Source: Antedon mediterranea (lineage: Eukaryota; Animalia; Echinodermata). From it: a DNA stretch of 64,000 bases. Both the position numbers and the translations under genes were made by a program. The DNA lies in contig NC_092670.1 of assembly GCF_964355755.1 (NCBI RefSeq), positions 26,894,795 through 26,958,794 on the forward strand, written 5' to 3'. Shown one piece after another: positions 1-64,000 of the stretch. Position 1 is the stretch's first letter; the number at the start of each line of letters is the position of its first letter. Under the pieces are notes generated by a model, which did not search any database, had not been told where the DNA came from, and saw nothing but the letters and a program-made list of their open reading frames with translations.

Positions 1-3000
1 CGATTAATTTCCCGCTGTGGGATATCTATCCACGTGAAATCAGGGTACCAAGAGAATCCGCCGATTGGAACGTTTCGACGCACTGGAATGTATTCGAAAG
101 TCGTATCGCTAATTGTGTCAATAACAGGACATACTACATTGGTTCTGTTGAAATAAAATTGAAAATTATTAGTAACTTTTTGTGAAGTTACATTAAACAT
201 CATTAATTCAATACCACATTCAACATCATTAATTAAATACCACATTAAAAATCATTAATTTAATATAATGTACCGTTACTTCACATTCAATTTTAGTAAC
301 GTTTTCCTGGGTTGATTTTATTTAAATCTACATATTTATAGACTTAAAAAACATAGAAAAAAGGAGAATACAATACAACATATATATGAGAATGACACAA
401 CACAGATCAGCTATCAAAACATTAAAGCTTGATCAACCTGTAGCCGAAAATTTTAATTCAGCTGGTCACTATATATATATAATATATATATACGTTGAGT
501 CTGGAAAAGAAGTAAAAACTACAATTTGGTCTCTACAGTTTTAGCTCTACTTTACCGTATTGAGCACTTTCTAGACGGTTACATTGAACCGAACATTTAT
601 ATAATAGGCCTATATATATATATTCAATGGAGATACCAAAAAAAAGCGAAAAGCTAAATCAAAACGATAAAGTAAACAGCCAGAAAAGTTAGCAGAGCTT
701 TCGGGCAACACTAGCCCTTCATCAGTGCAATATATATATCATTGTCATTTTTTCAGTAATTTGCCTTTGGATTTATAAATTAATATATATTAATTTCAAA
801 TTAATTAACTAAATTTCATTTCGAGTCTCGGTTGGGGCGACTTTTTCTCATTCTCACAGATTTCCTCATCTTTATCGTTTCATAATAATTAATTAAATTT
901 CAGTATATCACCGGGCGGTTTAGAATTAATGTTCTTTGCCTGATGTGTATATGTATAAAAGTATCTCTTCGGAGATCCCGCTTCGTGAATAAGAATACTG
1001 AATATATATATATTATTCTTATCTTATACATCTTACGACCTTTTAAATGTTAATTAATGTTTAAAAGTTGATTCATGTAAAAAATATTATTTTAAAAAAC
1101 TAGTGCGTCGGCCGGGAATCGAACCCGGGACAATTGCTTGGAAGGCAACTATGTTAACCACTACACCACCGACGCCACATATAGTGAAAGTAAAAGAGCT
1201 AATATTCATACTTGTTTGAACACGTTGCAGTTTTGTTGTGACGTATTATTCAAGACTTCCCTGGAAAGTTTGTCACCAAAGGGCCGTTGTAAGGCTAAGC
1301 TTTGTTCGTTTATCAAATAAACTTCCTGTTAATTAGTTTACCTATTTTGTTGTAGTATTTTATAGGATATAATCATCAATTACAAAAATATGTTTGATTA
1401 GTAAATTGATAAAATATTGAGAATGAAATTCGAGCTTTTAAAAGCAATTATAAAATTTTAACTTCGTTCGAACACGTTACCCTTGTGTTGTACCGAGTAC
1501 TAGAAGGTCTGAAGATGAAAATGTATCTTAATTAGCCCTACACTTTGCTATGCAGTAACTCATCAAGAGGAAAATCTTTCTGATCTGTATTATACCGACT
1601 GAGTAATTTAATGTTTAAATTTTCATGAAGTGCCACCGATTTAAAGTTGAATGTTCAAATACGTATCCCTACTTACTTGTTATGACTACGTTTTATAAAT
1701 ATAAAGAAATGTTCTTATAACGTCTCCCTACAACATATACTGGATTGCCAAGAATGAACGAGTAGGCCTAGTCTATTACTATAGGTTTATGCCTATTTTG
1801 TTTCACCATAACATATACACTTGTATAGTGTAGTGTAGCTAATAGTAGGCATAACTATACCTTTGTTCGCTAATTCTGTCTAGAAGAGGCTCTAGCCAAC
1901 CTTTGGTAACTTCACAGTGAGAGTCTAGAAAAGTAAGTACATCACCCGTTGCTGCCGCTGCCCCTTGCATTCTCGCACGAATCAGCCCCTTGCGAGATTG
2001 AGTTCGTTCTACTAGAACACGTACGTGCAGAGTTTGAACATACTCGTTCAATTGTTCACTTAACCAATCTGTTTAGAAAAAAAATTTAAAGTCAGTTCAC
2101 TAATCATAGGGTGTCCGATCTTCGTTGGATCTTCTTTATAAAATCGTATTTACACAAGATATTTATGTCGATAAACAACATATTCAGTAGGCCTATAACA
2201 AAATTTAATCTTGAAAGAATAAATTAAATTGGAAGTGCGAGTCAGTGATAATTATTAATAAGTAGTCCTAATCATTTAAAATTAAATTTAAAAAATACAT
2301 CCATCTTTCATATGATTCTATTTGGGGACTAAATAAATAGGCATACAATATTGAATTCGGGAAAGCATGTGTTCGGGCGTAAACGTGGTGATTATTACTA
2401 TTACAATTTCAATTTCATATTCAACAAAACATAACAACACATATTTTCCATGCTTTTAAGTTGGAATAATCATTGAATTAGTTAGTGTATAAAATGTTAT
2501 ATATAAAATGTTATTTTCATCTTCGGCATTGGTAGATGAAATTCCTTTTCTTAATTATTTAGAAGAATTGGAAAAACAACACTCACTAAATGCATGATGT
2601 ATTTAAATCAAAATATTAACAATACTAACATTTTGATGATTCACTTGCATCGTCCACAAGAATAATTTCTTCAAGAAGTCTAGGTGGAGATTGACTAATA
2701 ACACTGTGTACTGTTCTTAATAGAGTGCTCCAAGCTTCGTTATGAAACACAATGATGACACTTGCCTTGGGAAGATCATCTCTTTCATAATATGTATATT
2801 TGCTGCATCTAATAGCGTGGTAGAATTAATAACAACTTTAGCCATTAGAGGAAAAATCCTCTTTTGTTTTAGATATTATACGATTGACATCACTAGAAAT
2901 CATTGTCGCAAAGTATTTTGGAATTTAAGAAATTCAACGTTTGTTGAGTCGCATTGTCCCAGGTTTTCACATCAACCTTTCAATAATGGAATATTTTCTA

Positions 3001-4028
3001 CATTATTAACGGCGGTTATAGCCATTGAGGCTAACATCACCTTCATTGTTGTCTATCTTTCTGACATTTTAAATTACATCAACGTGAATAGGGGTAAAAT
3101 GTAAATTCCATTATACTGCTTCAAGTATTTTGTAAAATATTAATTTTGCATAGTGCATATAATATTTTTATAGTGTTGAATTGAATTTAAGATCATTTGG
3201 AGTTTTGATTCAGACTCATTAAAAAGTTCATTCAAAGACAAACTTGGTTCTAAATCAATTATTGCTGGCTGCCAAAAAACTATAATTTGTATAAGAATTG
3301 CGTTTGTATGAAAGTAGGCCTAATTTAATCCCGTAAGGCCTAGGCCTATAGGCTACTTACCCCTCTGGTCGCACGTCAGGTAAACTTCTGTTTAAAGCAA
3401 TTTTATTGCTTTGAAATACATTAAATTGATTTTCTTCAAACGTAGCTTCCATTAGATGTGTCTCGTTATCAAGAGTCGTAGCAGGGTTTCCGTTTTCGCC
3501 CACACCATCTTCATTCCAGTTCATTAAAGAGTTCCTAGCAAGTTCACTAAGGTGCGGTGGCACTGTATGATTTGATTGTCTGTTATATCGTTTTCTCACG
3601 CTTTGGTAGTCACTGTGAAGTTTGTCAGAATTCATTAAAGGCAATCCAATGTTCTTTGTCGTGTGTTTAGCACGAATGATTTCTCGGCTGTCGTTCATTG
3701 ATTGTCTATAAGTCGGATGCTTTGATTGTTTCTGTTGAGTCGGCACTTCAGGAGTCTCATTGCCATCAACAAACGACTCAAATTTACCGTGAAATGTGTC
3801 CGTTTGTCTCATCTTTACACCAACGCTATGATCCACTACATTATTCCAATTTGTTTTATGATGTAATGAGTTCAAGTCTCGATTTTTCAGATTATACACC
3901 GTTCCTTGATTTGTTGGATTTCCTATATCATTTGTTATGAAAATCAAAATCGTAATATCAATAACACACCAAATAAATGACGTCAGAATCACTGCTTTAC
4001 AATACCTTTGGAATGTTGAACGCTTCAT
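1..4028 (-). CDS. Polypeptide N-acetylgalactosaminyltransferase (GT27, GALNT family), 5' part; gene continues past the left edge
   Basis: Coding exons 4028-3361, 2808-2630, 2068-1861 and 144-1 have GT-AG boundaries and consistent phases. Features: N-terminal type II TM segment, [62 protein letters not shown] (DxH), VVCPVIDTI and GGFSW. The paralog number cannot be assigned. Confidence 0.93.
625..780. mobile_element. Penelope-like element pLTR fragment (internally inverted)
   Basis: Matches a second copy at 55413-55565. Relative to that copy, 625-730 is inverted and 752-780 is direct. It carries a hammerhead motif and is flanked by (TA)n. Confidence 0.55.
689..730 (-). ncRNA. Minimal type I hammerhead ribozyme motif
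   Basis: Minus strand reads TTGCA-CTGATGA-A-GGGC-TAGTGTT-GCCC-GAAA-GCTC-TGC-TAA: CUGAUGA and GAAA cores, a 4-bp stem II, a GCA/UGC stem I, and palindromic AGCU in place of stem III. Confidence 0.7.
1104..1175 (-). tRNA. tRNA-Gly (TCC)
   Basis: Sequence GCGTCGGTGGTGTAGTGGTTAACATAGTTGCCTTCCAAGCAATTGTCCCGGGTTCGATTCCCGGCCGACGCA forms a complete cloverleaf with A and B boxes. An oligo-T Pol III terminator follows a few nt downstream. Confidence 0.95.
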
Positions 4029-5011
4029 GTTGCCTGAAAATAGAAGAATACCTAAAAATAAATTCAGATACTATAAAATACAAATACAATGCTAATTTCC
4101 TCAAAGTAAATGTTTCACATTCTATTGATTTTATATTGTGTGTAAACACAAAGTAACTCTCTTCAGAGAGGAAGTCCATAATGTGAACATGATGTTTACC
4201 CTTAATGAACAAGACCACTGTGCTGTCAATGAACGGCCCTGGTGATCTAATCATGCGCAGTCGAGTCACTGATGTGCCTACATATTCAGGAAGGCCTTCA
4301 TAAACTTTATATTGACGGCGACAAGTTAATTAAAGTAATGCAGTTGATTTAAAACAATGGCGGCAATATCATTTACATAATATATACAACCTTCTTAATG
4401 AATACAATACATCTATCCAAATATTAGTAATTTCTAAGTATTGTTAGAGAGACGCGATATTCATTCCATTATTTTTATTTTTACATCATTTTACTGTAAT
4501 CTTTGACCCAATAAAAGATATTTTGAAAATGCTATACGTCTGGCATTATTTTAATAAATAAACAAACAAACAACAGAACGATCAAAGCAACACTCATCAG
4601 TAATAAAATAATTAAATATTTAAGATGGAATTAGAATTTAGAATCTTTCAATATTTTCGGATTTCAGAAAGGAATAGGCAAAACCAACGTCGTTTGTAGT
4701 ATTTGTATTTGAAAATGTGAATGTGATTAAGCAAGCTGAATCGAAACAAGATAGTCTCGTCTGGATGAAATAATTCATTCAATCACTTTTGATTGGGTCA
4801 CAATATATTCATGTTTAACAACATTTCCTGCCTTTTCTGTGGCATATTTTGTATGAAGACTTTATGGAAATATTTACGACGTAATAATGTTTGTGACACC
4901 ATCAAAAAGCAGTTAAAATTCCTTTGGAGGAAGTTTAACATATTGTTTGACATTGATTCATAAGAAAATGTAATTAATTGTATTTAAAACTATTTAATTT
5001 ATACGTAAAAC

Positions 5012-5773
5012 AATTAAGCCTTTTCAATTTGTATTGTTGTTATTCTTATATTCCGTATCTTGTTCATAATTGTACATTTACGTTGCAATTTTGCAATAAA
5101 GATTGTTTATTTTGGCCATTTGTCGGTAAGTTAATTTGTACGGTACTATAATAGACCTAAAGGCAATTCCTATTTATTTTTGTATTTGAGGAAACTAAAT
5201 ATCGATTTGATATACAGTATAACAAAGGCCGAACAAAGTAGACCTAAAAGAATGAATGAATTGCTATTTGTATCAAAATCGACTAAAATGTTTGATGAAT
5301 CCAATTATAGATTTGCAGGAAATTGTCGTTCAGTAATCTACTTTGTCTGATCCCAAGATGTCTTTTAAAAGACCGAATCACAAGTTTCGTAAAATAATTA
5401 AGCTTTTTCAATGTTTATTGTTGTTATTCTTATATTCCGTATCTTGTTCATAATTGTACATTTACTTTGCAATTTTGGGAATAAAGATTGTTTATTTTGG
5501 CCATTTGCTGGTAAGTTAATTTGTACGGTACTATAATAGACCTAAAGACAATTCCTACTTACTTTTGTATTTGAGCAAACTAAATATCGATTTGATATAC
5601 AGTATAACAAAGGCCGAACAAAGGAGGCCTAAAAAAATGAATGAATTGCTATTTGTATCAAAATCGACTAAAATGTTTGATGAATTCAATTATAGATTTG
5701 CAGGAAATTGTCGTTCAGTGAGCTACTTTGTCTGATCCCAAGATGTCTTTTAGAATACTGAATCACAAGTTTC
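5012..5773. repeat. Tandem duplication, two ~380-bp copies
   Basis: 5012-5388 and 5396-5773 align at an offset of about 384 with scattered substitutions. Confidence 0.85.
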
Positions 5774-8700
5774 ACAGGAGTAGGCAATATTTTATTTGAT
5801 TGATTTCAGGAACATTTAAAAGACATGACTTTGATTGTGCCGAGATATTTACCAAATTAAACTATTGTAGTAGTTCTATTTATTTTGATTATTGATAATT
5901 TTTTTTGTTAAACAGGAAATGTTTTAAGTGAATGTGAATTTCCTGTGCGTTATGAAAATAATAGGTTATGCCTACTTATAGGCTAAACAATTTTTGGATG
6001 TTTAATTTTGAAGAAAAAAAAAAGCAAATAAAAGATGTCATACAATAAATAATTGCACCAATGGGCTAGGCATACTACATACTACGAATCTAGGATTAAT
6101 GTGTCAATTTAGCTTAATTATACTTTTTAGATTAATTACTCATTTTTCTTTAACATTCTTTCAAACTGACGATAGACCGTTTTAATAAATAAATAATAAT
6201 ATAAAACTATAAATACAGTGATTTCAATTCACAATCATTTGAAATTGTCTTCATCATGGAGCTAAACTTGACTAAAAATACGCTAAATCTTACCTTTGCA
6301 ACTTGCATGATTGATAAAGCTATTTGAATAACTGAACTACATAATCTTGTTTTTTAAAACATTAATTTGTCATTGTCCGATAAGTTGTGAATCATCTTGA
6401 CGTGCGTTGATTCCGCCGTAGAGATTAAAATAAACCTGATGAAAAAACCTTATGTTACTGCGCCCTCTTAAAATTGATGCGAAGAAAGGCCCTTTCAGAT
6501 ATTTCGCCTGTACTTTAGAGGCCTCCAAGAACAGGCGTTCATTCATCAGACCAAAAAATAAATAAATAAAAAAATATGGTGACATTGGCGAATACAAAAT
6601 ACAGTTTCACGTCCTTTCACCCAAAAACTTAAATAGACAATACTACTGGTATTATATTCGTTTATATTCTGTAAGAAAATAAGGTAAATAAAACCATTCA
6701 ATTTAGCATAAAAGTTGCAAGATCGTAATAGTTAGTTAAATGTTAGTTTTAGATATTTTACTATTACCACTTTCTTTGTTCAGGAAAGTACTCTTTCCTG
6801 GTCTGTTGAAATAACATGACAGGCCTGATAATAACTAACAATTTTTTTAATTGGCCTAATTCTATTCACTTTGACCAAAATATGGATGTAAACAAAATTA
6901 ACTGAGTTTAGTTGAGTTAAGTTTCAGATTTCAGTCCTCCATTTTTATATAGGATCTAGTTATAACATAATCAAATAACAGTAGTAAAATAGAAAGAGAA
7001 AAAACACCAATGTTCGTATAATTGGCCACCCAATGATAACAGTAAAATAAAATAAGTTATAAAACAAAAAAACATCGTCATTATAATAGTGTTCACACTT
7101 TATAATTTTATTTAAAAAGTGAATTCGTTCAAATGGGTACAATTTTGAAGGTCAAAAAGTCCCAAAGTCTGCCTGCTTTATTTCGCCGGATGAAATATTA
7201 TAGCCTCTCTACTCGAACACAAATAAGATCACAAATAAGATAGTTTAACGAGAAAATTTTAATCATGTATTTTACCGCCATTTCTCTTTTTTACATTTTA
7301 ATTAACATTGTATCTAAACTTTTAAATGAAAACAAATATGGTTAATACTGAATTCAAGCATCTTATTATGTAAATATACCAGTATTTTAACTACTTTAAA
7401 AACTTACTTTTAATGGTCACAATTGTACTTATATGTATTATAATATATTCACCAATGAGAATTTAATAAACGTGCGATGAACTCACACAAGACTACAACA
7501 AAAAAGGCTTATACATTGTGCTCTACATAGGCGAAACAAAAACATGTTAGCAGGATACGGGATAAAATATAGCACTGATATAACAAGTAGATGAATGGTT
7601 TGATAACATCAAAAGTTACTGATCTCACTTATTGCAATATGTAAGAATTCTTGACGAAAATTAGTATATTTGTCATCAAATTGGTATATTTGTTATGTTT
7701 AAAGTTATATATTATATAATTATATATTTATATAATTATATATGTATAGGCCTGTATATGACGTTATTCAGCCTTTTAGATGAATATAATGTATCCAAAA
7801 TTAAAATTCCTAATTTGCATATTCAAATTCACAAATGATGTAATTTTCTTCTAAATTCGATTAAAAATGTTTGGAACACATGAATTAAGTGTGATACCCT
7901 GATAGTTGTTGAGATCACGTCGATCTCCTTTTTTTTATATATTGGGATAATTATCCCTTCATTCCGGAATAGTTTCAGTTTGTATAATTCTGGTAAACAA
8001 TTTTTGAAGTGATAATGTGATTAGATTGCCTCCGGTTTTTTACATCATCTAAAATATGATCACAATGAATAATTATTATTACTGTTACAATTATTATCAT
8101 CGGAAGAGTGGAGAATATCGTTACTATTACTTATTAGTTGTATTCAATTTTGCAATATTGCCGAAGTGTAATTATATTACAAATTGTTCATATCGTTATG
8201 GTCTGAACTATATCTCGAGGTTCCTGGTATTACGATAGAATCAACATTTTGTGCCTGCCTTTAAATTTATTCCAAAATTCCTTAGATTGAGGCCCCTCCT
8301 TTATCCATAATTTTTTAGCAATTTGATATTTTCTTTTGCATAATTTTACGTTTAAAAAGGGATTAACAGAATTTCTGCTTCTCTTGGTATGTTTCCCATA
8401 GAGAATTACAATAAATGGTTTTTCAAAATCAATATTATGTTTATTTTAGAATACAATCTATGTGCTCGACACGATTGTCTTTGTTGATTTATCGCATATT
8501 TTGTTTCTTTATCAAACCATATTTTCTTGTTTGATCTCGTTTCATATAGCTTATTGTATTCTATGCAACTAGCGTAACTTTGTTTTCCCCTCTATCCAAG
8601 CATCTTCCCAATCTTCAAATTTATAGTTATTTGAACTACTAAAATCACTCCAATCTGTAGGAATATTCCAATGTTTTGTGTTAGTTTTTGTCAACTTACT

Positions 8701-10439
8701 TGTTTTACAAATATTATTCTCTATTAGTGTGATTACAAGAATGTTATATTTAATTTTTTTTTACTTCATAGGTTTCTTCTGAAACCATGGCGTATTACTA
8801 TTTATTTATTCATAGGAACCACCTTTATATCGGTGACACAAATTTATCAGTTAATGGTGCATCCAATTTAGAGACAAATTACAAATAACATAAGCCACAA
8901 AGTTCTAAATACTAATATATAACATCAAACCAAAATGTAAACTAATTAATTAAATATGTATGGATGGATGTAACCATGGCGACCGCACAATCGGTTGGTA
9001 ATTATACCGTTAAACAAATCTTCGTTAAAGATGACGATATCAGAAGTAAAGAAGAGGCCTATCTAAAAGAAGAAGATATATACTTCTCATTAAATGATGT
9101 TATAGATTGTGAGCACCTAATTAGGCACAGAAAGTCAAGCACTTAAATGGCGTATTTATATAGACGACCATGCGGAAAGAGTAAAAGCAATTACATCGGG
9201 TCTAAACATAAAAGGAAAGCATATTGATGTTTTTGATCCCGTTTTTGATACAAACCCATATATTTCAGCCCCTGTTTGCCCCCCCTGACAAGACCCCCTT
9301 GTTAAAGACCATATTTTTAAATAATAATAATAATATACGGAACCGGTTTTTTTGGCGCCTAAAGCCTGTTTTCCCGTCGCGAATTTTTACACATTTTTTA
9401 CGCGATCGTGGTTTCTTAGTTCTTTCGACGTTGCTGGGACACATGGACGTGAAGTTTTGCAAAGTCAAGGCCGGTCACGCGCAGCAGCCGGGCCCGTGTG
9501 AAAATTGAAAAAGTTACGGGTTTTGATGCTTCAACCCAGCCGGCCTAGGACATGTTTTCGCTGATATCTTAATCTAGGCTTTACACTAAAGACAAACATT
9601 AAATTTAATTGTTTTTATATTAAAATTTTGTTTTACTTACACACTTGTTATTTTGAAATATCAGACTTTAAAAGAGTACAAAAAACATAATGGTCGCGTT
9701 GTAAAAAATCAAGAATTGTCAGCGCGTACGTATTTTTTCACAAACAATGATGACGTAATTTATGAACTATTTGATTGGGCAGTCAGTTTTACCGATCATA
9801 ACGTTGAAGTTGAACTCGGTTCAACTTTAACAAAAAATTGAAGATTAAATAACGATTTTTAATGTAGACTTGTACCCCCTTTTCTTGTAAAATCATATGT
9901 AAATGGGTGCATAATATTACAAAAGGTGGGGCCGGAGCCGCCACCCCTAAATCCGCCCCTGGGATCTCAAATATATATCCAATCTCCAGACAGTACTGTT
10001 TCGATCTTATTAGATCTCGTCAGTGCAGCTCAGGTTTCGAAATAAAATGTACCGACCGCAGAATAAGACAGGATGTGACGTCACATACACATCAATAACC
10101 TCGCTACCAAATAGTTTATACGGCAATTATGGTACCATCTTCGAGACGTCATATGACTACATCCGGGTTGAAATTAAAAAATCCGGCTCTATAGCTTTGA
10201 GGACATGTCCCCGTAGTATATTCATGCCAAATCCCAGCTCAATACTACAACAAATAAGGGAAGAGTAGTACTTTATAAATCGCACTTTTTACTCAATAGT
10301 GTCGGATGGAGGAGAGGAGAAGGTGAGAGAGTACATCGAGTTAAAAACAAGCACGAATGTGCAATACTCGGGGTACAGCGAAAGAAGCTGTATACAGACA
10401 CAGTATACAGTTATTTCACCATAAAGTTAAAGAAAAATA

Positions 10440-10510
10440 GGTTTCGCCAGGGCTCGAACCGGTTCCTTCTGCGTGTTAAGCAGACTTGACAACCACTACA
10501 CTACGAAACC
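10440..10510 (-). pseudogene. tRNA-Val (AAC)-like, degenerate
   Basis: Acceptor stem GGTTTCG/CGAAACC and anticodon arm TCTGC-TTAACAC-GCAGA are intact. The D stem and T stem have mismatches, the variable region is 1 nt short, and the discriminator A is absent. Confidence 0.75.
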
Positions 10511-10725
10511 TACTTACACTAAAAATGTGGGTTACAGAAAGTTTTTTAATCCATTTAAATTACAAATAAATATGGTAATAAGCACAAAGCAAAATAAACA
10601 TGTGTAAAAGTGATAATTACCGATTACGCAAAATAAGTATTTTAAAAAATAATAAAAATAAGATATACTGTGTATAATTATCATATTGCGTATACAGTAC
10701 TTTTCACCATAAAGTTTTAAAAAAA

Positions 10726-10797
10726 GGTTTCGCCCGGGCTCGAACCAGGTACCTTCTGCGTGTTAAGCAAACGTGATAACCACAACGCCAAGAAGCC
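10726..10797 (-). pseudogene. tRNA-Val (AAC)-like, degenerate
   Basis: Sequence GGCTTCTTGGCGTTGTGGTTATCACGTTTGCTTAACACGCAGAAGGTACCTGGTTCGAGCCCGGGCGAAACC has acceptor-stem mismatches and shares its 3' flank with the 10440 copy. Confidence 0.7.
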
Positions 10798-11160
10798 GCA
10801 TATAACTACATAACGCTGTGGTGTGTGTCACACATTGTGGCTTTTTAATTAAACAAATTAATTAACAAATAAGCACGAATGTGCGATACTCGGTGTACAG
10901 CAAATGAAGCTGTAATGACGTCATAAGACGGGATGTGACGTCACATACACATCAATAACCTACCAAATACGGCTATATGGTACCATCTTCGAGACGTCTT
11001 ATGGCTGCATCTGGTTTGAAAATGAAAAATCCGGCTCTATAGCTTTGAGGACATGTGCCTTTAGTATATTCATGCGAAATCCCAGCTCAATACTACAACG
11101 AATAAGGGAGGAGTAGTACTTTGAAAATCGCACTTTTTACTCAATAGTGTCCAGATCACC

Positions 11161-13876
11161 GAGCTATATTTCCTATACCATCCTGGCTAGTTGAGAATTC
11201 TCAACTATTTTAAGTTTTTTCTACCTTTCTGGAAAATGATATAATCCAAATTGTATTCATACTACCAGTAATAAATATTTAGAAACACTTGCATACCTTC
11301 ACTAATTTTAGTTGTTTGTAGTTTAAGACAATCTTAGTGATATTTAAATGAAAACAATACGATAAAAACTATTGTGTCTGTATTTTACAAGACTATGACT
11401 TCCGTATAACGTGCATTCTGGGTACTTCAATTTTTATAGAAAAGCTAGGGAATCCTAATTTAGTAGGCAGCATATGGGGGCGGGGCAACCAAACTTGCTT
11501 ATCAAATCAAAGCACAGTAAAGCAAAGGATAAAATTAATGTACGATCCAGTTTACCACTGTTCTCAACTATAGTCATTTTAGTATACTTGAGCACAGTGA
11601 TAAAGAATAGGATAAACTTAACAATATACAACAAAAAACATTAATGTACGATCCAGTTTAACAGTGTTCTCAACTATAGTCATTTTGGTATACTTGAGAA
11701 CAGTGATAAAGAATAGGATAAACTTAACAATATACAACAAATAACATTAATGTATGATCCCGTTTAACACTGTTCTCAACTATAGTAATTTTGGTATACT
11801 TGAGCACAGTGATAAAGAATAGGATAAACTTAACAATATACAACAAATAACATTAATGTACGATGTAGTTTAACACTGTTCTCAACTATAGTCATTTTGG
11901 TATACTTGAGCACAGTGATAAAGAATAGGATAAACTTAATAATATACAACAAATAGCATTAATGTACGATCCAGTTTAACACTGTTCTCAACTATAGTCA
12001 TTTTGGTATACTTGAGCACAGTGATAAAGAATAGGATAAACTTAATAATATACAACAAATAACATTAATGTACGATCCAGTTTAACACTGTTCTCAACTA
12101 TAGTCATTTTGGTATACTTAAGCACAGAGATAAAGAATAGGATAAACTTAATAATATACAACAAATAGCATTAAGGTATGATCCCGTTTAACACTGTTCT
12201 CGACTATAGTCATTTTGGTATACTTGAGCACAGTGATAAAGAATAGGATAAACTTAATAATATACAACAAATAACATTAATGTACGATCCCGTTTAACAC
12301 TGTTCTTGACTATAGTCATTTTGGTATACTTGAGCACAGTGATAAAGAATAGGATAAACTTAATAATATACAACAAATAGCATTAATGTACGATCCCGTT
12401 TAACACTGTTCTCGACTATAGTCATTTTGGTATACTTGAGCACAGTGATAAAGAATAGGATAAACTTAATAATATACAACAAATAACATTAATGTACGAT
12501 CCAGTTTAACACTGTTCTCAACTATAGTCATTTTGGTATAGTTAAGCACAGTGATAAAGAATAGGATAAACTTAATAATATACAACAAATAACATTAATG
12601 TATGATCCCGTTTAACACTGTTCTCGACTATAGTCATTTTGGTATACTTGAGCACAGTGATAAAGAATAGGATAAACTTAACAATATACAACAAATAACA
12701 TTAATGTATGATCTCGTTTAACACTGTTCTCAACTATAGTTATTTTGGTATATTTGAGCACAGTGATAAAGAATAGGATAAACTTAACAATATACAACAA
12801 ATAGCATTAATGTACGATCCCGTTTAACACTTTTCTCAACTATAGTCATTTTGGTATACTACTTGAGCACAGTGATAAAAAATAGGATAAACTTAATAAT
12901 ATACAACAAATAACCTTAATGTACGATCCAGTTTAACACTTTTCTCGACTATAGTCATTTTGGTATACTTGAGCACAGTGATAAAGAATAGGATAAACTT
13001 AACAATAAACAACAAATAACATTAATGTACGATCCAGTTTAACACTGTTCTCAACTATAGTCATTTTGGTATACTTGAGCACAGTGATAAAGAATAGGAT
13101 AAACTTAAAAATATAAGTTAAGTTTATCCTATTCTTTATCACTGTGCTCAAGTATACCAAAATGACTATAGTTGAGAACAGTGTTAAACGGGATCGTACA
13201 TTGTTGTTGTATATTGTTAAGTTTATCCTATTCTTTATCACTGTGCTCAAGTATACCAAAATGACTATAGTTGAGAACAGTGTTAAACGGGATCGTACAT
13301 TGTTGTTGTATATTGTTAAGTTTATCCTATTCTTTATCACTGTGTTCAAGTATACCAAAATGACTATAGTTGAGAACAGTGTTAAACGGGATCGTACATT
13401 AATGTTATTTGTCGTATATTGTTAAGTTTATCCTATTCTTTATCAATGTGCTCAAGTATACCAAAATGACTATAGTTGAGAACAGTGTTAAACTACATCG
13501 TACATTAATGTTATTTGTTGTATATTGTTAAGTGTATTCTTTATTCTTATTAATTGTATTAAATTATTAAAAGAAACAGTAGTAAGCATAACATTTGCCC
13601 ACTCCTACATTAGCATGGTAGGACATTGTAATGGTCGCAGGTGGCTCAACTTTATTACTGCAATGGGATGGACATGGTCCTACTACCACCTTACCATCCA
13701 ATAGGATTCCAGTAAATTTCCTTTACTACCAATCATAATTCAGAAATGAAATGATCCCTTAAGTTAACAAGGAAATCAGCCTATCCCATTATACTGGTAG
13801 GCTTCGTCGTTACAGGCGTACTGCGGTAATAGTTGAGAATTCTCAACTAGCCAATTTGGTATATTTTATATACCTG
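11161..13876. mobile_element. Non-autonomous TIR DNA transposon (7-bp TSD; possibly P superfamily) containing a satellite array
   Basis: TSD GATCACC at 11154-11160 and 13877-13883. The 49-bp TIRs match 40/49 ungapped, and each includes the palindrome TAGTTGAGAATTCTCAACTA. Confidence 0.8.
11535..13535. repeat. ~106-bp tandem repeat array with an internal orientation switch
   Basis: About 15 forward units (CATTAATGTACGATCCAGTTTAACACTGTTCTCAACTATAGTC...) run to about 13110, then about 4 reverse-complement units run from about 13117. Confidence 0.95.
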
Positions 13877-13919
13877 GATCACCATAAAAGATTGACTGAA
13901 TGAATGAATAGTACTACTA

Positions 13920-14107
13920 TGACGTCTGGTGGTAAAAGTCCATCGAATGACGTCATCTGCCCACATCCGGCCTTGTTGCGCAATCCACCACCGCGCCAAC
14001 AAAAAAGCAGAGCTGATAGTGACAGAATTCTTTTACCTTCCTTCTTTGCGAAAGGTGCACATGTTTCGTTTTAGGTCTTACACTACAACAAAACCGGAAA
14101 ATAATAA
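13920..14107 (+). promoter_or_regulatory. Putative ABCF2 promoter and non-coding first exon
   Basis: Locally CpG-rich, with a CRE palindrome TGACGTCA at 13948-13955 and an ETS-like CCGGAA at 14094. A strong GTAAGT donor lies at 14108, and the ATG-containing exon has an acceptor at 16934, which implies an upstream exon. Confidence 0.45.
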
Positions 14108-17009
14108 GTAAGTAATATATATACACATTTTATAAATAATATTGTCAGTTGATTTAACTGTATTATTTAGGTAACATTGGATCTAATGACAGTTTATATT
14201 AATTAAGAGTTTCAGGTTAGGCCTGTAAATTTGTCTCAATCCGTCAAGCAGAGAGAGTAGGCCTACCTAGGGCCTAGCCTAACTAGCTAGGAGGCCTACC
14301 ACCGCCGATATGTTCATGTCGACACAGCAGGGAATTGATGAATGAGGTGGTATTTCTCGCTTCTCAACTAGGCAACGGCTTGTGGATTGTTACACTAGGC
14401 TTAATTTTTAAATAAGAATATATTAATAATTATTTAAAAATGTCCGAAATACAATATCCCAACAAAAAATGTTATGTTTTATTATAATTTTTAGGGCTAG
14501 GCCTGGCCAAACAAATCTCTAGGCCTAGCCAACCAAATCTAGGCCTAGGCCTATTTATTTTCTAATTTAATAAACTATTGAGATAAAATCAACATCCATA
14601 TTTTGTGTGGAGCGCCGCTAGATAAGCTTTTTATCATTTAGTAACGTTGGATATCGGTCGCGTTTTTGGTCGCACTAATTTTTATGGGGAGCACAATACA
14701 TTATCGCCGTTTCTAGGGAAAATGCTTATTATGTTTTAGTTAAAATATAGGAATTCTAATAATACTCCTATTGATAGGGATACCGAGAGCTGACTCAATT
14801 TTCATTACCACGATTAAACAGCGCGCACGTTACTATGCGCGCAATGTCATTGACGTGGTGTTTTTTACTTTGGTAAACACCTTTTATTAGGTAATTATTC
14901 TAAAAAAATTTATTATGAAAATATCCTTTTGAGTAAATATTTATTTACCTATTATTCAGATCAAGTATTTTTTATTTCCATTTCATTCAACCAAAAATGT
15001 GAATATAGTGGTTAAAAGATCGTTATCGCCTAGCGCGTATAGCTTTTGTTTACTACAAAACCCTCGGAAGCCTCAATGACCTACCATTTTCAACCTTATT
15101 TTTGTAGTTGAGCCTCTTATGACCTAAAAATGTTTTTTATTTCTACACCAAGATAATATAGTTCCACATACCATGTGCTTGTTACTAAGAAAAATATTAA
15201 TTTTAAGTGCTAAAAAAAAACCAGTTTTATTCCGATATGAGGCCTTTATGATTCGAATATTTCATTTCACCGATATACCATGAAAAATATCCGTTTTGTC
15301 CATTTTTAAAAAAAATTTTGGAAAATTCCGAGGAGCTCAACTACAAAAATGTTATTTTGTGGTATGATGTCATTGCAAGTCAATCAAACCTCTGCATTCG
15401 ACTGCTCCGCAGGTCTCACGGTTGAACGATTTTGGATTCTCGCCCTTTGATTGGTTGACGCGAATCAACACACAGCGGAATAATTTTCTCGCGAGTGCCG
15501 TGAAGTCACATGGTCTAAGACCTGTCCAATTACACATGAAAATAATGCATTGAAATTCTTCGAATGAGGTTAAATTAACACTTTTTTTATATAATAAATA
15601 AAAATATCATATTTTATTGAATTTTACAATGTTGATATACAAAATATATTACTTAAAACCGTACGAAAAATGACTAGTTCATACAATTGTCATAATTCAA
15701 GAGAATATTTAACATTGAGGTGGTTTCCCGTTGCCTTCCTCGCTGTATACTAGCAGCTGTCATTTAGTTTATATCTCTAGATCGGTAACAAAATGGCCAT
15801 TCTACACCTTTTCTGTCATGGATTGGACCCTTAGCCTTCCATTCTACTCTAATTTATTTTATTCTTCATCGTCATTGTTATGATCATATTATATTTATTT
15901 TGTGATGTTGTGCAAAACTAAGCTAGGGCCTAGGACTTCTTTCTTGTGGAATAAGCTCAGTTGAAAACATCCAGAGGTCGACTATACTTTACTGTAGCTG
16001 AAAGTAAAAACATGAAAAAATGCAGACATATATGCTGATAATATGATAATCGTATGTTATTAAACAAGCTCCAATGTAAAATTTAGATTTTGCCGCTAGG
16101 TACTAAAACTATAAATGTACGCAATTGCTAAAATTGGCATTTTGACTAACTTTTAGGATTTTAATAGAAGCTTCAAATATAACTAATAATAATTCAGTGT
16201 TGCCAAAACAACATACCTAGAAGGCGCCTGGATCACCTACAGTAGGCTAAGCCTTCAAGGATTGATACTCGATTGATACAGGTTTTTCGGACGACCCTCA
16301 ATATTATTTTTTATATTTCACACTTTTTCAATTAAAAAAATATTCTAATATAGGCCCTAATCACTTTATTCTTTATCCACAAAAATTATATAATATTTGA
16401 TTTATATAGAGATTGAATTAATGAAAAAATGCGATCCACTAATTAATGTTTTTATATATAGAGCCACCTACTGTCCGACTTCTAAAACAGGGTACCATTT
16501 CGGTTCTTTGGTATTTGAAGCCGTCTATCAGCCATATCGACGTACAGCAGCCATTTTGTTGTTTAACAACGAAGTAAATGTAGAAAAAAAAAAAATCCTG
16601 TGTGACCTTAACCATGACCTTGCATAAATTACTGGTTTTAGAAGAATAATGAATAATTCATGAGGAAAAATGATATGATTGGTAAATTTATAAGTAAACA
16701 GTGTCAGATGATTACTGGAACTTACGGAGTACCAAGCCCCGTCCCCTAGTTCCGTTTCGTACCTTTATTTTATTTCGACTACCTTTCGACTAACTAAAAG
16801 AAACGGAACTAGCGCCTTGATTTTTTTCTATCAGAAAACGAGTTATTTAAAGATTTAAATACAGTGGTGTTAATGTAGACTATTGGCGCTAACTGTACTT
16901 GCGAACCTTACTTATAAACCCAAATTAATTTCAGCTTAAGAAACTGCAAACATAAAACTAAAGGAAGTCTTGTCAGTGTCATCAAGTTTAGCTTCATCAT
17001 CTTGTAATT

Positions 17010-20000
17010 ATGCCTTCCGAACAAGCTAAACGTCGTCAAGCTAAGAAAAAGTCAGCAGCTAAGCAAAAAGGAGGAGCCCGCAAAGAGAGTATTATATCAT
17101 TAAATGGTAAGAAAACAAATTTGGAGTCATTTGGCTAACTGTTGGAGAAATAAATATTGAAAATTACCAGCCTCCTGTTTTCTGGTGGAGAGTGTAGAGT
17201 TAACTAAATTAAATTGTTAGAAAGTTTTCCTAACTTTTGTCACATGTTACATTTTCAAGAAAGCTTGTAACTCTTCTTCTGTAGGGGAAAGTGAAGTAAA
17301 TGGTGTTACTAAAAATATAGCAGAATTGGATATAGACACTGGCAGATCCTGTACTGGAGTATTAGCATCCCATGAAAGTGGCCGGGATCTGAAAATTATC
17401 AACTTCTCATTGACATTTCATGGGGTAGAACTGTTTGGAGATACTACAGTAGAGTTGAATTGTGGAAGACGGTATGGCCTGATGGGGCCTAATGGGTGTG
17501 GTTAGTTACATTTGTTATATTACAACAATATGAATTATGTAGTGTTTTTCAGGATGAATACTTGTAAAGAGTGGGATTGCAATGTCATTTGTTTAGATAC
17601 TTTTTCCAGAATTAAGCTTGATAGATAGCAATAAAAGAAGTTTTTTTCTGCATAACAATTAACATTATGTACTTGATTGGTAGTCTCATTGCTGCAATTC
17701 TATCTCAGCAATGTGAATAAATGAATGCCCATTGTTCAATATTTCTAAGTTAAAATTCCTGATTATAATCAGTTTATTAATTTAGCTTTTTCAATACAGT
17801 TTCTCATAAAAAAGGATTTTATATAATAATTTAAAAATAAATAAAGGGTAAAAATGTTTATATTATGTCTCTTTGTTGCATAGTTCTTTATTGCCCAAGA
17901 CATGTAACGTACCCCTATTTATTGATTGATTATAACATTTTGTGCTTTGTTTTTCTTAGGTAAATCTACATTCTTGAATGTGATTGGTAATCGTGAAGTT
18001 CCTATTCCAGATCATATGGATATATTCCATCTGACTTCAGAGATGAGAGCAAGTGATAAGACAGCTTTGGATTGTGTCAAGGAAGTTGACGAGGAGAGAA
18101 TTAGACTAGAGAAGGAAGCAGAAGAACTTGCTCATGATGATGGAGATGGTAATAATAACATCTTGTTATACAAGAAAGACGCAAAATAATCAATTTTGTT
18201 TAACCTTCCACATATTTTTCTTTGTTGCTAGAAACTTAAATAAATCCCACAAAAGACAAAAAAATATTTGTAGTTCATGGGAAGCATTTCAGTTAACTCC
18301 TAATGCATTTCAATCAGTGGGCCACAAGAAACTAAGTGTGTGATACAATACTGTACATGGTCAAGTGCTAGATAATTTATGAATGCAATTTATTGTATGC
18401 AAGAACAATGTCAGGTATTCAGAGTTTTCAGAACCAGTAAGTTGTTTAATATGTTTTTAATTTTTTTTTGATATTAAAATATTTAATTAATTTCCATTTA
18501 TTTGTTTCAATCATATAGAGGCCCAAGAACGCCTGCTAGATATATATGATCGACTTGAGGAGCTTGATGCGAGCAAAGCAGAAGTGCAGGGTGCTCGTAT
18601 ATTAGACGGGTTAGGATTCACTGCTGACATGATGAATACCAAGACTAAAGACTTCTCTGGAGGTTGGAGAATGAGAATAGCGTTAGCGAGGGCACTTTTT
18701 ATACGACCGCATATATTACTGCTTGATGAGCCTACAAACCATCTAGATTTAGAAGCATGTGTATGGTTAGAAGAGGAGCTTAAATTGTAAGTTGGATGTT
18801 TTAAATTATTTGTTCATGAGCATTAAAAAAATATATATTAAATTATATATTCTTGATCACGACTTTTGGTTGTTTTATTTCTGGCATCTAACCTAAGCAC
18901 TGTCAGTTGAATATTACTATACTTTTTTATTATTTTTCATTTAGATATAAACGTATACTGATTCTAGTGTCTCATTCACAAGATTTCCTGAATGGTGTGT
19001 GTACAAATGTAATCCACATGCATCGAGGCAAGTTTCAGTACTATGGCGTAAGTTTTGTACAATAATAATATTTGATAATGGGGGATTATTTCCCAAAACT
19101 ATCAGCTTAATAACCTATTGTGTTAATAGTGAATACCCTCATACTGCATGACTGTAAAGCTTTGTTTACCAAAGTGAGGAAACAACTCTTTAAATATACT
19201 CTATATTTAATATTTTGTTCAATCTGGTGATTACATACTGCTGTCACTGCATTGTTCACATTTAAAGTTTACCTGTTGGCTGAAAAGTTTCCACATCCAG
19301 GCAAAAAGTTAAATATTAGAACATGGCAACTAGCATGGTCGCCTTACATTTATACTAATTCATTTATAATAATCCCACCCGTCATAGAATCTTTCAAATG
19401 TTTCATATTTAAAAATAACATGTTTTTGTGTTTTTAGGGAAACTATGACCAGTATATTAAAACTAGGAATGAACTGGAACAGAACCAAATGAAACGATAC
19501 CAACGAGAACAAGAGGAGATTGCTCATATGAAGGTATGTTTGTGTAACAAGAACTAGAAAGCCACTCCGAGAGTGCATACCTCCGCCTACTGTAAAACTC
19601 TTGAGTTTGGTGGAAAAGTTATGTAACCAGCCTTCCAACTAGTAATAGTTTCAGTTGACTAACAATAGAACAGAAATGCCAAAAACAAACGAGTGAATTT
19701 GAAAAGAAATAGGTTTTTTAAAACTACTCGTTTCATAAAACCTGTACAGTAAATCAAATTATGTTTTGAAATTACAAATCACAAACTAGATTTGAACTTG
19801 TCACTTTGGATGAGTTAGGTCATCTGCAGCGGAAACGCCACATGCAAGTCATACGTTAGAATATTGCGCACAGAAAAACGATTATGCCATTGACAAAATG
19901 TTAGTGTGCTCTGTATTTTGAGTCACGTGTAAGTATATACAGTATACATTATATAAAAAAAGGCATAATTTTGACGAATTTTGAAAGTTGGTAAAATTAC

Positions 20001-23000
20001 TAGAAAAGATTCGAAAAACATAAATCACGTGAAAAAAGATGTTTTTAGCGCTACATGCGCACTGTGTGCGTAAAAATGTCAGGCCTCGAATTTTACCGCG
20101 GCCAGTGCCGTCGGTGCCCTCCCAGTTGGCCTCAATGCCCTCGAAAATGAATAGCACCCACGGCCACTACTGGCCTGCCCTTTTTTTTGCGTTGGCCGCG
20201 AGTGCCCTTCCCGAGTTTTACCAAAATAAAAACCACTGAATTAGATAGAAAATAATGTCAAGAAGATTTGTTTACACGACTCGGTCGAGACGCAAAACTA
20301 TCGCCTGTCTTCGTTGCAAGGGGATTTCCCTAAACGCATTTATTAATACACAAACAGTAAACAAAACATCGAACATTGCAATAGGGTAACCAAAACAATA
20401 TCATCCCGGCCGCCGTGCGTGGTAAATCATGGTATAGATAGTACATTAAAATACAGGGGTGTAAACTTTTAATAATCAAGCTAAAAACGTTCCTCGATCG
20501 GAGGTTACTGAAAGTATTAAAGTCGCACAAATCGAGCTAGCCGCCTTCGATGAAAAAAATATTACACGCACTCGACTCCTAGCTAGCCTATCCTCCCGCC
20601 GCCGATCCGGTCGAGCACACGCAATTCAACCCAATTCAATGCATTGGGAAAACAATTCTATTTGACGCACACGCACCCTCTGATAAGAAATTTCACACAC
20701 AACGTCGTGTGAGAGTACGCGCGGAGGATCGGCGGATCGTTGGAAAAACAATTCCTTTTGACGTACACGCACCCTCTGAGAAGAAAATACCATCTGCATT
20801 CCTGCATGGTGTAGTCCATTATACGTGTAAAATTAGGGGTGTTTACCTTTAGCACCAAAGTTAAACCTGCACCTCAACCCGAAGATCGTTGGAAGTATAT
20901 CATATTTATATTTGATCACACCCACCTCAATAATTCAGCAGACAGATCATCGAAAAATCTTGTTTAACAACGTCGTACACTAAATTACCAAACGAGTTTT
21001 TACCGAATTCAAGGAAATGGTATAGTCCAGAATACACGTGCCGAAGGCTAAACAGAGAGAGAAAGGGGTCGGTGTCCGTCCGTGTTTTGAATTCTTATAA
21101 ATATGGGTTATACTAACAAAAAAGCTTCAGAAATCGAAACTCGGAAAATAACTATAATTTATATTCTACTACATAATGTAATTGGCTTGATTTTTACCGT
21201 GGTTAACACTCTGTGTATGAATAGTTGTAGGTAAGGCCTACAAACAAATTGTTTTTGTATCATGTTTTCTCCGTCGGCTGCTAGCTAAGTAAGGCTGAGT
21301 AGCTTGCTGTTCTAAGGGTTTTTATACCTGTTCCGGGCCTTACTTGGTTGGCTTCACATGCCTTTTTATCGCATTATTTGAAACTAAACGAAACATTCAA
21401 CACAGGACGGTAAACTATAAACGCTGAACATCGTACCTATTTATTATTTATATGGATCGTAAATACACGTAATATTTATATGAAATACAAAAACATGTAT
21501 TGTAGACAGTCCTACTACTACTCCGCGATCTGATGAATAGGGGGAAATCCCAAAACATTTTGCGGGTAGAATTTTTTTTTTTTGAAAAAAATTCCACCCT
21601 CAACCGGAAACAAGCTATTTTTTAATTTTGGCCTAGTTATTAAAATATTTTTTAATTTTGGCCTTGGTGCCCCTTTGATTTAAAACAAATGGCCTTGGTG
21701 CCCTCCCATTTGGCCTTGGTTCCCCTAAAATCAATGAAAACCGGGGGCCAAATGGCCTTGCCCCTAAAATCCCCAAATTCGAGGCCTGAAATGTGCGTGC
21801 ACGTGTGAATTTTTGACATGCTTAAAATGACATGAAACGCATAGAAAGTTGATTAGAAATTTATTTTTCGCAATTTTTAAACGCGCGTTTAACTTTATGT
21901 GGAACATGCCATTTTTAGTCCATAGAAAGTTTGCCCTTGATATAACTTAAATTTTCACAAAGTGTCAATATAAAATAACTTATGGTTTTTTAACTATGAT
22001 CAATCTATATATAAATTTACGTAAGGGCAAAAATCGGTAAATCGTGCGTTATTTCTAGAATGTTTACTCGATGGTATATAAAGTTGGTTCGTACTTTCGG
22101 TACTAATTTTAACCACCTGATGTAACCCTGTCTACTAATTAAATTGAGTTCGATAATTAGTTATTGACGATTGGAACGAATTTAGGTTCAACGATTTGCC
22201 CCAAATAGGGGTGTTTTCCGATCGTGGTATACACTGTCTAATGGATGTCAATTTGAAAAATACCCACACACAATAATACGAGGACACTTCGCATTTTCCT
22301 ATCTCCTCCTACGATAATTGTTTTTAATAGCTGAAAACCGGTTGAACAGTTCGAGTACAGCATCATAATGTTGAAGACAGGCTGATTTTCTTTAAAAAAT
22401 GCTATTTTGATACATGTAATATACGTTTTTACACATGTATTGATTTGTGATGAATGGAACATTCCAAATTATTTGGTTTAACCATAGAGGTATAGATTTA
22501 GATTTATGGGCCCCCTTGGAGAATAAACATAAATAGTATTGCAATGCACTTTTGATCGCAATTTGAATCGCAAATATCTTACTGTGAGTGTTGGTACTGT
22601 TAGATATAATATAAACAAATATACAAATAAACTTTATTACTGTGAGTGTGGGTAGGCCCTACTGTTAGATTATAAACATATAATATACAAATAAATAAAC
22701 GTTATTACTGACAGTTGCTTCTCAACGTTTGTATTAATTAATAATTTAAAAATATATAAACGTTCGTACGTAGTGGTGTATCGTTACATGTACTTTACTA
22801 TTTCAATCGACTATGACAGTGAGAGTTTTAACAAAGTATTAAATCGTAAATGTTTTACTGTATTTAGTGGTATATTATTTATAGGCCTATAAAACATTAA
22901 AAACAATATTTCGTTACTGAGTGGATAAGAATATATTTTAAAATGTTTCCTCTTTGTACCTATCTTCTTCCCCCATCCCTCAACCCTTAATGTTACATAC

Positions 23001-26000
23001 AAAACACAAATTGGGTTTGTTTAAATGAGTCCAAATAAAAAAATTTGACTCATTTTGTTTCTCTCTCGGAAGTAATTCCCAGGGTGCTAATTTTAGCTGA
23101 CTACATAAATCATCGTGTATATTTATTCGTTTCTGTAAACGACAATGTATTATAGTCCTGCAGTACGTACATTTGAAATCTCCATTTTTTTCTCGCTGGA
23201 AAATACTGTGTATTCGAGAAACATCTGTGGGCAAGACCTAGATGGTACGCGAGCGTGCCATCTAGTCATTGAAATTCATAAAATTGCGCATAACTTACGC
23301 TGCGCGACTCTAAAAACATAAAACGTAGTTTCCTGCACTTCTATCTTCTGACAAAGTTATACGATGTAATGTTGATGAGAATTAGAGATACACGTGACAC
23401 AAAATTCTGGGAAAGAAAGAAGAATATAGAAAAAAGAAAAAATTGTGACAATAACAAGGGGTTATCCGCCAAGTACTGTAAAGCGCTGTGTTATGACTTA
23501 TCCAAGGTATAGTCTTCTTCAGCTCACCGTACAATTAACAGCAAGATCAAGCAAGTACAACAGTTTCTGAAAGAGTTGAAGTTGAGCTAGTTGTGAAAAA
23601 TCAGGTTTTTTTCTGGCTGGAAAACATCTGAAATCGAAGACATACATGTCTAAACCAGCAGAAATTGCTACCCCTACTGAAATGGCTAATGAATACCATA
23701 ACAATGGGACTAACAAAGCCAAAAATATACACAACCAAGCTAGGAAAAATACACAAGGTGACATAATCGAAATCGATACCTACACTGAAAGCGATAACAA
23801 AGAAAACTAGATTTGAAATCTTCACGGTGACGAGTTAGGCTATCGCGCAACGAATCGTAACATACAGATGCTATTTATTAGGCTTAGCCTACAGTAAGCT
23901 GCACCACAACTATTGTACAAACAGCGTTGCATCGATCAAAATCGTTTAACAAGCGTCAACAGTTGACTGTATTGGCAAAGTAAACGGTTTAGTTTTTATT
24001 TTACACCACTCGCGTTTATTTAATTGTTTGAATGTGATGACATTTTCAAATTAAAAATAAAGTTCATGTGTGACGTCTGAAGAAGAATGTTTTAAGTAAT
24101 AACATTATTAAAAATTTGAAGAAAATTGATAACGTTTACGCAATATGCGCTTTATTGAAAGTGACGAACTGTGTCAAAAAAGATAAAAATCCAATATTAA
24201 AATTTAGATGGCCATATGGTGACATTATCAGGGAATAATTTCGCCAGTGTAGCATAGCAAAAAGCTATACAAAACAACCTTATTGCTACACATTTCTAAA
24301 ATTGTGTAGCAAAAAAGACAATACAAAACTATGTTTCTCGACTAAAAAATCAGTTTGATTAGCAATAATTGCTAAACAAAATTTTAAAATGAAATTTTTC
24401 CCTGATTATAACATATTTATGATCTAAATTTCACATGAATTCATATCTGCAACTCATTGTGCTTTATAATAACTTAAACATATAGGGGTCACCAGTCATC
24501 CTGAAGAGCTGTAATCGATTTAAAATAGGCTTACTTTTACACAAATTTGCATAAAATTAACCATTTTCAGGCGCACGATTTTTTAAGTATGACGTGCACG
24601 TGTGTCATTATTTGACATTCATAATTCATCAAATATAAAAGAAATGTATCACAAAAATATATAGAACAAAAATCAAGCGCAAAAACGGGCTAAGTGCGCA
24701 AAAGCAAATTTTTTTTAAAAGATGTGAAATGCTTAAAATGTTCTGAACTGTGTAGAAAGTTGATTATAAATTGATTTTGAGCATTTTTAACTTTCAAAGC
24801 GCACGTACGCGCAATTTGACCAAGGTTAAAAATTTCGCTGATGATACAGGAATATGACCCTTGACATGAAGCATACGTTTGTCAAGTGGTATATTTATAG
24901 TCAATCTAAGGTTTTTTAGAAAATTGCGCGTAGTGACGCTACGCAACCATATTTTCATTAAACCAAAGTTTGTTGCACAACTACATATATACGTGCATCT
25001 ACTGGCCAAGTTACAACATAACTGCTACCGCCGTTTTTGAGATCTGCGTGACACAAAAATTGAGCAGAAAAAATGAAATTTTTGACAATAACAATAGGCT
25101 ATCGATCTACAGCGAGCGGATGGAGCTATTGTTGGGTTCTGCCTTTTCGCGTTTCCAATAACTTTCTTTAATCCATTCCATGCTTGCTTGGGGTTACCGC
25201 TATCAAAATCATTCTTTATTTTCTCTCAAAATTTGCGTTTGGCATCATTAATTCGCTTTTTCATTAACTTCTGAATACGCTTGGCAGTTGATGGATGGCT
25301 GTTAATTTGTGAAACAAAGCCCTAATAAATGCTTTTGTTTAAATACTGGGCGTCATTAGAAATAGGGCCAGGAGTGTTAATTGTGAAATAACATGTTTGT
25401 TTTGGGAAAATGTTGTTTAATTTCAGTTATTTTAGATAAAAAATCTCTAGGCCTAGCTAGCCTACGGGGGAAATAAACCAATTTTCGGGTAGGGCGGGAT
25501 CTGAATAAAAAAAATCGGAACTTGGGACCTCTGTCATCTCAACATTCGTTCATTAACTATTTTTTTTTAATGGACTATAAATTATTACAAAGAAACTAAA
25601 ATAGAATTGTGGAAAATGATGACATAAAAGGCCACAGCCATATACAGTAGAACCTTTTACGTTCCCTTGATTTTACGTACGCTTAAAATGACCGATGACG
25701 TCATCATTTTCTTACATTGAGGGCGCAATTTAACAACAACAAAGCATAAAGCCATGGCTGTGTGAGGAACTTATGTGCATTCCCCTACAGCAGCGACTGT
25801 TTTTAATGATAGAAAATACAAGAACATTTATATTTTTATTTATAACACTTTTTTTAAACTAAATCGCACAGCCTGCATATACTGTACTTTTCTAGGCCTC
25901 ACATCTTGCTAGGCCTACTAGCCTGGCCTAGATTAGTCTAGGAAGGGCCTAGGCCTAGCTAAGCTAGTGACCACCTGCATGCTGTAGTCAAACACGGCAG

Positions 26001-29000
26001 TCTCTTTTAACTACGATCTACGTATTTGGGGGTTAATTTAAGGTCAACCTTGATTTTACGAATCCCTTGTTTTACGTACGCCTTTTGGTCCCGTACCGTA
26101 CGTAAAATGGAGGTTCTACTGTATATAAAGAGTTACGACATTGGATTAAAGTCACGTGATATGAAGATCAAATTGTGTCAAACTTGTCTCCGTTAATGCA
26201 TGTAAAGTATAGGAGCAACAAAATATTTTCAATTTTTTTCTTATATTTAAAAAAATGTAATTGCACATTTTACGGTGAAATATCGATGTGCACAGCGTAC
26301 AGAAGTACTTGCGGAAAAGAATATTGCGTGCGTGTGCGCTAGTACATTATAAAGTTCGATTGATTCATTTTGGAACAAAACATCCCATAACTACGTCCTA
26401 TTAATACCAATAATAATATTTTCAATTCATAATGCATGCTTTGATGACTAAATAAAATAATAAAGTGTCGTGGATATATTTGTTCATATGCTGAAAAGGT
26501 TATGAACAATATTAAAATAATAAAGGCAAATTATTACAAATGTCTCTGAAATTTAATAACGTTGGCGGTGCAGTTTGTGTCAAAAACACACAGAAAGCCA
26601 TATACTGAATTTGTGTGTTTTTTGTATTGGTTCATGCTTTGATGTATCCTAACTTGCATGTAGGCCCTAGCATTTATTTTTTTGTTATAAAAAAAATATT
26701 TGTTACCAAATCAATACTATTAAGAAAATTAATTACTAAAATAAAAACGAAATCTAAGCATTATTTCATAGACAACAAAATCTAAAAAATAATGCATGAA
26801 CTACAGGAAAATGCTATACAAAATAGACGCGCGCGCCCTCAGCGTGCGAATTCTTTGACACAAAAATGGCTTCTAATCTTCAAAGTCGTAACTCTTTATA
26901 TGGCTCTGTAAAAGGCTGAATTACAGCACCCTCTATTACCGAGGGATCTGCGACAAACTCCTGAAGCGAAACTATTCTCTCTGTTCATAATTAACATACT
27001 TTCAAAGCTTATTGTACATTTTATGTCATTTAATTTTGAACTATTTCAACTTCTTTTTATAGGATTATATAGCAAGGTTTGGCCATGGAAGTGCAAAGCT
27101 GGCCAGACAAGCACAATCCAAAGAAAAAACACTGAACAAAATGGTTGCATCTGGTCTTACAGAAAGAGTGTATAATGACAAGGTATAACACATAGACATT
27201 TTTACCTTTAAATTTATATTTACAGTCAACTGCCAAAGAGACACCCTACGGTGAGCGATTTTAATGTTAAAATTAATTTTGGACTTACTAGGTAAAATTA
27301 GTCTAGTTACAAGTTGTTTTGGAGAGTTTTCAGATCATCCAAAATTGGAGAGTTGACTGTACATTTTGTAATCTCAACATTCATTAAGCTGTTGACATTT
27401 GATGATCCACAATGCAATTAATATTTTTGGCAAGTGTGTAGGTAGATTTTGTATCTACAAATTATTGGAAAAACAAAATTTGATTGACTTGTGAGAAATG
27501 ATGACATAAAAGGCCGAATTACAGCGCCCTCTATTACAGAGGGAGCGGTGACAAAAACTCCTGAAGCGAATATTGCTCTGATTTCACAGTCTTTTGAAAT
27601 AATTGATAGATCAACTTCTTCCATTTATTCCTTTCTAGCATTAATATTGATTATCTTAATTCATTTTATACTTTCAGTCGGTGAGTTTCTTCTTCCCAGC
27701 ATGTGGTAAAATCCCTCCTCCTGTTATCATGGTGGAGAATGTTAGCTTCAGATATGCAGATGATAAGGTAAATTTTTTTGCACTTTTTAAACTACATTCA
27801 GTTGCCTACTTTGTTATGTTCTTTTAAATGGCCAGTTTAATCACACTTTGTTGTTTTTCTGTATGCTCAGGGCTGCAAATTAACTTTTTCGCTTGGTAGT
27901 GCTATCAAATTTTTATGATGGCTCGTAATAATTTTTGGTAGCACCACCAATTTTTTCAGTAGCACCTGTTCGACAACTAAGCCCTTCCCTCAAAACCCCA
28001 TCCGCGCAGATCCGTTTTTAGTTAAGGTGGGGAGGGGGGTTGAGGTGTATAAAAATGGAATACAACCTTAGGCTGGGGGTCAGGGGGACGCCAAGGGCCC
28101 CGCCGAAGGTGGGGGGTGGGGGGGAGGTGGTTTGAGTAATTATAGGTTGTTTCAATCGATTTCTGAGCACATAAAAATTCCACCCAGAAGAATTCAATTA
28201 ATTTGGGTTATGCACATTTTAGGCACTGGTCCTGATGCGCCACTTATATTCACGCAAGATCTATTCTTTTTACAGTACAGAAAGAAATTACTGCTTTGTA
28301 TATACCCGTAACCTTTCGTAGCCTACGCGTAAATAGATTGTAGGTCATTGTTCTCTGAACGTATCCTGCAATTTACAAAGTATTGTTCGTTGCCTACGAT
28401 GTATTGTTTATGATAATTATCTACGCGTCGATCGTAGGATGGTTCGTAGGGTTAGTAATTTGTAAACACCAATGTCATCACCTTTAGGAGCATGAACAAT
28501 GAAAACAAACATATTGTTGGCTAATTAAAATCCTAGAAGACGTTAATTTTGTAGCCACCCTACACATCAGTTGTCCTAATTTGGCAGGAAATCCGCCGCC
28601 GAGACGACATTGGGCCCCGAGAGTTTCGGCGGCCTACATGATTCAATCCTACCTTGGGTTAGCGAATTATAAAAACGACACCTTGGCTAGGACACCAACA
28701 AAATATATGCAAAATAAACATATATTCTATGGATTTAACATAGGCCTTTGTAAATTATTATTACGACAAAAGGCCTGACCAGAATTTGGAGGGGAAAAAC
28801 AGTTTAGAGCTGTATTACGTTTGTCTGTTTGTAGCCACTCCTCATCCTTCAGGGTAGTTAGTTCTGTTAACAGCTGTTCTCTCTCCGAATATTTTTCAGC
28901 ACATCCCGATCTGCAAAATTACATTGAATTTCTGGTAATTTAAAAGCAGGTTAATGAAAACTTTATACATATACATATTATTTATTTAGCACAGTGGGTG

Positions 29001-32000
29001 GAAAAGTATTACAGTATTACCTTTTTTTATTCAGATGTCCTTATTTTGAAGACATTAGAAAAGCTTACATACCTCATTTTTACTTTATGTTTCCAAATAG
29101 TTATGTTAACTATGAAGAATTCATAAATACACTTACTTTTCAACCCTCTCTTTAACTGATCTCATGTTTACCTGCAAGGTGGATGAACGAAACACCTTGA
29201 GGGCAACATTGAAATTTGAAGCCCCATCGTTCCATTTTTCTCCATTTTCATAAGGGTTTAGTGACAGGACCTGCTTCAGCAGCATTATGTCCGTTGCTGC
29301 GCAATACCTTATGGTTTTTTTGCTATAAAGAAATAAAAGTTATGATATGATTTCAACTATTTTCATTTTCATAATACTAATAGACCATTCAGTGTTTTTA
29401 ACACTCATTATTAATACTAGATGGTACGCTCGCTTCGCTCGCGTACCATCTAGGTCGTGCCCACAGATGGTTCTCGAATACATACTAATTTCAGCGTTTA
29501 AAAAACTGGCGACTTCAAATGCACATGCAGGACAATAATACATGTTGTTTACAGGAACGAATAAATAGACACGGTGATTTATGTACTCAACTAAAATTAG
29601 CACCCCGGGAATTACTTCCGAAAAAGAAACTTGTCACAAAATAAGAAACAAACTGAATTTGTGTTTTGTATGTAACATTTGGGTTGAGGGATGGGGAAGA
29701 GGATGGATGCAAAGACGAACAATTTTTAAATATATTCTTTATCGATTTAGTAACGAAATATGAATTGTTTTCATGTTTTACAAATAATATACCAGTAAAC
29801 ACAGTAAAACATTGCGATTTAATACTTTGTTGAAACTGTCACCGTCATAGTCGATTGAAATAGTACAGTACATGTAACGATACATCACTAATACGACGTT
29901 TATATTTTTTGAAGTTACATGATTACAAACGTTCAGAAGGAACTGTCAGTAATATATTAAACACCTCTATTCGGGGCAAATCGTAAATTCGCTTTAATCG
30001 TCAATAAATAATTATCTAACTCAACTTAATTAGTAGGCCTAATGGTTAATTGTTTCATAGAGCCAATTATGCTACCCACTACCCAACTTGTATTGAAAAG
30101 TTGTTCTGCGTTTAGGGCATGTACTGATCATTCGTACTGTAGGCCTGCCCTCTACTGGCTTTACAACGCTACTCATGCCAGTGAGGGGAGGGTGGTGGTG
30201 TTGGTGGTGGTTTAGCTGCAATAATAAATTTGATTGTACATAATAGACGGCGACTGGAAAGGCTAGCTCATTATGCGTTAAAAAAAAGATTCCACAGATT
30301 GGAAAAAAGTGTATCGAATTTCTGTTATGGCTGTACAGTACTTGTCTTTATGACGCCTGAGGGAATAGACACTTGTGGAACAGAGATTGGAATGTTCCAT
30401 TTATCGCAGATCAAAACATTTGTATAAACGTATATTAAATCTATAAAAATAGTATTTTTTAAAGAAAATCGGCCTGTCTTCAACATTATGATGCTGTACT
30501 CGAGCTGTTCAACCGGTTTTCAGCTATTAAAAACAATTATCGTAGGAGGAGATAGGAAAATGCGAAGCATCCTCGCATTATTGTCTGCGGGTATTTTTCA
30601 AGTTGGACATCCATTAGACAGTGTATACCACGACCACGAAACACCCCTATTTAGGGCAAATCGTTGAACCTAAATTCGTTTTAATTGTCAATAACTAATT
30701 ATCTAACTCAATTTAATTAGTAAACATGGTTACATCAAATGGTTAAAATCAGTACCGAAAGTACGAACCAACTTTATATACCATCGAGTAAAAATTCTAG
30801 AAATAAACTGCGATTTACCGAATTTTGCCCTTACGTAAATTTATATATAGATTAGGCCTATACAGAAAAGCTCCATAACGAAAAATAATCGATAATCGAT
30901 CGAATAATTGATCATTTTAAATGACGACTTACCTATTTTCTTTCTGACCCAGTCCAAGCACTTTATTTAACAGCTCCTGGTAAATAAAATTGTAAATATT
31001 TTGGTGGACAATATAATATTTTTACAGCTAAGTAGGCCTAGTTATAAGTTAGGCCCTGGCTGTTTTATAAATTATACAAGCCATTAGTGACTAGCCTAGG
31101 CCTAGTAGTATATTAGTAAGTAGGATCGGAGGACCTGCCTGGCACCTAGGCCGCCTCCTCCTCTAGGCGTAGGCTAGGCCTAAACTAAATGTTTTCTGAC
31201 TAGGCCTAGGCCTACAGAAAGTTCACAAATATATAATTTAGATTAGTAGTCTAATTCTTATTTTAATAACTTATATCAGGAAAAGTACATGAAACGTTTT
31301 TTTGCTATTGGTCAAAAGTTTAACTCACCATGTCGCGACGTCGTGTATTTCTCGATTTTGCAGACGAGAACCAGCTCCTGTATCTCGGGCTACGAGCATT
31401 AGTTAATTAAAATTTCACATAAACTAATGACGTCATACACAAAAAACCCTTACTTTCTCGGCGGCTCGTTCCCGATCGAGATAGCGAAAGCTCTCTAATA
31501 TTCATGAGTTCCGCGAGAAAATCAAGCTTGAATGATTTTGCCTCATTACCGCAAGAGACGTTCACTTTCATGGTTGAGTAAGTAATAGGGTATGTTATCG
31601 CGGAACTCGCGGAAAATTAGTTTTTGGACGGCCCTAATAGTCGCAAACAGAAAAATTAGGTCGCAAATGCGACCAAATACCCCTTAATTTGCAGCCCTGA
31701 TGCTTTTGAGATAGTTTGGAAAAAAGTCTTTGGATAGAATGTTGACAAAAAACTGAGTAACAAAATGATTGTTCTACCACAAATTAGAAATTTTTTTAAT
31801 TCACAGATTTGTAGGTCTATTTTCATATTGTAATTTTTATTGTCTATCTTTTCATTTTTTTATCTAGCCATTTATATACAACAATTTAGAGTTTGGAATT
31901 GATCTAGATAGTCGAATAGCGTTAGTAGGTCCCAACGGAGCTGGCAAGTCTACACTTCTTAAATTGATAGTGGGAGATCTATCGCCAACCAGTGGAGGTA

Positions 32001-33465
32001 TACGAAAGAACTCGCATATACGATTCGGCAGGTATCACCAAGTAAGCATGTATTATTTATTTGTAGTGAATATTTTTAATTTTATTTTATTGACAAAATG
32101 ACATTAGTATATTATATATAGCAAGTTGCATTGAATTGGTTAAAATTCCGTCCTCTTGAATATAACTGTTTGAATAATTAGGTAGTTTACTCTACCTTGT
32201 TTAAAACAAAATTTGCTCACAATTATTAGCATGCCACCTTTTACAACTGCTTTTAGGATTTTCTTGGATATTATAGGATTTTTAATTTAATTCATTAAAC
32301 CTTTTTTTACCAGCATTTACAAGAAACTTTAGATATGGAAATGAGTGCTTTAGATCATATGTTAAAGGAATTCCCAGATGAGAAAGACCGGGAACAGATG
32401 AGGAAAAGTATAGGAAGATATGGGTTAACAGGCAAGCAGCAGGTAAGAACATTTCAATGAGATTACTTTCCATTAAAACTAAGAATATTCAGTTGAATGC
32501 CAATCCTGTGTTGATGTGCATTTTAAACAACCCTCAGCACTTTTTTAAAATGGTATTCTTTATTTTTGTGTAGAAATAAGCGATCCCTCTTATTGGCAGC
32601 GGGTTTCGTAGTGATGCTGTATTTATGTAATATGTACATAAGTAAAGTAAAGTGTCCACCACCCGAGTGGCTGAGGCGGGAAGGTTGTCCAGAAATTGCG
32701 CTCTTTTAGAGTAGAACCGTCCGTTAGTATGTACTCATTTAGTTTAGTACGTATTTAGGTTGTTTTGTGTGGCAGATTGAATAAAATTCAAGTCTGAAAC
32801 ATTTTTATTGTAACTATTGCCGTTTTTAGGTGTGCCCAATGAAGAATCTTTCGGATGGTCAAAGGTGTCGTGTCATCTTTGCATGGCTAGCCTTTCAAGC
32901 TCCTCATCTACTGTTACTTGACGAACCTACGAACCATCTGGATATGGAGACCATCGATGCTTTGGCCGAGGCAATTAATGATTTTGAGGGTGGTCTTATA
33001 CTTGTTAGCCACGACTTCAGGCTTATTAATCAGGTTTGGACAAGACAGTTATTTCTGTACTTTTGTGTGTGATGTAGAGGGGCACACTTGAAGAATGATG
33101 AAATTAAAGGCCGAATTACAGCGCCCTCTAATATTTGAGGGAGCAGTGACAAAAACTCCTGAAGCGAATTATTAAATCTGACTTCAAGGCTGACCTAAAA
33201 GTTTTAAAACATTTTTGTATAGGCAATGCAAGGCTTGTTGAAGAAACAATTGTTGGGTTTGTGTTCGAACAATGTAATGCCACAATAATTTAATAATCCG
33301 ATATCTTTTTAATTTGATTGACACATCTTTTAGGTTGCCAAAGAAATTTGGGTTTGTGAAAAACAGGCTGTAACAACGTGGAATGGTGACATCATCAAGT
33401 TCAAAAGAGAGTTGAAGGCAAGGGTTATGAAAACCAATGCAAAGGTCCGAGTGATGAAGAAATGA
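17010..33465 (+). CDS. ABCF2: ATP-binding cassette sub-family F member 2, complete, 605 aa
   Basis: Exons 17010-17106, 17285-17500, 17960-18148, 18519-18786, 18945-19047, 19438-19533, 27063-27182, 27678-27767, 31868-32041, 32314-32442, 32830-33033 and 33334-33465 total 1818 nt, all GT-AG and in phase. Motifs: [14 protein letters not shown] start, [60 protein letters not shown]; no TM domains. Confidence 0.97.
18267..18410 (+). ncRNA. Candidate intronic H/ACA snoRNA
   Basis: Hairpin TTGTAGTTCA...TGGGCCACAA, H-box-like AAACTA, a second hairpin ATACAATA...TATTGTAT, and ACA at 18405-18407, about 110 nt upstream of the 3' splice site. Confidence 0.3.
19551..19597. repeat. Short interspersed repeat end (Helentron-type), second copy inverted at ~49116-49161
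   Basis: AACTAGAAAGCCACTCCGAGAGTGCATACCTCCGCCTACTGTAAA recurs as its reverse complement in a SMARCAL1 intron. Confidence 0.65.
20080..21788. mobile_element. hAT-like non-autonomous element with a 6-bp TSD
   Basis: 14-bp perfect TIR CAGGCCTCGAATTT, flanking direct repeat AAATGT, and subterminal TGGCCTTGGTGCCC repeats. Confidence 0.8.
22004..23265 (+). mobile_element. Non-autonomous Helitron
   Basis: 5' TCTATATATA and a 3' hairpin GATGGTACGCGAGCGTGCCATC ending in CTAG. It is inserted between A and T with no TSD; the empty site TATGATCAA|TCATTGAAAT is seen in the paralogous repeat at about 36151-36170. Confidence 0.85.
23806..25120. mobile_element. Helentron/DINE-1-like repeat, divergent copy
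   Basis: Starts ACTAGATTTGAAATCTTCACGGTGACGAGTTAGG and shares internal blocks and the terminal GACAATAACAA with the other copies. Confidence 0.5.
25633..26908. mobile_element. MITE with an 8-bp TSD (hAT/P-type termini)
   Basis: TSD TAAAAGGC at 25625-25632 and 26909-26916. TIR CA(C/G)AGCCATATAAAGAGTTACGAC; the left copy is split by a nested element. Confidence 0.85.
25645..26121. mobile_element. Tc1/mariner (pogo-type) MITE nested in the TIR of another MITE
   Basis: TIR CAGTAGAACC/GGTTCTACTG with TA on both sides. Confidence 0.8.
27491..27587 (+). ncRNA. SNORD89: Box C/D RNA, SNORD89-like (U2 snRNA 5'-end complementary)
   Basis: Box C ATGATGA at 27498-27504, box D CTGA at 27578-27581, terminal stem GTGAGA/TTTCAC. 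AAAAGGCCGA and GAAGCGA are complementary to the conserved U2 5' end. The block order matches vertebrate SNORD89 as recalled. Confidence 0.85.
27868..31699. mobile_element. hAT-like non-autonomous element with a 5-bp TSD
   Basis: 16-bp perfect TIR CAGGGCTGCAAATTAA with flanking direct repeat ATGCT. It fills most of the ABCF2 intron at 27768-31867. Confidence 0.8.
29417..30851 (-). mobile_element. Non-autonomous Helitron, same family as 22004-23265
   Basis: Minus strand 5' TCTATATATAAATTTACGTAAGGGC, 3' hairpin plus CTAG, A|T insertion site. Confidence 0.85.
33087..33188 (+). ncRNA. SNORD89: Box C/D RNA, SNORD89-like, second intact copy
   Basis: Box C at 33095-33101, box D at 33178-33181, and a perfect 7-bp terminal stem CTTGAAG/CTTCAAG. 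AAAGGCCGAATTACAGCGCCCTC...GAGGG...GTGACAAAAACTCCTGAAGCGAA is conserved with the other copy. Confidence 0.87.
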
Positions 33466-33908
33466 GCAGCTCAATGTTTAAACAACTTAGTGGATAAAGG
33501 ATCCAAAGGTCAACATTACATTGAAGCTCTTTATCATGTTACCTTTGTGAGTTACACAATTCCAGTATCTATTGTTTGTAGCTTAATGCTGTGAAACAAA
33601 AAGAAGTCCAGGTTTCATTATTTAATATTGCAAAGTTTTAAGCAGGAGTCATTGTGTGCATGCTGGGAATTGACCGCTTGTAAGTTTCTCAGGTTGTAAC
33701 TTTAGTTTTTGTATTAAGATATATGATCACACAATTATTTATGATTGTCTATATTATCTGTGGTTAATTTTAGCTTTCCTTGGATGCTGTTTTTTGGATA
33801 TGAATTCTGAATAACTTAGTATGCTTGATTAATTTAATCTACAATACTATAATATAGACAATACATTATTTGAATGCAAGCCAAGCACAAGGAAATGCAT
33901 TTCTAATA

Positions 33909-34660
33909 CAGTCGACTCCGCCTAAGTCGAATCTAATGGGACCGGTATAAAAATTCGAGTTACGCGAACTTCGACTTACAGATTTGCAAAAAAAAATGCT
34001 AGGCCTAGGCCTAGGTTCACTCACTAGCCGCACTATGGCTAGGCCTAGTGGACACTGCCCTGTCGCGGCCCACGCGATGAGCCTTCTTGAATTGAGTTTG
34101 CTTAGCTAGCTAGCTAGGCCTAATAAATGCTAAGCGGCAATAATAAACTGTATTTTCTTTTATGGTTTAAGCCCGAAACAATACAAAAACGTATAATAAA
34201 TACATTTCGGTTCTTATTCGAAATCGGTATCCATTGTTTATTGCCATCTGTCTAGCACAAAATAGGTACCCACAAAACGCCGCTCAAGTTCTCAACTCTG
34301 AAAAACAACTCATACGCTATACACTAGCGCGAGTTGTAGGACGCCGCCTATACTATACAACCTGCTTGAGAGAACCGATATGGTCCCACATTATCCCCTC
34401 TGTCGTTTGTTTATCGAATTACGTACGTTTCATCAGCTTTTTTAGCGCGTTGTTGCCGCGTAATTTGTGACTTCGACTTATACGATATAAATCACTAAAG
34501 AATGTGTGTATTCGGACCGCAAAAAGACGTCGACTTAGAAAAATTTGACTTACAAATAAAAATTACACAGTAATATATAGGAAAGAATTGGGACTTTCCT
34601 AAAAATTCGACTTCCGCGATTTTTCGACTTGCGCGAATTCGACTTAGGCGGAGTCGACTG
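33909..34660. mobile_element. Tc1/mariner (pogo-type) MITE
   Basis: 24-bp perfect TIR CAGTCGACTCCGCCTAAGTCGAAT with TA TSD, in the ABCF2 3' region. Confidence 0.9.
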
Positions 34661-35473
34661 TATAATATAAAAAGATTTAATGCAAATAATATGTAAAACC
34701 TAGTGTAGATTTCATTAGGGTGTAAGGTTAAAGGTATACTTTTTTTAATCATAAGCATAAGAATAAGAATATATCTATCAAAAGTATTTGTAATATACAT
34801 TTTTCTGAAAAGTCTAGAAAACTTGACAATTATCTTTAGTTTGCCACTATTTGGAGGAGTGTGTTACTTCTCATTTTGTTCATCTGCAGGATCAAATTAC
34901 TATTGATTCATAACTTGTTCAAACTAGTTTTCTGCAGTTTGTCACTTGCATTTGCTAATGTAGACTAGGCTTAGACTGATTAATATATATACGATTAAGG
35001 AATATCCACTTATTTATTATTAGTTATATTTAATACTTTTCATTGAAAATAAAAAACACATTTAAAAATGTTTAGTTTATAGTAACTTTGTGCTGCAAGT
35101 CTATACTTATGAAAGTAAAAGTATAATAAATATTCTTTATGGTTGAAAATATTTTTTTACAAATTTTTAGTGATTTTGAATTTATTTGAATATTTTGAAT
35201 GGCAGTTTGTGTTCAATAGGGTGTTGCAACAATGGGTGGGGTTCTTGCATTGCATTCTAACAGCAAATTGATTGGATTTAATCGTTATTTTTAGGCTGGT
35301 TACTGAAAATTTGTCCAGTCTCTGCTGCCAAAAATTAGGATTAATTTATTCACATGGTTAATAACACGTAGCAGAAACATTAGCATTTCTATCCTTCAAG
35401 GCTGTATGTGGTTATTTGAGCTTTTGTATTTTTTTAATGGTTTAACAAAAAAATAAGGTAAAATTTAAACCAA

Positions 35474-36349
35474 ACTAGATTTGAACTCGTCACTACGGAC
35501 GAGTTGGGTTATCCGCACGACAAACTCCACGTGCACGTCAACGCACAGAAAAACGATTATGCCATTGAAAAAATGTTAGTGCGCTCTCTATTTTGTGTCA
35601 CGTCTAAGTATACAGTATATACGGCATACGTACTGCATACAGTGCAGTACAGTTATTGACGCTTTAAAACGTGTCATCACAATTTTTAAAATGGTGAAAT
35701 CATATGACGTCACAATGTCCGGTTAGCCATATTCATGCATGATTCGGTATCTACAACTCATCTACTTCCAGAATCTGTAATTTTAAAAAAGGCATAATTT
35801 TAACGAATTTTTTAACTTTTTCATCAAAAACGTGCGGAAATTGTTCAATTCTACGTGCTCGTATGACGTGATTTTAAGTCGAAACTGTTTGAAAGTTGGT
35901 AAAATTACTAGAAAAGGCTAAAAAAACGATGTTTTTGCGCTACGTGCGTGGGAATTTTTGAAATGCTCAAAATGACATGAAACGCGTAGAAAGTTGATTA
36001 GAAATTGATTTTTCGCATTTTGAAATTTTAAACGCGTGTTCGCGTGTAACTTTCTGTGAAACATGCCATTTTTAATCATAGAAAGTTTGCGCATGATATA
36101 ACTTAGATTTTCACCAAGTTTCAATACAAAATGACTTTTAGTTTTTAATCTATGATCAATCATTGAAATTCATAAAATCGCACGTAACTTACACTGTCGA
36201 AAAGCTTGGCTGCACATCTCCAGCTACAGGTCAATCTTATGACAAAGTTATACAATCTTATGTTGGCCAGAATTAGAGATACGCTGCAAACAAAATAGAA
36301 AAAAAAAAAAAAAAAAAGATTGTGACAATGCCGAGTGCGGATAACCAAT
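35474..36349. mobile_element. Helentron/DINE-1-like repeat, uninterrupted copy
   Basis: Runs ACTAGATTTGAACTCGTCAC...GGTTATCCGC to ...GCGGATAACCAAT (short subterminal inverted repeat), with no TSD. Confidence 0.6.
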
Positions 36350-37249
36350 TATGCAAACCTGACATCACTTTCTTTAGGGGTAAAAGTATTGGACTGTATG
36401 TATGTATTTGAATCAATATTCCTAAGGCTAATGAACAAAAATTGTCTAAAATGGATAGAGATATCCAAGAAAAGGGATATTTATATTTTAAATTAATTAG
36501 TTTCATTTGGGAAAATGAAATCGGGCTTATAAATCCATGCTTAAATTTAATAGTAAATACATCCCAATTTAAAGAAAACCATAGCCCTGGCATGTTTTGT
36601 AGTTATGCCAGAGTTAATAGATCATGGGATGAATGTAAATACTTGGGAACACTTGAGTAATAACTGAGATAACAATCAAAGAGATTGGAAACGCTAGCGA
36701 TTTCCCTTTGTGTGGCACTTGCCGCCAGGTTCAGTGTAGTGTACCTCTTCGTTATGCAAATTAGCTAAGTCACCGGCCAATCAGCGAATTCGCGCAAGCG
36801 CAGATTAACTGTTTATCAAAATCAGTGATCCATGAAAAAAGTTTTTAGAGGGGTTTTTAAATCTCGCGAGCAGGAGATTTTTTCTGTAAAAATGTTTATT
36901 AACACCAGAGTACAACACTACAAGACTTAATTGAAAAAAAAAGATTTCTTTGGGATAATTATCAAATATTAGCCTACATATAATAGGCCTACAGTAGTAG
37001 GCCTATTCATTTAGCCAGGCCAGCATATTTATTATTAATTATTTTATTAGGCCCCTATATAGGCCTAGGCTAATTATTAATAAATACTAGACCAAGGCCC
37101 TAGCCTATAGGTGTAGTAGTATAGTAGGCCTAGAGGTTCGGTTCAATAAGGCATTCATTTATGCCTATAATTATTAGGCTATGTCACATAATGTTAATAA
37201 TTTTAAATCAGGGAAAATTAAATAGCAATAGCAATTAGGTTTTTTTCAG

Positions 37250-38098
37250 TTATGTAACCGATGACATTCACCATGCATCATGGTCCAAGTGTGGTTCAGG
37301 TGTGATCTCAATTGCAAAATCAATATTAGAGAATCAATCTGAAATAAATATGTTTTTATCGGAAGAGATTATGGATAGTCTGCTACAGCTGCAGATATCC
37401 TAAAAGCTGTTTTCCAGCTGAGGATAAACAGAAAGTTTATTCATGATTTTTTGAATAAGATAATCACTAATATTAATAATACAGAAACTGAAAAGGAGGC
37501 TTATATTCAAAGATTTTTGACCTGCATAACTACATCATTTTTTAAACAACAAAATGAAAAAATTGAAGTAAGATATAATATGGAAATAGAGTTAGTAACT
37601 ACAGCAGACAAGCAAATCATCCATCATATAACAGGTTCTATTATAAGAAAATTGAAAAAAAGGTACATGAACAAGCCAGTTGAAAGAGAGATGCTTAGCA
37701 ATCTGACCACTGATAATGGTGTAGACAGTAGATGTTCATGGACACAAAGTTTGGACAGAGGCGGTTTGATTTACCCCTTAACAAAATTTCTCAATTTAAT
37801 TATTTTAATTGAGCGTTGGATTAGGGAGTTAATAAACAGTGATAGTTTACAACATGATTCTTTAATTAACATAAAGTCTACAATACTAAAGTATAAACTG
37901 GTAACACATATATGGAGTAACCTTATAACCTCACCAAATACACAGAAATGGATAGTGTTGGACAATGTTGTTGAGTTATTTTTAAAAATTAGAGGGTTTG
38001 CTTTAACTGAACAACTTAAAAGCAAAATGCAAAAGAAACGAAAGCAACAAAAACTTGCTGCCGGAACTAAAAAAGCATTAAGAAAAGAACTACAGTAA
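37250..38098 (+). CDS. Second gene of the P-like element, resembling the P-transposase C-terminal domain (one frameshift near 37377)
   Basis: ORF 37451-38098 extends upstream to a stop at about 37377, with an acceptor at 37249. Motifs HITGSIIRKL, WTQSLDRGGLIYP..F.....E and LFLKIRG plus a basic tail. Confidence 0.65.
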
Positions 38099-38214
38099 AA
38101 GAATTAAACAAGTAAAATAAAAAATAAGCTATATGCTGTAATTTATTAACTGGAGTACTGTAAATGTTTTGTGCAAAATAAAAAAAAAGTCAAATTTACT
38201 ATTATAAAATGCTA

Positions 38215-39614
38215 TTAAGACTTTTTTACTCTGCGTTTAAGTGGAATGTTTAAATTTTCTTTGTCCAATTCAGACATAATTCGCTTAGTGTTGCCTCTTA
38301 TTGGTGCAACTGCTGCTGACCCAACAACCCTAAGTGTATTTAATGTATGTCGAACATTATCAATTGTTGTATTGTCACCTGCTCCCTGTTTGTGTCTATA
38401 ATGTCCAAAGTGCTGTTCGAGTACATCTTGATTAAACACACACGTATTTACAAATTTGGCTCCTTTTCCCAACAAATAACGAACACATGCTACAATAGAA
38501 TTAATGGTGATATGAAAGCCATGTATGGTTTGCTGACTTAGTAACATACGCTTTCTTTCTGCATCAGCAAATTTTCCTACTCGTTCTTTTACATCATTTT
38601 CCCATTGCTCAAGGTATCCTAAAAACTCTGTCTCTAAATATGAAAGTCTTGGATCATGGATGTCTGTGTTTCTGGATAACTTACCGGCGTTATTGTTTCT
38701 TGTATTTAAGCAATCAAAAAAGCGATTCATGTGAGTTATGAAGGTGATTGTTTCTCTTGCACTGTCACCATATACTTCTTTCATGTGCTGTGCAACTCTG
38801 TTACTGAAAACTTGAGCAGCTAAATTGACTTTCATCACACTGAAAGGGGTGAGGTCAATATGTGCTCTTGTTAGTTTTGTTTTTTTATACAATTTTCCTT
38901 CTGTGTGTTCTTCAAACAGTTGAACTAAACTCATCCATGAAATGTTCTGTCCACCTTTCCACAGATTTCTTGATTTTTTGTGACTACCAGAATTTGAAAA
39001 ACAATTTCTAGCTGTTTTTAGCAGATGAGGGACATCTGAAATAAAATATAGATTCCGATTTGGACAACTAAACTTGTTTTTAAGCCCATGAGAATCAAAA
39101 AATGATCTATTCTGGCTAGCACCATCACATGTAAGATACAAAACTTTGAGTCCAACATCTATTTCAAGTAGTTCAATTAATGGCTCTCCATAAAATTGTG
39201 TGGAGATCTTCAGAACGTAGTCCATTTGTTGCAAAAACTGCCAATGGAAATTTTAAGTTACTTGTTGCCCCTCGTACCATAATAACTAATGCACTTTTTG
39301 CCATCTCATTGGTGATTTCATTTTTCTTATTTTCAATCTTATGTTATCTAAATTTGTAAATCCAATCAATTCATTAGTGGAGGCAGAATATACCAAGTCT
39401 TCTTTTATTTTAATTTCATCCTGTAAAATTCCAACATATGATCGCTATTCTTCAGTAAAGAGTCCTTTTCTTTTAGCCTCCTCATGTAGCATTTCTAAAA
39501 CTTCTTTCTGGTAACCTAATTTACTATCAATGACGTGGCTATAATCATATGATGTTCTTTCACTTGGTAAACTTATAAAACCAGTTTCTCTCAGTGCTTG
39601 ATATACAGTTGAAG
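38215..39614 (-). pseudogene. P-element/THAP9-family transposase core, degraded
   Basis: HTH-region YQALRETGFISLPSERT, catalytic QDEIKIKEDL, TCDGASQN, SDVPHLLK (D(2)H), MKVNLAAQVFS, FFDCLN and NQDVLEQHFG. It has one in-frame stop (about 39446) and about two frameshifts (about 39340 and 39180). Confidence 0.88.
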
Positions 39615-41746
39615 TTCAAATGACTGATTGTGTTTCATAGATTTTCGCAATGATTGTCTGTATGTTGCACAATGGGGGGCACCTGTTTGTTAAAGTAGTT
39701 AAAAGGAAGCAGTGATCAGTTCGGATTGTTTGTGTGTATTCTGCTTCACATTCATGTTTTCCTGCAATGCAGTTAAAGTCAGGATTTCCTATGCACACAG
39801 TATATTTATCAAACAAGAATTTTAAAAACATGAATAAATCATTAAACACGTGCACCTTCCGTATACTTTCAAATATTGCATTATTATCAGATAAGCGCTT
39901 GTTATGAACGATTACGGTTATATTAAAGTTTTTGTCAATATTAACTGCCATCTTAACAGAAAAAAAAACGTTTCTCATAGAACTGAATGAGTGTCAGATC
40001 ACTAGTTGCCTTAATTACTTCAAAACCAATGTTATTCAGCTTTTCTTGTTTCCTTGTGCAATCAAATTGCAACTGCTGGTATGTCACATAATTGATGTTA
40101 TCTTCTGTCTCAAGTTTTGTCAATGAAGATCCAAGTACTAAATAACTCTCAATTGGTTCCTTATGTTCCTGCAATACAAACAGAAACACTCATTTATAAC
40201 CACACTATAATGATTAAATACTTTATACAATCTTTTTACACAACCTATGTACTTCAAGCAGTGGTTCATTGTGTACACTATGAACAACACAATCACAATT
40301 TGCAAAATTTCCAGTGAAGTCACAATGCTTAACTTGCTGACGAGTGAGTGGTTTTCGTTGAGATGGAAGACCATTAACACAATATTTGTATCGTCTACCA
40401 ATTAATGCTTTTCTTTTTTTTCTTGTCATGATCTGTTATAAATAAAAGAAAACATTGATCATTGGTTTGCACGGATTTCTGTACATGCATTTCAGGCACT
40501 TACTTCTAGGCAAGAAACACTAAAAGCCCCACTAAGCAATATAATCCCCTCACCCTTCCCTCCCCTTGACAAGGATTTTCCAGATGAAATGTAATCAAAC
40601 TAATTTACCTTTTAATTACGTAAACTTGTTGTTTTTGGCTCAAATTTTCGACTTAAAGTGGATAACTTTAATATTACTTTGATATGGCCACTTTAAATTT
40701 AGAATATTTTGACCTTCATTTTTTTTGTGTTTAAAGGGACAATACATCTTTAAACTGGAATTAGGCCTTTTAGATGACAATAAAACTTCAAATGACTGAT
40801 TGTGTTTCATAGATTTTCGCAATGATTGTCTGTATGTTGCACAATGGGGGGCACCTGTTTGTTAAAGTAGTTAAAAGGAAGCAGTGATCAGTTCGGATTG
40901 TTTGTGTGTATTCTGCTTCACAGTCATGTTTTCCTGCAATGCAGTTAAAGTCAGGATTTCCTATGCACACAGTATATTTATCAAACAAGAATTTTAAAAA
41001 CATGAATAAATCATTAAACACGTGCACCTTCCGTATACTTTCAAATATTGCATTATTATCAGATAAGCGCTTGTTATGAACGATTACGGTTATATTAAAG
41101 TTTTTGTCAATATTAACTGCCATCTTAACAGAAAAAAAAACGTTTCTCATAGAACTGAATGAGTGTCAGATCACTAGTTGCCTTAATTACTTCAAAACCA
41201 ATGTTATTCAGCTTTTCTTGTTTCCTTGTGCAATCAAATTGCAACTGCTGGTATGTCACATAATTGATGTTATCTTCTGTCTCAAGTTTTGTCAATGAAG
41301 ATCCAAGTACTAAATAACTCTCAATTGGTTCCTTATGTTCCTGCAATACAAACAGAAACACTCATTTATAACCACACTATAATGATTAAATACTTTATAC
41401 AATCTTTTTACACAACCTATGTACTTCAAGCAGTGGTTCATTGTGTACACTATGAACAACACAATCACAATTTGCAAAATTTCCAGTGAAGTCACAATGC
41501 TTAACTTGCTGACGAGTGAGTGGTTTTCGTTGAGATGGAAGACCATTAACACAATATTTGTATCGTCTACCAATTAATGCTTTTCTTTTTTTTCTTGTCA
41601 TGATCTGTTATAAATAAAAGAAAACATTGATCATTGGTTTGCACGGATTTCTGTACATGCATTTCAGGCACTTACTTCTAGGCAAGAAACACTAAAAGCC
41701 CCACTAAGCAATATAATCCCCTCACCCTTCCCTCCCCTTGACAAGG
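39615..41746. repeat. 960-bp near-identical direct duplication of the transposase 5' exons
   Basis: 39615-40574 matches 40787-41746 (offset 1172) with a 212-bp spacer. At least one substitution separates them (GKHE versus GKHD). Confidence 0.95.
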
Positions 41747-42738
41747 TAAAAGCTAGCCTAGACTTAATTTAGGCGAAATTACGCTAATGAATGCATATGA
41801 ATCCCTGTGACTAGCCCTGGCTAAATAAGGCCATGCGATGACATTGGGCCTACTCTAAGGAAAATATATATAAATACATAGTGTATTTCTTTTTCAAATG
41901 ATTAAAAAATACACGCATATACCAACATTTATATATTTAACTATCATTAAAAGGTAAGTAAGTGATACAATATCATAAATAAGATAAAGATTTTTTTGTT
42001 CCAAATGTGACACAATTACGATTGTGTATTTAGCGTATTTAGCGAAAACTTTAAAAAACCAGTAAAATCATCATACTTAATTACATATTAAACATTACTT
42101 TTTCCTAATAAATTGTACATCATACCACAGAAAAATAGTTATTCTATCATAATAAAACTCATTAATTACACAAGAGTGTCTTTTAGTAAAATTGCAATGC
42201 TCTCAAAAACTGGTGTTTTTAGTAGCCGTTCCGACAACGACACACTAACCCAGTCTAGAAGATGAGGTAGTCCATCTACGGTTGTCTACGAGTCTAGAAC
42301 TACCCTACTTTGCAGACCAAGTTCTACTAAAACAAGATTAATTTTTCTTTTAAAAAACAGTTAAATACCAAACATTATTTAAAACTCTTACCTTTTAATA
42401 TCCTAAAAATATAATTTGAAGTTCAAATTAAGTGTAATTTGCTGCAGGAAATCTGGTAAACTGTTACTGTCTCGTATATTGCGAAGCGATCTCCGTCGAG
42501 CGCACACTTAATTTACATAACAATGAAAATACTAAGACGAAATAAGTAGAGACAAGCGTTTCCAATCTCTTTGATTGTTGTCTCAGGTAGTTTTTAACTG
42601 CGATGTTTACAGAAGAACATTAAAAAAAATTTGAAATCAATTAGAAAAAAAAAATCATTTTATTTACTGTTACCAATATATCAAATATACACAAAATTCA
42701 TACAATATCATTGAGTTTCTTGTATTGACACTAAAACA

Positions 42739-45700
42739 TCAGGAACTTTTTAGTTTCTTCTGTTTAGAGTCTGTCATACCATGTGCAGCCTGAACTACAC
42801 TTCCATAAATGTCCACATTCTGAGATGCTTTGCGTTTATGACTTTTATTCTCATTTAAATAAACACACTTTGTATCATCATTTGCACTTTCTTGTTGAGA
42901 ATTTGCCTCATCTTCCATTTCAGTGATACATTTCAGTGTGTCATCATCTGGATCTTCCTCGATGAAGACCTGTTCAAAATATGATAAAATATCCCTTTGT
43001 CTTGGATCCTGAAAAAACACAAAGCAAGAAAAGCCATTTGTCTCTAGTTAGTTATCCGCAACGAAGTTGCAGGATAACTCCTTGTGATTGTACGAAATCA
43101 ACATCATCATCATCATTTTTTTCTTATTTCTTTCTGTAATTTTTGTGTCACACGTATCTGTAAAACTTACAAACATAACATTTCGTAACTTTCTCAACAT
43201 ATCGTCATTCATATGAAGTTGTGCAGCGAACCTTTTCAGCATGTGTACAATTGCGCAACGTGACAACATACCACCAAATAACATTTTAAATTGAAACTTT
43301 ACAAAAGTTTCATTTATATTATGCGCTAACTTTCCGTGTTTTACACAAAGTTATGCGAAAAAACAATTTCTAATCAACTTTCTACACGTTTCATGTCATT
43401 TTAAGCATGTTAAAAACATTATTTTTTCGAGTGATTTCGGTTTTTCCAGCCTTTTCCAGTAATTTTACCAACTTTTAAACAATTTCGACTTAAAATGGCG
43501 TTTTTGAAGAAAAAATTTAAAAAATTGTCAAACAGTCGTAGTTTCTAAACTAAACAATGAAAGTTATTTTTATTACATAATATTCTGGAAGTTGATGAGT
43601 TGTAGATATCGGATCATGCATTAATATGGCTAACCGTACATTGTGACGTCATCATATGGCCACGTGAATATAAAATATAGGATGTTTGTATCTTTCGTCA
43701 TAGCTCATCACAGTTAATAGAGCGCATCTCCACTTATCCTTTTTCCATTTTCATCCCGATTTTGATATTGTCTAGGTCAATCAACTGTCTTTCGCATGAG
43801 TTAAAAATATTTTAATTTTTATGACGTCATCATGTCTAAAAATGTAAATAACGTGGGTCAATTATTTTCATCTTTACAGTAAATTACAGTAAATTTCAAT
43901 CGGTTATAGCTCATCAGAATAAAAAGTGATAATCATTAAACGTTTTCTAGAAGCTATTGGATTGTAGATACGAATCATGTGAACATTTTGCCAATCCTTT
44001 TTCCATTTTCATCCCAATTTTGATATTGTCTAGGTCAATCAACTGTCTTTCGCATGAGTTAAAAATATTTTAATTTTTATGACGTCATCATGTCTAAAAA
44101 TGTAAATAACCTGGGTCACATATTTTCATCTTTACAGTAAATTTTAATCTGTTATAGCTCGTCAGAATAAAAAGTGATAATCATGATTACAACGTTTTCT
44201 GGAAGCTATTGGATTGTAGATACGAATTCATGTGAACATTTTGCCAATCGGATGTTGTGACGTCATCATATGGCCAGCTGAATAAAAAAAGTCGTAATTT
44301 CATATTTTGCGTAATAGTTCATCACATTTAAAAGAGCGCGCATCTATATTTTACGTATTTAAATTTTATATGTGGTTGCTTTTATAATTTCCTTCCGAAA
44401 TTGCTATCTTAGTGTGTCATTTTGATACCGTCGCCATGTTAAAAATATGAATAAACGGCGTGTCCCGTAATTTCACCTATTCTACACTGTATGTGATATG
44501 TATACAGATTATACTGTTTATACTGTATATACTATACGACACAAAATTGACAGAATTCAGCACTAACAACATATCATATTCTTCAGTTCAGGTCATAATG
44601 CCATAATCTTTTTCTGTGTGCAAAATTCCAACGTATGATGTGCACACGGCGTTTGTTGTGCGGATAACTAACTCGTCAAAGTGACTAGTTCAAATCTAGT
44701 TAAATTATTATTATTATCTTATTCAACAACCTGACAGCTCCACATTATCAATATACTTCCAACTGACTAAAGACTAAGTAGATTTCTGTCATTTGATTGG
44801 AGGATTGTGGGTCACATGATAGCCAGTAAATATTATATTATTATAAGTTTTTAATTACGTCAACAAGAGTACAATGCATTATGTGAGTTTTGCGCATTCA
44901 TTTTTGTTACACGCACAACACAAGGCTAGGCTGATCATGATTGTTCTATTCCACGTCCAAAATTGGAGATCTTAGTCTAGATTCTCGTTAAAGATAGGTA
45001 CGTTATAAAAACAAGTATTGAAAACCACTTGCTAATAAATAATAATTGCATCATAAAATAAACAGCAATACACTGTCTGCATTTTATAAATATAAGTGGG
45101 CCGAAACGTCCAGGGCCGTCGTTCTTCAACCCTGTCGTATACATCTATGCTTTTGATTTATAGCCATGTGATTAGACATACGATTGGAAGACTATATTTA
45201 GGATTTTTTCAAATCAATAACTGCTATAAAATGGTATCACATCGTCGCCACAGCGAACCAAAAACCAAATGTCGGAAAATGTTAATACTTTGACCACATA
45301 CATACACAAAAACACACACTAAAATGATTAGAAGAGTTCCTATGCATGCAATTAAAAATTAATAATAGGGTGGTCTTGTCTACCAAAAAAAAAAAGTCTT
45401 AGAAATTATTGTTAGGTGTATAATATGCATTGGTTAAATATGATTTTTTTTTAAAGTGAAATATTTATAGTACCTTGAAATTTGTTGTTTCAGCATTTGT
45501 AAAGTTGTCCTTTGCAAGTCCTGCTTTTCCAAGAATATTTAGCTTCTCCTGTATTAGAGGCCTATGTGAAATGAAAACCAATATGGTTAAAATGTATTTG
45601 TATTCCCAAGATTTAATAAATTCTATATTCAAGAGCAACTAAATAAGTAAATGCAGTATTAAATCTAATGGCAATTTTCTGTTTATTAATTAAAACAAAA

Positions 45701-48700
45701 ATGTACAGTGATTCTCATTACCAAATATAGTCATCTGCTGTGTCCTTTGCGACAAGATAGCGTATTGTGACAGACTCTTTCTGACCAATGCGATGTACTC
45801 TATCCTCTGCTTGCATCAAGATCTACAAGAAAATAGTGTTAACAATGACAATGGTTTGTATATCAAAACAACACACTAGTAAAGTAAGGTTTGCCATATA
45901 CAGTACGATGTAAATTTCCTTAGCAGTACAACATATACATTGGCATGGTGTAGTGACACACAACATTTAAAACAAAAAGCACCTGTATGAATTAATGAAA
46001 TGTGGGCTTGTGTTGGCACTGAAAGCAACTTCATTCACCCATTCATAATAACATTTATTTCTTATCTTTCAAAGTAAACAAAATAACAATTTAAATATAA
46101 ATAATTAAGAGGCAAACCCCCCAGAAAGTAATAACATTTGGAGGTTTTCCTCCAAAAAAACTTGTGACGGGTAGCCAGTTAAGAAGTTGTAATCATTTTG
46201 AAGTTTGAACAAACAGAAAACAAAACAAGACAAACAAACAGGTAATGCAAGACAATGACAAGTTAATAAAAATAAAATACTATGGAAGCACAGAAAAACC
46301 AGAATAAATTTGTTCACTTATTTATTATTATAAGTTATTTATGGAGTAGAATATTATGTTGCATTAATGTTAATTTGGTAAAGGGCGGGTGGAGGTTACA
46401 GGAGGATCTAGTTTTATGGGTATGAAAACTATTATTTTTTATAAAGCTGCAAGAAAGTTTAGTTGGAAGTAGACAGTTGACATGTTCATAGACGAAGGTG
46501 CATTGTTGGAGGGTATTGATGTTTTGGATCGGACAGTTAATAATTTACGGTCAGAGAAAAGCTCACTAGTGTGATCTAGGCGTGATGCACCAGAGAGGTG
46601 CCGAATAGCTTTTTTTTGGAGAATAAAAATGTTGTTGAGGTTTGAGACATAGTTGTTTGCCCAGACAATATTACAGTAAGAAATAAAAGGTAAAACAAGT
46701 GAACAATATATCATGCGAAGGACTTCTTTGGGTAAGTAAAATGAAAGACGATATAAAATTCCAATATTTTTCGAAATTTTTGTTTCGATTTCTTTAATGT
46801 GGTGTTTGAAGTTTAGTTCTTTGTCTATTTCTACTCCAAGAAATTTGGTACGCTTAACAATAGGAATTTTGTGGGCAGCAAGGTAAACATTATGAGTGTC
46901 GTTAATCAAATCTTGGTGTCGAAAACCAAAAAGCATAAAATGGCATTTGTTAATATTTATTGAAAGTTTGTTTGCCTTGAAATAATCGTTCACGTTCTTC
47001 AATTCCCTATCTACTTAATTTTGGGTGATATATATTATGCATATATACACTTACTTGTCTTCAGTTACATTTTCATGTCAACATTAAGCGCTCACACACT
47101 GGATCTTTTCAGTTTAGTTTAGTTCTGTTCAGTTGCAAGAAAGAAATTAGGTACTTTAAAAACATTATGTAAACTTACACCAGGGTTCCAGAAAAGTTCA
47201 GCAAAAATGACGAGTGATGCAGCAGTGAGTGTAAGACCAGCATTAGCTGCAGTAATTGATAATACTGCCGCCACACATTCTTTGTTACTCTGGAACGTGT
47301 GGCAATTCTCTTGTCGTTTTTCAACATTTGTTGATCCATCAATGCGTATATGTTTTATTTTCTGAATTGATAATACAGTATAATAATTTTGTTAATAATA
47401 GAAAGTAAGATTACAATAATAAAAGAGTGTACAATATAAAATTATTAAATAATTCATTAAAAAATCACTAGCTGATCATTTTTTTTATACTACTGGCAAA
47501 GATACTCACCTCAGGGCAGGTTTCAAATGTTTTAAAATCTTGTCAGTATATTTTAATAATCCATTGAGGAAAAGTAGGTTATTTTGGCCTCTATATTGGA
47601 TCCAAGATGGCAGATACTGTTGAAATGTAGTTTAAAACCTTCCCAGGAAAAATTTATAACAAAAAAACCCCACAGACTCTCTCTTAAAAAAAGTAATTTA
47701 AACTAGATTTGAACTCGTAATTATGGATGAGTTAGGTTATCCGCTGAGTGAACATCATACGCTAGAATATTGCGCACAGAAACGATTATGCCATTGTGAC
47801 CGGAAGAAAATTAAATGTTAGTGTGCCCTCTATTTTGTGTCTGAGTATATAGAGTATCACGGTGTGACGTCACAAGGATAGAGGGCGCTGCATGGTTGCT
47901 AGCCAACCAAAAAATGCGTTCAATGCTACTATGTAAAGATCTGTATTTCTATCAAATTATGTATCTTAATAGCTTGATTTTTTTTAACTTAAACTGTAGT
48001 TGAAGAATAAATAGATTATTAAAAACAAATATTTAGTTAGTTATCTTTTGAAATTTTAGTTTGTTTTTATTGAAAATTACTAAGTTTTAAAATGGCTACT
48101 TCAATAAGCCTATTCCAAACCTTGGAGTCACTCAGGCAGGTTGAACGCATTTTTGGTTGCGCTAGCAACCACGCAGCGCCACCTACCGTCGTGACGTCAG
48201 CACTGTAATACTCTATACAGTATACACTATAATTTTTAAACTTGGAACTCTCCAACCCAATTAATTGGAATTAATTTATCATTTAGGAATTGAGAACTAT
48301 CTTGTCTATCTGATTGACATGAGTTATTATAATGCGATACCTTTTGTTTGTAAATGCTATTGTCAATTTGTTATTTGCTTGTTCATTGTTATATGGTTTT
48401 CGATCTATATGTTAAATACGTGAAATTTATAAAATCGAGTATAACTTGTGACATTTCTTGCACATCTACAGATATAGTTCAATCTTCTGATAAAGTTATA
48501 CAATCTTAGAATTAGAGATAACCTGCGGACAAAATTCGTGAAAAGAAGATAGGGGAAAAAAAAGATCCTGACAATAGCAAGGCGTTATCCGCCAAGTGCA
48601 GATAACCAATTATATTACTTTTTTTATTTGTAAATTTTTAAATTTTAGCATACCTTATCTGTAAGTACATCGCATAACATATCAAGCACTGTCTGATGAT

Positions 48701-51700
48701 GAGCAAATACCAAGAACTTGCAGCCACATTCTAACAAATCTACAACATAATCCCTTAAAAAAAGCCCAAAACAAGTGTGTACAATATTATTAAGTAGGGT
48801 ACTTTTGTCAAACGTGCAATTGTATTTATACTAACTTGATAGCCTTTATCTTGGCCAGTCCCGTTCCATTGAAGTATTGTAAGAGAGCTGACCTATCATT
48901 TGCATTCTAAAAGTGAAGAAAACAATACCATCACTTAGAATTATTCATTAAAAAAATTTGAACTGCTAACCGTTTACTCATTTCATAGAGTTTCTTCAAA
49001 AGACATTTTATAATATTAATAATAATTTATTCATCCTAAATCAGAAACAGCATTAAGACATACGCAAATATATATAAATATTTATTTTTTCACGGAGAAA
49101 TTTTATGTAGGAGAATTTTACAGTAGGCGGAGGTATGCACTCTCGGAGTGGCTTTCTAGTTGTTATTATTACCAGGTGTAGATTAGTATGACCCCAATTA
49201 CAAGATTAACATTATTATTACAGACTGTTTCATGAAGGTTATAAAAATCACTCTACATCAGGTGCTACTAGACTCTGAGCAAAGAATAATATAAAGTGCA
49301 ATTCACCGGAACCGGCATTAAGGGGGTTTAACCTTTTCACACATAGGCCAGCATTCTTAAATTGCCGCAATATTACCGTCTTACAGCTCTGTGTGAAAGG
49401 GGCTTTGTAGACCATGGAGTAAAGAATATTAATAATTCTTTACTGTAGACATAGATTGCATTGTTTATTTACTAATATTACAGGGCTTTGTCAATATAAT
49501 TCATAATTCAGCCAGAGGTTCCTACTATTATATTCCTTGTGTATTTTGAAAATACTCCCTTTTTTTCCCAATAAAATACAATTATGTATTTTTAAAATTT
49601 TCAACTTAATGCACCTTAGATATTTCCTTTGATGAAATCTGCAAACTCCTTCTATGAGTGTTAACTAATGCTGGATCCAGTATAACAACTTGTCTTGACT
49701 TAGATGGTAGCTGTGACAGAACCTGCTTCTTAGTCCTTCTAATCATTATACCTTCCTCTAGAAGCAGTTGAAGTTCTGTCATGTTGGAAGAGCCAGTATA
49801 ATCCCAGCCCCATTTGTTCTACATTGAAGTAAAAATATGTTGTTGGTGTTAAAAGGCAATGCAATCAAAGACAGTGATGAAAATAGTCACTGCCAAATTT
49901 TTGACTAAAGGAACTTTGAAATTGCCGTGGTAGCATACTACTCGCTAGCAACAACTCCTTTTCCACTGTAAAGAACCAATGGCATTTGTTCCCAAGATGA
50001 ATCACTGGCCTGATAAACTTAAATGAAACTGTCAGTTAAAGATGAATATTCACCTTTTTATTTGTATTAGTAGTTTAATTGCATTTTGTCCCATTGGAAC
50101 ATATGGTTTCTACAACAAAATGGATGGATGGACTGGTAGGGTCGTTAACCCAATGTAGTGATAAGTGACAGAGGCTGAGATGGATAGAACACAAGGGTAA
50201 ACCTGTACTCTTACGAAAGATGCACTGTTAGTGGGGTTCCTTAGCTCTAAAAAAGGGTTGATACTTCAAATTTGATTAGAAGCATGACATTTGGTATGGA
50301 AACCTGTATCGAAAATTCGCAAATTTTAAGATTTGAGGCCATTTAAAATTTGACTTTTGACCCTGACCGATTTCTCAGAACGGTACATCATAGAAACACG
50401 AAAATAATGGCAAATGATGCAGAAGCACTACTTTCTATTCATGTTTAATAGAAACTTATGCATTTAACTCAATAGTACTACAGGAGTAATTTTAAAATAA
50501 TATATTTGGACCTATTGGGCGAACCTTCAAAATAGAAAAAGATGCACTAATATGTGTCTACTGTGTTGATTGTGTGATTTAACATCATTACTACAGCAAT
50601 TATGTAAAAAAAGAAATCATTCCTTTTCATTATTATGCTGTTTGTATCTTAAATTAAAAAATAACTGTACCGTAATCCAACCCTCTCACAAAGATTTACT
50701 TTAACGGCAGATGCAGTCACAGAAAGCTGTTGTCTAAAAAATCTAAAGGCTGTGCTCGGTTTAGTGAGTACAAAAGTGAAACAATTTTACCAACTCAAGA
50801 AAGATGTTACAATCAAAGAAAATGACAAAAAAATGCCATAGGCCTATATCATTTCCAAACGTGCCACCCTCTTATGTTTTTCGCCAACTATAAGTGGTGA
50901 GACTCATGAATACTGTTTAGTTTCAGGTCTTATCCAAGAAGTCTTGTAAGTAAAAAAAATCCTTTTCATGTTATACATTACCCTAATTCAACCACATCTT
51001 TTGTAATTGTAATTTAATTTGGGCAGCAATTAATAACAAAAATTATTACTTTTTCTCATTATTGCGCACCTTTAAGGTTAGTGTGCGTCCTATAGAACGT
51101 GATCATAGTTTGCGTCACATTTTTTAGTGAGCCAAGTGTTACTCGTACCAGTTGGCTCAGCCGATAGCTCTAGTGTTTGCCGGGCTTTAACTCAATATTC
51201 TTATTACATACGATTTATTTAAATTTCAAACTATATATGGGTCATTCTTCGGTAAGTGCCTAAAATCGTGTCCCGATACTTTGGTGGGATAGAGACTGAA
51301 AATTCTTACTTGACTTATATCATAATCATCATTATTGTAAATATAATTAATTACATAAACCAAAGATAATAACATTTTTATAAAAATGTTTCAGGCAACC
51401 CCCTAAAACCTCATGTCCCGATCGTACATCTTCAATTTTATGATCGCTGTATATATTTCATAACAGGACTTTTGTTATTAAAAATATTGTAAAAAGTTAG
51501 TTAATCATGATATCATGCAATTTTATTCTTCAAAATACATCTCTACATACATTATATCTCAAACTTTTAAGTTTTCGTTTGGAAAAAGCTTGTCCCGCAC
51601 TTTTGTGTCATATCCGTCACATAATTTAAATGTGCCGTCTACAGTTTAATAAACGGCGGGGAAAAAAATTGATTGTGCGTTGTAAACATACGAAGATATT

Positions 51701-54700
51701 GAAATAAAACTAGCTGCACATCATTTTCAATAAAAGAGGAAAAAAGCTAATAAAACTAGGCTTTAGAAAAATTACAGTTGCGTACCTTTATTCAATGTCA
51801 TATCCGAACGGTATAGAACTCATTAAATAATCATAATTTCTGATTTTTTTTCAACTGGAAGTACAATTTATTAACGGTATCTAGAAGTATGTACTCCGTC
51901 TCCGCTGTCAAACATGCCTACGGGGTGATCCTGGGCTGTTCTAAGCTAAATACATAATCTTCGTCACGGTCAGCTCCGTCACATTTCCCAATGTTTTGTT
52001 GTGACGGAGATGACAGCCAGTGACGGATATGACTTTTTGTTATTGCCAGGGCCTTTTTTTGTTGTACATTTTGTTTTGTTTATCTCTATTATGTTATTAC
52101 ATTGTATATCTATGTGACTCTGGTCAATAAACATATTCAAATCATATTAGTAGGCATGTTAAGGTGCATATTTTAGGCAAATCCTTCAAATTGTGATAAT
52201 ATTTTGAAACTTTGAAATCCAACATGGCCGCCATGCAATCAAAATGTTAGTTATAACAATATGTTTGGTGACCCCACTACCATATAATTTGCACCTAAAA
52301 TCAGAACTCTAGGTGCCTTTTTAGCAGAGATATACCTGAAAAGTGAAAATTTGGGGTCCGCCATTTTGAAATCAAACATGGTCGCCATGCAATCAAAATG
52401 TTAGTTATACCAATATGTTTGGTGACCCCACTACCATATAATTTGCACCTAAAATCAGAACTCTAGGTGCCTTTTTAGCAGAGATATACCTGAAAAGTGA
52501 ACATTTGGGGTCCGCCATTTTGAAATCAAACATGGTCGCCATGCAATCAAAATGTTAGTTATACCAATATGTTTGGTGACCCCACTACCTTATAATTTGC
52601 ACCTAAAATCAGAACTCTAGGTGCCTTTTTAGCAGAGATATACCTGAAAAGTGAACATTTGGGGTCCACCATTTTGAAATCCAAAATGGCGGCTTTCCCC
52701 TGACCAAATTTTGTGCAACCCTTCCATTTCATATGTTTGACACCCTTATCACAATTTGAAGGATTGGTTCACTTAACAGGCCTACTATATCTTGAAGTAA
52801 TTTCCGTCACATGATTTTTGAGGTTCGTCATATCCGTCACATGATTTTTGAGGTTCGTCATATCCGTCACGGTTTCATCTCCGTCACATGGATATTTTAT
52901 CCTTTTAAATCCTAAAATATTTCAGTAATAATAATAATAATAATAATAATAATACCACATTTATATAGCGTCCTTTTCATGAGTAATCATGCTCAAAGGC
53001 GCTTTACAAGCATTATTACCCCAGTATTTTTTGGGATCAAACACGTATGGAAACATACTCCCATAATGCAGCCGGTAACCAGCGCAAAGTTGTGTCTAGA
53101 TCTAACTGGGTACCCATTTATACACCTGGGTGGAGAGAGGCAACGTAAGTAAAGTATCTTGCCTACGGATACAAGCAATGCGGCGAGAGTTGGATTCGAA
53201 CCTAGGTCTGACGATCGGTAGTCCAACGTCCAACACACTGCGCCACACGCCCTTCAGTAATGAACGCAATTATGTGGTATAATTGAAATATAAACCATAT
53301 TCTTCTACTATGTCAATGGTTAGAAATATTAGTTCAACAGAATTTCGTAAAACATCACTGACAGTCATACTATTTTCTGAAATTTATTATTTTTTGGAAT
53401 AGTAAATGGTTTTGAACGTATAACATCATACTAATAAATGTTAAAACAATCATTTTTTGATTAATCGAGAAAAAAATACTGTATATACTGTAGTATCAAA
53501 GAATTAATAATGGAAATAATTTTATAATTCCTAACCCGTTATTTTTTCTATTTTTGTATATTCCATAAATGTGATGGATATGACAGCAGCATGGAACCAT
53601 GTATTTATAAATGCGAATAAAAAACGATTTTTTATAAACCTGAAATTAGACACTTACTGAAGAATCACCCATATTTTATTTTCAAATTCCACATTTTAAG
53701 GTTGTGATTGCATATGAGATTTCAAAAGAGTGAATGCATTAAGTACAAATTTGCACTTACATAACATAAAAAATAGAGTAATATTGAATATCATGTGAAC
53801 ACAATCCTCCAATCAAATTATAAAGGACCTACTTATGATTTTTTTTATTTCATGTGGTAGCAACTGTGATCAATTTATGAAACTTACCTGACAAGCATTA
53901 CAGTAGCGAAGTCCAAATTCATGGAACACAGGAAACAGAGTGGGGTCAATTGCATTGATCTGAACATACAGCTCACAAGGCCTCGACAAAGCAGGTGTAC
54001 CAGACAATAAAATCACACGATTTGCATTCTGTAAAAAATAGACATGTATGTGTATCTGTGAGCAACTACAGTAATTGAATTAAATTGGAAAAGTTGAATT
54101 ATACTGAGAACACAATTGAATTGCAACAGCAATATATTGGCATAATTGTTATTTTGATATCATAGTGTGTGACTAGATGTATTCAACAATTTGCAAAAAA
54201 GTGTCTCATGCATGCTACGAAAACATCTAATTGCACTGCTCGTATAGAAACTGTGAGTCAGAGGAGTCAGATCTCCTAAAACAAAGACCAGTCAATTAAG
54301 CCTAGAGATATACACAGTAAAACAGTTTTAATTACAGTTAGGAACTACTGTTTGACACTCAGGATTTTCATACAGTATACTACTGTTGGTGTATGTGTCT
54401 TCCTCACCTACGTAAAATGCAAGTATCACTACCATAGGCAAACTGATATTTAGACTATGTTAATGAAAACATTTTAAAGTTATTTTCTGCAATACTAAAT
54501 AGCATGTATTGTTTAAGCTCATTCAATATCATTCAATAAGTAACATATTTTGACAAGAAAATGAATTATGTAAAAGTTCCTTAATAATTGTCATTAAACT
54601 ATCCTTGGGGATAAGGGGGTAACATGCAACAAACCTTCAGTATCGGAATTGCAGCTTTCGTTCTTGCAGTTTTGAAGTTTTTTAGGAAATGAGATTCATC
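42739..54700 (-). CDS. SMARCAL1: SMARCAL1 (HARP) annealing helicase, 3' nine exons; 5' part lies beyond the right edge
   Basis: Exons 54700-54635 (DESHFLKN), 54028-53888 ([11 protein letters not shown]), 49818-49615 ([16 protein letters not shown]), 48906-48836, 48753-48654 (KFLVFAHH), 47361-47179 ([24 protein letters not shown]), 45822-45722 ([11 protein letters not shown]), 45561-45474 (WPLIQEK) and 43008-42739 (DPRQ to stop). All are GT-AG and in phase. Confidence 0.95.
43047..44700. mobile_element. Helentron/DINE-1-like repeat (opposite orientation) with an internal ~256-bp tandem duplication
   Basis: Ends ...GCGGATAACTAACTCGTC...TTCAAATCTAGT; hairpin GTTATCCGCAAC..GTTGCAGGATAAC at the other end. 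About 43737-43990 is repeated at about 43995-44250. Confidence 0.6.
46050..47010 (-). mobile_element. 5'-truncated CR1/L2-group LINE (RT C-terminus and 3' UTR)
   Basis: ORF 46439-47002 has [37 protein letters not shown] and LQKKAIR. A 3' hairpin TTGGAGG-TTTT-CCTCCAA lies at about 46138-46155. Confidence 0.8.
47702..48610. mobile_element. Helentron/DINE-1-like repeat with a nested MITE
   Basis: Same ACTAGATTTGAACTCGT start and GTTATCCGCCAAGTGCAGATAAC hairpin end as the other copies. Confidence 0.6.
47852..48213. mobile_element. MITE with GAG termini and TATA flanks (Sola-like)
   Basis: TATA|GAGTATCACGGTGTGACGTCAC ... GTGACGTCAGCACTGTAATACTC|TATA, with long imperfect inverted repeats. Confidence 0.65.
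51239..53670. mobile_element. Non-autonomous TIR element, Sola2-like (GGG termini, 4-bp TSD)
   Basis: TIRs GGGTCATTCTTCGGTAAGTGCCTA and GGGTGATTCTTCAGTAAGTGTCTA (21/24), TSD ATAT. Internally there are three ~155-bp tandem units at about 52200-52690. Confidence 0.75.
52930..53252 (-). mobile_element. Full-length tRNA-derived SINE with a Deu/Nin-like central core
   Basis: A box TGGCGCAGTGTG, B box GGTTCGAATCC, core CCACCCAGGTGTATAAATGGGTACC, LINE-like tail ending in (TAT)n, and TSD TTCAGTAAT (52921-52929 and 53253-53261). Confidence 0.88.
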
Positions 54701-55412
54701 CTACCAAGAAAGGAAATCGAAATAGAAGAACTAATTAAAAAACTATGGAAGGGCATGAAAATGTTGTCATTTAAGATATGTTATCACTAGAATGCAGTGC
54801 AAGGACTCTGCGTAACTAATTTGACCAGTCACTTAAGCAAAAATGTTATGATTGTATACGTCTTGTGGAAAAATGTGTACAGTGCAATGGTCTGTCATAT
54901 CTTACATTAGGACAAGTTAAGGCAACGTGATTAAAAACGTCCGATTTCCAGTTGTTTTCATTACATTTTTGTACATTTCTACTAGTCCGAATTCCGCCGA
55001 AATTCAATAATAGTTTTATCATATTTTTTTTTCATTTTTATAGCAGCAGGTTTTATTTTTTTCGGTTTTAGTATAGAAATAAGCTGAATTGGCTAAAGTT
55101 TTCCTGTTACAGGTCCGCTGTTATTATGGGGGCGATTTTGGGGAATTGTGACAATTTGTAGCTTTTTTTTATTGTAAAAATCAATGTGGTTAATAAATGG
55201 CGTCGGACATTTTGTTTGGTAAGAATCGACCAAGTAGAAGCCAATGCATTACAATAGCACGGGATAATTTGATCGTATATTCGTGCTGAAGAAGCTCAAA
55301 TTTGTAAGTGAAATATTGAATATTTGTATACTGAAATATAATGTTGATTTTAAGTTTGTGTATGTGTAGATAAATGTATAGATATAAATTATAATGATAT
55401 ATATATATATAT

Positions 55413-55565
55413 CCCGAAAGCTCTGCTAACTTTTCTGGCTGTTTTACTTTATCGTTTTGATTTAGGTTTTCGCATTTTTTGTATCTCCATTGAGATCCAG
55501 CCACTGATAGTGGATACCCACAGCATTGTTATTTCTTCAGTAATTTGCCTTTGGATTTATAAATT
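55413..55565 (+). mobile_element. Penelope-like pLTR fragment, second copy (3' half of the hammerhead only)
   Basis: CCCGAAAGCTCTGCTAAC... matches the 625-780 repeat and is preceded by (TA)n. Confidence 0.55.
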
Positions 55566-56633
55566 ATAATGTATTTACATAATACATATGGCAGTTATGA
55601 TTGTTACAGTCAATGACTATATTCTGCTAGCTCCTTGCATTCCATTTTCTATAGGTGATGCAGCAAGCTAATCTAATTTCCCTGTGGCAGGGAAGCATCT
55701 GTAATATAGAAATGTATAAACCATTGACCTAGGCCCTACCGGTACTGATATATTAATAAATTGACTATTTAAATAATTTACTCTTCATTCACACAAACAC
55801 ACTAAATACCCCTATTTTACAATGGACCGGTCCACACGCTTCATTGACAAGCCACTGTATTTCGATTAAAAAGGTTAGAGGATTATGTTATACTCCATGC
55901 AGTGAATTTTGACTAATCTAACTTAAACTAATTATTTAATTTGATTTTAAATTTATTTTAAAAGGTAACCCTTCCTTCCAGCTGAACAAAATAATGCAAG
56001 GGGCTCCTCTTAAATTCCAATAAAATACACGATACAAATACATGTGCTCTAGAAAAAATGACTATAAAATTGAAATACAATTTCCCCTGATTCATTAACC
56101 TAATGAATGAGTCAATCAAGTAACAATCAATTTAGTATTCAAATTGTTCAAAAGTTCAAACAATTTATTATTGTTACTATTCAGGACCTTCGAATAGTAA
56201 TAGAGAGTGATATATCAATTCATTAGTCAACCTTTTTGTTCTGGTCTTTATCAACTTTAATGTTTTGTAATTTTAATTTGTTTGAAAAGCAATGAATACA
56301 TAATGACAAGCGAAAAAAAAGTAATCAAATTATCAGGTTTACACCTCGAATATAAGTTTGAGCATGGTTTATAAATTTGGTTCCTACTAGGACACAACAT
56401 GAGCCATAATGCTAGCAAATTGACCACTCACATGTGTTTGTATAAAGCATAACATTATTATTACAATCTATAATTCATGGAACCAAGTATAAATGCAGTT
56501 TAAATGTCAATATAGGCAAAAAGTCATACAAAATACACATGTAATATAATATAAAAAGTAAAAATAATATAATAAAATAATAATAAACAAATTATTGATT
56601 GTCCTCAGAAACTGAGTAACCTTGTGTTAGGTT

Positions 56634-57820
56634 CTCTACAGACCCACCCCAACAGTCTATACAGACCCACTCCAGCAGCCTCTCAGACCCACCTCACCAG
56701 CCTCTACAGACTCACCTCTGTCGCCTCTACAGACCCACCCTAGTATCCTCTGCAGACTCACCCCAGCAGCCTCTACAGACCCACTCCACCAGCCTCTACA
56801 GACTCACTCAAGCAGTCTCACCCTAGCAGCCACTACAGACTCACCCAAGCAGCCTCTACAGACTCACCCAAGCAGCCTCTACAGACTCACCCCAGCAGCC
56901 TCTACAGACTCACCCCAGCAGCCTCTATAGACTCATCCCAGCAGCCACTACAGACTCACCCAAGCAGCCTCACCCTAGCAGCCACTACAGACTCACCCAA
57001 GCAGCCTCTACAGACTCACCAAAGCAGCCTCTACAGACTCACCCCAGCAGCCTCTATAGACTCACCCCAGCAGCCTCTATAGACTCATCCCAGCGGCCTC
57101 TAGAGACCCATCACAGCAGCCTCTACAGACCCATCACAGCAGCCTCTACAGACTAACCACCAGCAGCCTCTACAGACTCATCCCAGCGGCCTCTACAGAC
57201 CCACCCCAACAGCCTATACAGACCCACTCCAGCAGCCTCTCAGACCCACCTCACCAGCCTCTACAGACCCACCTCTGCAGACCCACCCCAGTAGCCTCTG
57301 CAGACTCACCCCAGCAGCCTCTACAGACCCACTCCACCAGCCCCTACAGACTCCCCTCAGCAGCCTCACCTCAGCAGCCTCTACAGACTCACCCCTGCGG
57401 CCTCTACAGACCCACCCCAGCGGCCTCTACAGACTCACCCCAGCAACCTCTACAGACTCACCCCAGCAGCCTCTACAGACTCACCCCAGCAGCCTCTACA
57501 GACTCACCCCAGCAGCCTCTATAGACTCATCCCAGCGGCCTCTAGAGACCCATCACAGCAGGCTCTACAGACTAACCGCCAGCAGCTTCTACAGACTAAC
57601 CCCCAGCAGCCTCTATAGACTAACCGCCAGCAGCCTCTACTGACACACCCTAGCAACCTCTACAGACTCATCCCAGCGGCCTCTACAGACTCATCCCAGC
57701 GGCCTCTACAGACCCATCCAAGCAGCCTCTACAGACTAACCCAGCAGCCTCTACAGACTAACCCCCAGCAGCCTCTACAAACTTGCCCCAGAAGCCTCTA
57801 CAGACCCACCTTAGCAGCCA
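56634..57820. repeat. C-rich 23-bp minisatellite, about 50 units
   Basis: Consensus TCACCCCAGCAGCCTCTACAGAC, with variant units. Confidence 0.95.
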
Positions 57821-58081
57821 CAGTATGCCGTAAGTAGTAAATCGTATTGTGCAGCAGTGTGTACAGAATCAACACACGTATCCTTTGCGAGGCTGAGTTA
57901 AACGGACATTTTCAGCGAAAAAAGATGCTTGTATGAAAATTGTTTCCTGCTCAACATGATGTCCTAGCCTGGCACTAGCTAGCTAGTGTAGTTGGCTACT
58001 GACTTTAAATATACTTCCTAGCTGGTTAGGGCTGGTTAGGACTGAGAGGGGTAGCAGCATACTACTCTAGGCTAATAATGC

Positions 58082-61000
58082 GGGTCCTACTAAACACCAC
58101 TCGCAACCACGTCCTACCACTTGCTACAATGCGCAACCACTCGCAACCGAAATTCATATTAATTAAAGTACATTTGGCTTATTTATTGTCTTATTATCAA
58201 TAAAAACCTATTTTTATACACAAAATGGTGCTTTTATACACAAAAAACCTTGTTAAACCGTCGTACTATATAACATCGATAGAAACTGCGTCGCTTGAAT
58301 TGTTGAATGCGTTAACAATGGGACTATTTTGCCACTATTTCCACTTTGAATGTTTATATTCAAATTAATATTGGAATGTTAAATACCTATTTTAATACTT
58401 GCTTGGCCTATCATAATAATATACTTACTTAATTAATAATAATAATTAATTAAATCTTGCCTTTTTTTTTGTCTTTTGTGAGATTCACTCACATTTATTT
58501 CATTCTTTACAATTGTTACAATAATCTATATCAATTTTGTTTCAGTAGAAAACTATCTCTGCAGCTTAAAGTTTTTTTTTGTTTTTCTTATTTTTAGTAT
58601 TTTACATATATAAAAAGTTAAAGCATTTAAAAAATAGACAAAAGTTATATAAAAATATACATCACATAATATAGGTTCACAATTGCCATTACAACGTCAC
58701 AAAATAAAATATACTGTAACTCATATAGCACCAGTAAATAAAACTAGAAAGGTAGAAACCATACTAGAATACTAAGTATTGTGTCGTAATAATATTTTCT
58801 CGTGTTTTTAACCTGTTATTGTTTAACAATTATACATTTTTACATTGCTAAAATAATATTTTTTACTTTTTCCCATTATTTTATGCTTTCCTCTCTTTTA
58901 TACACTATATCACATTCCATTCTGAATAGAATTCCTTGTTTAAAAGATTTCCATAAATTAAAATAACTTTTATTTGTAACATCAGCCAGCATCTTTTGTT
59001 TATAAACCGTGAAAGCAGCAAATGTATATATAAAATCAGTAAGAATATTTCTTGTTCCAATTACCAGATTTTGAAAAGACATGTTTATATGATTGGTACC
59101 TTTTAAAACAATCTCTATTTTTGTCCAAAAACCTTGAATAAATTTACAAGTAAAAAACATATGCTCCTCATCTTGTACAGTACCTCTCCACATCTACCAC
59201 ATATATTAGTATCTTTTAGTTTTACAGATAAACAACCTTTTGTTTGTTGCTAAAATTCTATTTAACAGTTTGAAATTAAAGTGTATTAATTTTTTATCTT
59301 TCATTTTACAAACTTTAGATAACCAACATGACTTCCAATCAATATTCAAATTATGAAAATATTTTTCCCATTTTCCTTGACAAACCGGAGGGTCAAAAAT
59401 TTCCTCCACAAAACAGAGATAAATACTCTTTGTTGTGATGTCCTTATATCTATTCTTAATGACATTTTCTGTTATATTATAATAACAATTTTCCTCGTAT
59501 TTGATTATAGTTTTCCATTGTATTGGTATCGCTTTTTAATAAGCACATGTATTCATTTAACCAGTTTGCTTTGTACTTTAATTTTACCAACAATTCTTTT
59601 GAAGTTATGAATCTATTTTCTTTAATAATATCCTTCACTAAAATAATGCCACATTCAATCCAACGTTTATAACATAGTGATTGGTTTTTAAGTTGTATTA
59701 ACTTATTACCCCACAACTGTCCATTCATTATATAATCATATGTGTCTACACTTCTTTTACAGCAATTACAGTATTATACTTTTCTCATAAAACATAGGCA
59801 TTTTATGTATAAAGTGGTTTTCATCTGTCATGTTAAAAATAATATTTTCTGAACATAAATTATTAATATAAAATTTTGGAATAAATTTCCATTTTGCTTC
59901 ATCTTCATGTAACAACCTTTTTAGCCATGTGACATTAAGTGCTTTTGTATGTAATTTAAAATCTGGCATTTTAATTCCACCTTCGTTTAGGTTTCCAATT
60001 AAGGTTTTCCTTTTTATTTTTTCAGATTTTTTACTCCATAAAAATGTATAACTTTGTTTGTTAACTATGTCATAAACATACTTTGGTACAGTAATAATAT
60101 TTGCATTGTATGTAAGTTTTGCTAGTGCAAGTGACTTCAATATAATTACTTTCCCATAAAGTGTTAAATTTCTAGAACTCCATAATTTCAAAATCTTTTC
60201 AAAATCAACCAATTTATCACTCCAATTTTTAGTTTCACAAGTCTTGTAATCATATCCCACATATATTCCTAATATCTTTATCGGCTTTTTTTCCCAACAT
60301 AAATCAAGTGGTTTATCACTTCTATTTTTCCATTTACCCATCCACATAGCTTTTGATTTATGTTTGTTTAATTTCAAGCCTGACATTTCACAAAATTCTT
60401 CCACAGTTTCAACCGCTGTATGAAGACTCTTTTCATTACCAACATAAAGTATTGTGTCATCAGCTAAAACTGACTTATTCTAGCTTCGACATTTACATTT
60501 GGTAATTTAATTCCCTTGTAAATATTACTATTTCTTATATTAGAAGCCATTATTTCGACCAAAAGAATAAATAAAAGTGCCGATAGCGGACACCCTTGCC
60601 GAATGCCTCTTTCCATTCTGATGTTTTCTGATACCCATCCATTATTAATTGTGACACTCTCTACTCTGTTATACAGAATTTTTACCCATTCACAAAACAC
60701 ATTACCAAATTTTAATTTTGCTAATACAGCAAACATAAACTCTCTACTAACCGAGTCAAAAGCCTTTTTAAAGTCAAGAACCATTATAGCCCCTTCAATA
60801 TAATTTTCTTCCGTATAATAAAGTAGATCTTTAGCTAAACGTATATTTTCCCCCACAAACCTATCTTTAATATAACCCTTTTGGTCTGAATCAATTAGTG
60901 ACTTAATGACCCTGCGTAGTCTATAACTTAACACATGGGCAAGAATTTTATAATCAGTATTTAGGAGTGTAATTGGACGCCAGTTATTTAAATTTTGTTT

Positions 61001-62920
61001 TTCACCACTTTTAAATAAAAGGGTAATAACACCTCTTCTTTGTGAGTTAGAAAGTTCCTTTGAATCAAAGGATTCATTTAACGCATCACATAACAGTTGT
61101 CCAACACCGTCCCAAAAAGAAAATGTAAAATTCTACACCTAGTCCATCTGAGCCAGGCGATTTATTTTTCTTCATACTTAAAAGAGCCCCTTTACATTCC
61201 TCAATAGTGCTTTTACCTTCACATAACTCTTTCTCTTTATCAGTGAGTGTATTCACTTTTGTCTTTTTCAGGTATTCGAAAATTTTTTGGAGCATATCTT
61301 AACACTTTCATACAAACTTTTAAAATGTTTTACTTGAACATCAAGTATATCTTCTGGTTTTGTTACAATCTTTCCATTATTGTTTAACAGACTCTTAATT
61401 TGTTTATTTTTACAGTTTGATTTTTCAAGACCAAGAAAAAAAGATGTACTACGTTCACCTTCTTCAATCCATTTAGCCCTCGATCTTATCTGAGCACCTC
61501 TGGACTCAACATCATAAATATTTTCTAATTCATTTTTTTTGTTTTCCATAATAGTTTCAACATCTACATTATAATTAGAATCATTAATAATGTTTTGATC
61601 TAGAATTTTTATTTCTTTTTGTAATTTTTCTTTTTTTATATTTTGTTTTTTACTTTTTGCTTTACCATATTGAATTGAAAATTCTTGAACTTTCGTTTTT
61701 ATAATTTCCAATTTCATGACTGAACTCCAGTTATTTGCCTTGTTCGCTAATGTTTTTTCAATTATGTTATTTATTGAATTTGTGTATGTCTTATCTTGCA
61801 GATAACTATTATTACATTTCCAGAGCCCTGGACCATGTCTTGGTTCATGCATATCTAACTTAATAGAGACCGCTTGGTGGTCAGAAAAGAACGTCGGGCG
61901 TATATCACAAAACATAATATCCCCATTTATTACTAAATCTTCTGATATAAACCAGTAATCTAACCTACGATAAATATTTTTTAGTTTTTGTCGCCATGTG
62001 AACTGCATTTTGTTTGGATTTATTGTTCTCCAACCATCTATCAACTTAAAATTTTTAATTAGATTTTTAAGCGTAATTACAGATTTATCTATTTTTTTAC
62101 ACTTCCTTTTTGGTCTACATCTATATCTAAAATACAGTTCATGTCTCCTCCCATGATAACCTTTTTACAACTCTCATCATTAAAATCTTTATAAATTTTA
62201 TGAATATTTCTGAAGAATGTACTTCTATTTTTACATTCATTTGGCGCATATACGTTAATAATAATAAGTGGCTTTCCATGTACAAGCAATTTTATAAAAA
62301 TATATCTTCCGTCTTTATCAATTAAAGATTTAATAACGCTACATTCTAAATCTTTTCTAATTAGAACAGAAACACCTCTACTATGTGAACTACCAACACT
62401 TTTTTGTAATTGTATTATTATGGACATGTATCCGGAAAAAAGTTGTTTGATTTGAATATAATTCATGAGACCTAATACTACCGGTATTTGAATATATAAA
62501 TAATCTATTCAGATCCGAGAGAGAAAAAAAAATCCATGTATTTTCGTTCTGTCAGTAACTGTATAACATCTAAAGAAATGGTTAAATGAGATAAACGTTA
62601 TGAAAAACATTGGAATAATTAATGGCTGGCACCTTGATACAAGCCCTCTATATTCTGAGTTGTTATTTCTTGCGTGAGTACTGTGTCTGTGTACACATGT
62701 ACATTGTCATGGACAATGTTGACTCGTTGATTGACAATTGTTTTCCCGTCGTTTTTTTTACTAATTTGACGTTTATTTGTATAAAAATAGGTTTTTATTG
62801 ATAAGACAATAATAAGCCAAATGTACTTTTTAATATGAATTTAGGTTGCGAGTGGTTGCGCGTTGTAGCGAGTGGTTGCGAGTGGTAGGACGTGGTTGCA
62901 AGTGGTGTTTAGTAGGACTC
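58082..62920. mobile_element. Mutator-like long-TIR element enclosing a LINE
   Basis: About 140-bp imperfect TIRs beginning G(G/A)GTCCTACTAAACACCACT, with TSD AATAATGC at 58074-58081 and 62921-62928. Confidence 0.8.
58462..62400 (-). mobile_element. L1/Tx1-clade LINE, 5'-truncated, ORF2 fragmented
   Basis: APE endonuclease (SRGV, NVYAPN, GGDMN, RLDYW, SDH), RT (SPGSDGL, DFKKAFDSV, GIRQGCPLS, frameshifted F/ADDT) and a C-terminal H.F..C motif. AATAAA plus an A-run lies at about 58462-58500. There are multiple frameshifts and stops. Confidence 0.92.
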
Positions 62921-64000
62921 AATAATGCTGCCGGGTGTCTAATAATGGTACAAGAAAACCATACAAAACAGGTGAGAATAGCAATAGGCTAGGCCTATAT
63001 AACTCTTCGTTAGTAGTAGTGCTTAGGCCCCTGTTGAGAAAAAAAGAGTTATTTCTAGGCCTAGGCTAGTAGTAGTATTATTACTATTTAGTGGACAATG
63101 CACCTAGTAGGCTAAACAAAACCAGGCTACATTTGGTTGGCATCCTTAGGATGTGGGCCTACATATGTGTACCACACTATTTTTCAATTCAATTTCAATG
63201 AGCTATTATTACACAACAAAAGCTTAACTTTTAGTATTTAGTTTTAAAAAGTAAATGAACATAACATACGAAATATAACACTTCAGCCTTTTTCTTCTTA
63301 GAAATTAATACTTAAATTATGTAATTAAAGGATAATTTATTACAGTTGTTTTCCCATTATATTACGATTTTACTGATTGGTACTTTATTGTCATTATTTT
63401 TACTTCTTTGTACTGTGTATAGCTGTGTAAGTTGAGGAGACACAGATGCAAAATAAATCTACCACTACTCCTACAGAAAAAACTGACTTAAAGACAAAAA
63501 ATATAAATATTCTTGAAACTAATAGACACGAGGTAAGTCTTGAATGGATGCTTTTGACTATTATATGGAGAATATCTGATCTACAGTATGTATCCATGGT
63601 TTGACCAAAATCACTGGCACAGTAAAAGCATCTCATATTGTATATGTTAATGTTTCTTATCTAATTAATGATTCAAAACCTAAAATTTTAAAAATGTTTT
63701 ATATAAACCAAACATTCATTCAACTTAGATAATAATGGAACATTATTTGTTACAGAAATGGTACCAGGCCTGGCTACAAAATGATTATCCAGCTTATTAG
63801 TACAGTAAAATTATACTATAGTGTTGTTTCTTTGATGGTGAATAAAAGGTTTCTACATTTAAATACTGCATAAATCCAATACAAAAATTACTGAAAAACT
63901 GATCGGACAGATCTAAACTGATCGACTGCTTTTCTCTCTCTCTCTTTGGAGATGATATAATATAATAAGCAAAACTCTAAATAAAAACCAAAAATAATCA

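What the first reader, a model, noticed from the sequence alone, without database searches (positions are those of the whole stretch)
27491..33188. Invertebrate SNORD89-like U2-guide RNAs hosted in ABCF2 introns
Seen: two intact C/D RNAs (27491-27587 and 33087-33188) conserve the boxes, an internal CCCTC/GAGGG hairpin, and two blocks, (A)AAAGGCCGA and GAAGCGA, while their terminal stems differ in sequence but still pair. Known: U2 snRNA begins AUCGCUUCUCGGCCUUUUGG, so the two blocks pair with nt 9-18 and nt 2-8, around the 2'-O-methylated G11/G12. As I recall, human SNORD89 has the same blocks and is hosted in RNF149. Inference: the bipartite U2 5'-end guide predates vertebrates, has a different host gene here, and has multiplied between introns.
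Basis: partly seen in the sequence, partly recalled or inferred. Interest (0 to 1): 0.72.

Follow-up and report, generated by a model that had tools for sequence, protein, structure and literature searches.

The report
Feather star U2-methylation guide RNAs
Introns of a feather star's ABCF2 gene carry two intact copies and one transposon-broken copy of a small guide RNA matching vertebrate SNORD89, which likely marks the start of the splicing RNA U2 with a methyl group; it is a new member of a known family, with a likely counterpart in plants.

Summary
The window is crinoid: the 12-exon host gene encodes exactly the Antedon mediterranea ABCF2-like protein. Copy A (27490-27588, intron 7) passes Rfam's SNORD89 threshold (43.0 bits, cut-off 41). 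Copy B (33087-33188, intron 11) just misses it (40.2). A third copy in intron 6 is split by a 1,276-base insertion. Block 1 pairs with U2 nt 9-19 (A) or 9-17 (B), and the +5 rule points to G12. Block 2 pairs with nt 2-8 but is not placed as a guide (vertebrate U2; the crinoid U2 was unavailable). The function is published for vertebrate SNORD89, hosted in RNF149. New here: both copies weakly hit plant snoR113, the assigned guide for the equivalent U2 G13. Its second block differs at exactly the three positions where plant U2 differs, and pairing is kept (read by eye). This supports a real, probably very old, two-arm grip on U2. Expression and methylation are untested. Verdict: new member of a known kind, moderate interest.

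The parts
17010..33466 (+). Host gene ABCF2, coding span of 12 exons: 17010-17106, 17285-17500, 17960-18148, 18519-18786, 18945-19047, 19438-19533, 27063-27182, 27678-27767, 31868-32041, 32314-32442, 32830-33033, 33334-33466
   Evidence: The one GT-AG exon set found translates exactly to P0009, the 605-aa ABCF2-like protein of Antedon mediterranea. Two ABC_tran domains plus ABC_tran_Xtn. 66-92% identical to 7 of 7 named ABCF2 proteins compared.
27490..27588 (+). Copy A, intact SNORD89-family box C/D RNA in intron 7 (27183-27677); ends 89 nt before the 3' splice site
   Evidence: Rfam RF00578 43.0 bits, gathering score 41, E 4.1e-05 in the whole window; position
27507..27517 (+). Copy A block 1 (D'-side guide); pairs with U2 nt 9-19, and C27514, five bases before TTAC, faces G12
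   Evidence: against the vertebrate U2 substrate printed in the supplement of PMC6984369
27519..27554 (+). Copy A degenerate D' (TTAC 27519-27522), internal CCCTCT/AGAGGG hairpin, and C'-like GTGACAA (27548-27554)
27563..27569 (+). Copy A block 2 GAAGCGA, accessory pairing to U2 nt 2-8, 8 nt before the D box
33087..33188 (+). Copy B, intact paralogue in the last intron 11 (33034-33333); 84 of 102 aligned positions identical to copy A
   Evidence: RF00578 40.2 bits, below the gathering score of 41, E 5.8e-05 and 5.5e-06; identity
33106..33114 (+). Copy B block 1; pairs with U2 nt 9-17, and C33111 faces G12
33161..33167 (+). Copy B block 2 GAAGCGA; pairs with U2 nt 2-8, 10 nt before the D box
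25608..25633 (+). Copy C, 5' piece (stem arm, C box, start of block 1) in intron 6; 24 of 26 bases identical to copy A, 20 of 26 to copy B
   Evidence: BLAST E 8.7e-06
25634..26909 (.). 1,276-base transposon-like insertion inside block 1 of copy C. It is flanked by an 8-base near-duplication of the target site (7 of 8 identical) and has inverted ends. A 477-base element with its own inverted ends is nested at a TA site (25645-26121).
   Evidence: the bins over it show very high contig depth in DNA runs, as repeats do
26910..26990 (+). Copy C, 3' piece (rest of block 1, hairpin, block 2); D box changed to CTGT and C' to GCGACAA, so a pseudogene
   Evidence: nhmmer E 4.9e-12; alignment

Best explanation
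Copies A and B are intron-borne box C/D RNA genes of the SNORD89 kind in a crinoid ABCF2 gene, and they likely guide 2'-O-methylation of U2 snRNA at G12, possibly also G11. Predicted mechanism: (1) the RNA is cut out of the spliced ABCF2 intron and loaded with fibrillarin, Nop56, Nop58 and 15.5K (inferred from the family). (2) Block 2 pairs with the open 5' end of U2 (nt 2-8), and block 1 pairs with nt 9-17 or 9-19, which would have to open U2 stem-loop I. The two helices are contiguous on U2, so block 2 would act as a toehold and clamp (complementarity shown; the toehold role is inferred). (3) Fibrillarin, positioned by the degenerate D' box TTAC, methylates the nucleotide facing the fifth base upstream, G12; a one-base slip of the box would give G11 (inferred from the +5 rule and vertebrate data). 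The gene was copied between ABCF2 introns at least twice, and copy C was then destroyed by a DNA-transposon insertion (sequence shown; order of events inferred).
For: Rfam SNORD89 hits at 43.0 and 40.2 bits. Boxes, both blocks and spacing are shared with a vertebrate SNORD89 scoring 101.7 bits (L010). The human primer and antisense oligonucleotide sequences printed in PMC11863803 contain both blocks. SNORD89 made U2 Gm12 in a yeast test (PMC6984369), and knockdown in mouse cells lowered G11 by 72% and G12 by 37%. Between A and B the stems change compensatorily while the boxes, the core of block 1 and block 2 stay fixed, and the flanks are only 42-46% identical, which points to selection on the RNA. 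Plant snoR113, assigned to U2 G13 (PMC8053127), has the same layout. Its second block AAAGGT pairs with plant U2 nt 3-8 and differs from the animal block at exactly the 3 of 6 positions where the two U2 RNAs differ (by eye). Accessory pairing with a degenerate C'/D' motif is a known route to two-site methylation in yeast snR13 (PMC5389607).
Against: There are no expression or methylation data. The D' box TTAC has lost the G kept in vertebrate TTGC and so lacks both consensus G-A positions. Copy B is below the Rfam cut-off and has one pair fewer. Folding z-scores are modest. The snoR113 scores are far below that family's cut-off (17.9 and 18.6 against 47), so its likeness may be convergence on the same target. 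[quoted passage not shown]
Confidence: 0.8

Rival explanations
1. The RNAs are expressed and bind the U2 5' end but work mainly as chaperones that hold stem-loop I open, or they methylate G11 rather than G12, because the D' box is too degenerate to set the usual register.
For: D' is TTAC. Shifting the box by one base moves the target to G11 or C13. Knockdown of the vertebrate RNA hit G11 harder than G12. The 16-18 bp contiguous grip on U2 is longer than methylation needs.
Against: Vertebrate SNORD89, also with a degenerate D', methylated G12 in yeast. Plant snoR113 also lacks the G in D' (CTTA) and is the assigned guide of a detected Gm13.
Confidence: 0.1
2. Only one copy is active (most likely A); B is a decaying duplicate like C, or all are relics.
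For: B scores below the Rfam cut-off and has a mismatch at the far end of block 1. C shows that copies die in this gene. B starts only 53 nt after its 5' splice site and ends 145 nt before the 3' site.
Against: B keeps perfect C and D boxes, a 7-bp Watson-Crick stem with compensatory changes, and both blocks, although its flanks have diverged from A's. B is slightly closer to the vertebrate RNA (70%) than A is (67%). C, by contrast, has lost its D box.
Confidence: 0.07
3. The real target is ribosomal RNA, not U2.
For: An earlier unchecked AI note on an arthropod look-alike named the 28S peptidyl-transferase loop as an alternative. snoR113 was first predicted to target 25S G1446.
Against: 25S G1446 was later found unmethylated and snoR113 was assigned to U2 G13. 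The vertebrate RNA cross-links mainly to the U2 5' end. Two separate blocks match adjacent U2 stretches without a mismatch. I had no crinoid rRNA to test this directly.
Confidence: 0.03

Closest known systems
SNORD89 / HBII-289 (Rfam RF00578), vertebrate guide for U2 Gm12 and Gm11
   Same: C and D boxes, D'-side guide to U2 nt 9-18, degenerate D' and C' boxes, GAAGCGA block 8-10 nt before the D box, 7-bp terminal stem, intronic location
   Different: Shorter (99-102 against 114-116 nt, shorter internal hairpin). D' is TTAC rather than TTGC. The host is ABCF2, not RNF149. Three copies in one gene, against the single human and Xenopus locus listed in the supplement of PMC6984369. No Cajal-body signal recognised here.
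Arabidopsis snoR113 (Rfam RF01420), assigned guide for U2 Gm13
   Same: Same order of parts: C box, A-run plus GGCCG guide, D' lacking the consensus G, hairpin, C', second block complementary to the U2 5' end, D box. Same target position (plant G13 equals animal G12; the +1 offset is given by Gm20/Gm19 and Am31/Am30 in PMC2685112).
   Different: Scores 17.9 and 18.6 bits against a cut-off of 47. Intergenic in Arabidopsis. The second block is AAAGGT and lies 5 nt before D. Homology is not proven.
Yeast snR13, U18 and snR48 (accessory-guide and two-site C/D snoRNAs)
   Same: Unusual C'/D' motif plus extra pairing next to the target; methylation of two adjacent nucleotides
   Different: They act on rRNA and are unrelated in sequence; a model for the mechanism only.
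SCARNA2 and SCARNA9 (mgU2-19/30), other U2 5'-region guides
   Same: Box C/D guides for nearby U2 sites G11, G19, G25 and A30
   Different: No Rfam hit to these families, and the +5 rule here gives G12.

Membership tests
SNORD89 (RF00578) | Covariance-model score at or above the gathering score (41 bits), copy A | tested here: met
   43.0 bits
SNORD89 (RF00578) | Covariance-model score at or above the gathering score (41 bits), copy B | tested here: not met
   40.2 bits, full-length model match; B is therefore filed as a paralogue of A (82% identical), not as a member in its own right
SNORD89 (RF00578) | Terminal C box and D box closed by a short stem | tested here: met
   both copies
SNORD89 (RF00578) | D'-side antisense element to the U2 5' end with the +5 base facing G12 | tested here: met
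   on the vertebrate U2 substrate
SNORD89 (RF00578) | The organism's own U2 carries the complementary sequence | not testable with these tools
   no genome held; no U2 in the window at Rfam's gathering score
SNORD89 (RF00578) | D' box of the vertebrate UUGC type | tested here: inconclusive
   TTAC in both copies, 3 of 4 identical and in the same register; PMC11863803 calls this box poorly conserved
SNORD89 (RF00578) | Encoded in an intron on the host gene's strand | tested here: met
   introns 7 and 11 of ABCF2; the host differs from the vertebrate RNF149, which is not a defining feature because snoRNAs move between hosts
scaRNA (Cajal-body guide) | Cajal-body localisation signal | tested here: inconclusive
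   The supplement of PMC6984369 says vertebrate SNORD89 contains CAB boxes, but I saw no definition of them; the crinoid internal hairpin is mostly Watson-Crick paired, not a G-U-rich stem
SNORD89 (RF00578) | Expressed as a stable small RNA and directs U2 methylation | not testable with these tools
   needs small-RNA-seq and RiboMeth-seq
snoR113 (RF01420) | Covariance-model score at or above the gathering score (47 bits) | tested here: not met
   17.9 and 18.6 bits; it works like snoR113 but is not filed as a member
ABCF2 | Two ABC ATPase domains with the ABC_tran_Xtn linker; best matches are ABCF2 proteins | tested here: met
   (no tree against ABCF1 and ABCF3 was built)

The most novel reading that the evidence does not exclude
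Vertebrate SNORD89, these crinoid RNAs and plant snoR113 are one family that goes back to the common ancestor of plants and animals. It grips U2 nt 2-19 with two arms whose second arm has co-evolved with the U2 5' end and is needed to open stem-loop I and to methylate G11/G12. ABCF2 was the host gene in the bilaterian ancestor, and the RNA moved to RNF149 only in the vertebrate line.
Probability: 0.4. Interest if true: 0.62.

Novelty: new member of a known kind. Interest (0 to 1): 0.42.

Why it matters
U2 Gm12 is one of four 5'-end methyl groups reported as required for splicing in vitro, and one of two that survive loss of Cajal-body scaRNPs. How one guide marks both G11 and G12 is stated as open. 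The crinoid copies, with the plant comparison, single out a second conserved pairing (U2 nt 2-8) that can be mutated and rescued in the existing yeast assay. They also give a non-vertebrate anchor for the family's history and a small case of birth and transposon-caused death of guide-RNA copies within one host gene. The RNA class, target and copy mobility are all known, so this refines rather than overturns anything.

Tried and rejected
Own genome: none held, so the crinoid U2, rRNA and other loci were not searched. Expression: no RNA holder listed among 5 runs; this is no evidence either way. Contigs of 4 runs laid on 16800-33800 were dominated by repeats. Three runs are one DNA sample that may be the source of the assembly. 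Run X1 is only guessed to be RNA: two of its listed contigs stop at an exon edge and two run through introns, so I draw nothing from it. Whether the insertion in copy C is fixed or polymorphic remains open. Homologue hunt by pattern: 15 metagenome loci, of which 1 of 15 (L010, vertebrate) is SNORD89 and 14 are not. 99 prokaryote-genome loci and 3 viral loci gave no full-length hit: across all 117 loci the best score after L010 was 18.4 bits. No invertebrate relative was obtained, so ABCF2 introns of other species were not inspected. A U2 motif scan of viral contigs found 0. The block-1 matches at 5224 and 5609 belong to a 385-base tandem duplication, not to snoRNAs. No further snoRNA family was found in ABCF2 introns 1-5 or 9-11, or across 18000-36000. 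A 28S sequence for the rRNA rival was not found in the supplement searched. Literature searches for an invertebrate SNORD89 or an ABCF2 host found no listing that pointed to one: SNORD89+invertebrate 3 listed, ABCF2+snoRNA+intron+host gene 0, CG9281+snoRNA 0. The supplements of PMC3511168 and PMC3349704 had 0 mentions. PMC9104705 and PMC8522698 passages held nothing on SNORD89. I did not search SNORD89 together with snoR113.
Full report
Observation. A whole-window Rfam scan at curated thresholds gave 3 hits: two tRNAs and SNORD89 at 27490-27588 (43.0 bits, cut-off 41). An E-value scan of 18000-36000 added the second copy at 33087-33188 (40.2 bits, E 5.8e-05). Both have a perfect C box and D box and a 7-pair terminal stem, in which 3 pairs differ on both sides and 1 on one side between the copies without loss of pairing. 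Both fold the CCCTC/GAGGG hairpin. The two blocks in order occur twice in the window and in 0 of 200 shuffles. The copies are 82% identical to each other while their flanks are 42-46% identical.

Host gene and organism. An 89-residue exon is 100% identical to the ABCF2-like protein of the feather star Antedon mediterranea and 98% identical to that of Anneissia japonica. One set of 12 GT-AG exons between 17010 and 33466 reproduces the 605-residue protein exactly. Copy A is in intron 7 and copy B in intron 11, both on the gene's strand. Because copy A passes the Rfam cut-off, automatic annotation has probably labelled it already (inference, not checked).

A third copy. BLAST and a profile search show a further copy in intron 6, in two pieces: 25608-25633 and 26910-26990. 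Between them lies a 1,276-base insertion with inverted ends and an 8-base near-duplication of the target, which is the guide sequence itself. A 477-base element is nested in the insertion at a TA site. The D box of this copy is also changed. It is a pseudogene, and its 5' piece is closer to A (24 of 26) than to B (20 of 26). Destruction of snoRNA copies by transposons and movement between introns and host genes are described in PMC6984369 (passages).

Pairing with U2. I used the U2 5' substrate printed in the supplement of PMC6984369, because the crinoid's own U2 was out of reach. Block 1 pairs with nt 9-19 (A, one G-U) or nt 9-17 (B), and block 2 pairs with nt 2-8 with 7 Watson-Crick pairs. 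Co-folding forms both helices at once while keeping the internal hairpin. Taking TTAC as D', the fifth base upstream faces G12; a one-base shift gives G11 or C13. Block 2 ends 8, 10 and 9 nt before the D box in A, B and the vertebrate RNA, so it cannot direct methylation by the +5 rule and is best read as an accessory pairing. U2 alone folds a short hairpin over nt 11-22 in the same calculation, so block 1 must open it. That block 2 serves as the toehold is my inference.

What is known. SNORD89 was shown to make U2 Gm12 in a yeast system and was proposed as a scaRNA (PMC6984369; passages, section 6 part 1 and supplement rows). Knockdown lowered G11 and G12 methylation by 72% and 37% and altered splicing; the authors place the guide at a degenerate UUGC D' box (PMC11863803, 12 of 15 passages). 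The 12 passages shown did not mention the second block. The human host is RNF149 (PMC12152556, passages). A pattern scan of metagenome contigs returned 15 loci, of which one is a vertebrate SNORD89 (L010, 101.7 bits). It has both blocks, lies downstream of a RING-finger exon and has no ABCF2 match; naming that gene RNF149 rests on my recall of the family. Accessory pairing is common in C/D RNAs and, in yeast snR13, is needed with an unusual D' box for two adjacent methylations (PMC5389607, passages).

An unexpected plant link. Narrow Rfam scans gave both copies a weak hit to plant snoR113 (18.6 and 17.9 bits, cut-off 47, E 0.81 and 0.2), among several other weak C/D-family hits that I regard as box-driven. 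snoR113 was first predicted to act on 25S G1446 (PMC2685112, passages). RiboMeth-seq later found that site unmethylated and assigned snoR113 to U2 G13, the equivalent of animal G12 (PMC8053127; passages, section 3 part 4 and two supplement rows). Comparing by eye the snoR113 sequence, Arabidopsis U2.4 and the animal U2 substrate: its guide and CTTA box put the +5 base on G13, and a block AAAGGT before the D box pairs with plant U2 nt 3-8. Plant and animal U2 differ at 3 of these 6 positions, and the block differs at the same 3, each time keeping a Watson-Crick pair. The Rfam consensus prints AAGGU as conserved. A perfect 6-base match within the 21 bases between C' and D would arise by chance about 0.4% of the time (16 places over 4,096; my arithmetic, for one register, after the fact). 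This is the best evidence that the second pairing is real. It does not separate common descent from convergence. PMC8053127 says six snRNA sites have extra pairings and lists them in Table S12, which I could not see, so the plant half may already be in print. I did not run a search for the two names together.

Host history. Three earlier AI notes from other genomes describe SNORD89-like RNAs in ABCF2 (or ABC-F) introns of arthropods and another invertebrate. I could not check them, and they are leads, not support. A supplement of PMC11880993 lists three intronic snoRNAs in zebrafish abcf2a, one of them a 93-nt C/D RNA without a family name; no sequence was seen. If these hold up, ABCF2 is the old bilaterian host and RNF149 the derived one. 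My searches found no paper on an invertebrate SNORD89 or an ABCF2 host, but the library lacks most subscription journals.

Against and untested. There are no data on expression, on U2 methylation or on the U2 sequence in this animal. The D' box has lost the G kept in vertebrates. Copy B misses the Rfam cut-off. No Cajal-body signal was recognised. No invertebrate relative was retrieved.

Verdict. This is a real, well-supported new member of a known family with a published function (confidence 0.8). The additions are a non-vertebrate host, a dead third copy, and comparative support for a two-arm grip on U2 that may be as old as the plant-animal split. Interest 0.42.

Noticed in passing
window 25634-26909: Transposon-like element with an 8-base target duplication and roughly 25-base inverted ends, carrying a nested 477-base TA-flanked element; it sits inside the guide of the third snoRNA copy. 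Family not determined.
   Followed up: partly
window 22002-23255 and 29436-30853: ABCF2 introns 6 and 8 share inverted repeat segments (467 nt at 92% and 558 nt at 81%), likely dispersed transposon copies that swelled these two introns to 7.5 and 4.1 kb.
   Followed up: partly
window 1103-1175, 10438-10511, 10725-10797 (all - strand): tRNA-Gly(TCC) and two tRNA-Val(AAC) by ARAGORN; Rfam scored the first Val weakly (38.9 bits) and did not list the second.
   Followed up: no
window 11529-13506: A 106-base satellite of about 15 copies is followed directly by a 99-base array that reads as its reverse complement, an inverted junction within one satellite.
   Followed up: no
window 56634-57819: 23-base minisatellite, about 51 copies, causing the strong GC skew seen.
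   Followed up: no
window 5004-5773: 385-base tandem duplication; each unit holds a chance match to block 1.
   Followed up: yes
zebrafish chr2:32508142-32508988 (supplement of PMC11880993): abcf2a hosts three intronic snoRNAs: one overlapping a snoZ30 prediction, an unnamed 93-nt C/D RNA and an H/ACA RNA. The unnamed one is a candidate SNORD89 relative; untested.
   Followed up: no
L002, L011, L012, L013, L015 (pattern matches): Five of the 15 metagenome pattern hits are the same conserved bacterial coding stretch, not RNAs.
   Followed up: partly

What the first reader, a model, noticed from the sequence alone, without database searches (positions are those of the whole stretch)
36664..42586. 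P-element-like transposon whose transposase appears split into two convergent genes
Seen: one pair of 32-bp TIRs encloses a minus-strand P/THAP9-type transposase that stops about 50 aa after the catalytic Glu (QDVLEQHFG...KKS*). A plus-strand ORF ends 117 bp away, tail-to-tail. Known (recalled): canonical P transposases continue past this Glu into a C-terminal domain; in Drosophila it reads roughly YIAGYVIKKL...YVDEVSHGGLIKPSEKF...E...FYFKIRIY...KQKL. The second ORF shows the same motifs in the same order: HITGSIIRKL...WTQSLDRGGLIYPLTKF...E...LFLKIRGF...QQKL. It also has its own N-terminal extension and splice acceptor. Inference: a two-component P-superfamily system in which the CTD is a separately expressed subunit or regulator. 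I do not know of a description of this, and this copy is decayed.
Basis: partly seen in the sequence, partly recalled or inferred. Interest (0 to 1): 0.85.

Follow-up and report, generated by a model that had tools for sequence, protein, structure and literature searches.

The report
Two-gene P transposon, broken copy
This is a broken copy of a P-type jumping gene whose cutting enzyme stops before its usual tail domain, while a second gene facing it inside the same element encodes a separate protein predicted to fold as that tail, which likely rejoins the enzyme as a partner and would give a natural test of what the tail does.

Summary
Confirmed. A 32-bp TIR pair (36664-42586) encloses a decayed P-type transposase that ends 66 aa after its catalytic Glu, and a convergent ORF ending 116 bp away. 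A profile of the ORF2 family hits the Drosophila P transposase C-terminal domain (6P5A_B, E=1.4e-6). Two AlphaFold models match it best of 48,161 chains (Z 11.3 and 12.1, 118 of 118 residues). It is not a one-off inversion: 75 of 81 scorable homologs have a 55-90 aa tail; 9 of 9 short-tailed loci with 2 kb or more downstream (14 of 19 with 1.2 kb) carry the convergent gene; two are complete, with related TIRs and perfect 7-bp TSDs; fused-CTD transposases lie across a well-supported branch. Best reading: the CTD is supplied in trans as a partner protein. Binding is untested (complex queue full), and a 2026 preprint finds the fused CTD dispensable, so a regulator role stays open. Nine literature searches found no description; Repbase could not be searched. 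This scan reported the same layout before in other genomes (four notes). This copy is dead in both genes.

The parts
36664..36695 (+). Left TIR, 32 bp (ORF2 end of the element)
   Evidence: terminus supported by other flanks at 36664 in runs X5 and X7
42555..42586 (-). Right TIR, 32 bp (transposase-start end), 31 of 32 identical to the left
36657..36663 (.). Left flanking 7-mer GTAATAA; candidate decayed TSD
   Evidence: 4 of 7 matches to the right flank
42587..42593 (.). Right flanking 7-mer GTAGTTT; candidate decayed TSD
37240..37384 (+). Putative splice acceptor (AG at 37248-37249) and remnant of the ORF2 5' coding part, in a different frame; about 137 nt missing here relative to other copies
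   Evidence: splicing is inferred
37379..38098 (+). ORF2 main frame, 239 aa: end of a helical N-terminal extension, then a P-CTD-like domain (about residues 71-220) and a basic C-terminal end
38099..38214 (.). 116-bp AT-rich spacer between the two stop codons; bridged by single contigs in three studies
38215..39252 (-). Transposase 3' ORF: second catalytic Asp, DxxH, GTP-binding insertion domain, catalytic Glu and a 66-aa tail; the first ~25 codons are out of register
39173..39615 (-). Transposase middle: HTH end and RNase H N-terminal strands with the first Asp; broken by a stop and frameshifts
39612..40574 (.). 963-bp duplicate of 40784-41746 (99.8% identical); absent from other copies
40575..40753 (.). 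About 180-bp very high-copy repeat; with the duplicate it replaces about 320 nt (about 107 codons) of the transposase
40752..41601 (-). Transposase 5' coding part: ATG at 41601 after an acceptor-like AG; Cys-rich N-terminal region with no Pfam THAP hit; frameshifted
   Evidence: (run on the duplicate copy)

Best explanation
This is a dead copy of a two-gene P-superfamily DNA transposon in which the transposase ends without its C-terminal domain and a convergent gene encodes a separate protein predicted to fold as that domain, which likely docks on the transposase in trans. Shown: the layout, the short-tailed transposase clade, the CTD-like sequence of ORF2 and the recurring linkage inside TIRs. 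[quoted passage not shown] It likely raises the efficiency or precision of transposition; whether it is essential is unknown.
For: Profile of 145 ORF2-family sequences hits 6P5A_B at E=1.4e-6, next hit E=0.32. 35 of 145 members match Pfam Tnp_P_element_C at E<=0.1. VIA-align top hit 6P5A_B: Z 11.3, rmsd 2.5, 118 of 118 residues, next Z 7.0; Z 12.1, next 7.6, for the L017 protein. 75 of 81 scorable transposase homologs have 55-90 aa tails, median 66. The best 150 of 2,704 ORF2-family hits are 113-480 aa, none transposase-sized. Convergent gene in 9 of 9 short-tailed loci with >=2 kb downstream and 14 of 19 with >=1.2 kb; 0 of 49 have a same-strand hit. L051 and L066 are complete with related TIRs and perfect 7-bp TSDs. 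Transposase and ORF2 distances correlate over 13 pairs (Mantel rho 0.43, p 0.002). The Leu matching DmTNP L661 is invariant in 145 of 145, and the last 35 aa have median net charge +8 in 113 homologs. In DmTNP the CTD hangs on a flexible, disordered linker and sits against another subunit (PMC7776569 passages), so separation is structurally easy.
Against: A 2026 preprint (10.64898/2026.08.31.747927) reports that CTD-less DmTNP excises and integrates like wild type and CTD-less THAP9 integrates about 60% better, so the domain may be dispensable or inhibitory. The position matching DmTNP K637 is Lys in only 42 of 145. Foldseek's E-value for 6P5A_B is 0.59, though probability is 0.98 and target TM-score 0.76. 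Z 11-12 is under the tool's caution line of about 13 for helical bundles. The window's ORF2 alone has no useful Pfam or PDB sequence hit. 5 of 19 short-tailed loci with >=1.2 kb downstream lack the convergent hit: one is L001, where the gene is divergent and upstream; the broken locus L021 also lacks it. Linked genes share history with or without contact, so the Mantel result does not show binding.
Confidence: 0.65

Rival explanations
1. ORF2 is a separately expressed brake: the short transposase is active alone and ORF2 binds it or the ends to limit activity, as reported for the fused THAP9 CTD.
For: CTD deletion raised THAP9 integration by about 60% and left DmTNP unchanged (10.64898/2026.08.31.747927). 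Own promoter and convergent layout would allow separate control (inference). The K637-equivalent is poorly kept.
Against: That study is a preprint using human-cell PCR and colony assays; I did not see its figures or supplements. ORF2 is kept across the breadth of the clade, which is more typical of a needed part (inference). The basic C-terminal end and the GGL motif are kept.
Confidence: 0.22
2. ORF2 is CTD-derived but works apart from the transposase, for example binding DNA or chromatin to aid expression, targeting or nuclear import, as one of the accessory proteins that TIR elements carry.
For: ORF2 has a ~150-aa helical extension absent from 6P5A_B. 11 of 145 members match zf-C2H2_4 at E<=0.1. 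Kolobok lineages carry varied accessory genes, some on the opposite strand (PMC9587614 passages).
Against: ORF2 occurs where the transposase lacks the same domain, and the five long-tailed loci with a fused CTD show no separate convergent copy (their downstream DNA is short, 273-4249 nt). Complementation is the simpler reading.
Confidence: 0.09
3. The two genes yield one polypeptide by trans-splicing, or the layout is a one-off inversion or misassembly of this copy.
For: ORF2 and the transposase both begin behind acceptor-like AGs. This copy is heavily rearranged.
Against: The junction is bridged by single contigs in three studies and two organism codes. 22 of 80 loci have the convergent gene. 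Transposase tails end in a stop after a conserved motif. L017 has a candidate upstream acidic exon for ORF2.
Confidence: 0.04

Closest known systems
Drosophila melanogaster P element 87-kDa transposase (PDB 6P5A/6PE2) and vertebrate THAP9
   Same: HTH, RNase H core with GTP-binding insertion domain, DDE and DxxH; TIR of about 31-32 bp; CTD fold and motifs, here in ORF2.
   Different: The CTD is on a separate convergent gene with a ~150-aa helical extension. The transposase ends about 66 aa after the Glu in a clade-specific tail. No Pfam THAP hit in this subclade. TSD is 7 bp in relatives, against 8 bp for P.
Galileo (P superfamily, Drosophila)
   Same: 7-bp TSD with consensus GTAGTAC (PMC2775673 passages); relatives here have GTAAAAT and GTAAGAC.
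   Different: Galileo has long, internally repetitive TIRs. Its transposase was not compared here, and no second gene is mentioned in the passages read.
Two-gene TIR transposons with facing genes: ProtoRAG/RAGL and KolobokP
   Same: Convergent second gene inside TIRs (PMC7204232 abstract start; PMC9587614 passages).
   Different: Their second proteins (RAG2L, His-Me nuclease) are unrelated to the transposase. Here the second protein is homologous to a domain that is fused in the sister lineage.

Membership tests
P superfamily (Repbase sense) | DDE RNase H transposase with GTP-binding insertion domain, closest to P transposase | tested here: met
   Pfam PF21787, PF21788 and weak PF21789; 6P5A_A is the only PDB hit for the clade profile, E=1.5e-38
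P superfamily (Repbase sense) | C/DxxH signature between the second Asp and the Glu | tested here: met
   DVPH in ORF 38215-39252; D and H invariant in 77 of 77 rows; signature per PMC9587614
P superfamily (Repbase sense) | Terminal inverted repeats | tested here: met
   32 bp, 31 of 32 matching. This copy starts CTG; relatives L025, L051 and L066 start CAT
P superfamily (Repbase sense) | 7-8 bp target site duplication | tested here: inconclusive
   This copy 4 of 7; relatives L051 and L066 7 of 7; L025 4 of 7
P superfamily (Repbase sense) | GTP-dependent cut-and-paste chemistry | not testable with these tools
   Needs biochemistry; only the GBD sequence is seen
Canonical DmTNP/THAP9 single-chain transposases | CTD fused to the RNase H domain through a linker | tested here: not met
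   Stop 66 aa after the Glu; CTD on the opposite strand. Not filed in this family.
Canonical DmTNP/THAP9 single-chain transposases | N-terminal THAP domain | tested here: not met
   No THAP hit in three window fragments from the duplicated 5' part or in P0005, P0009, P0021; present in the short-tail-clade member P0080
Kolobok (considered because two-gene) | TTAA 4-bp TSD and RR..YY termini | tested here: not met
   Termini C..G and 7-bp TSDs in relatives; definition from PMC9587614

The most novel reading that the evidence does not exclude
A large, apparently undescribed branch of the P superfamily, spanning molluscs, echinoderms, hemichordates and arthropods, runs on an obligate two-subunit transposase. 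The CTD subunit is made from its own promoter, is required for strand transfer, and can pick up add-on DNA-binding modules such as C2H2 fingers. That would give two-key control of transposition and a swappable targeting part. The split state may be as old as the fused one.
Probability: 0.3. Interest if true: 0.82.

Novelty: new variant of a known kind. Interest (0 to 1): 0.62.

Why it matters
P is a model DNA transposon and is described as a single six-domain enzyme (PMC7776569). The role of its CTD is unsettled: the structure shows DNA contacts, while a 2026 preprint finds it dispensable or inhibitory and calls it a fold found only in DmTNP and THAP9 homologs. A natural lineage that makes the CTD as its own protein lets one add, remove and titrate it without truncation artefacts. 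It also gives a family to thousands of 'uncharacterized' 300-450 aa invertebrate proteins (2,704 cluster representatives at E<=0.001) and offers a split transposase for conditional gene delivery. This copy is dead, so its value is as a pointer to the lineage.

Tried and rejected
No whole genome is held for this window, so copies were read from run contigs only. Complex prediction of a natural intact pair (P0050 residues 332-759 with L017 ORF2) never ran because the queue was full; binding is untested. No RNA holder was listed; X5 is only guessed to be RNA and is contigs, so it says nothing on expression. A scan of viral contigs with the ORF2 alignment could not be built for lack of a conserved stretch; the viral scan with the transposase found 0 relatives in 129 stretches. 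I therefore did not test how often ORF2 occurs without a transposase. Single-sequence searches of window ORF2 against Pfam and PDB gave nothing useful. The ESM Atlas search gave only weak, unrelated hits, and BFVD none at E<=0.001. The N-terminal extension has no clear structural match (best Z 6.0); it was not folded alone. Rfam found nothing in 35400-44800. L001 as a tandem head-to-tail junction: no TIR or second transposase found there, so it stands as a divergent exception. Contig-length matching between proteins is weak: one equal-length pair (P0104 and L041, 5,123 nt) proved false by tblastn. A look-up of earlier findings on look-alike DNA returned nothing. Direction of change (fission or fusion) was not decided: the trees have no outgroup.
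Full report
OBSERVATION. The window is 33% GC and reads as animal DNA; no genome is held for it. A 32-bp inverted repeat pair lies at 36664-36695 and 42555-42586 with one mismatch. The minus-strand ORF 38215-39252 matches Pfam TNP-like_GBD (E=6.9e-19) and the Drosophila P transposase 6P5A_A (E=7e-10); upstream pieces match TNP-like_RNaseH_N. It stops 66 aa after the catalytic Glu. The plus-strand ORF 37379-38098 (239 aa) ends 116 bp from that stop.

STATE OF THIS COPY. Against homolog P0005, the transposase starts at ATG 41601, carries a stop and several frameshifts, and lacks about 107 residues. Run contigs show why: other copies join 39614 to 40752 through about 320 other bases, whereas this copy has a 963-bp duplicate (39612-40574, 99.8% identical to 40784-41746) and a ~180-bp very high-copy repeat. 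ORF2 is broken too: other copies have 7 more bases at 37384, about 137 more near 37250 and 5 fewer at 38091, which by my arithmetic gives about 335 codons, the size of its homologs. The flanking 7-mers match at 4 of 7 positions.

OTHER COPIES OF THIS FAMILY. Seven of ten listed runs were laid, all contigs. Single contigs bridge the ORF2 stop and the transposase stop in three studies and two organism codes: X1 37575-38247, X5 37789-38262, X9 37626-38336, X6 38046-38609. X1 matches the flank without a difference and may be the source, so it is not independent. In X1 the flank contig has depth 5.6 and element contigs in both genes about 28-41; the tool warns that depth is no copy number, but it fits several copies. 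Contigs of X5 and X7 leave the window sequence at exactly 36664 with other flanks, showing other insertion sites.

THE SHORT TAIL IS A CLADE TRAIT. Of 91 homologs of 605-2000 aa (named ones are from Amphiura, Haliotis, Ptychodera, Mytilus, Crassostrea, thrips and others), 81 have a scorable Glu motif and 75 of these end 55-90 aa later, median 66; five end at 43-50 and one at 127. One of the 75 (P0091) is a truncated canonical-type protein. The tail carries conserved residues (G95%, N95%, and a P-L-P motif near the end). A tree of 145 cores (59 of 80 loci, 85 of 91 proteins and the window; the rest had too little in one frame) splits 135 rows from 10 rows that hold the fused-CTD type, with SH-like support 100; a 33-row IQ-TREE run gave 99. 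I labelled P0091 and P0095 as fused type although they reach at most the first CTD motif. The search was seeded with this clade, the fused side is thinly sampled, and there is no outgroup, so fission versus fusion is not decided.

ORF2 IS A P-TYPE CTD ON ITS OWN PROTEIN. ORF2 has four direct homologs of 210-336 aa. A five-sequence profile finds 2,704 cluster representatives at E<=0.001; the best 150 are 113-480 aa, median 312. I saw only those 150, so fused forms lower in the list are not excluded, and the profile does hit fused CTDs weakly. The 145-row profile hits 6P5A_B, the P transposase CTD, at E=1.4e-6 (next 0.32), and 35 of 145 members match Tnp_P_element_C at E<=0.1. The AlphaFold model (pLDDT 92) has 6P5A_B as top VIA-align hit of 48,161 chains: Z 11.3, rmsd 2.5, 118 of 118 residues, next 7.0. 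Foldseek ranks it second by E-value (0.59) but with probability 0.98 and target TM-score 0.76. The near-full-length L017 protein gives Z 12.1, next 7.6, and shows an extra ~150-aa helical N-terminal part with no clear match. These Z values are under the tool's caution line for helical bundles; the full coverage and the independent sequence hit are what make the match convincing.

LINKAGE ELSEWHERE. The best 80 of 269 confirmed stretches from a partial metagenome scan with the transposase alignment were examined. 63 have a scorable Glu motif; 49 have a closed 55-100 aa tail. Of these 49, 19 have an ORF2-family hit downstream on the opposite strand: 9 of 9 with 2 kb or more downstream, 12 of 15 with 1.5 kb, 14 of 19 with 1.2 kb; none has a same-strand hit. 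Gaps reach 2.7 kb, so short contigs can miss it. With L068, L079 (broken tails) and L059 (no scorable motif), 22 of 80 are convergent. Exceptions: L001 has the gene upstream and divergent, without a TIR found; L004, L016, L032, L041 and the broken L021 have no hit; L007's hit is weak. Several loci are near copies (L027 and L044) or share samples, so these are not 22 independent cases. Five loci with 233-269 aa tails carry the CTD in frame. L051 and L066 are complete elements: TIRs that share the inner TGGAAACG motif with the window's, both genes inside, and perfect 7-bp TSDs; L025 has a 34-bp TIR pair around both genes with a 4-of-7 flank. A 7-bp GTA-type target recalls Galileo (PMC2775673, passages). 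Transposase and ORF2 distances correlate over 13 pairs (rho 0.43, p 0.002; 0.48 without L044), which shows shared history, not contact. As a weak extra, close ORF2 and transposase homologs report equal contig lengths (P0096 and P0008, 61,880; P0097 and P0006, 67,086), but one such match elsewhere was false.

MECHANISM. [quoted passage not shown] A domain so placed could be supplied in trans. ORF2 keeps the Leu that maps to DmTNP L661 in 145 of 145 rows and a basic end, but the K637 position is Lys in only 42 of 145 (residue roles from 10.64898/2026.08.31.747927; numbering inferred). I infer that ORF2 docks at the CTD site and that its extension and the transposase tail replace the linker (0.65). 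Against necessity, that preprint (main text read in full; figures and supplements not seen) reports that CTD-less DmTNP works as well as wild type and CTD-less THAP9 integrates about 60% better, so a brake role is a real rival (0.22). The complex prediction that could have moved these odds did not run because the queue was full.

WHAT IS KNOWN. It meets the P-superfamily tests that could be run but fails the single-chain DmTNP/THAP9 definition (no fused CTD, no THAP hit). Convergent second genes are known in RAGL (PMC7204232, abstract start) and KolobokP (PMC9587614, passages), but those partners are unrelated to the transposase. Nine searches listed no paper describing a two-gene P element. 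The CTD preprint and a companion (10.64898/2026.09.03.748810, passages) do not mention stand-alone CTD genes in the text I saw; their supplementary tables, which I could not see, might include such proteins. Repbase, Dfam and subscription journals were not searchable. Four earlier notes of this scan describe the same layout in other genomes; they are unchecked AI notes, and my scores rest on the tests above.

VERDICT. Real, widespread, a new variant of a known kind. Interest 0.62: the lineage makes the open CTD question testable, but binding and function are untested and this copy is dead.

Noticed in passing
window 35473-36142 and 43273-44701: Inverted copies of another repeat (75-92% alike) flank the P element on both sides; it may have landed inside a long-TIR element. 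Related copies lie at 21802-22005, 19784-20047 and 24725-24802.
   Followed up: partly
window 40575-40753: About 180-bp repeat with summed contig depth near one million in runs X2 and X6 and short TTCCAG/CTGGAA ends; MITE-like or SINE-like, no Rfam match.
   Followed up: partly
window 37735 to 38231: Runs X1, X2, X5 and X9 hold a derivative that skips about 495 nt (3' half of ORF2, the spacer and the last transposase codons), likely a non-autonomous subfamily.
   Followed up: no
window 36450-36645: Organism B contigs (X7, X9) follow the left flank and stop before the TIR; the loose sequence in X7 resembles, by eye, the window's right flank near 42612-42640, suggesting an empty site.
   Followed up: no
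L001 4371-5399 (-) and 5762-8617 (+): Intact short-tailed transposase and ORF2-family gene arranged head to head, about 360 nt apart with a GAT microsatellite between; the only divergent case in 80 loci.
   Followed up: partly
L019 5561-6775 (-); proteins P0109, P0111 and cluster mates: Some ORF2 relatives carry an acidic N-terminus and a C2H2 finger; databases name some 'C2H2-type domain-containing protein'.
   Followed up: partly
window 42739-43047 (-): Exon-like acidic 102-codon frame behind an acceptor-like AG in the right flank; no convincing Pfam match.
   Followed up: partly
window 59769-62508 (-) and 46442-47014 (-): Fragments that read like non-LTR retrotransposon endonuclease and reverse transcriptase (labels recalled, not searched).
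   Followed up: no
window 11529-13554 and 56634-57821: Tandem arrays with periods of about 106 bp (partly inverted) and about 23 bp.
   Followed up: no
window 3360-4070 (-): 237-codon open frame rich in hydrophobic residues, possibly a host membrane-protein exon.
   Followed up: no
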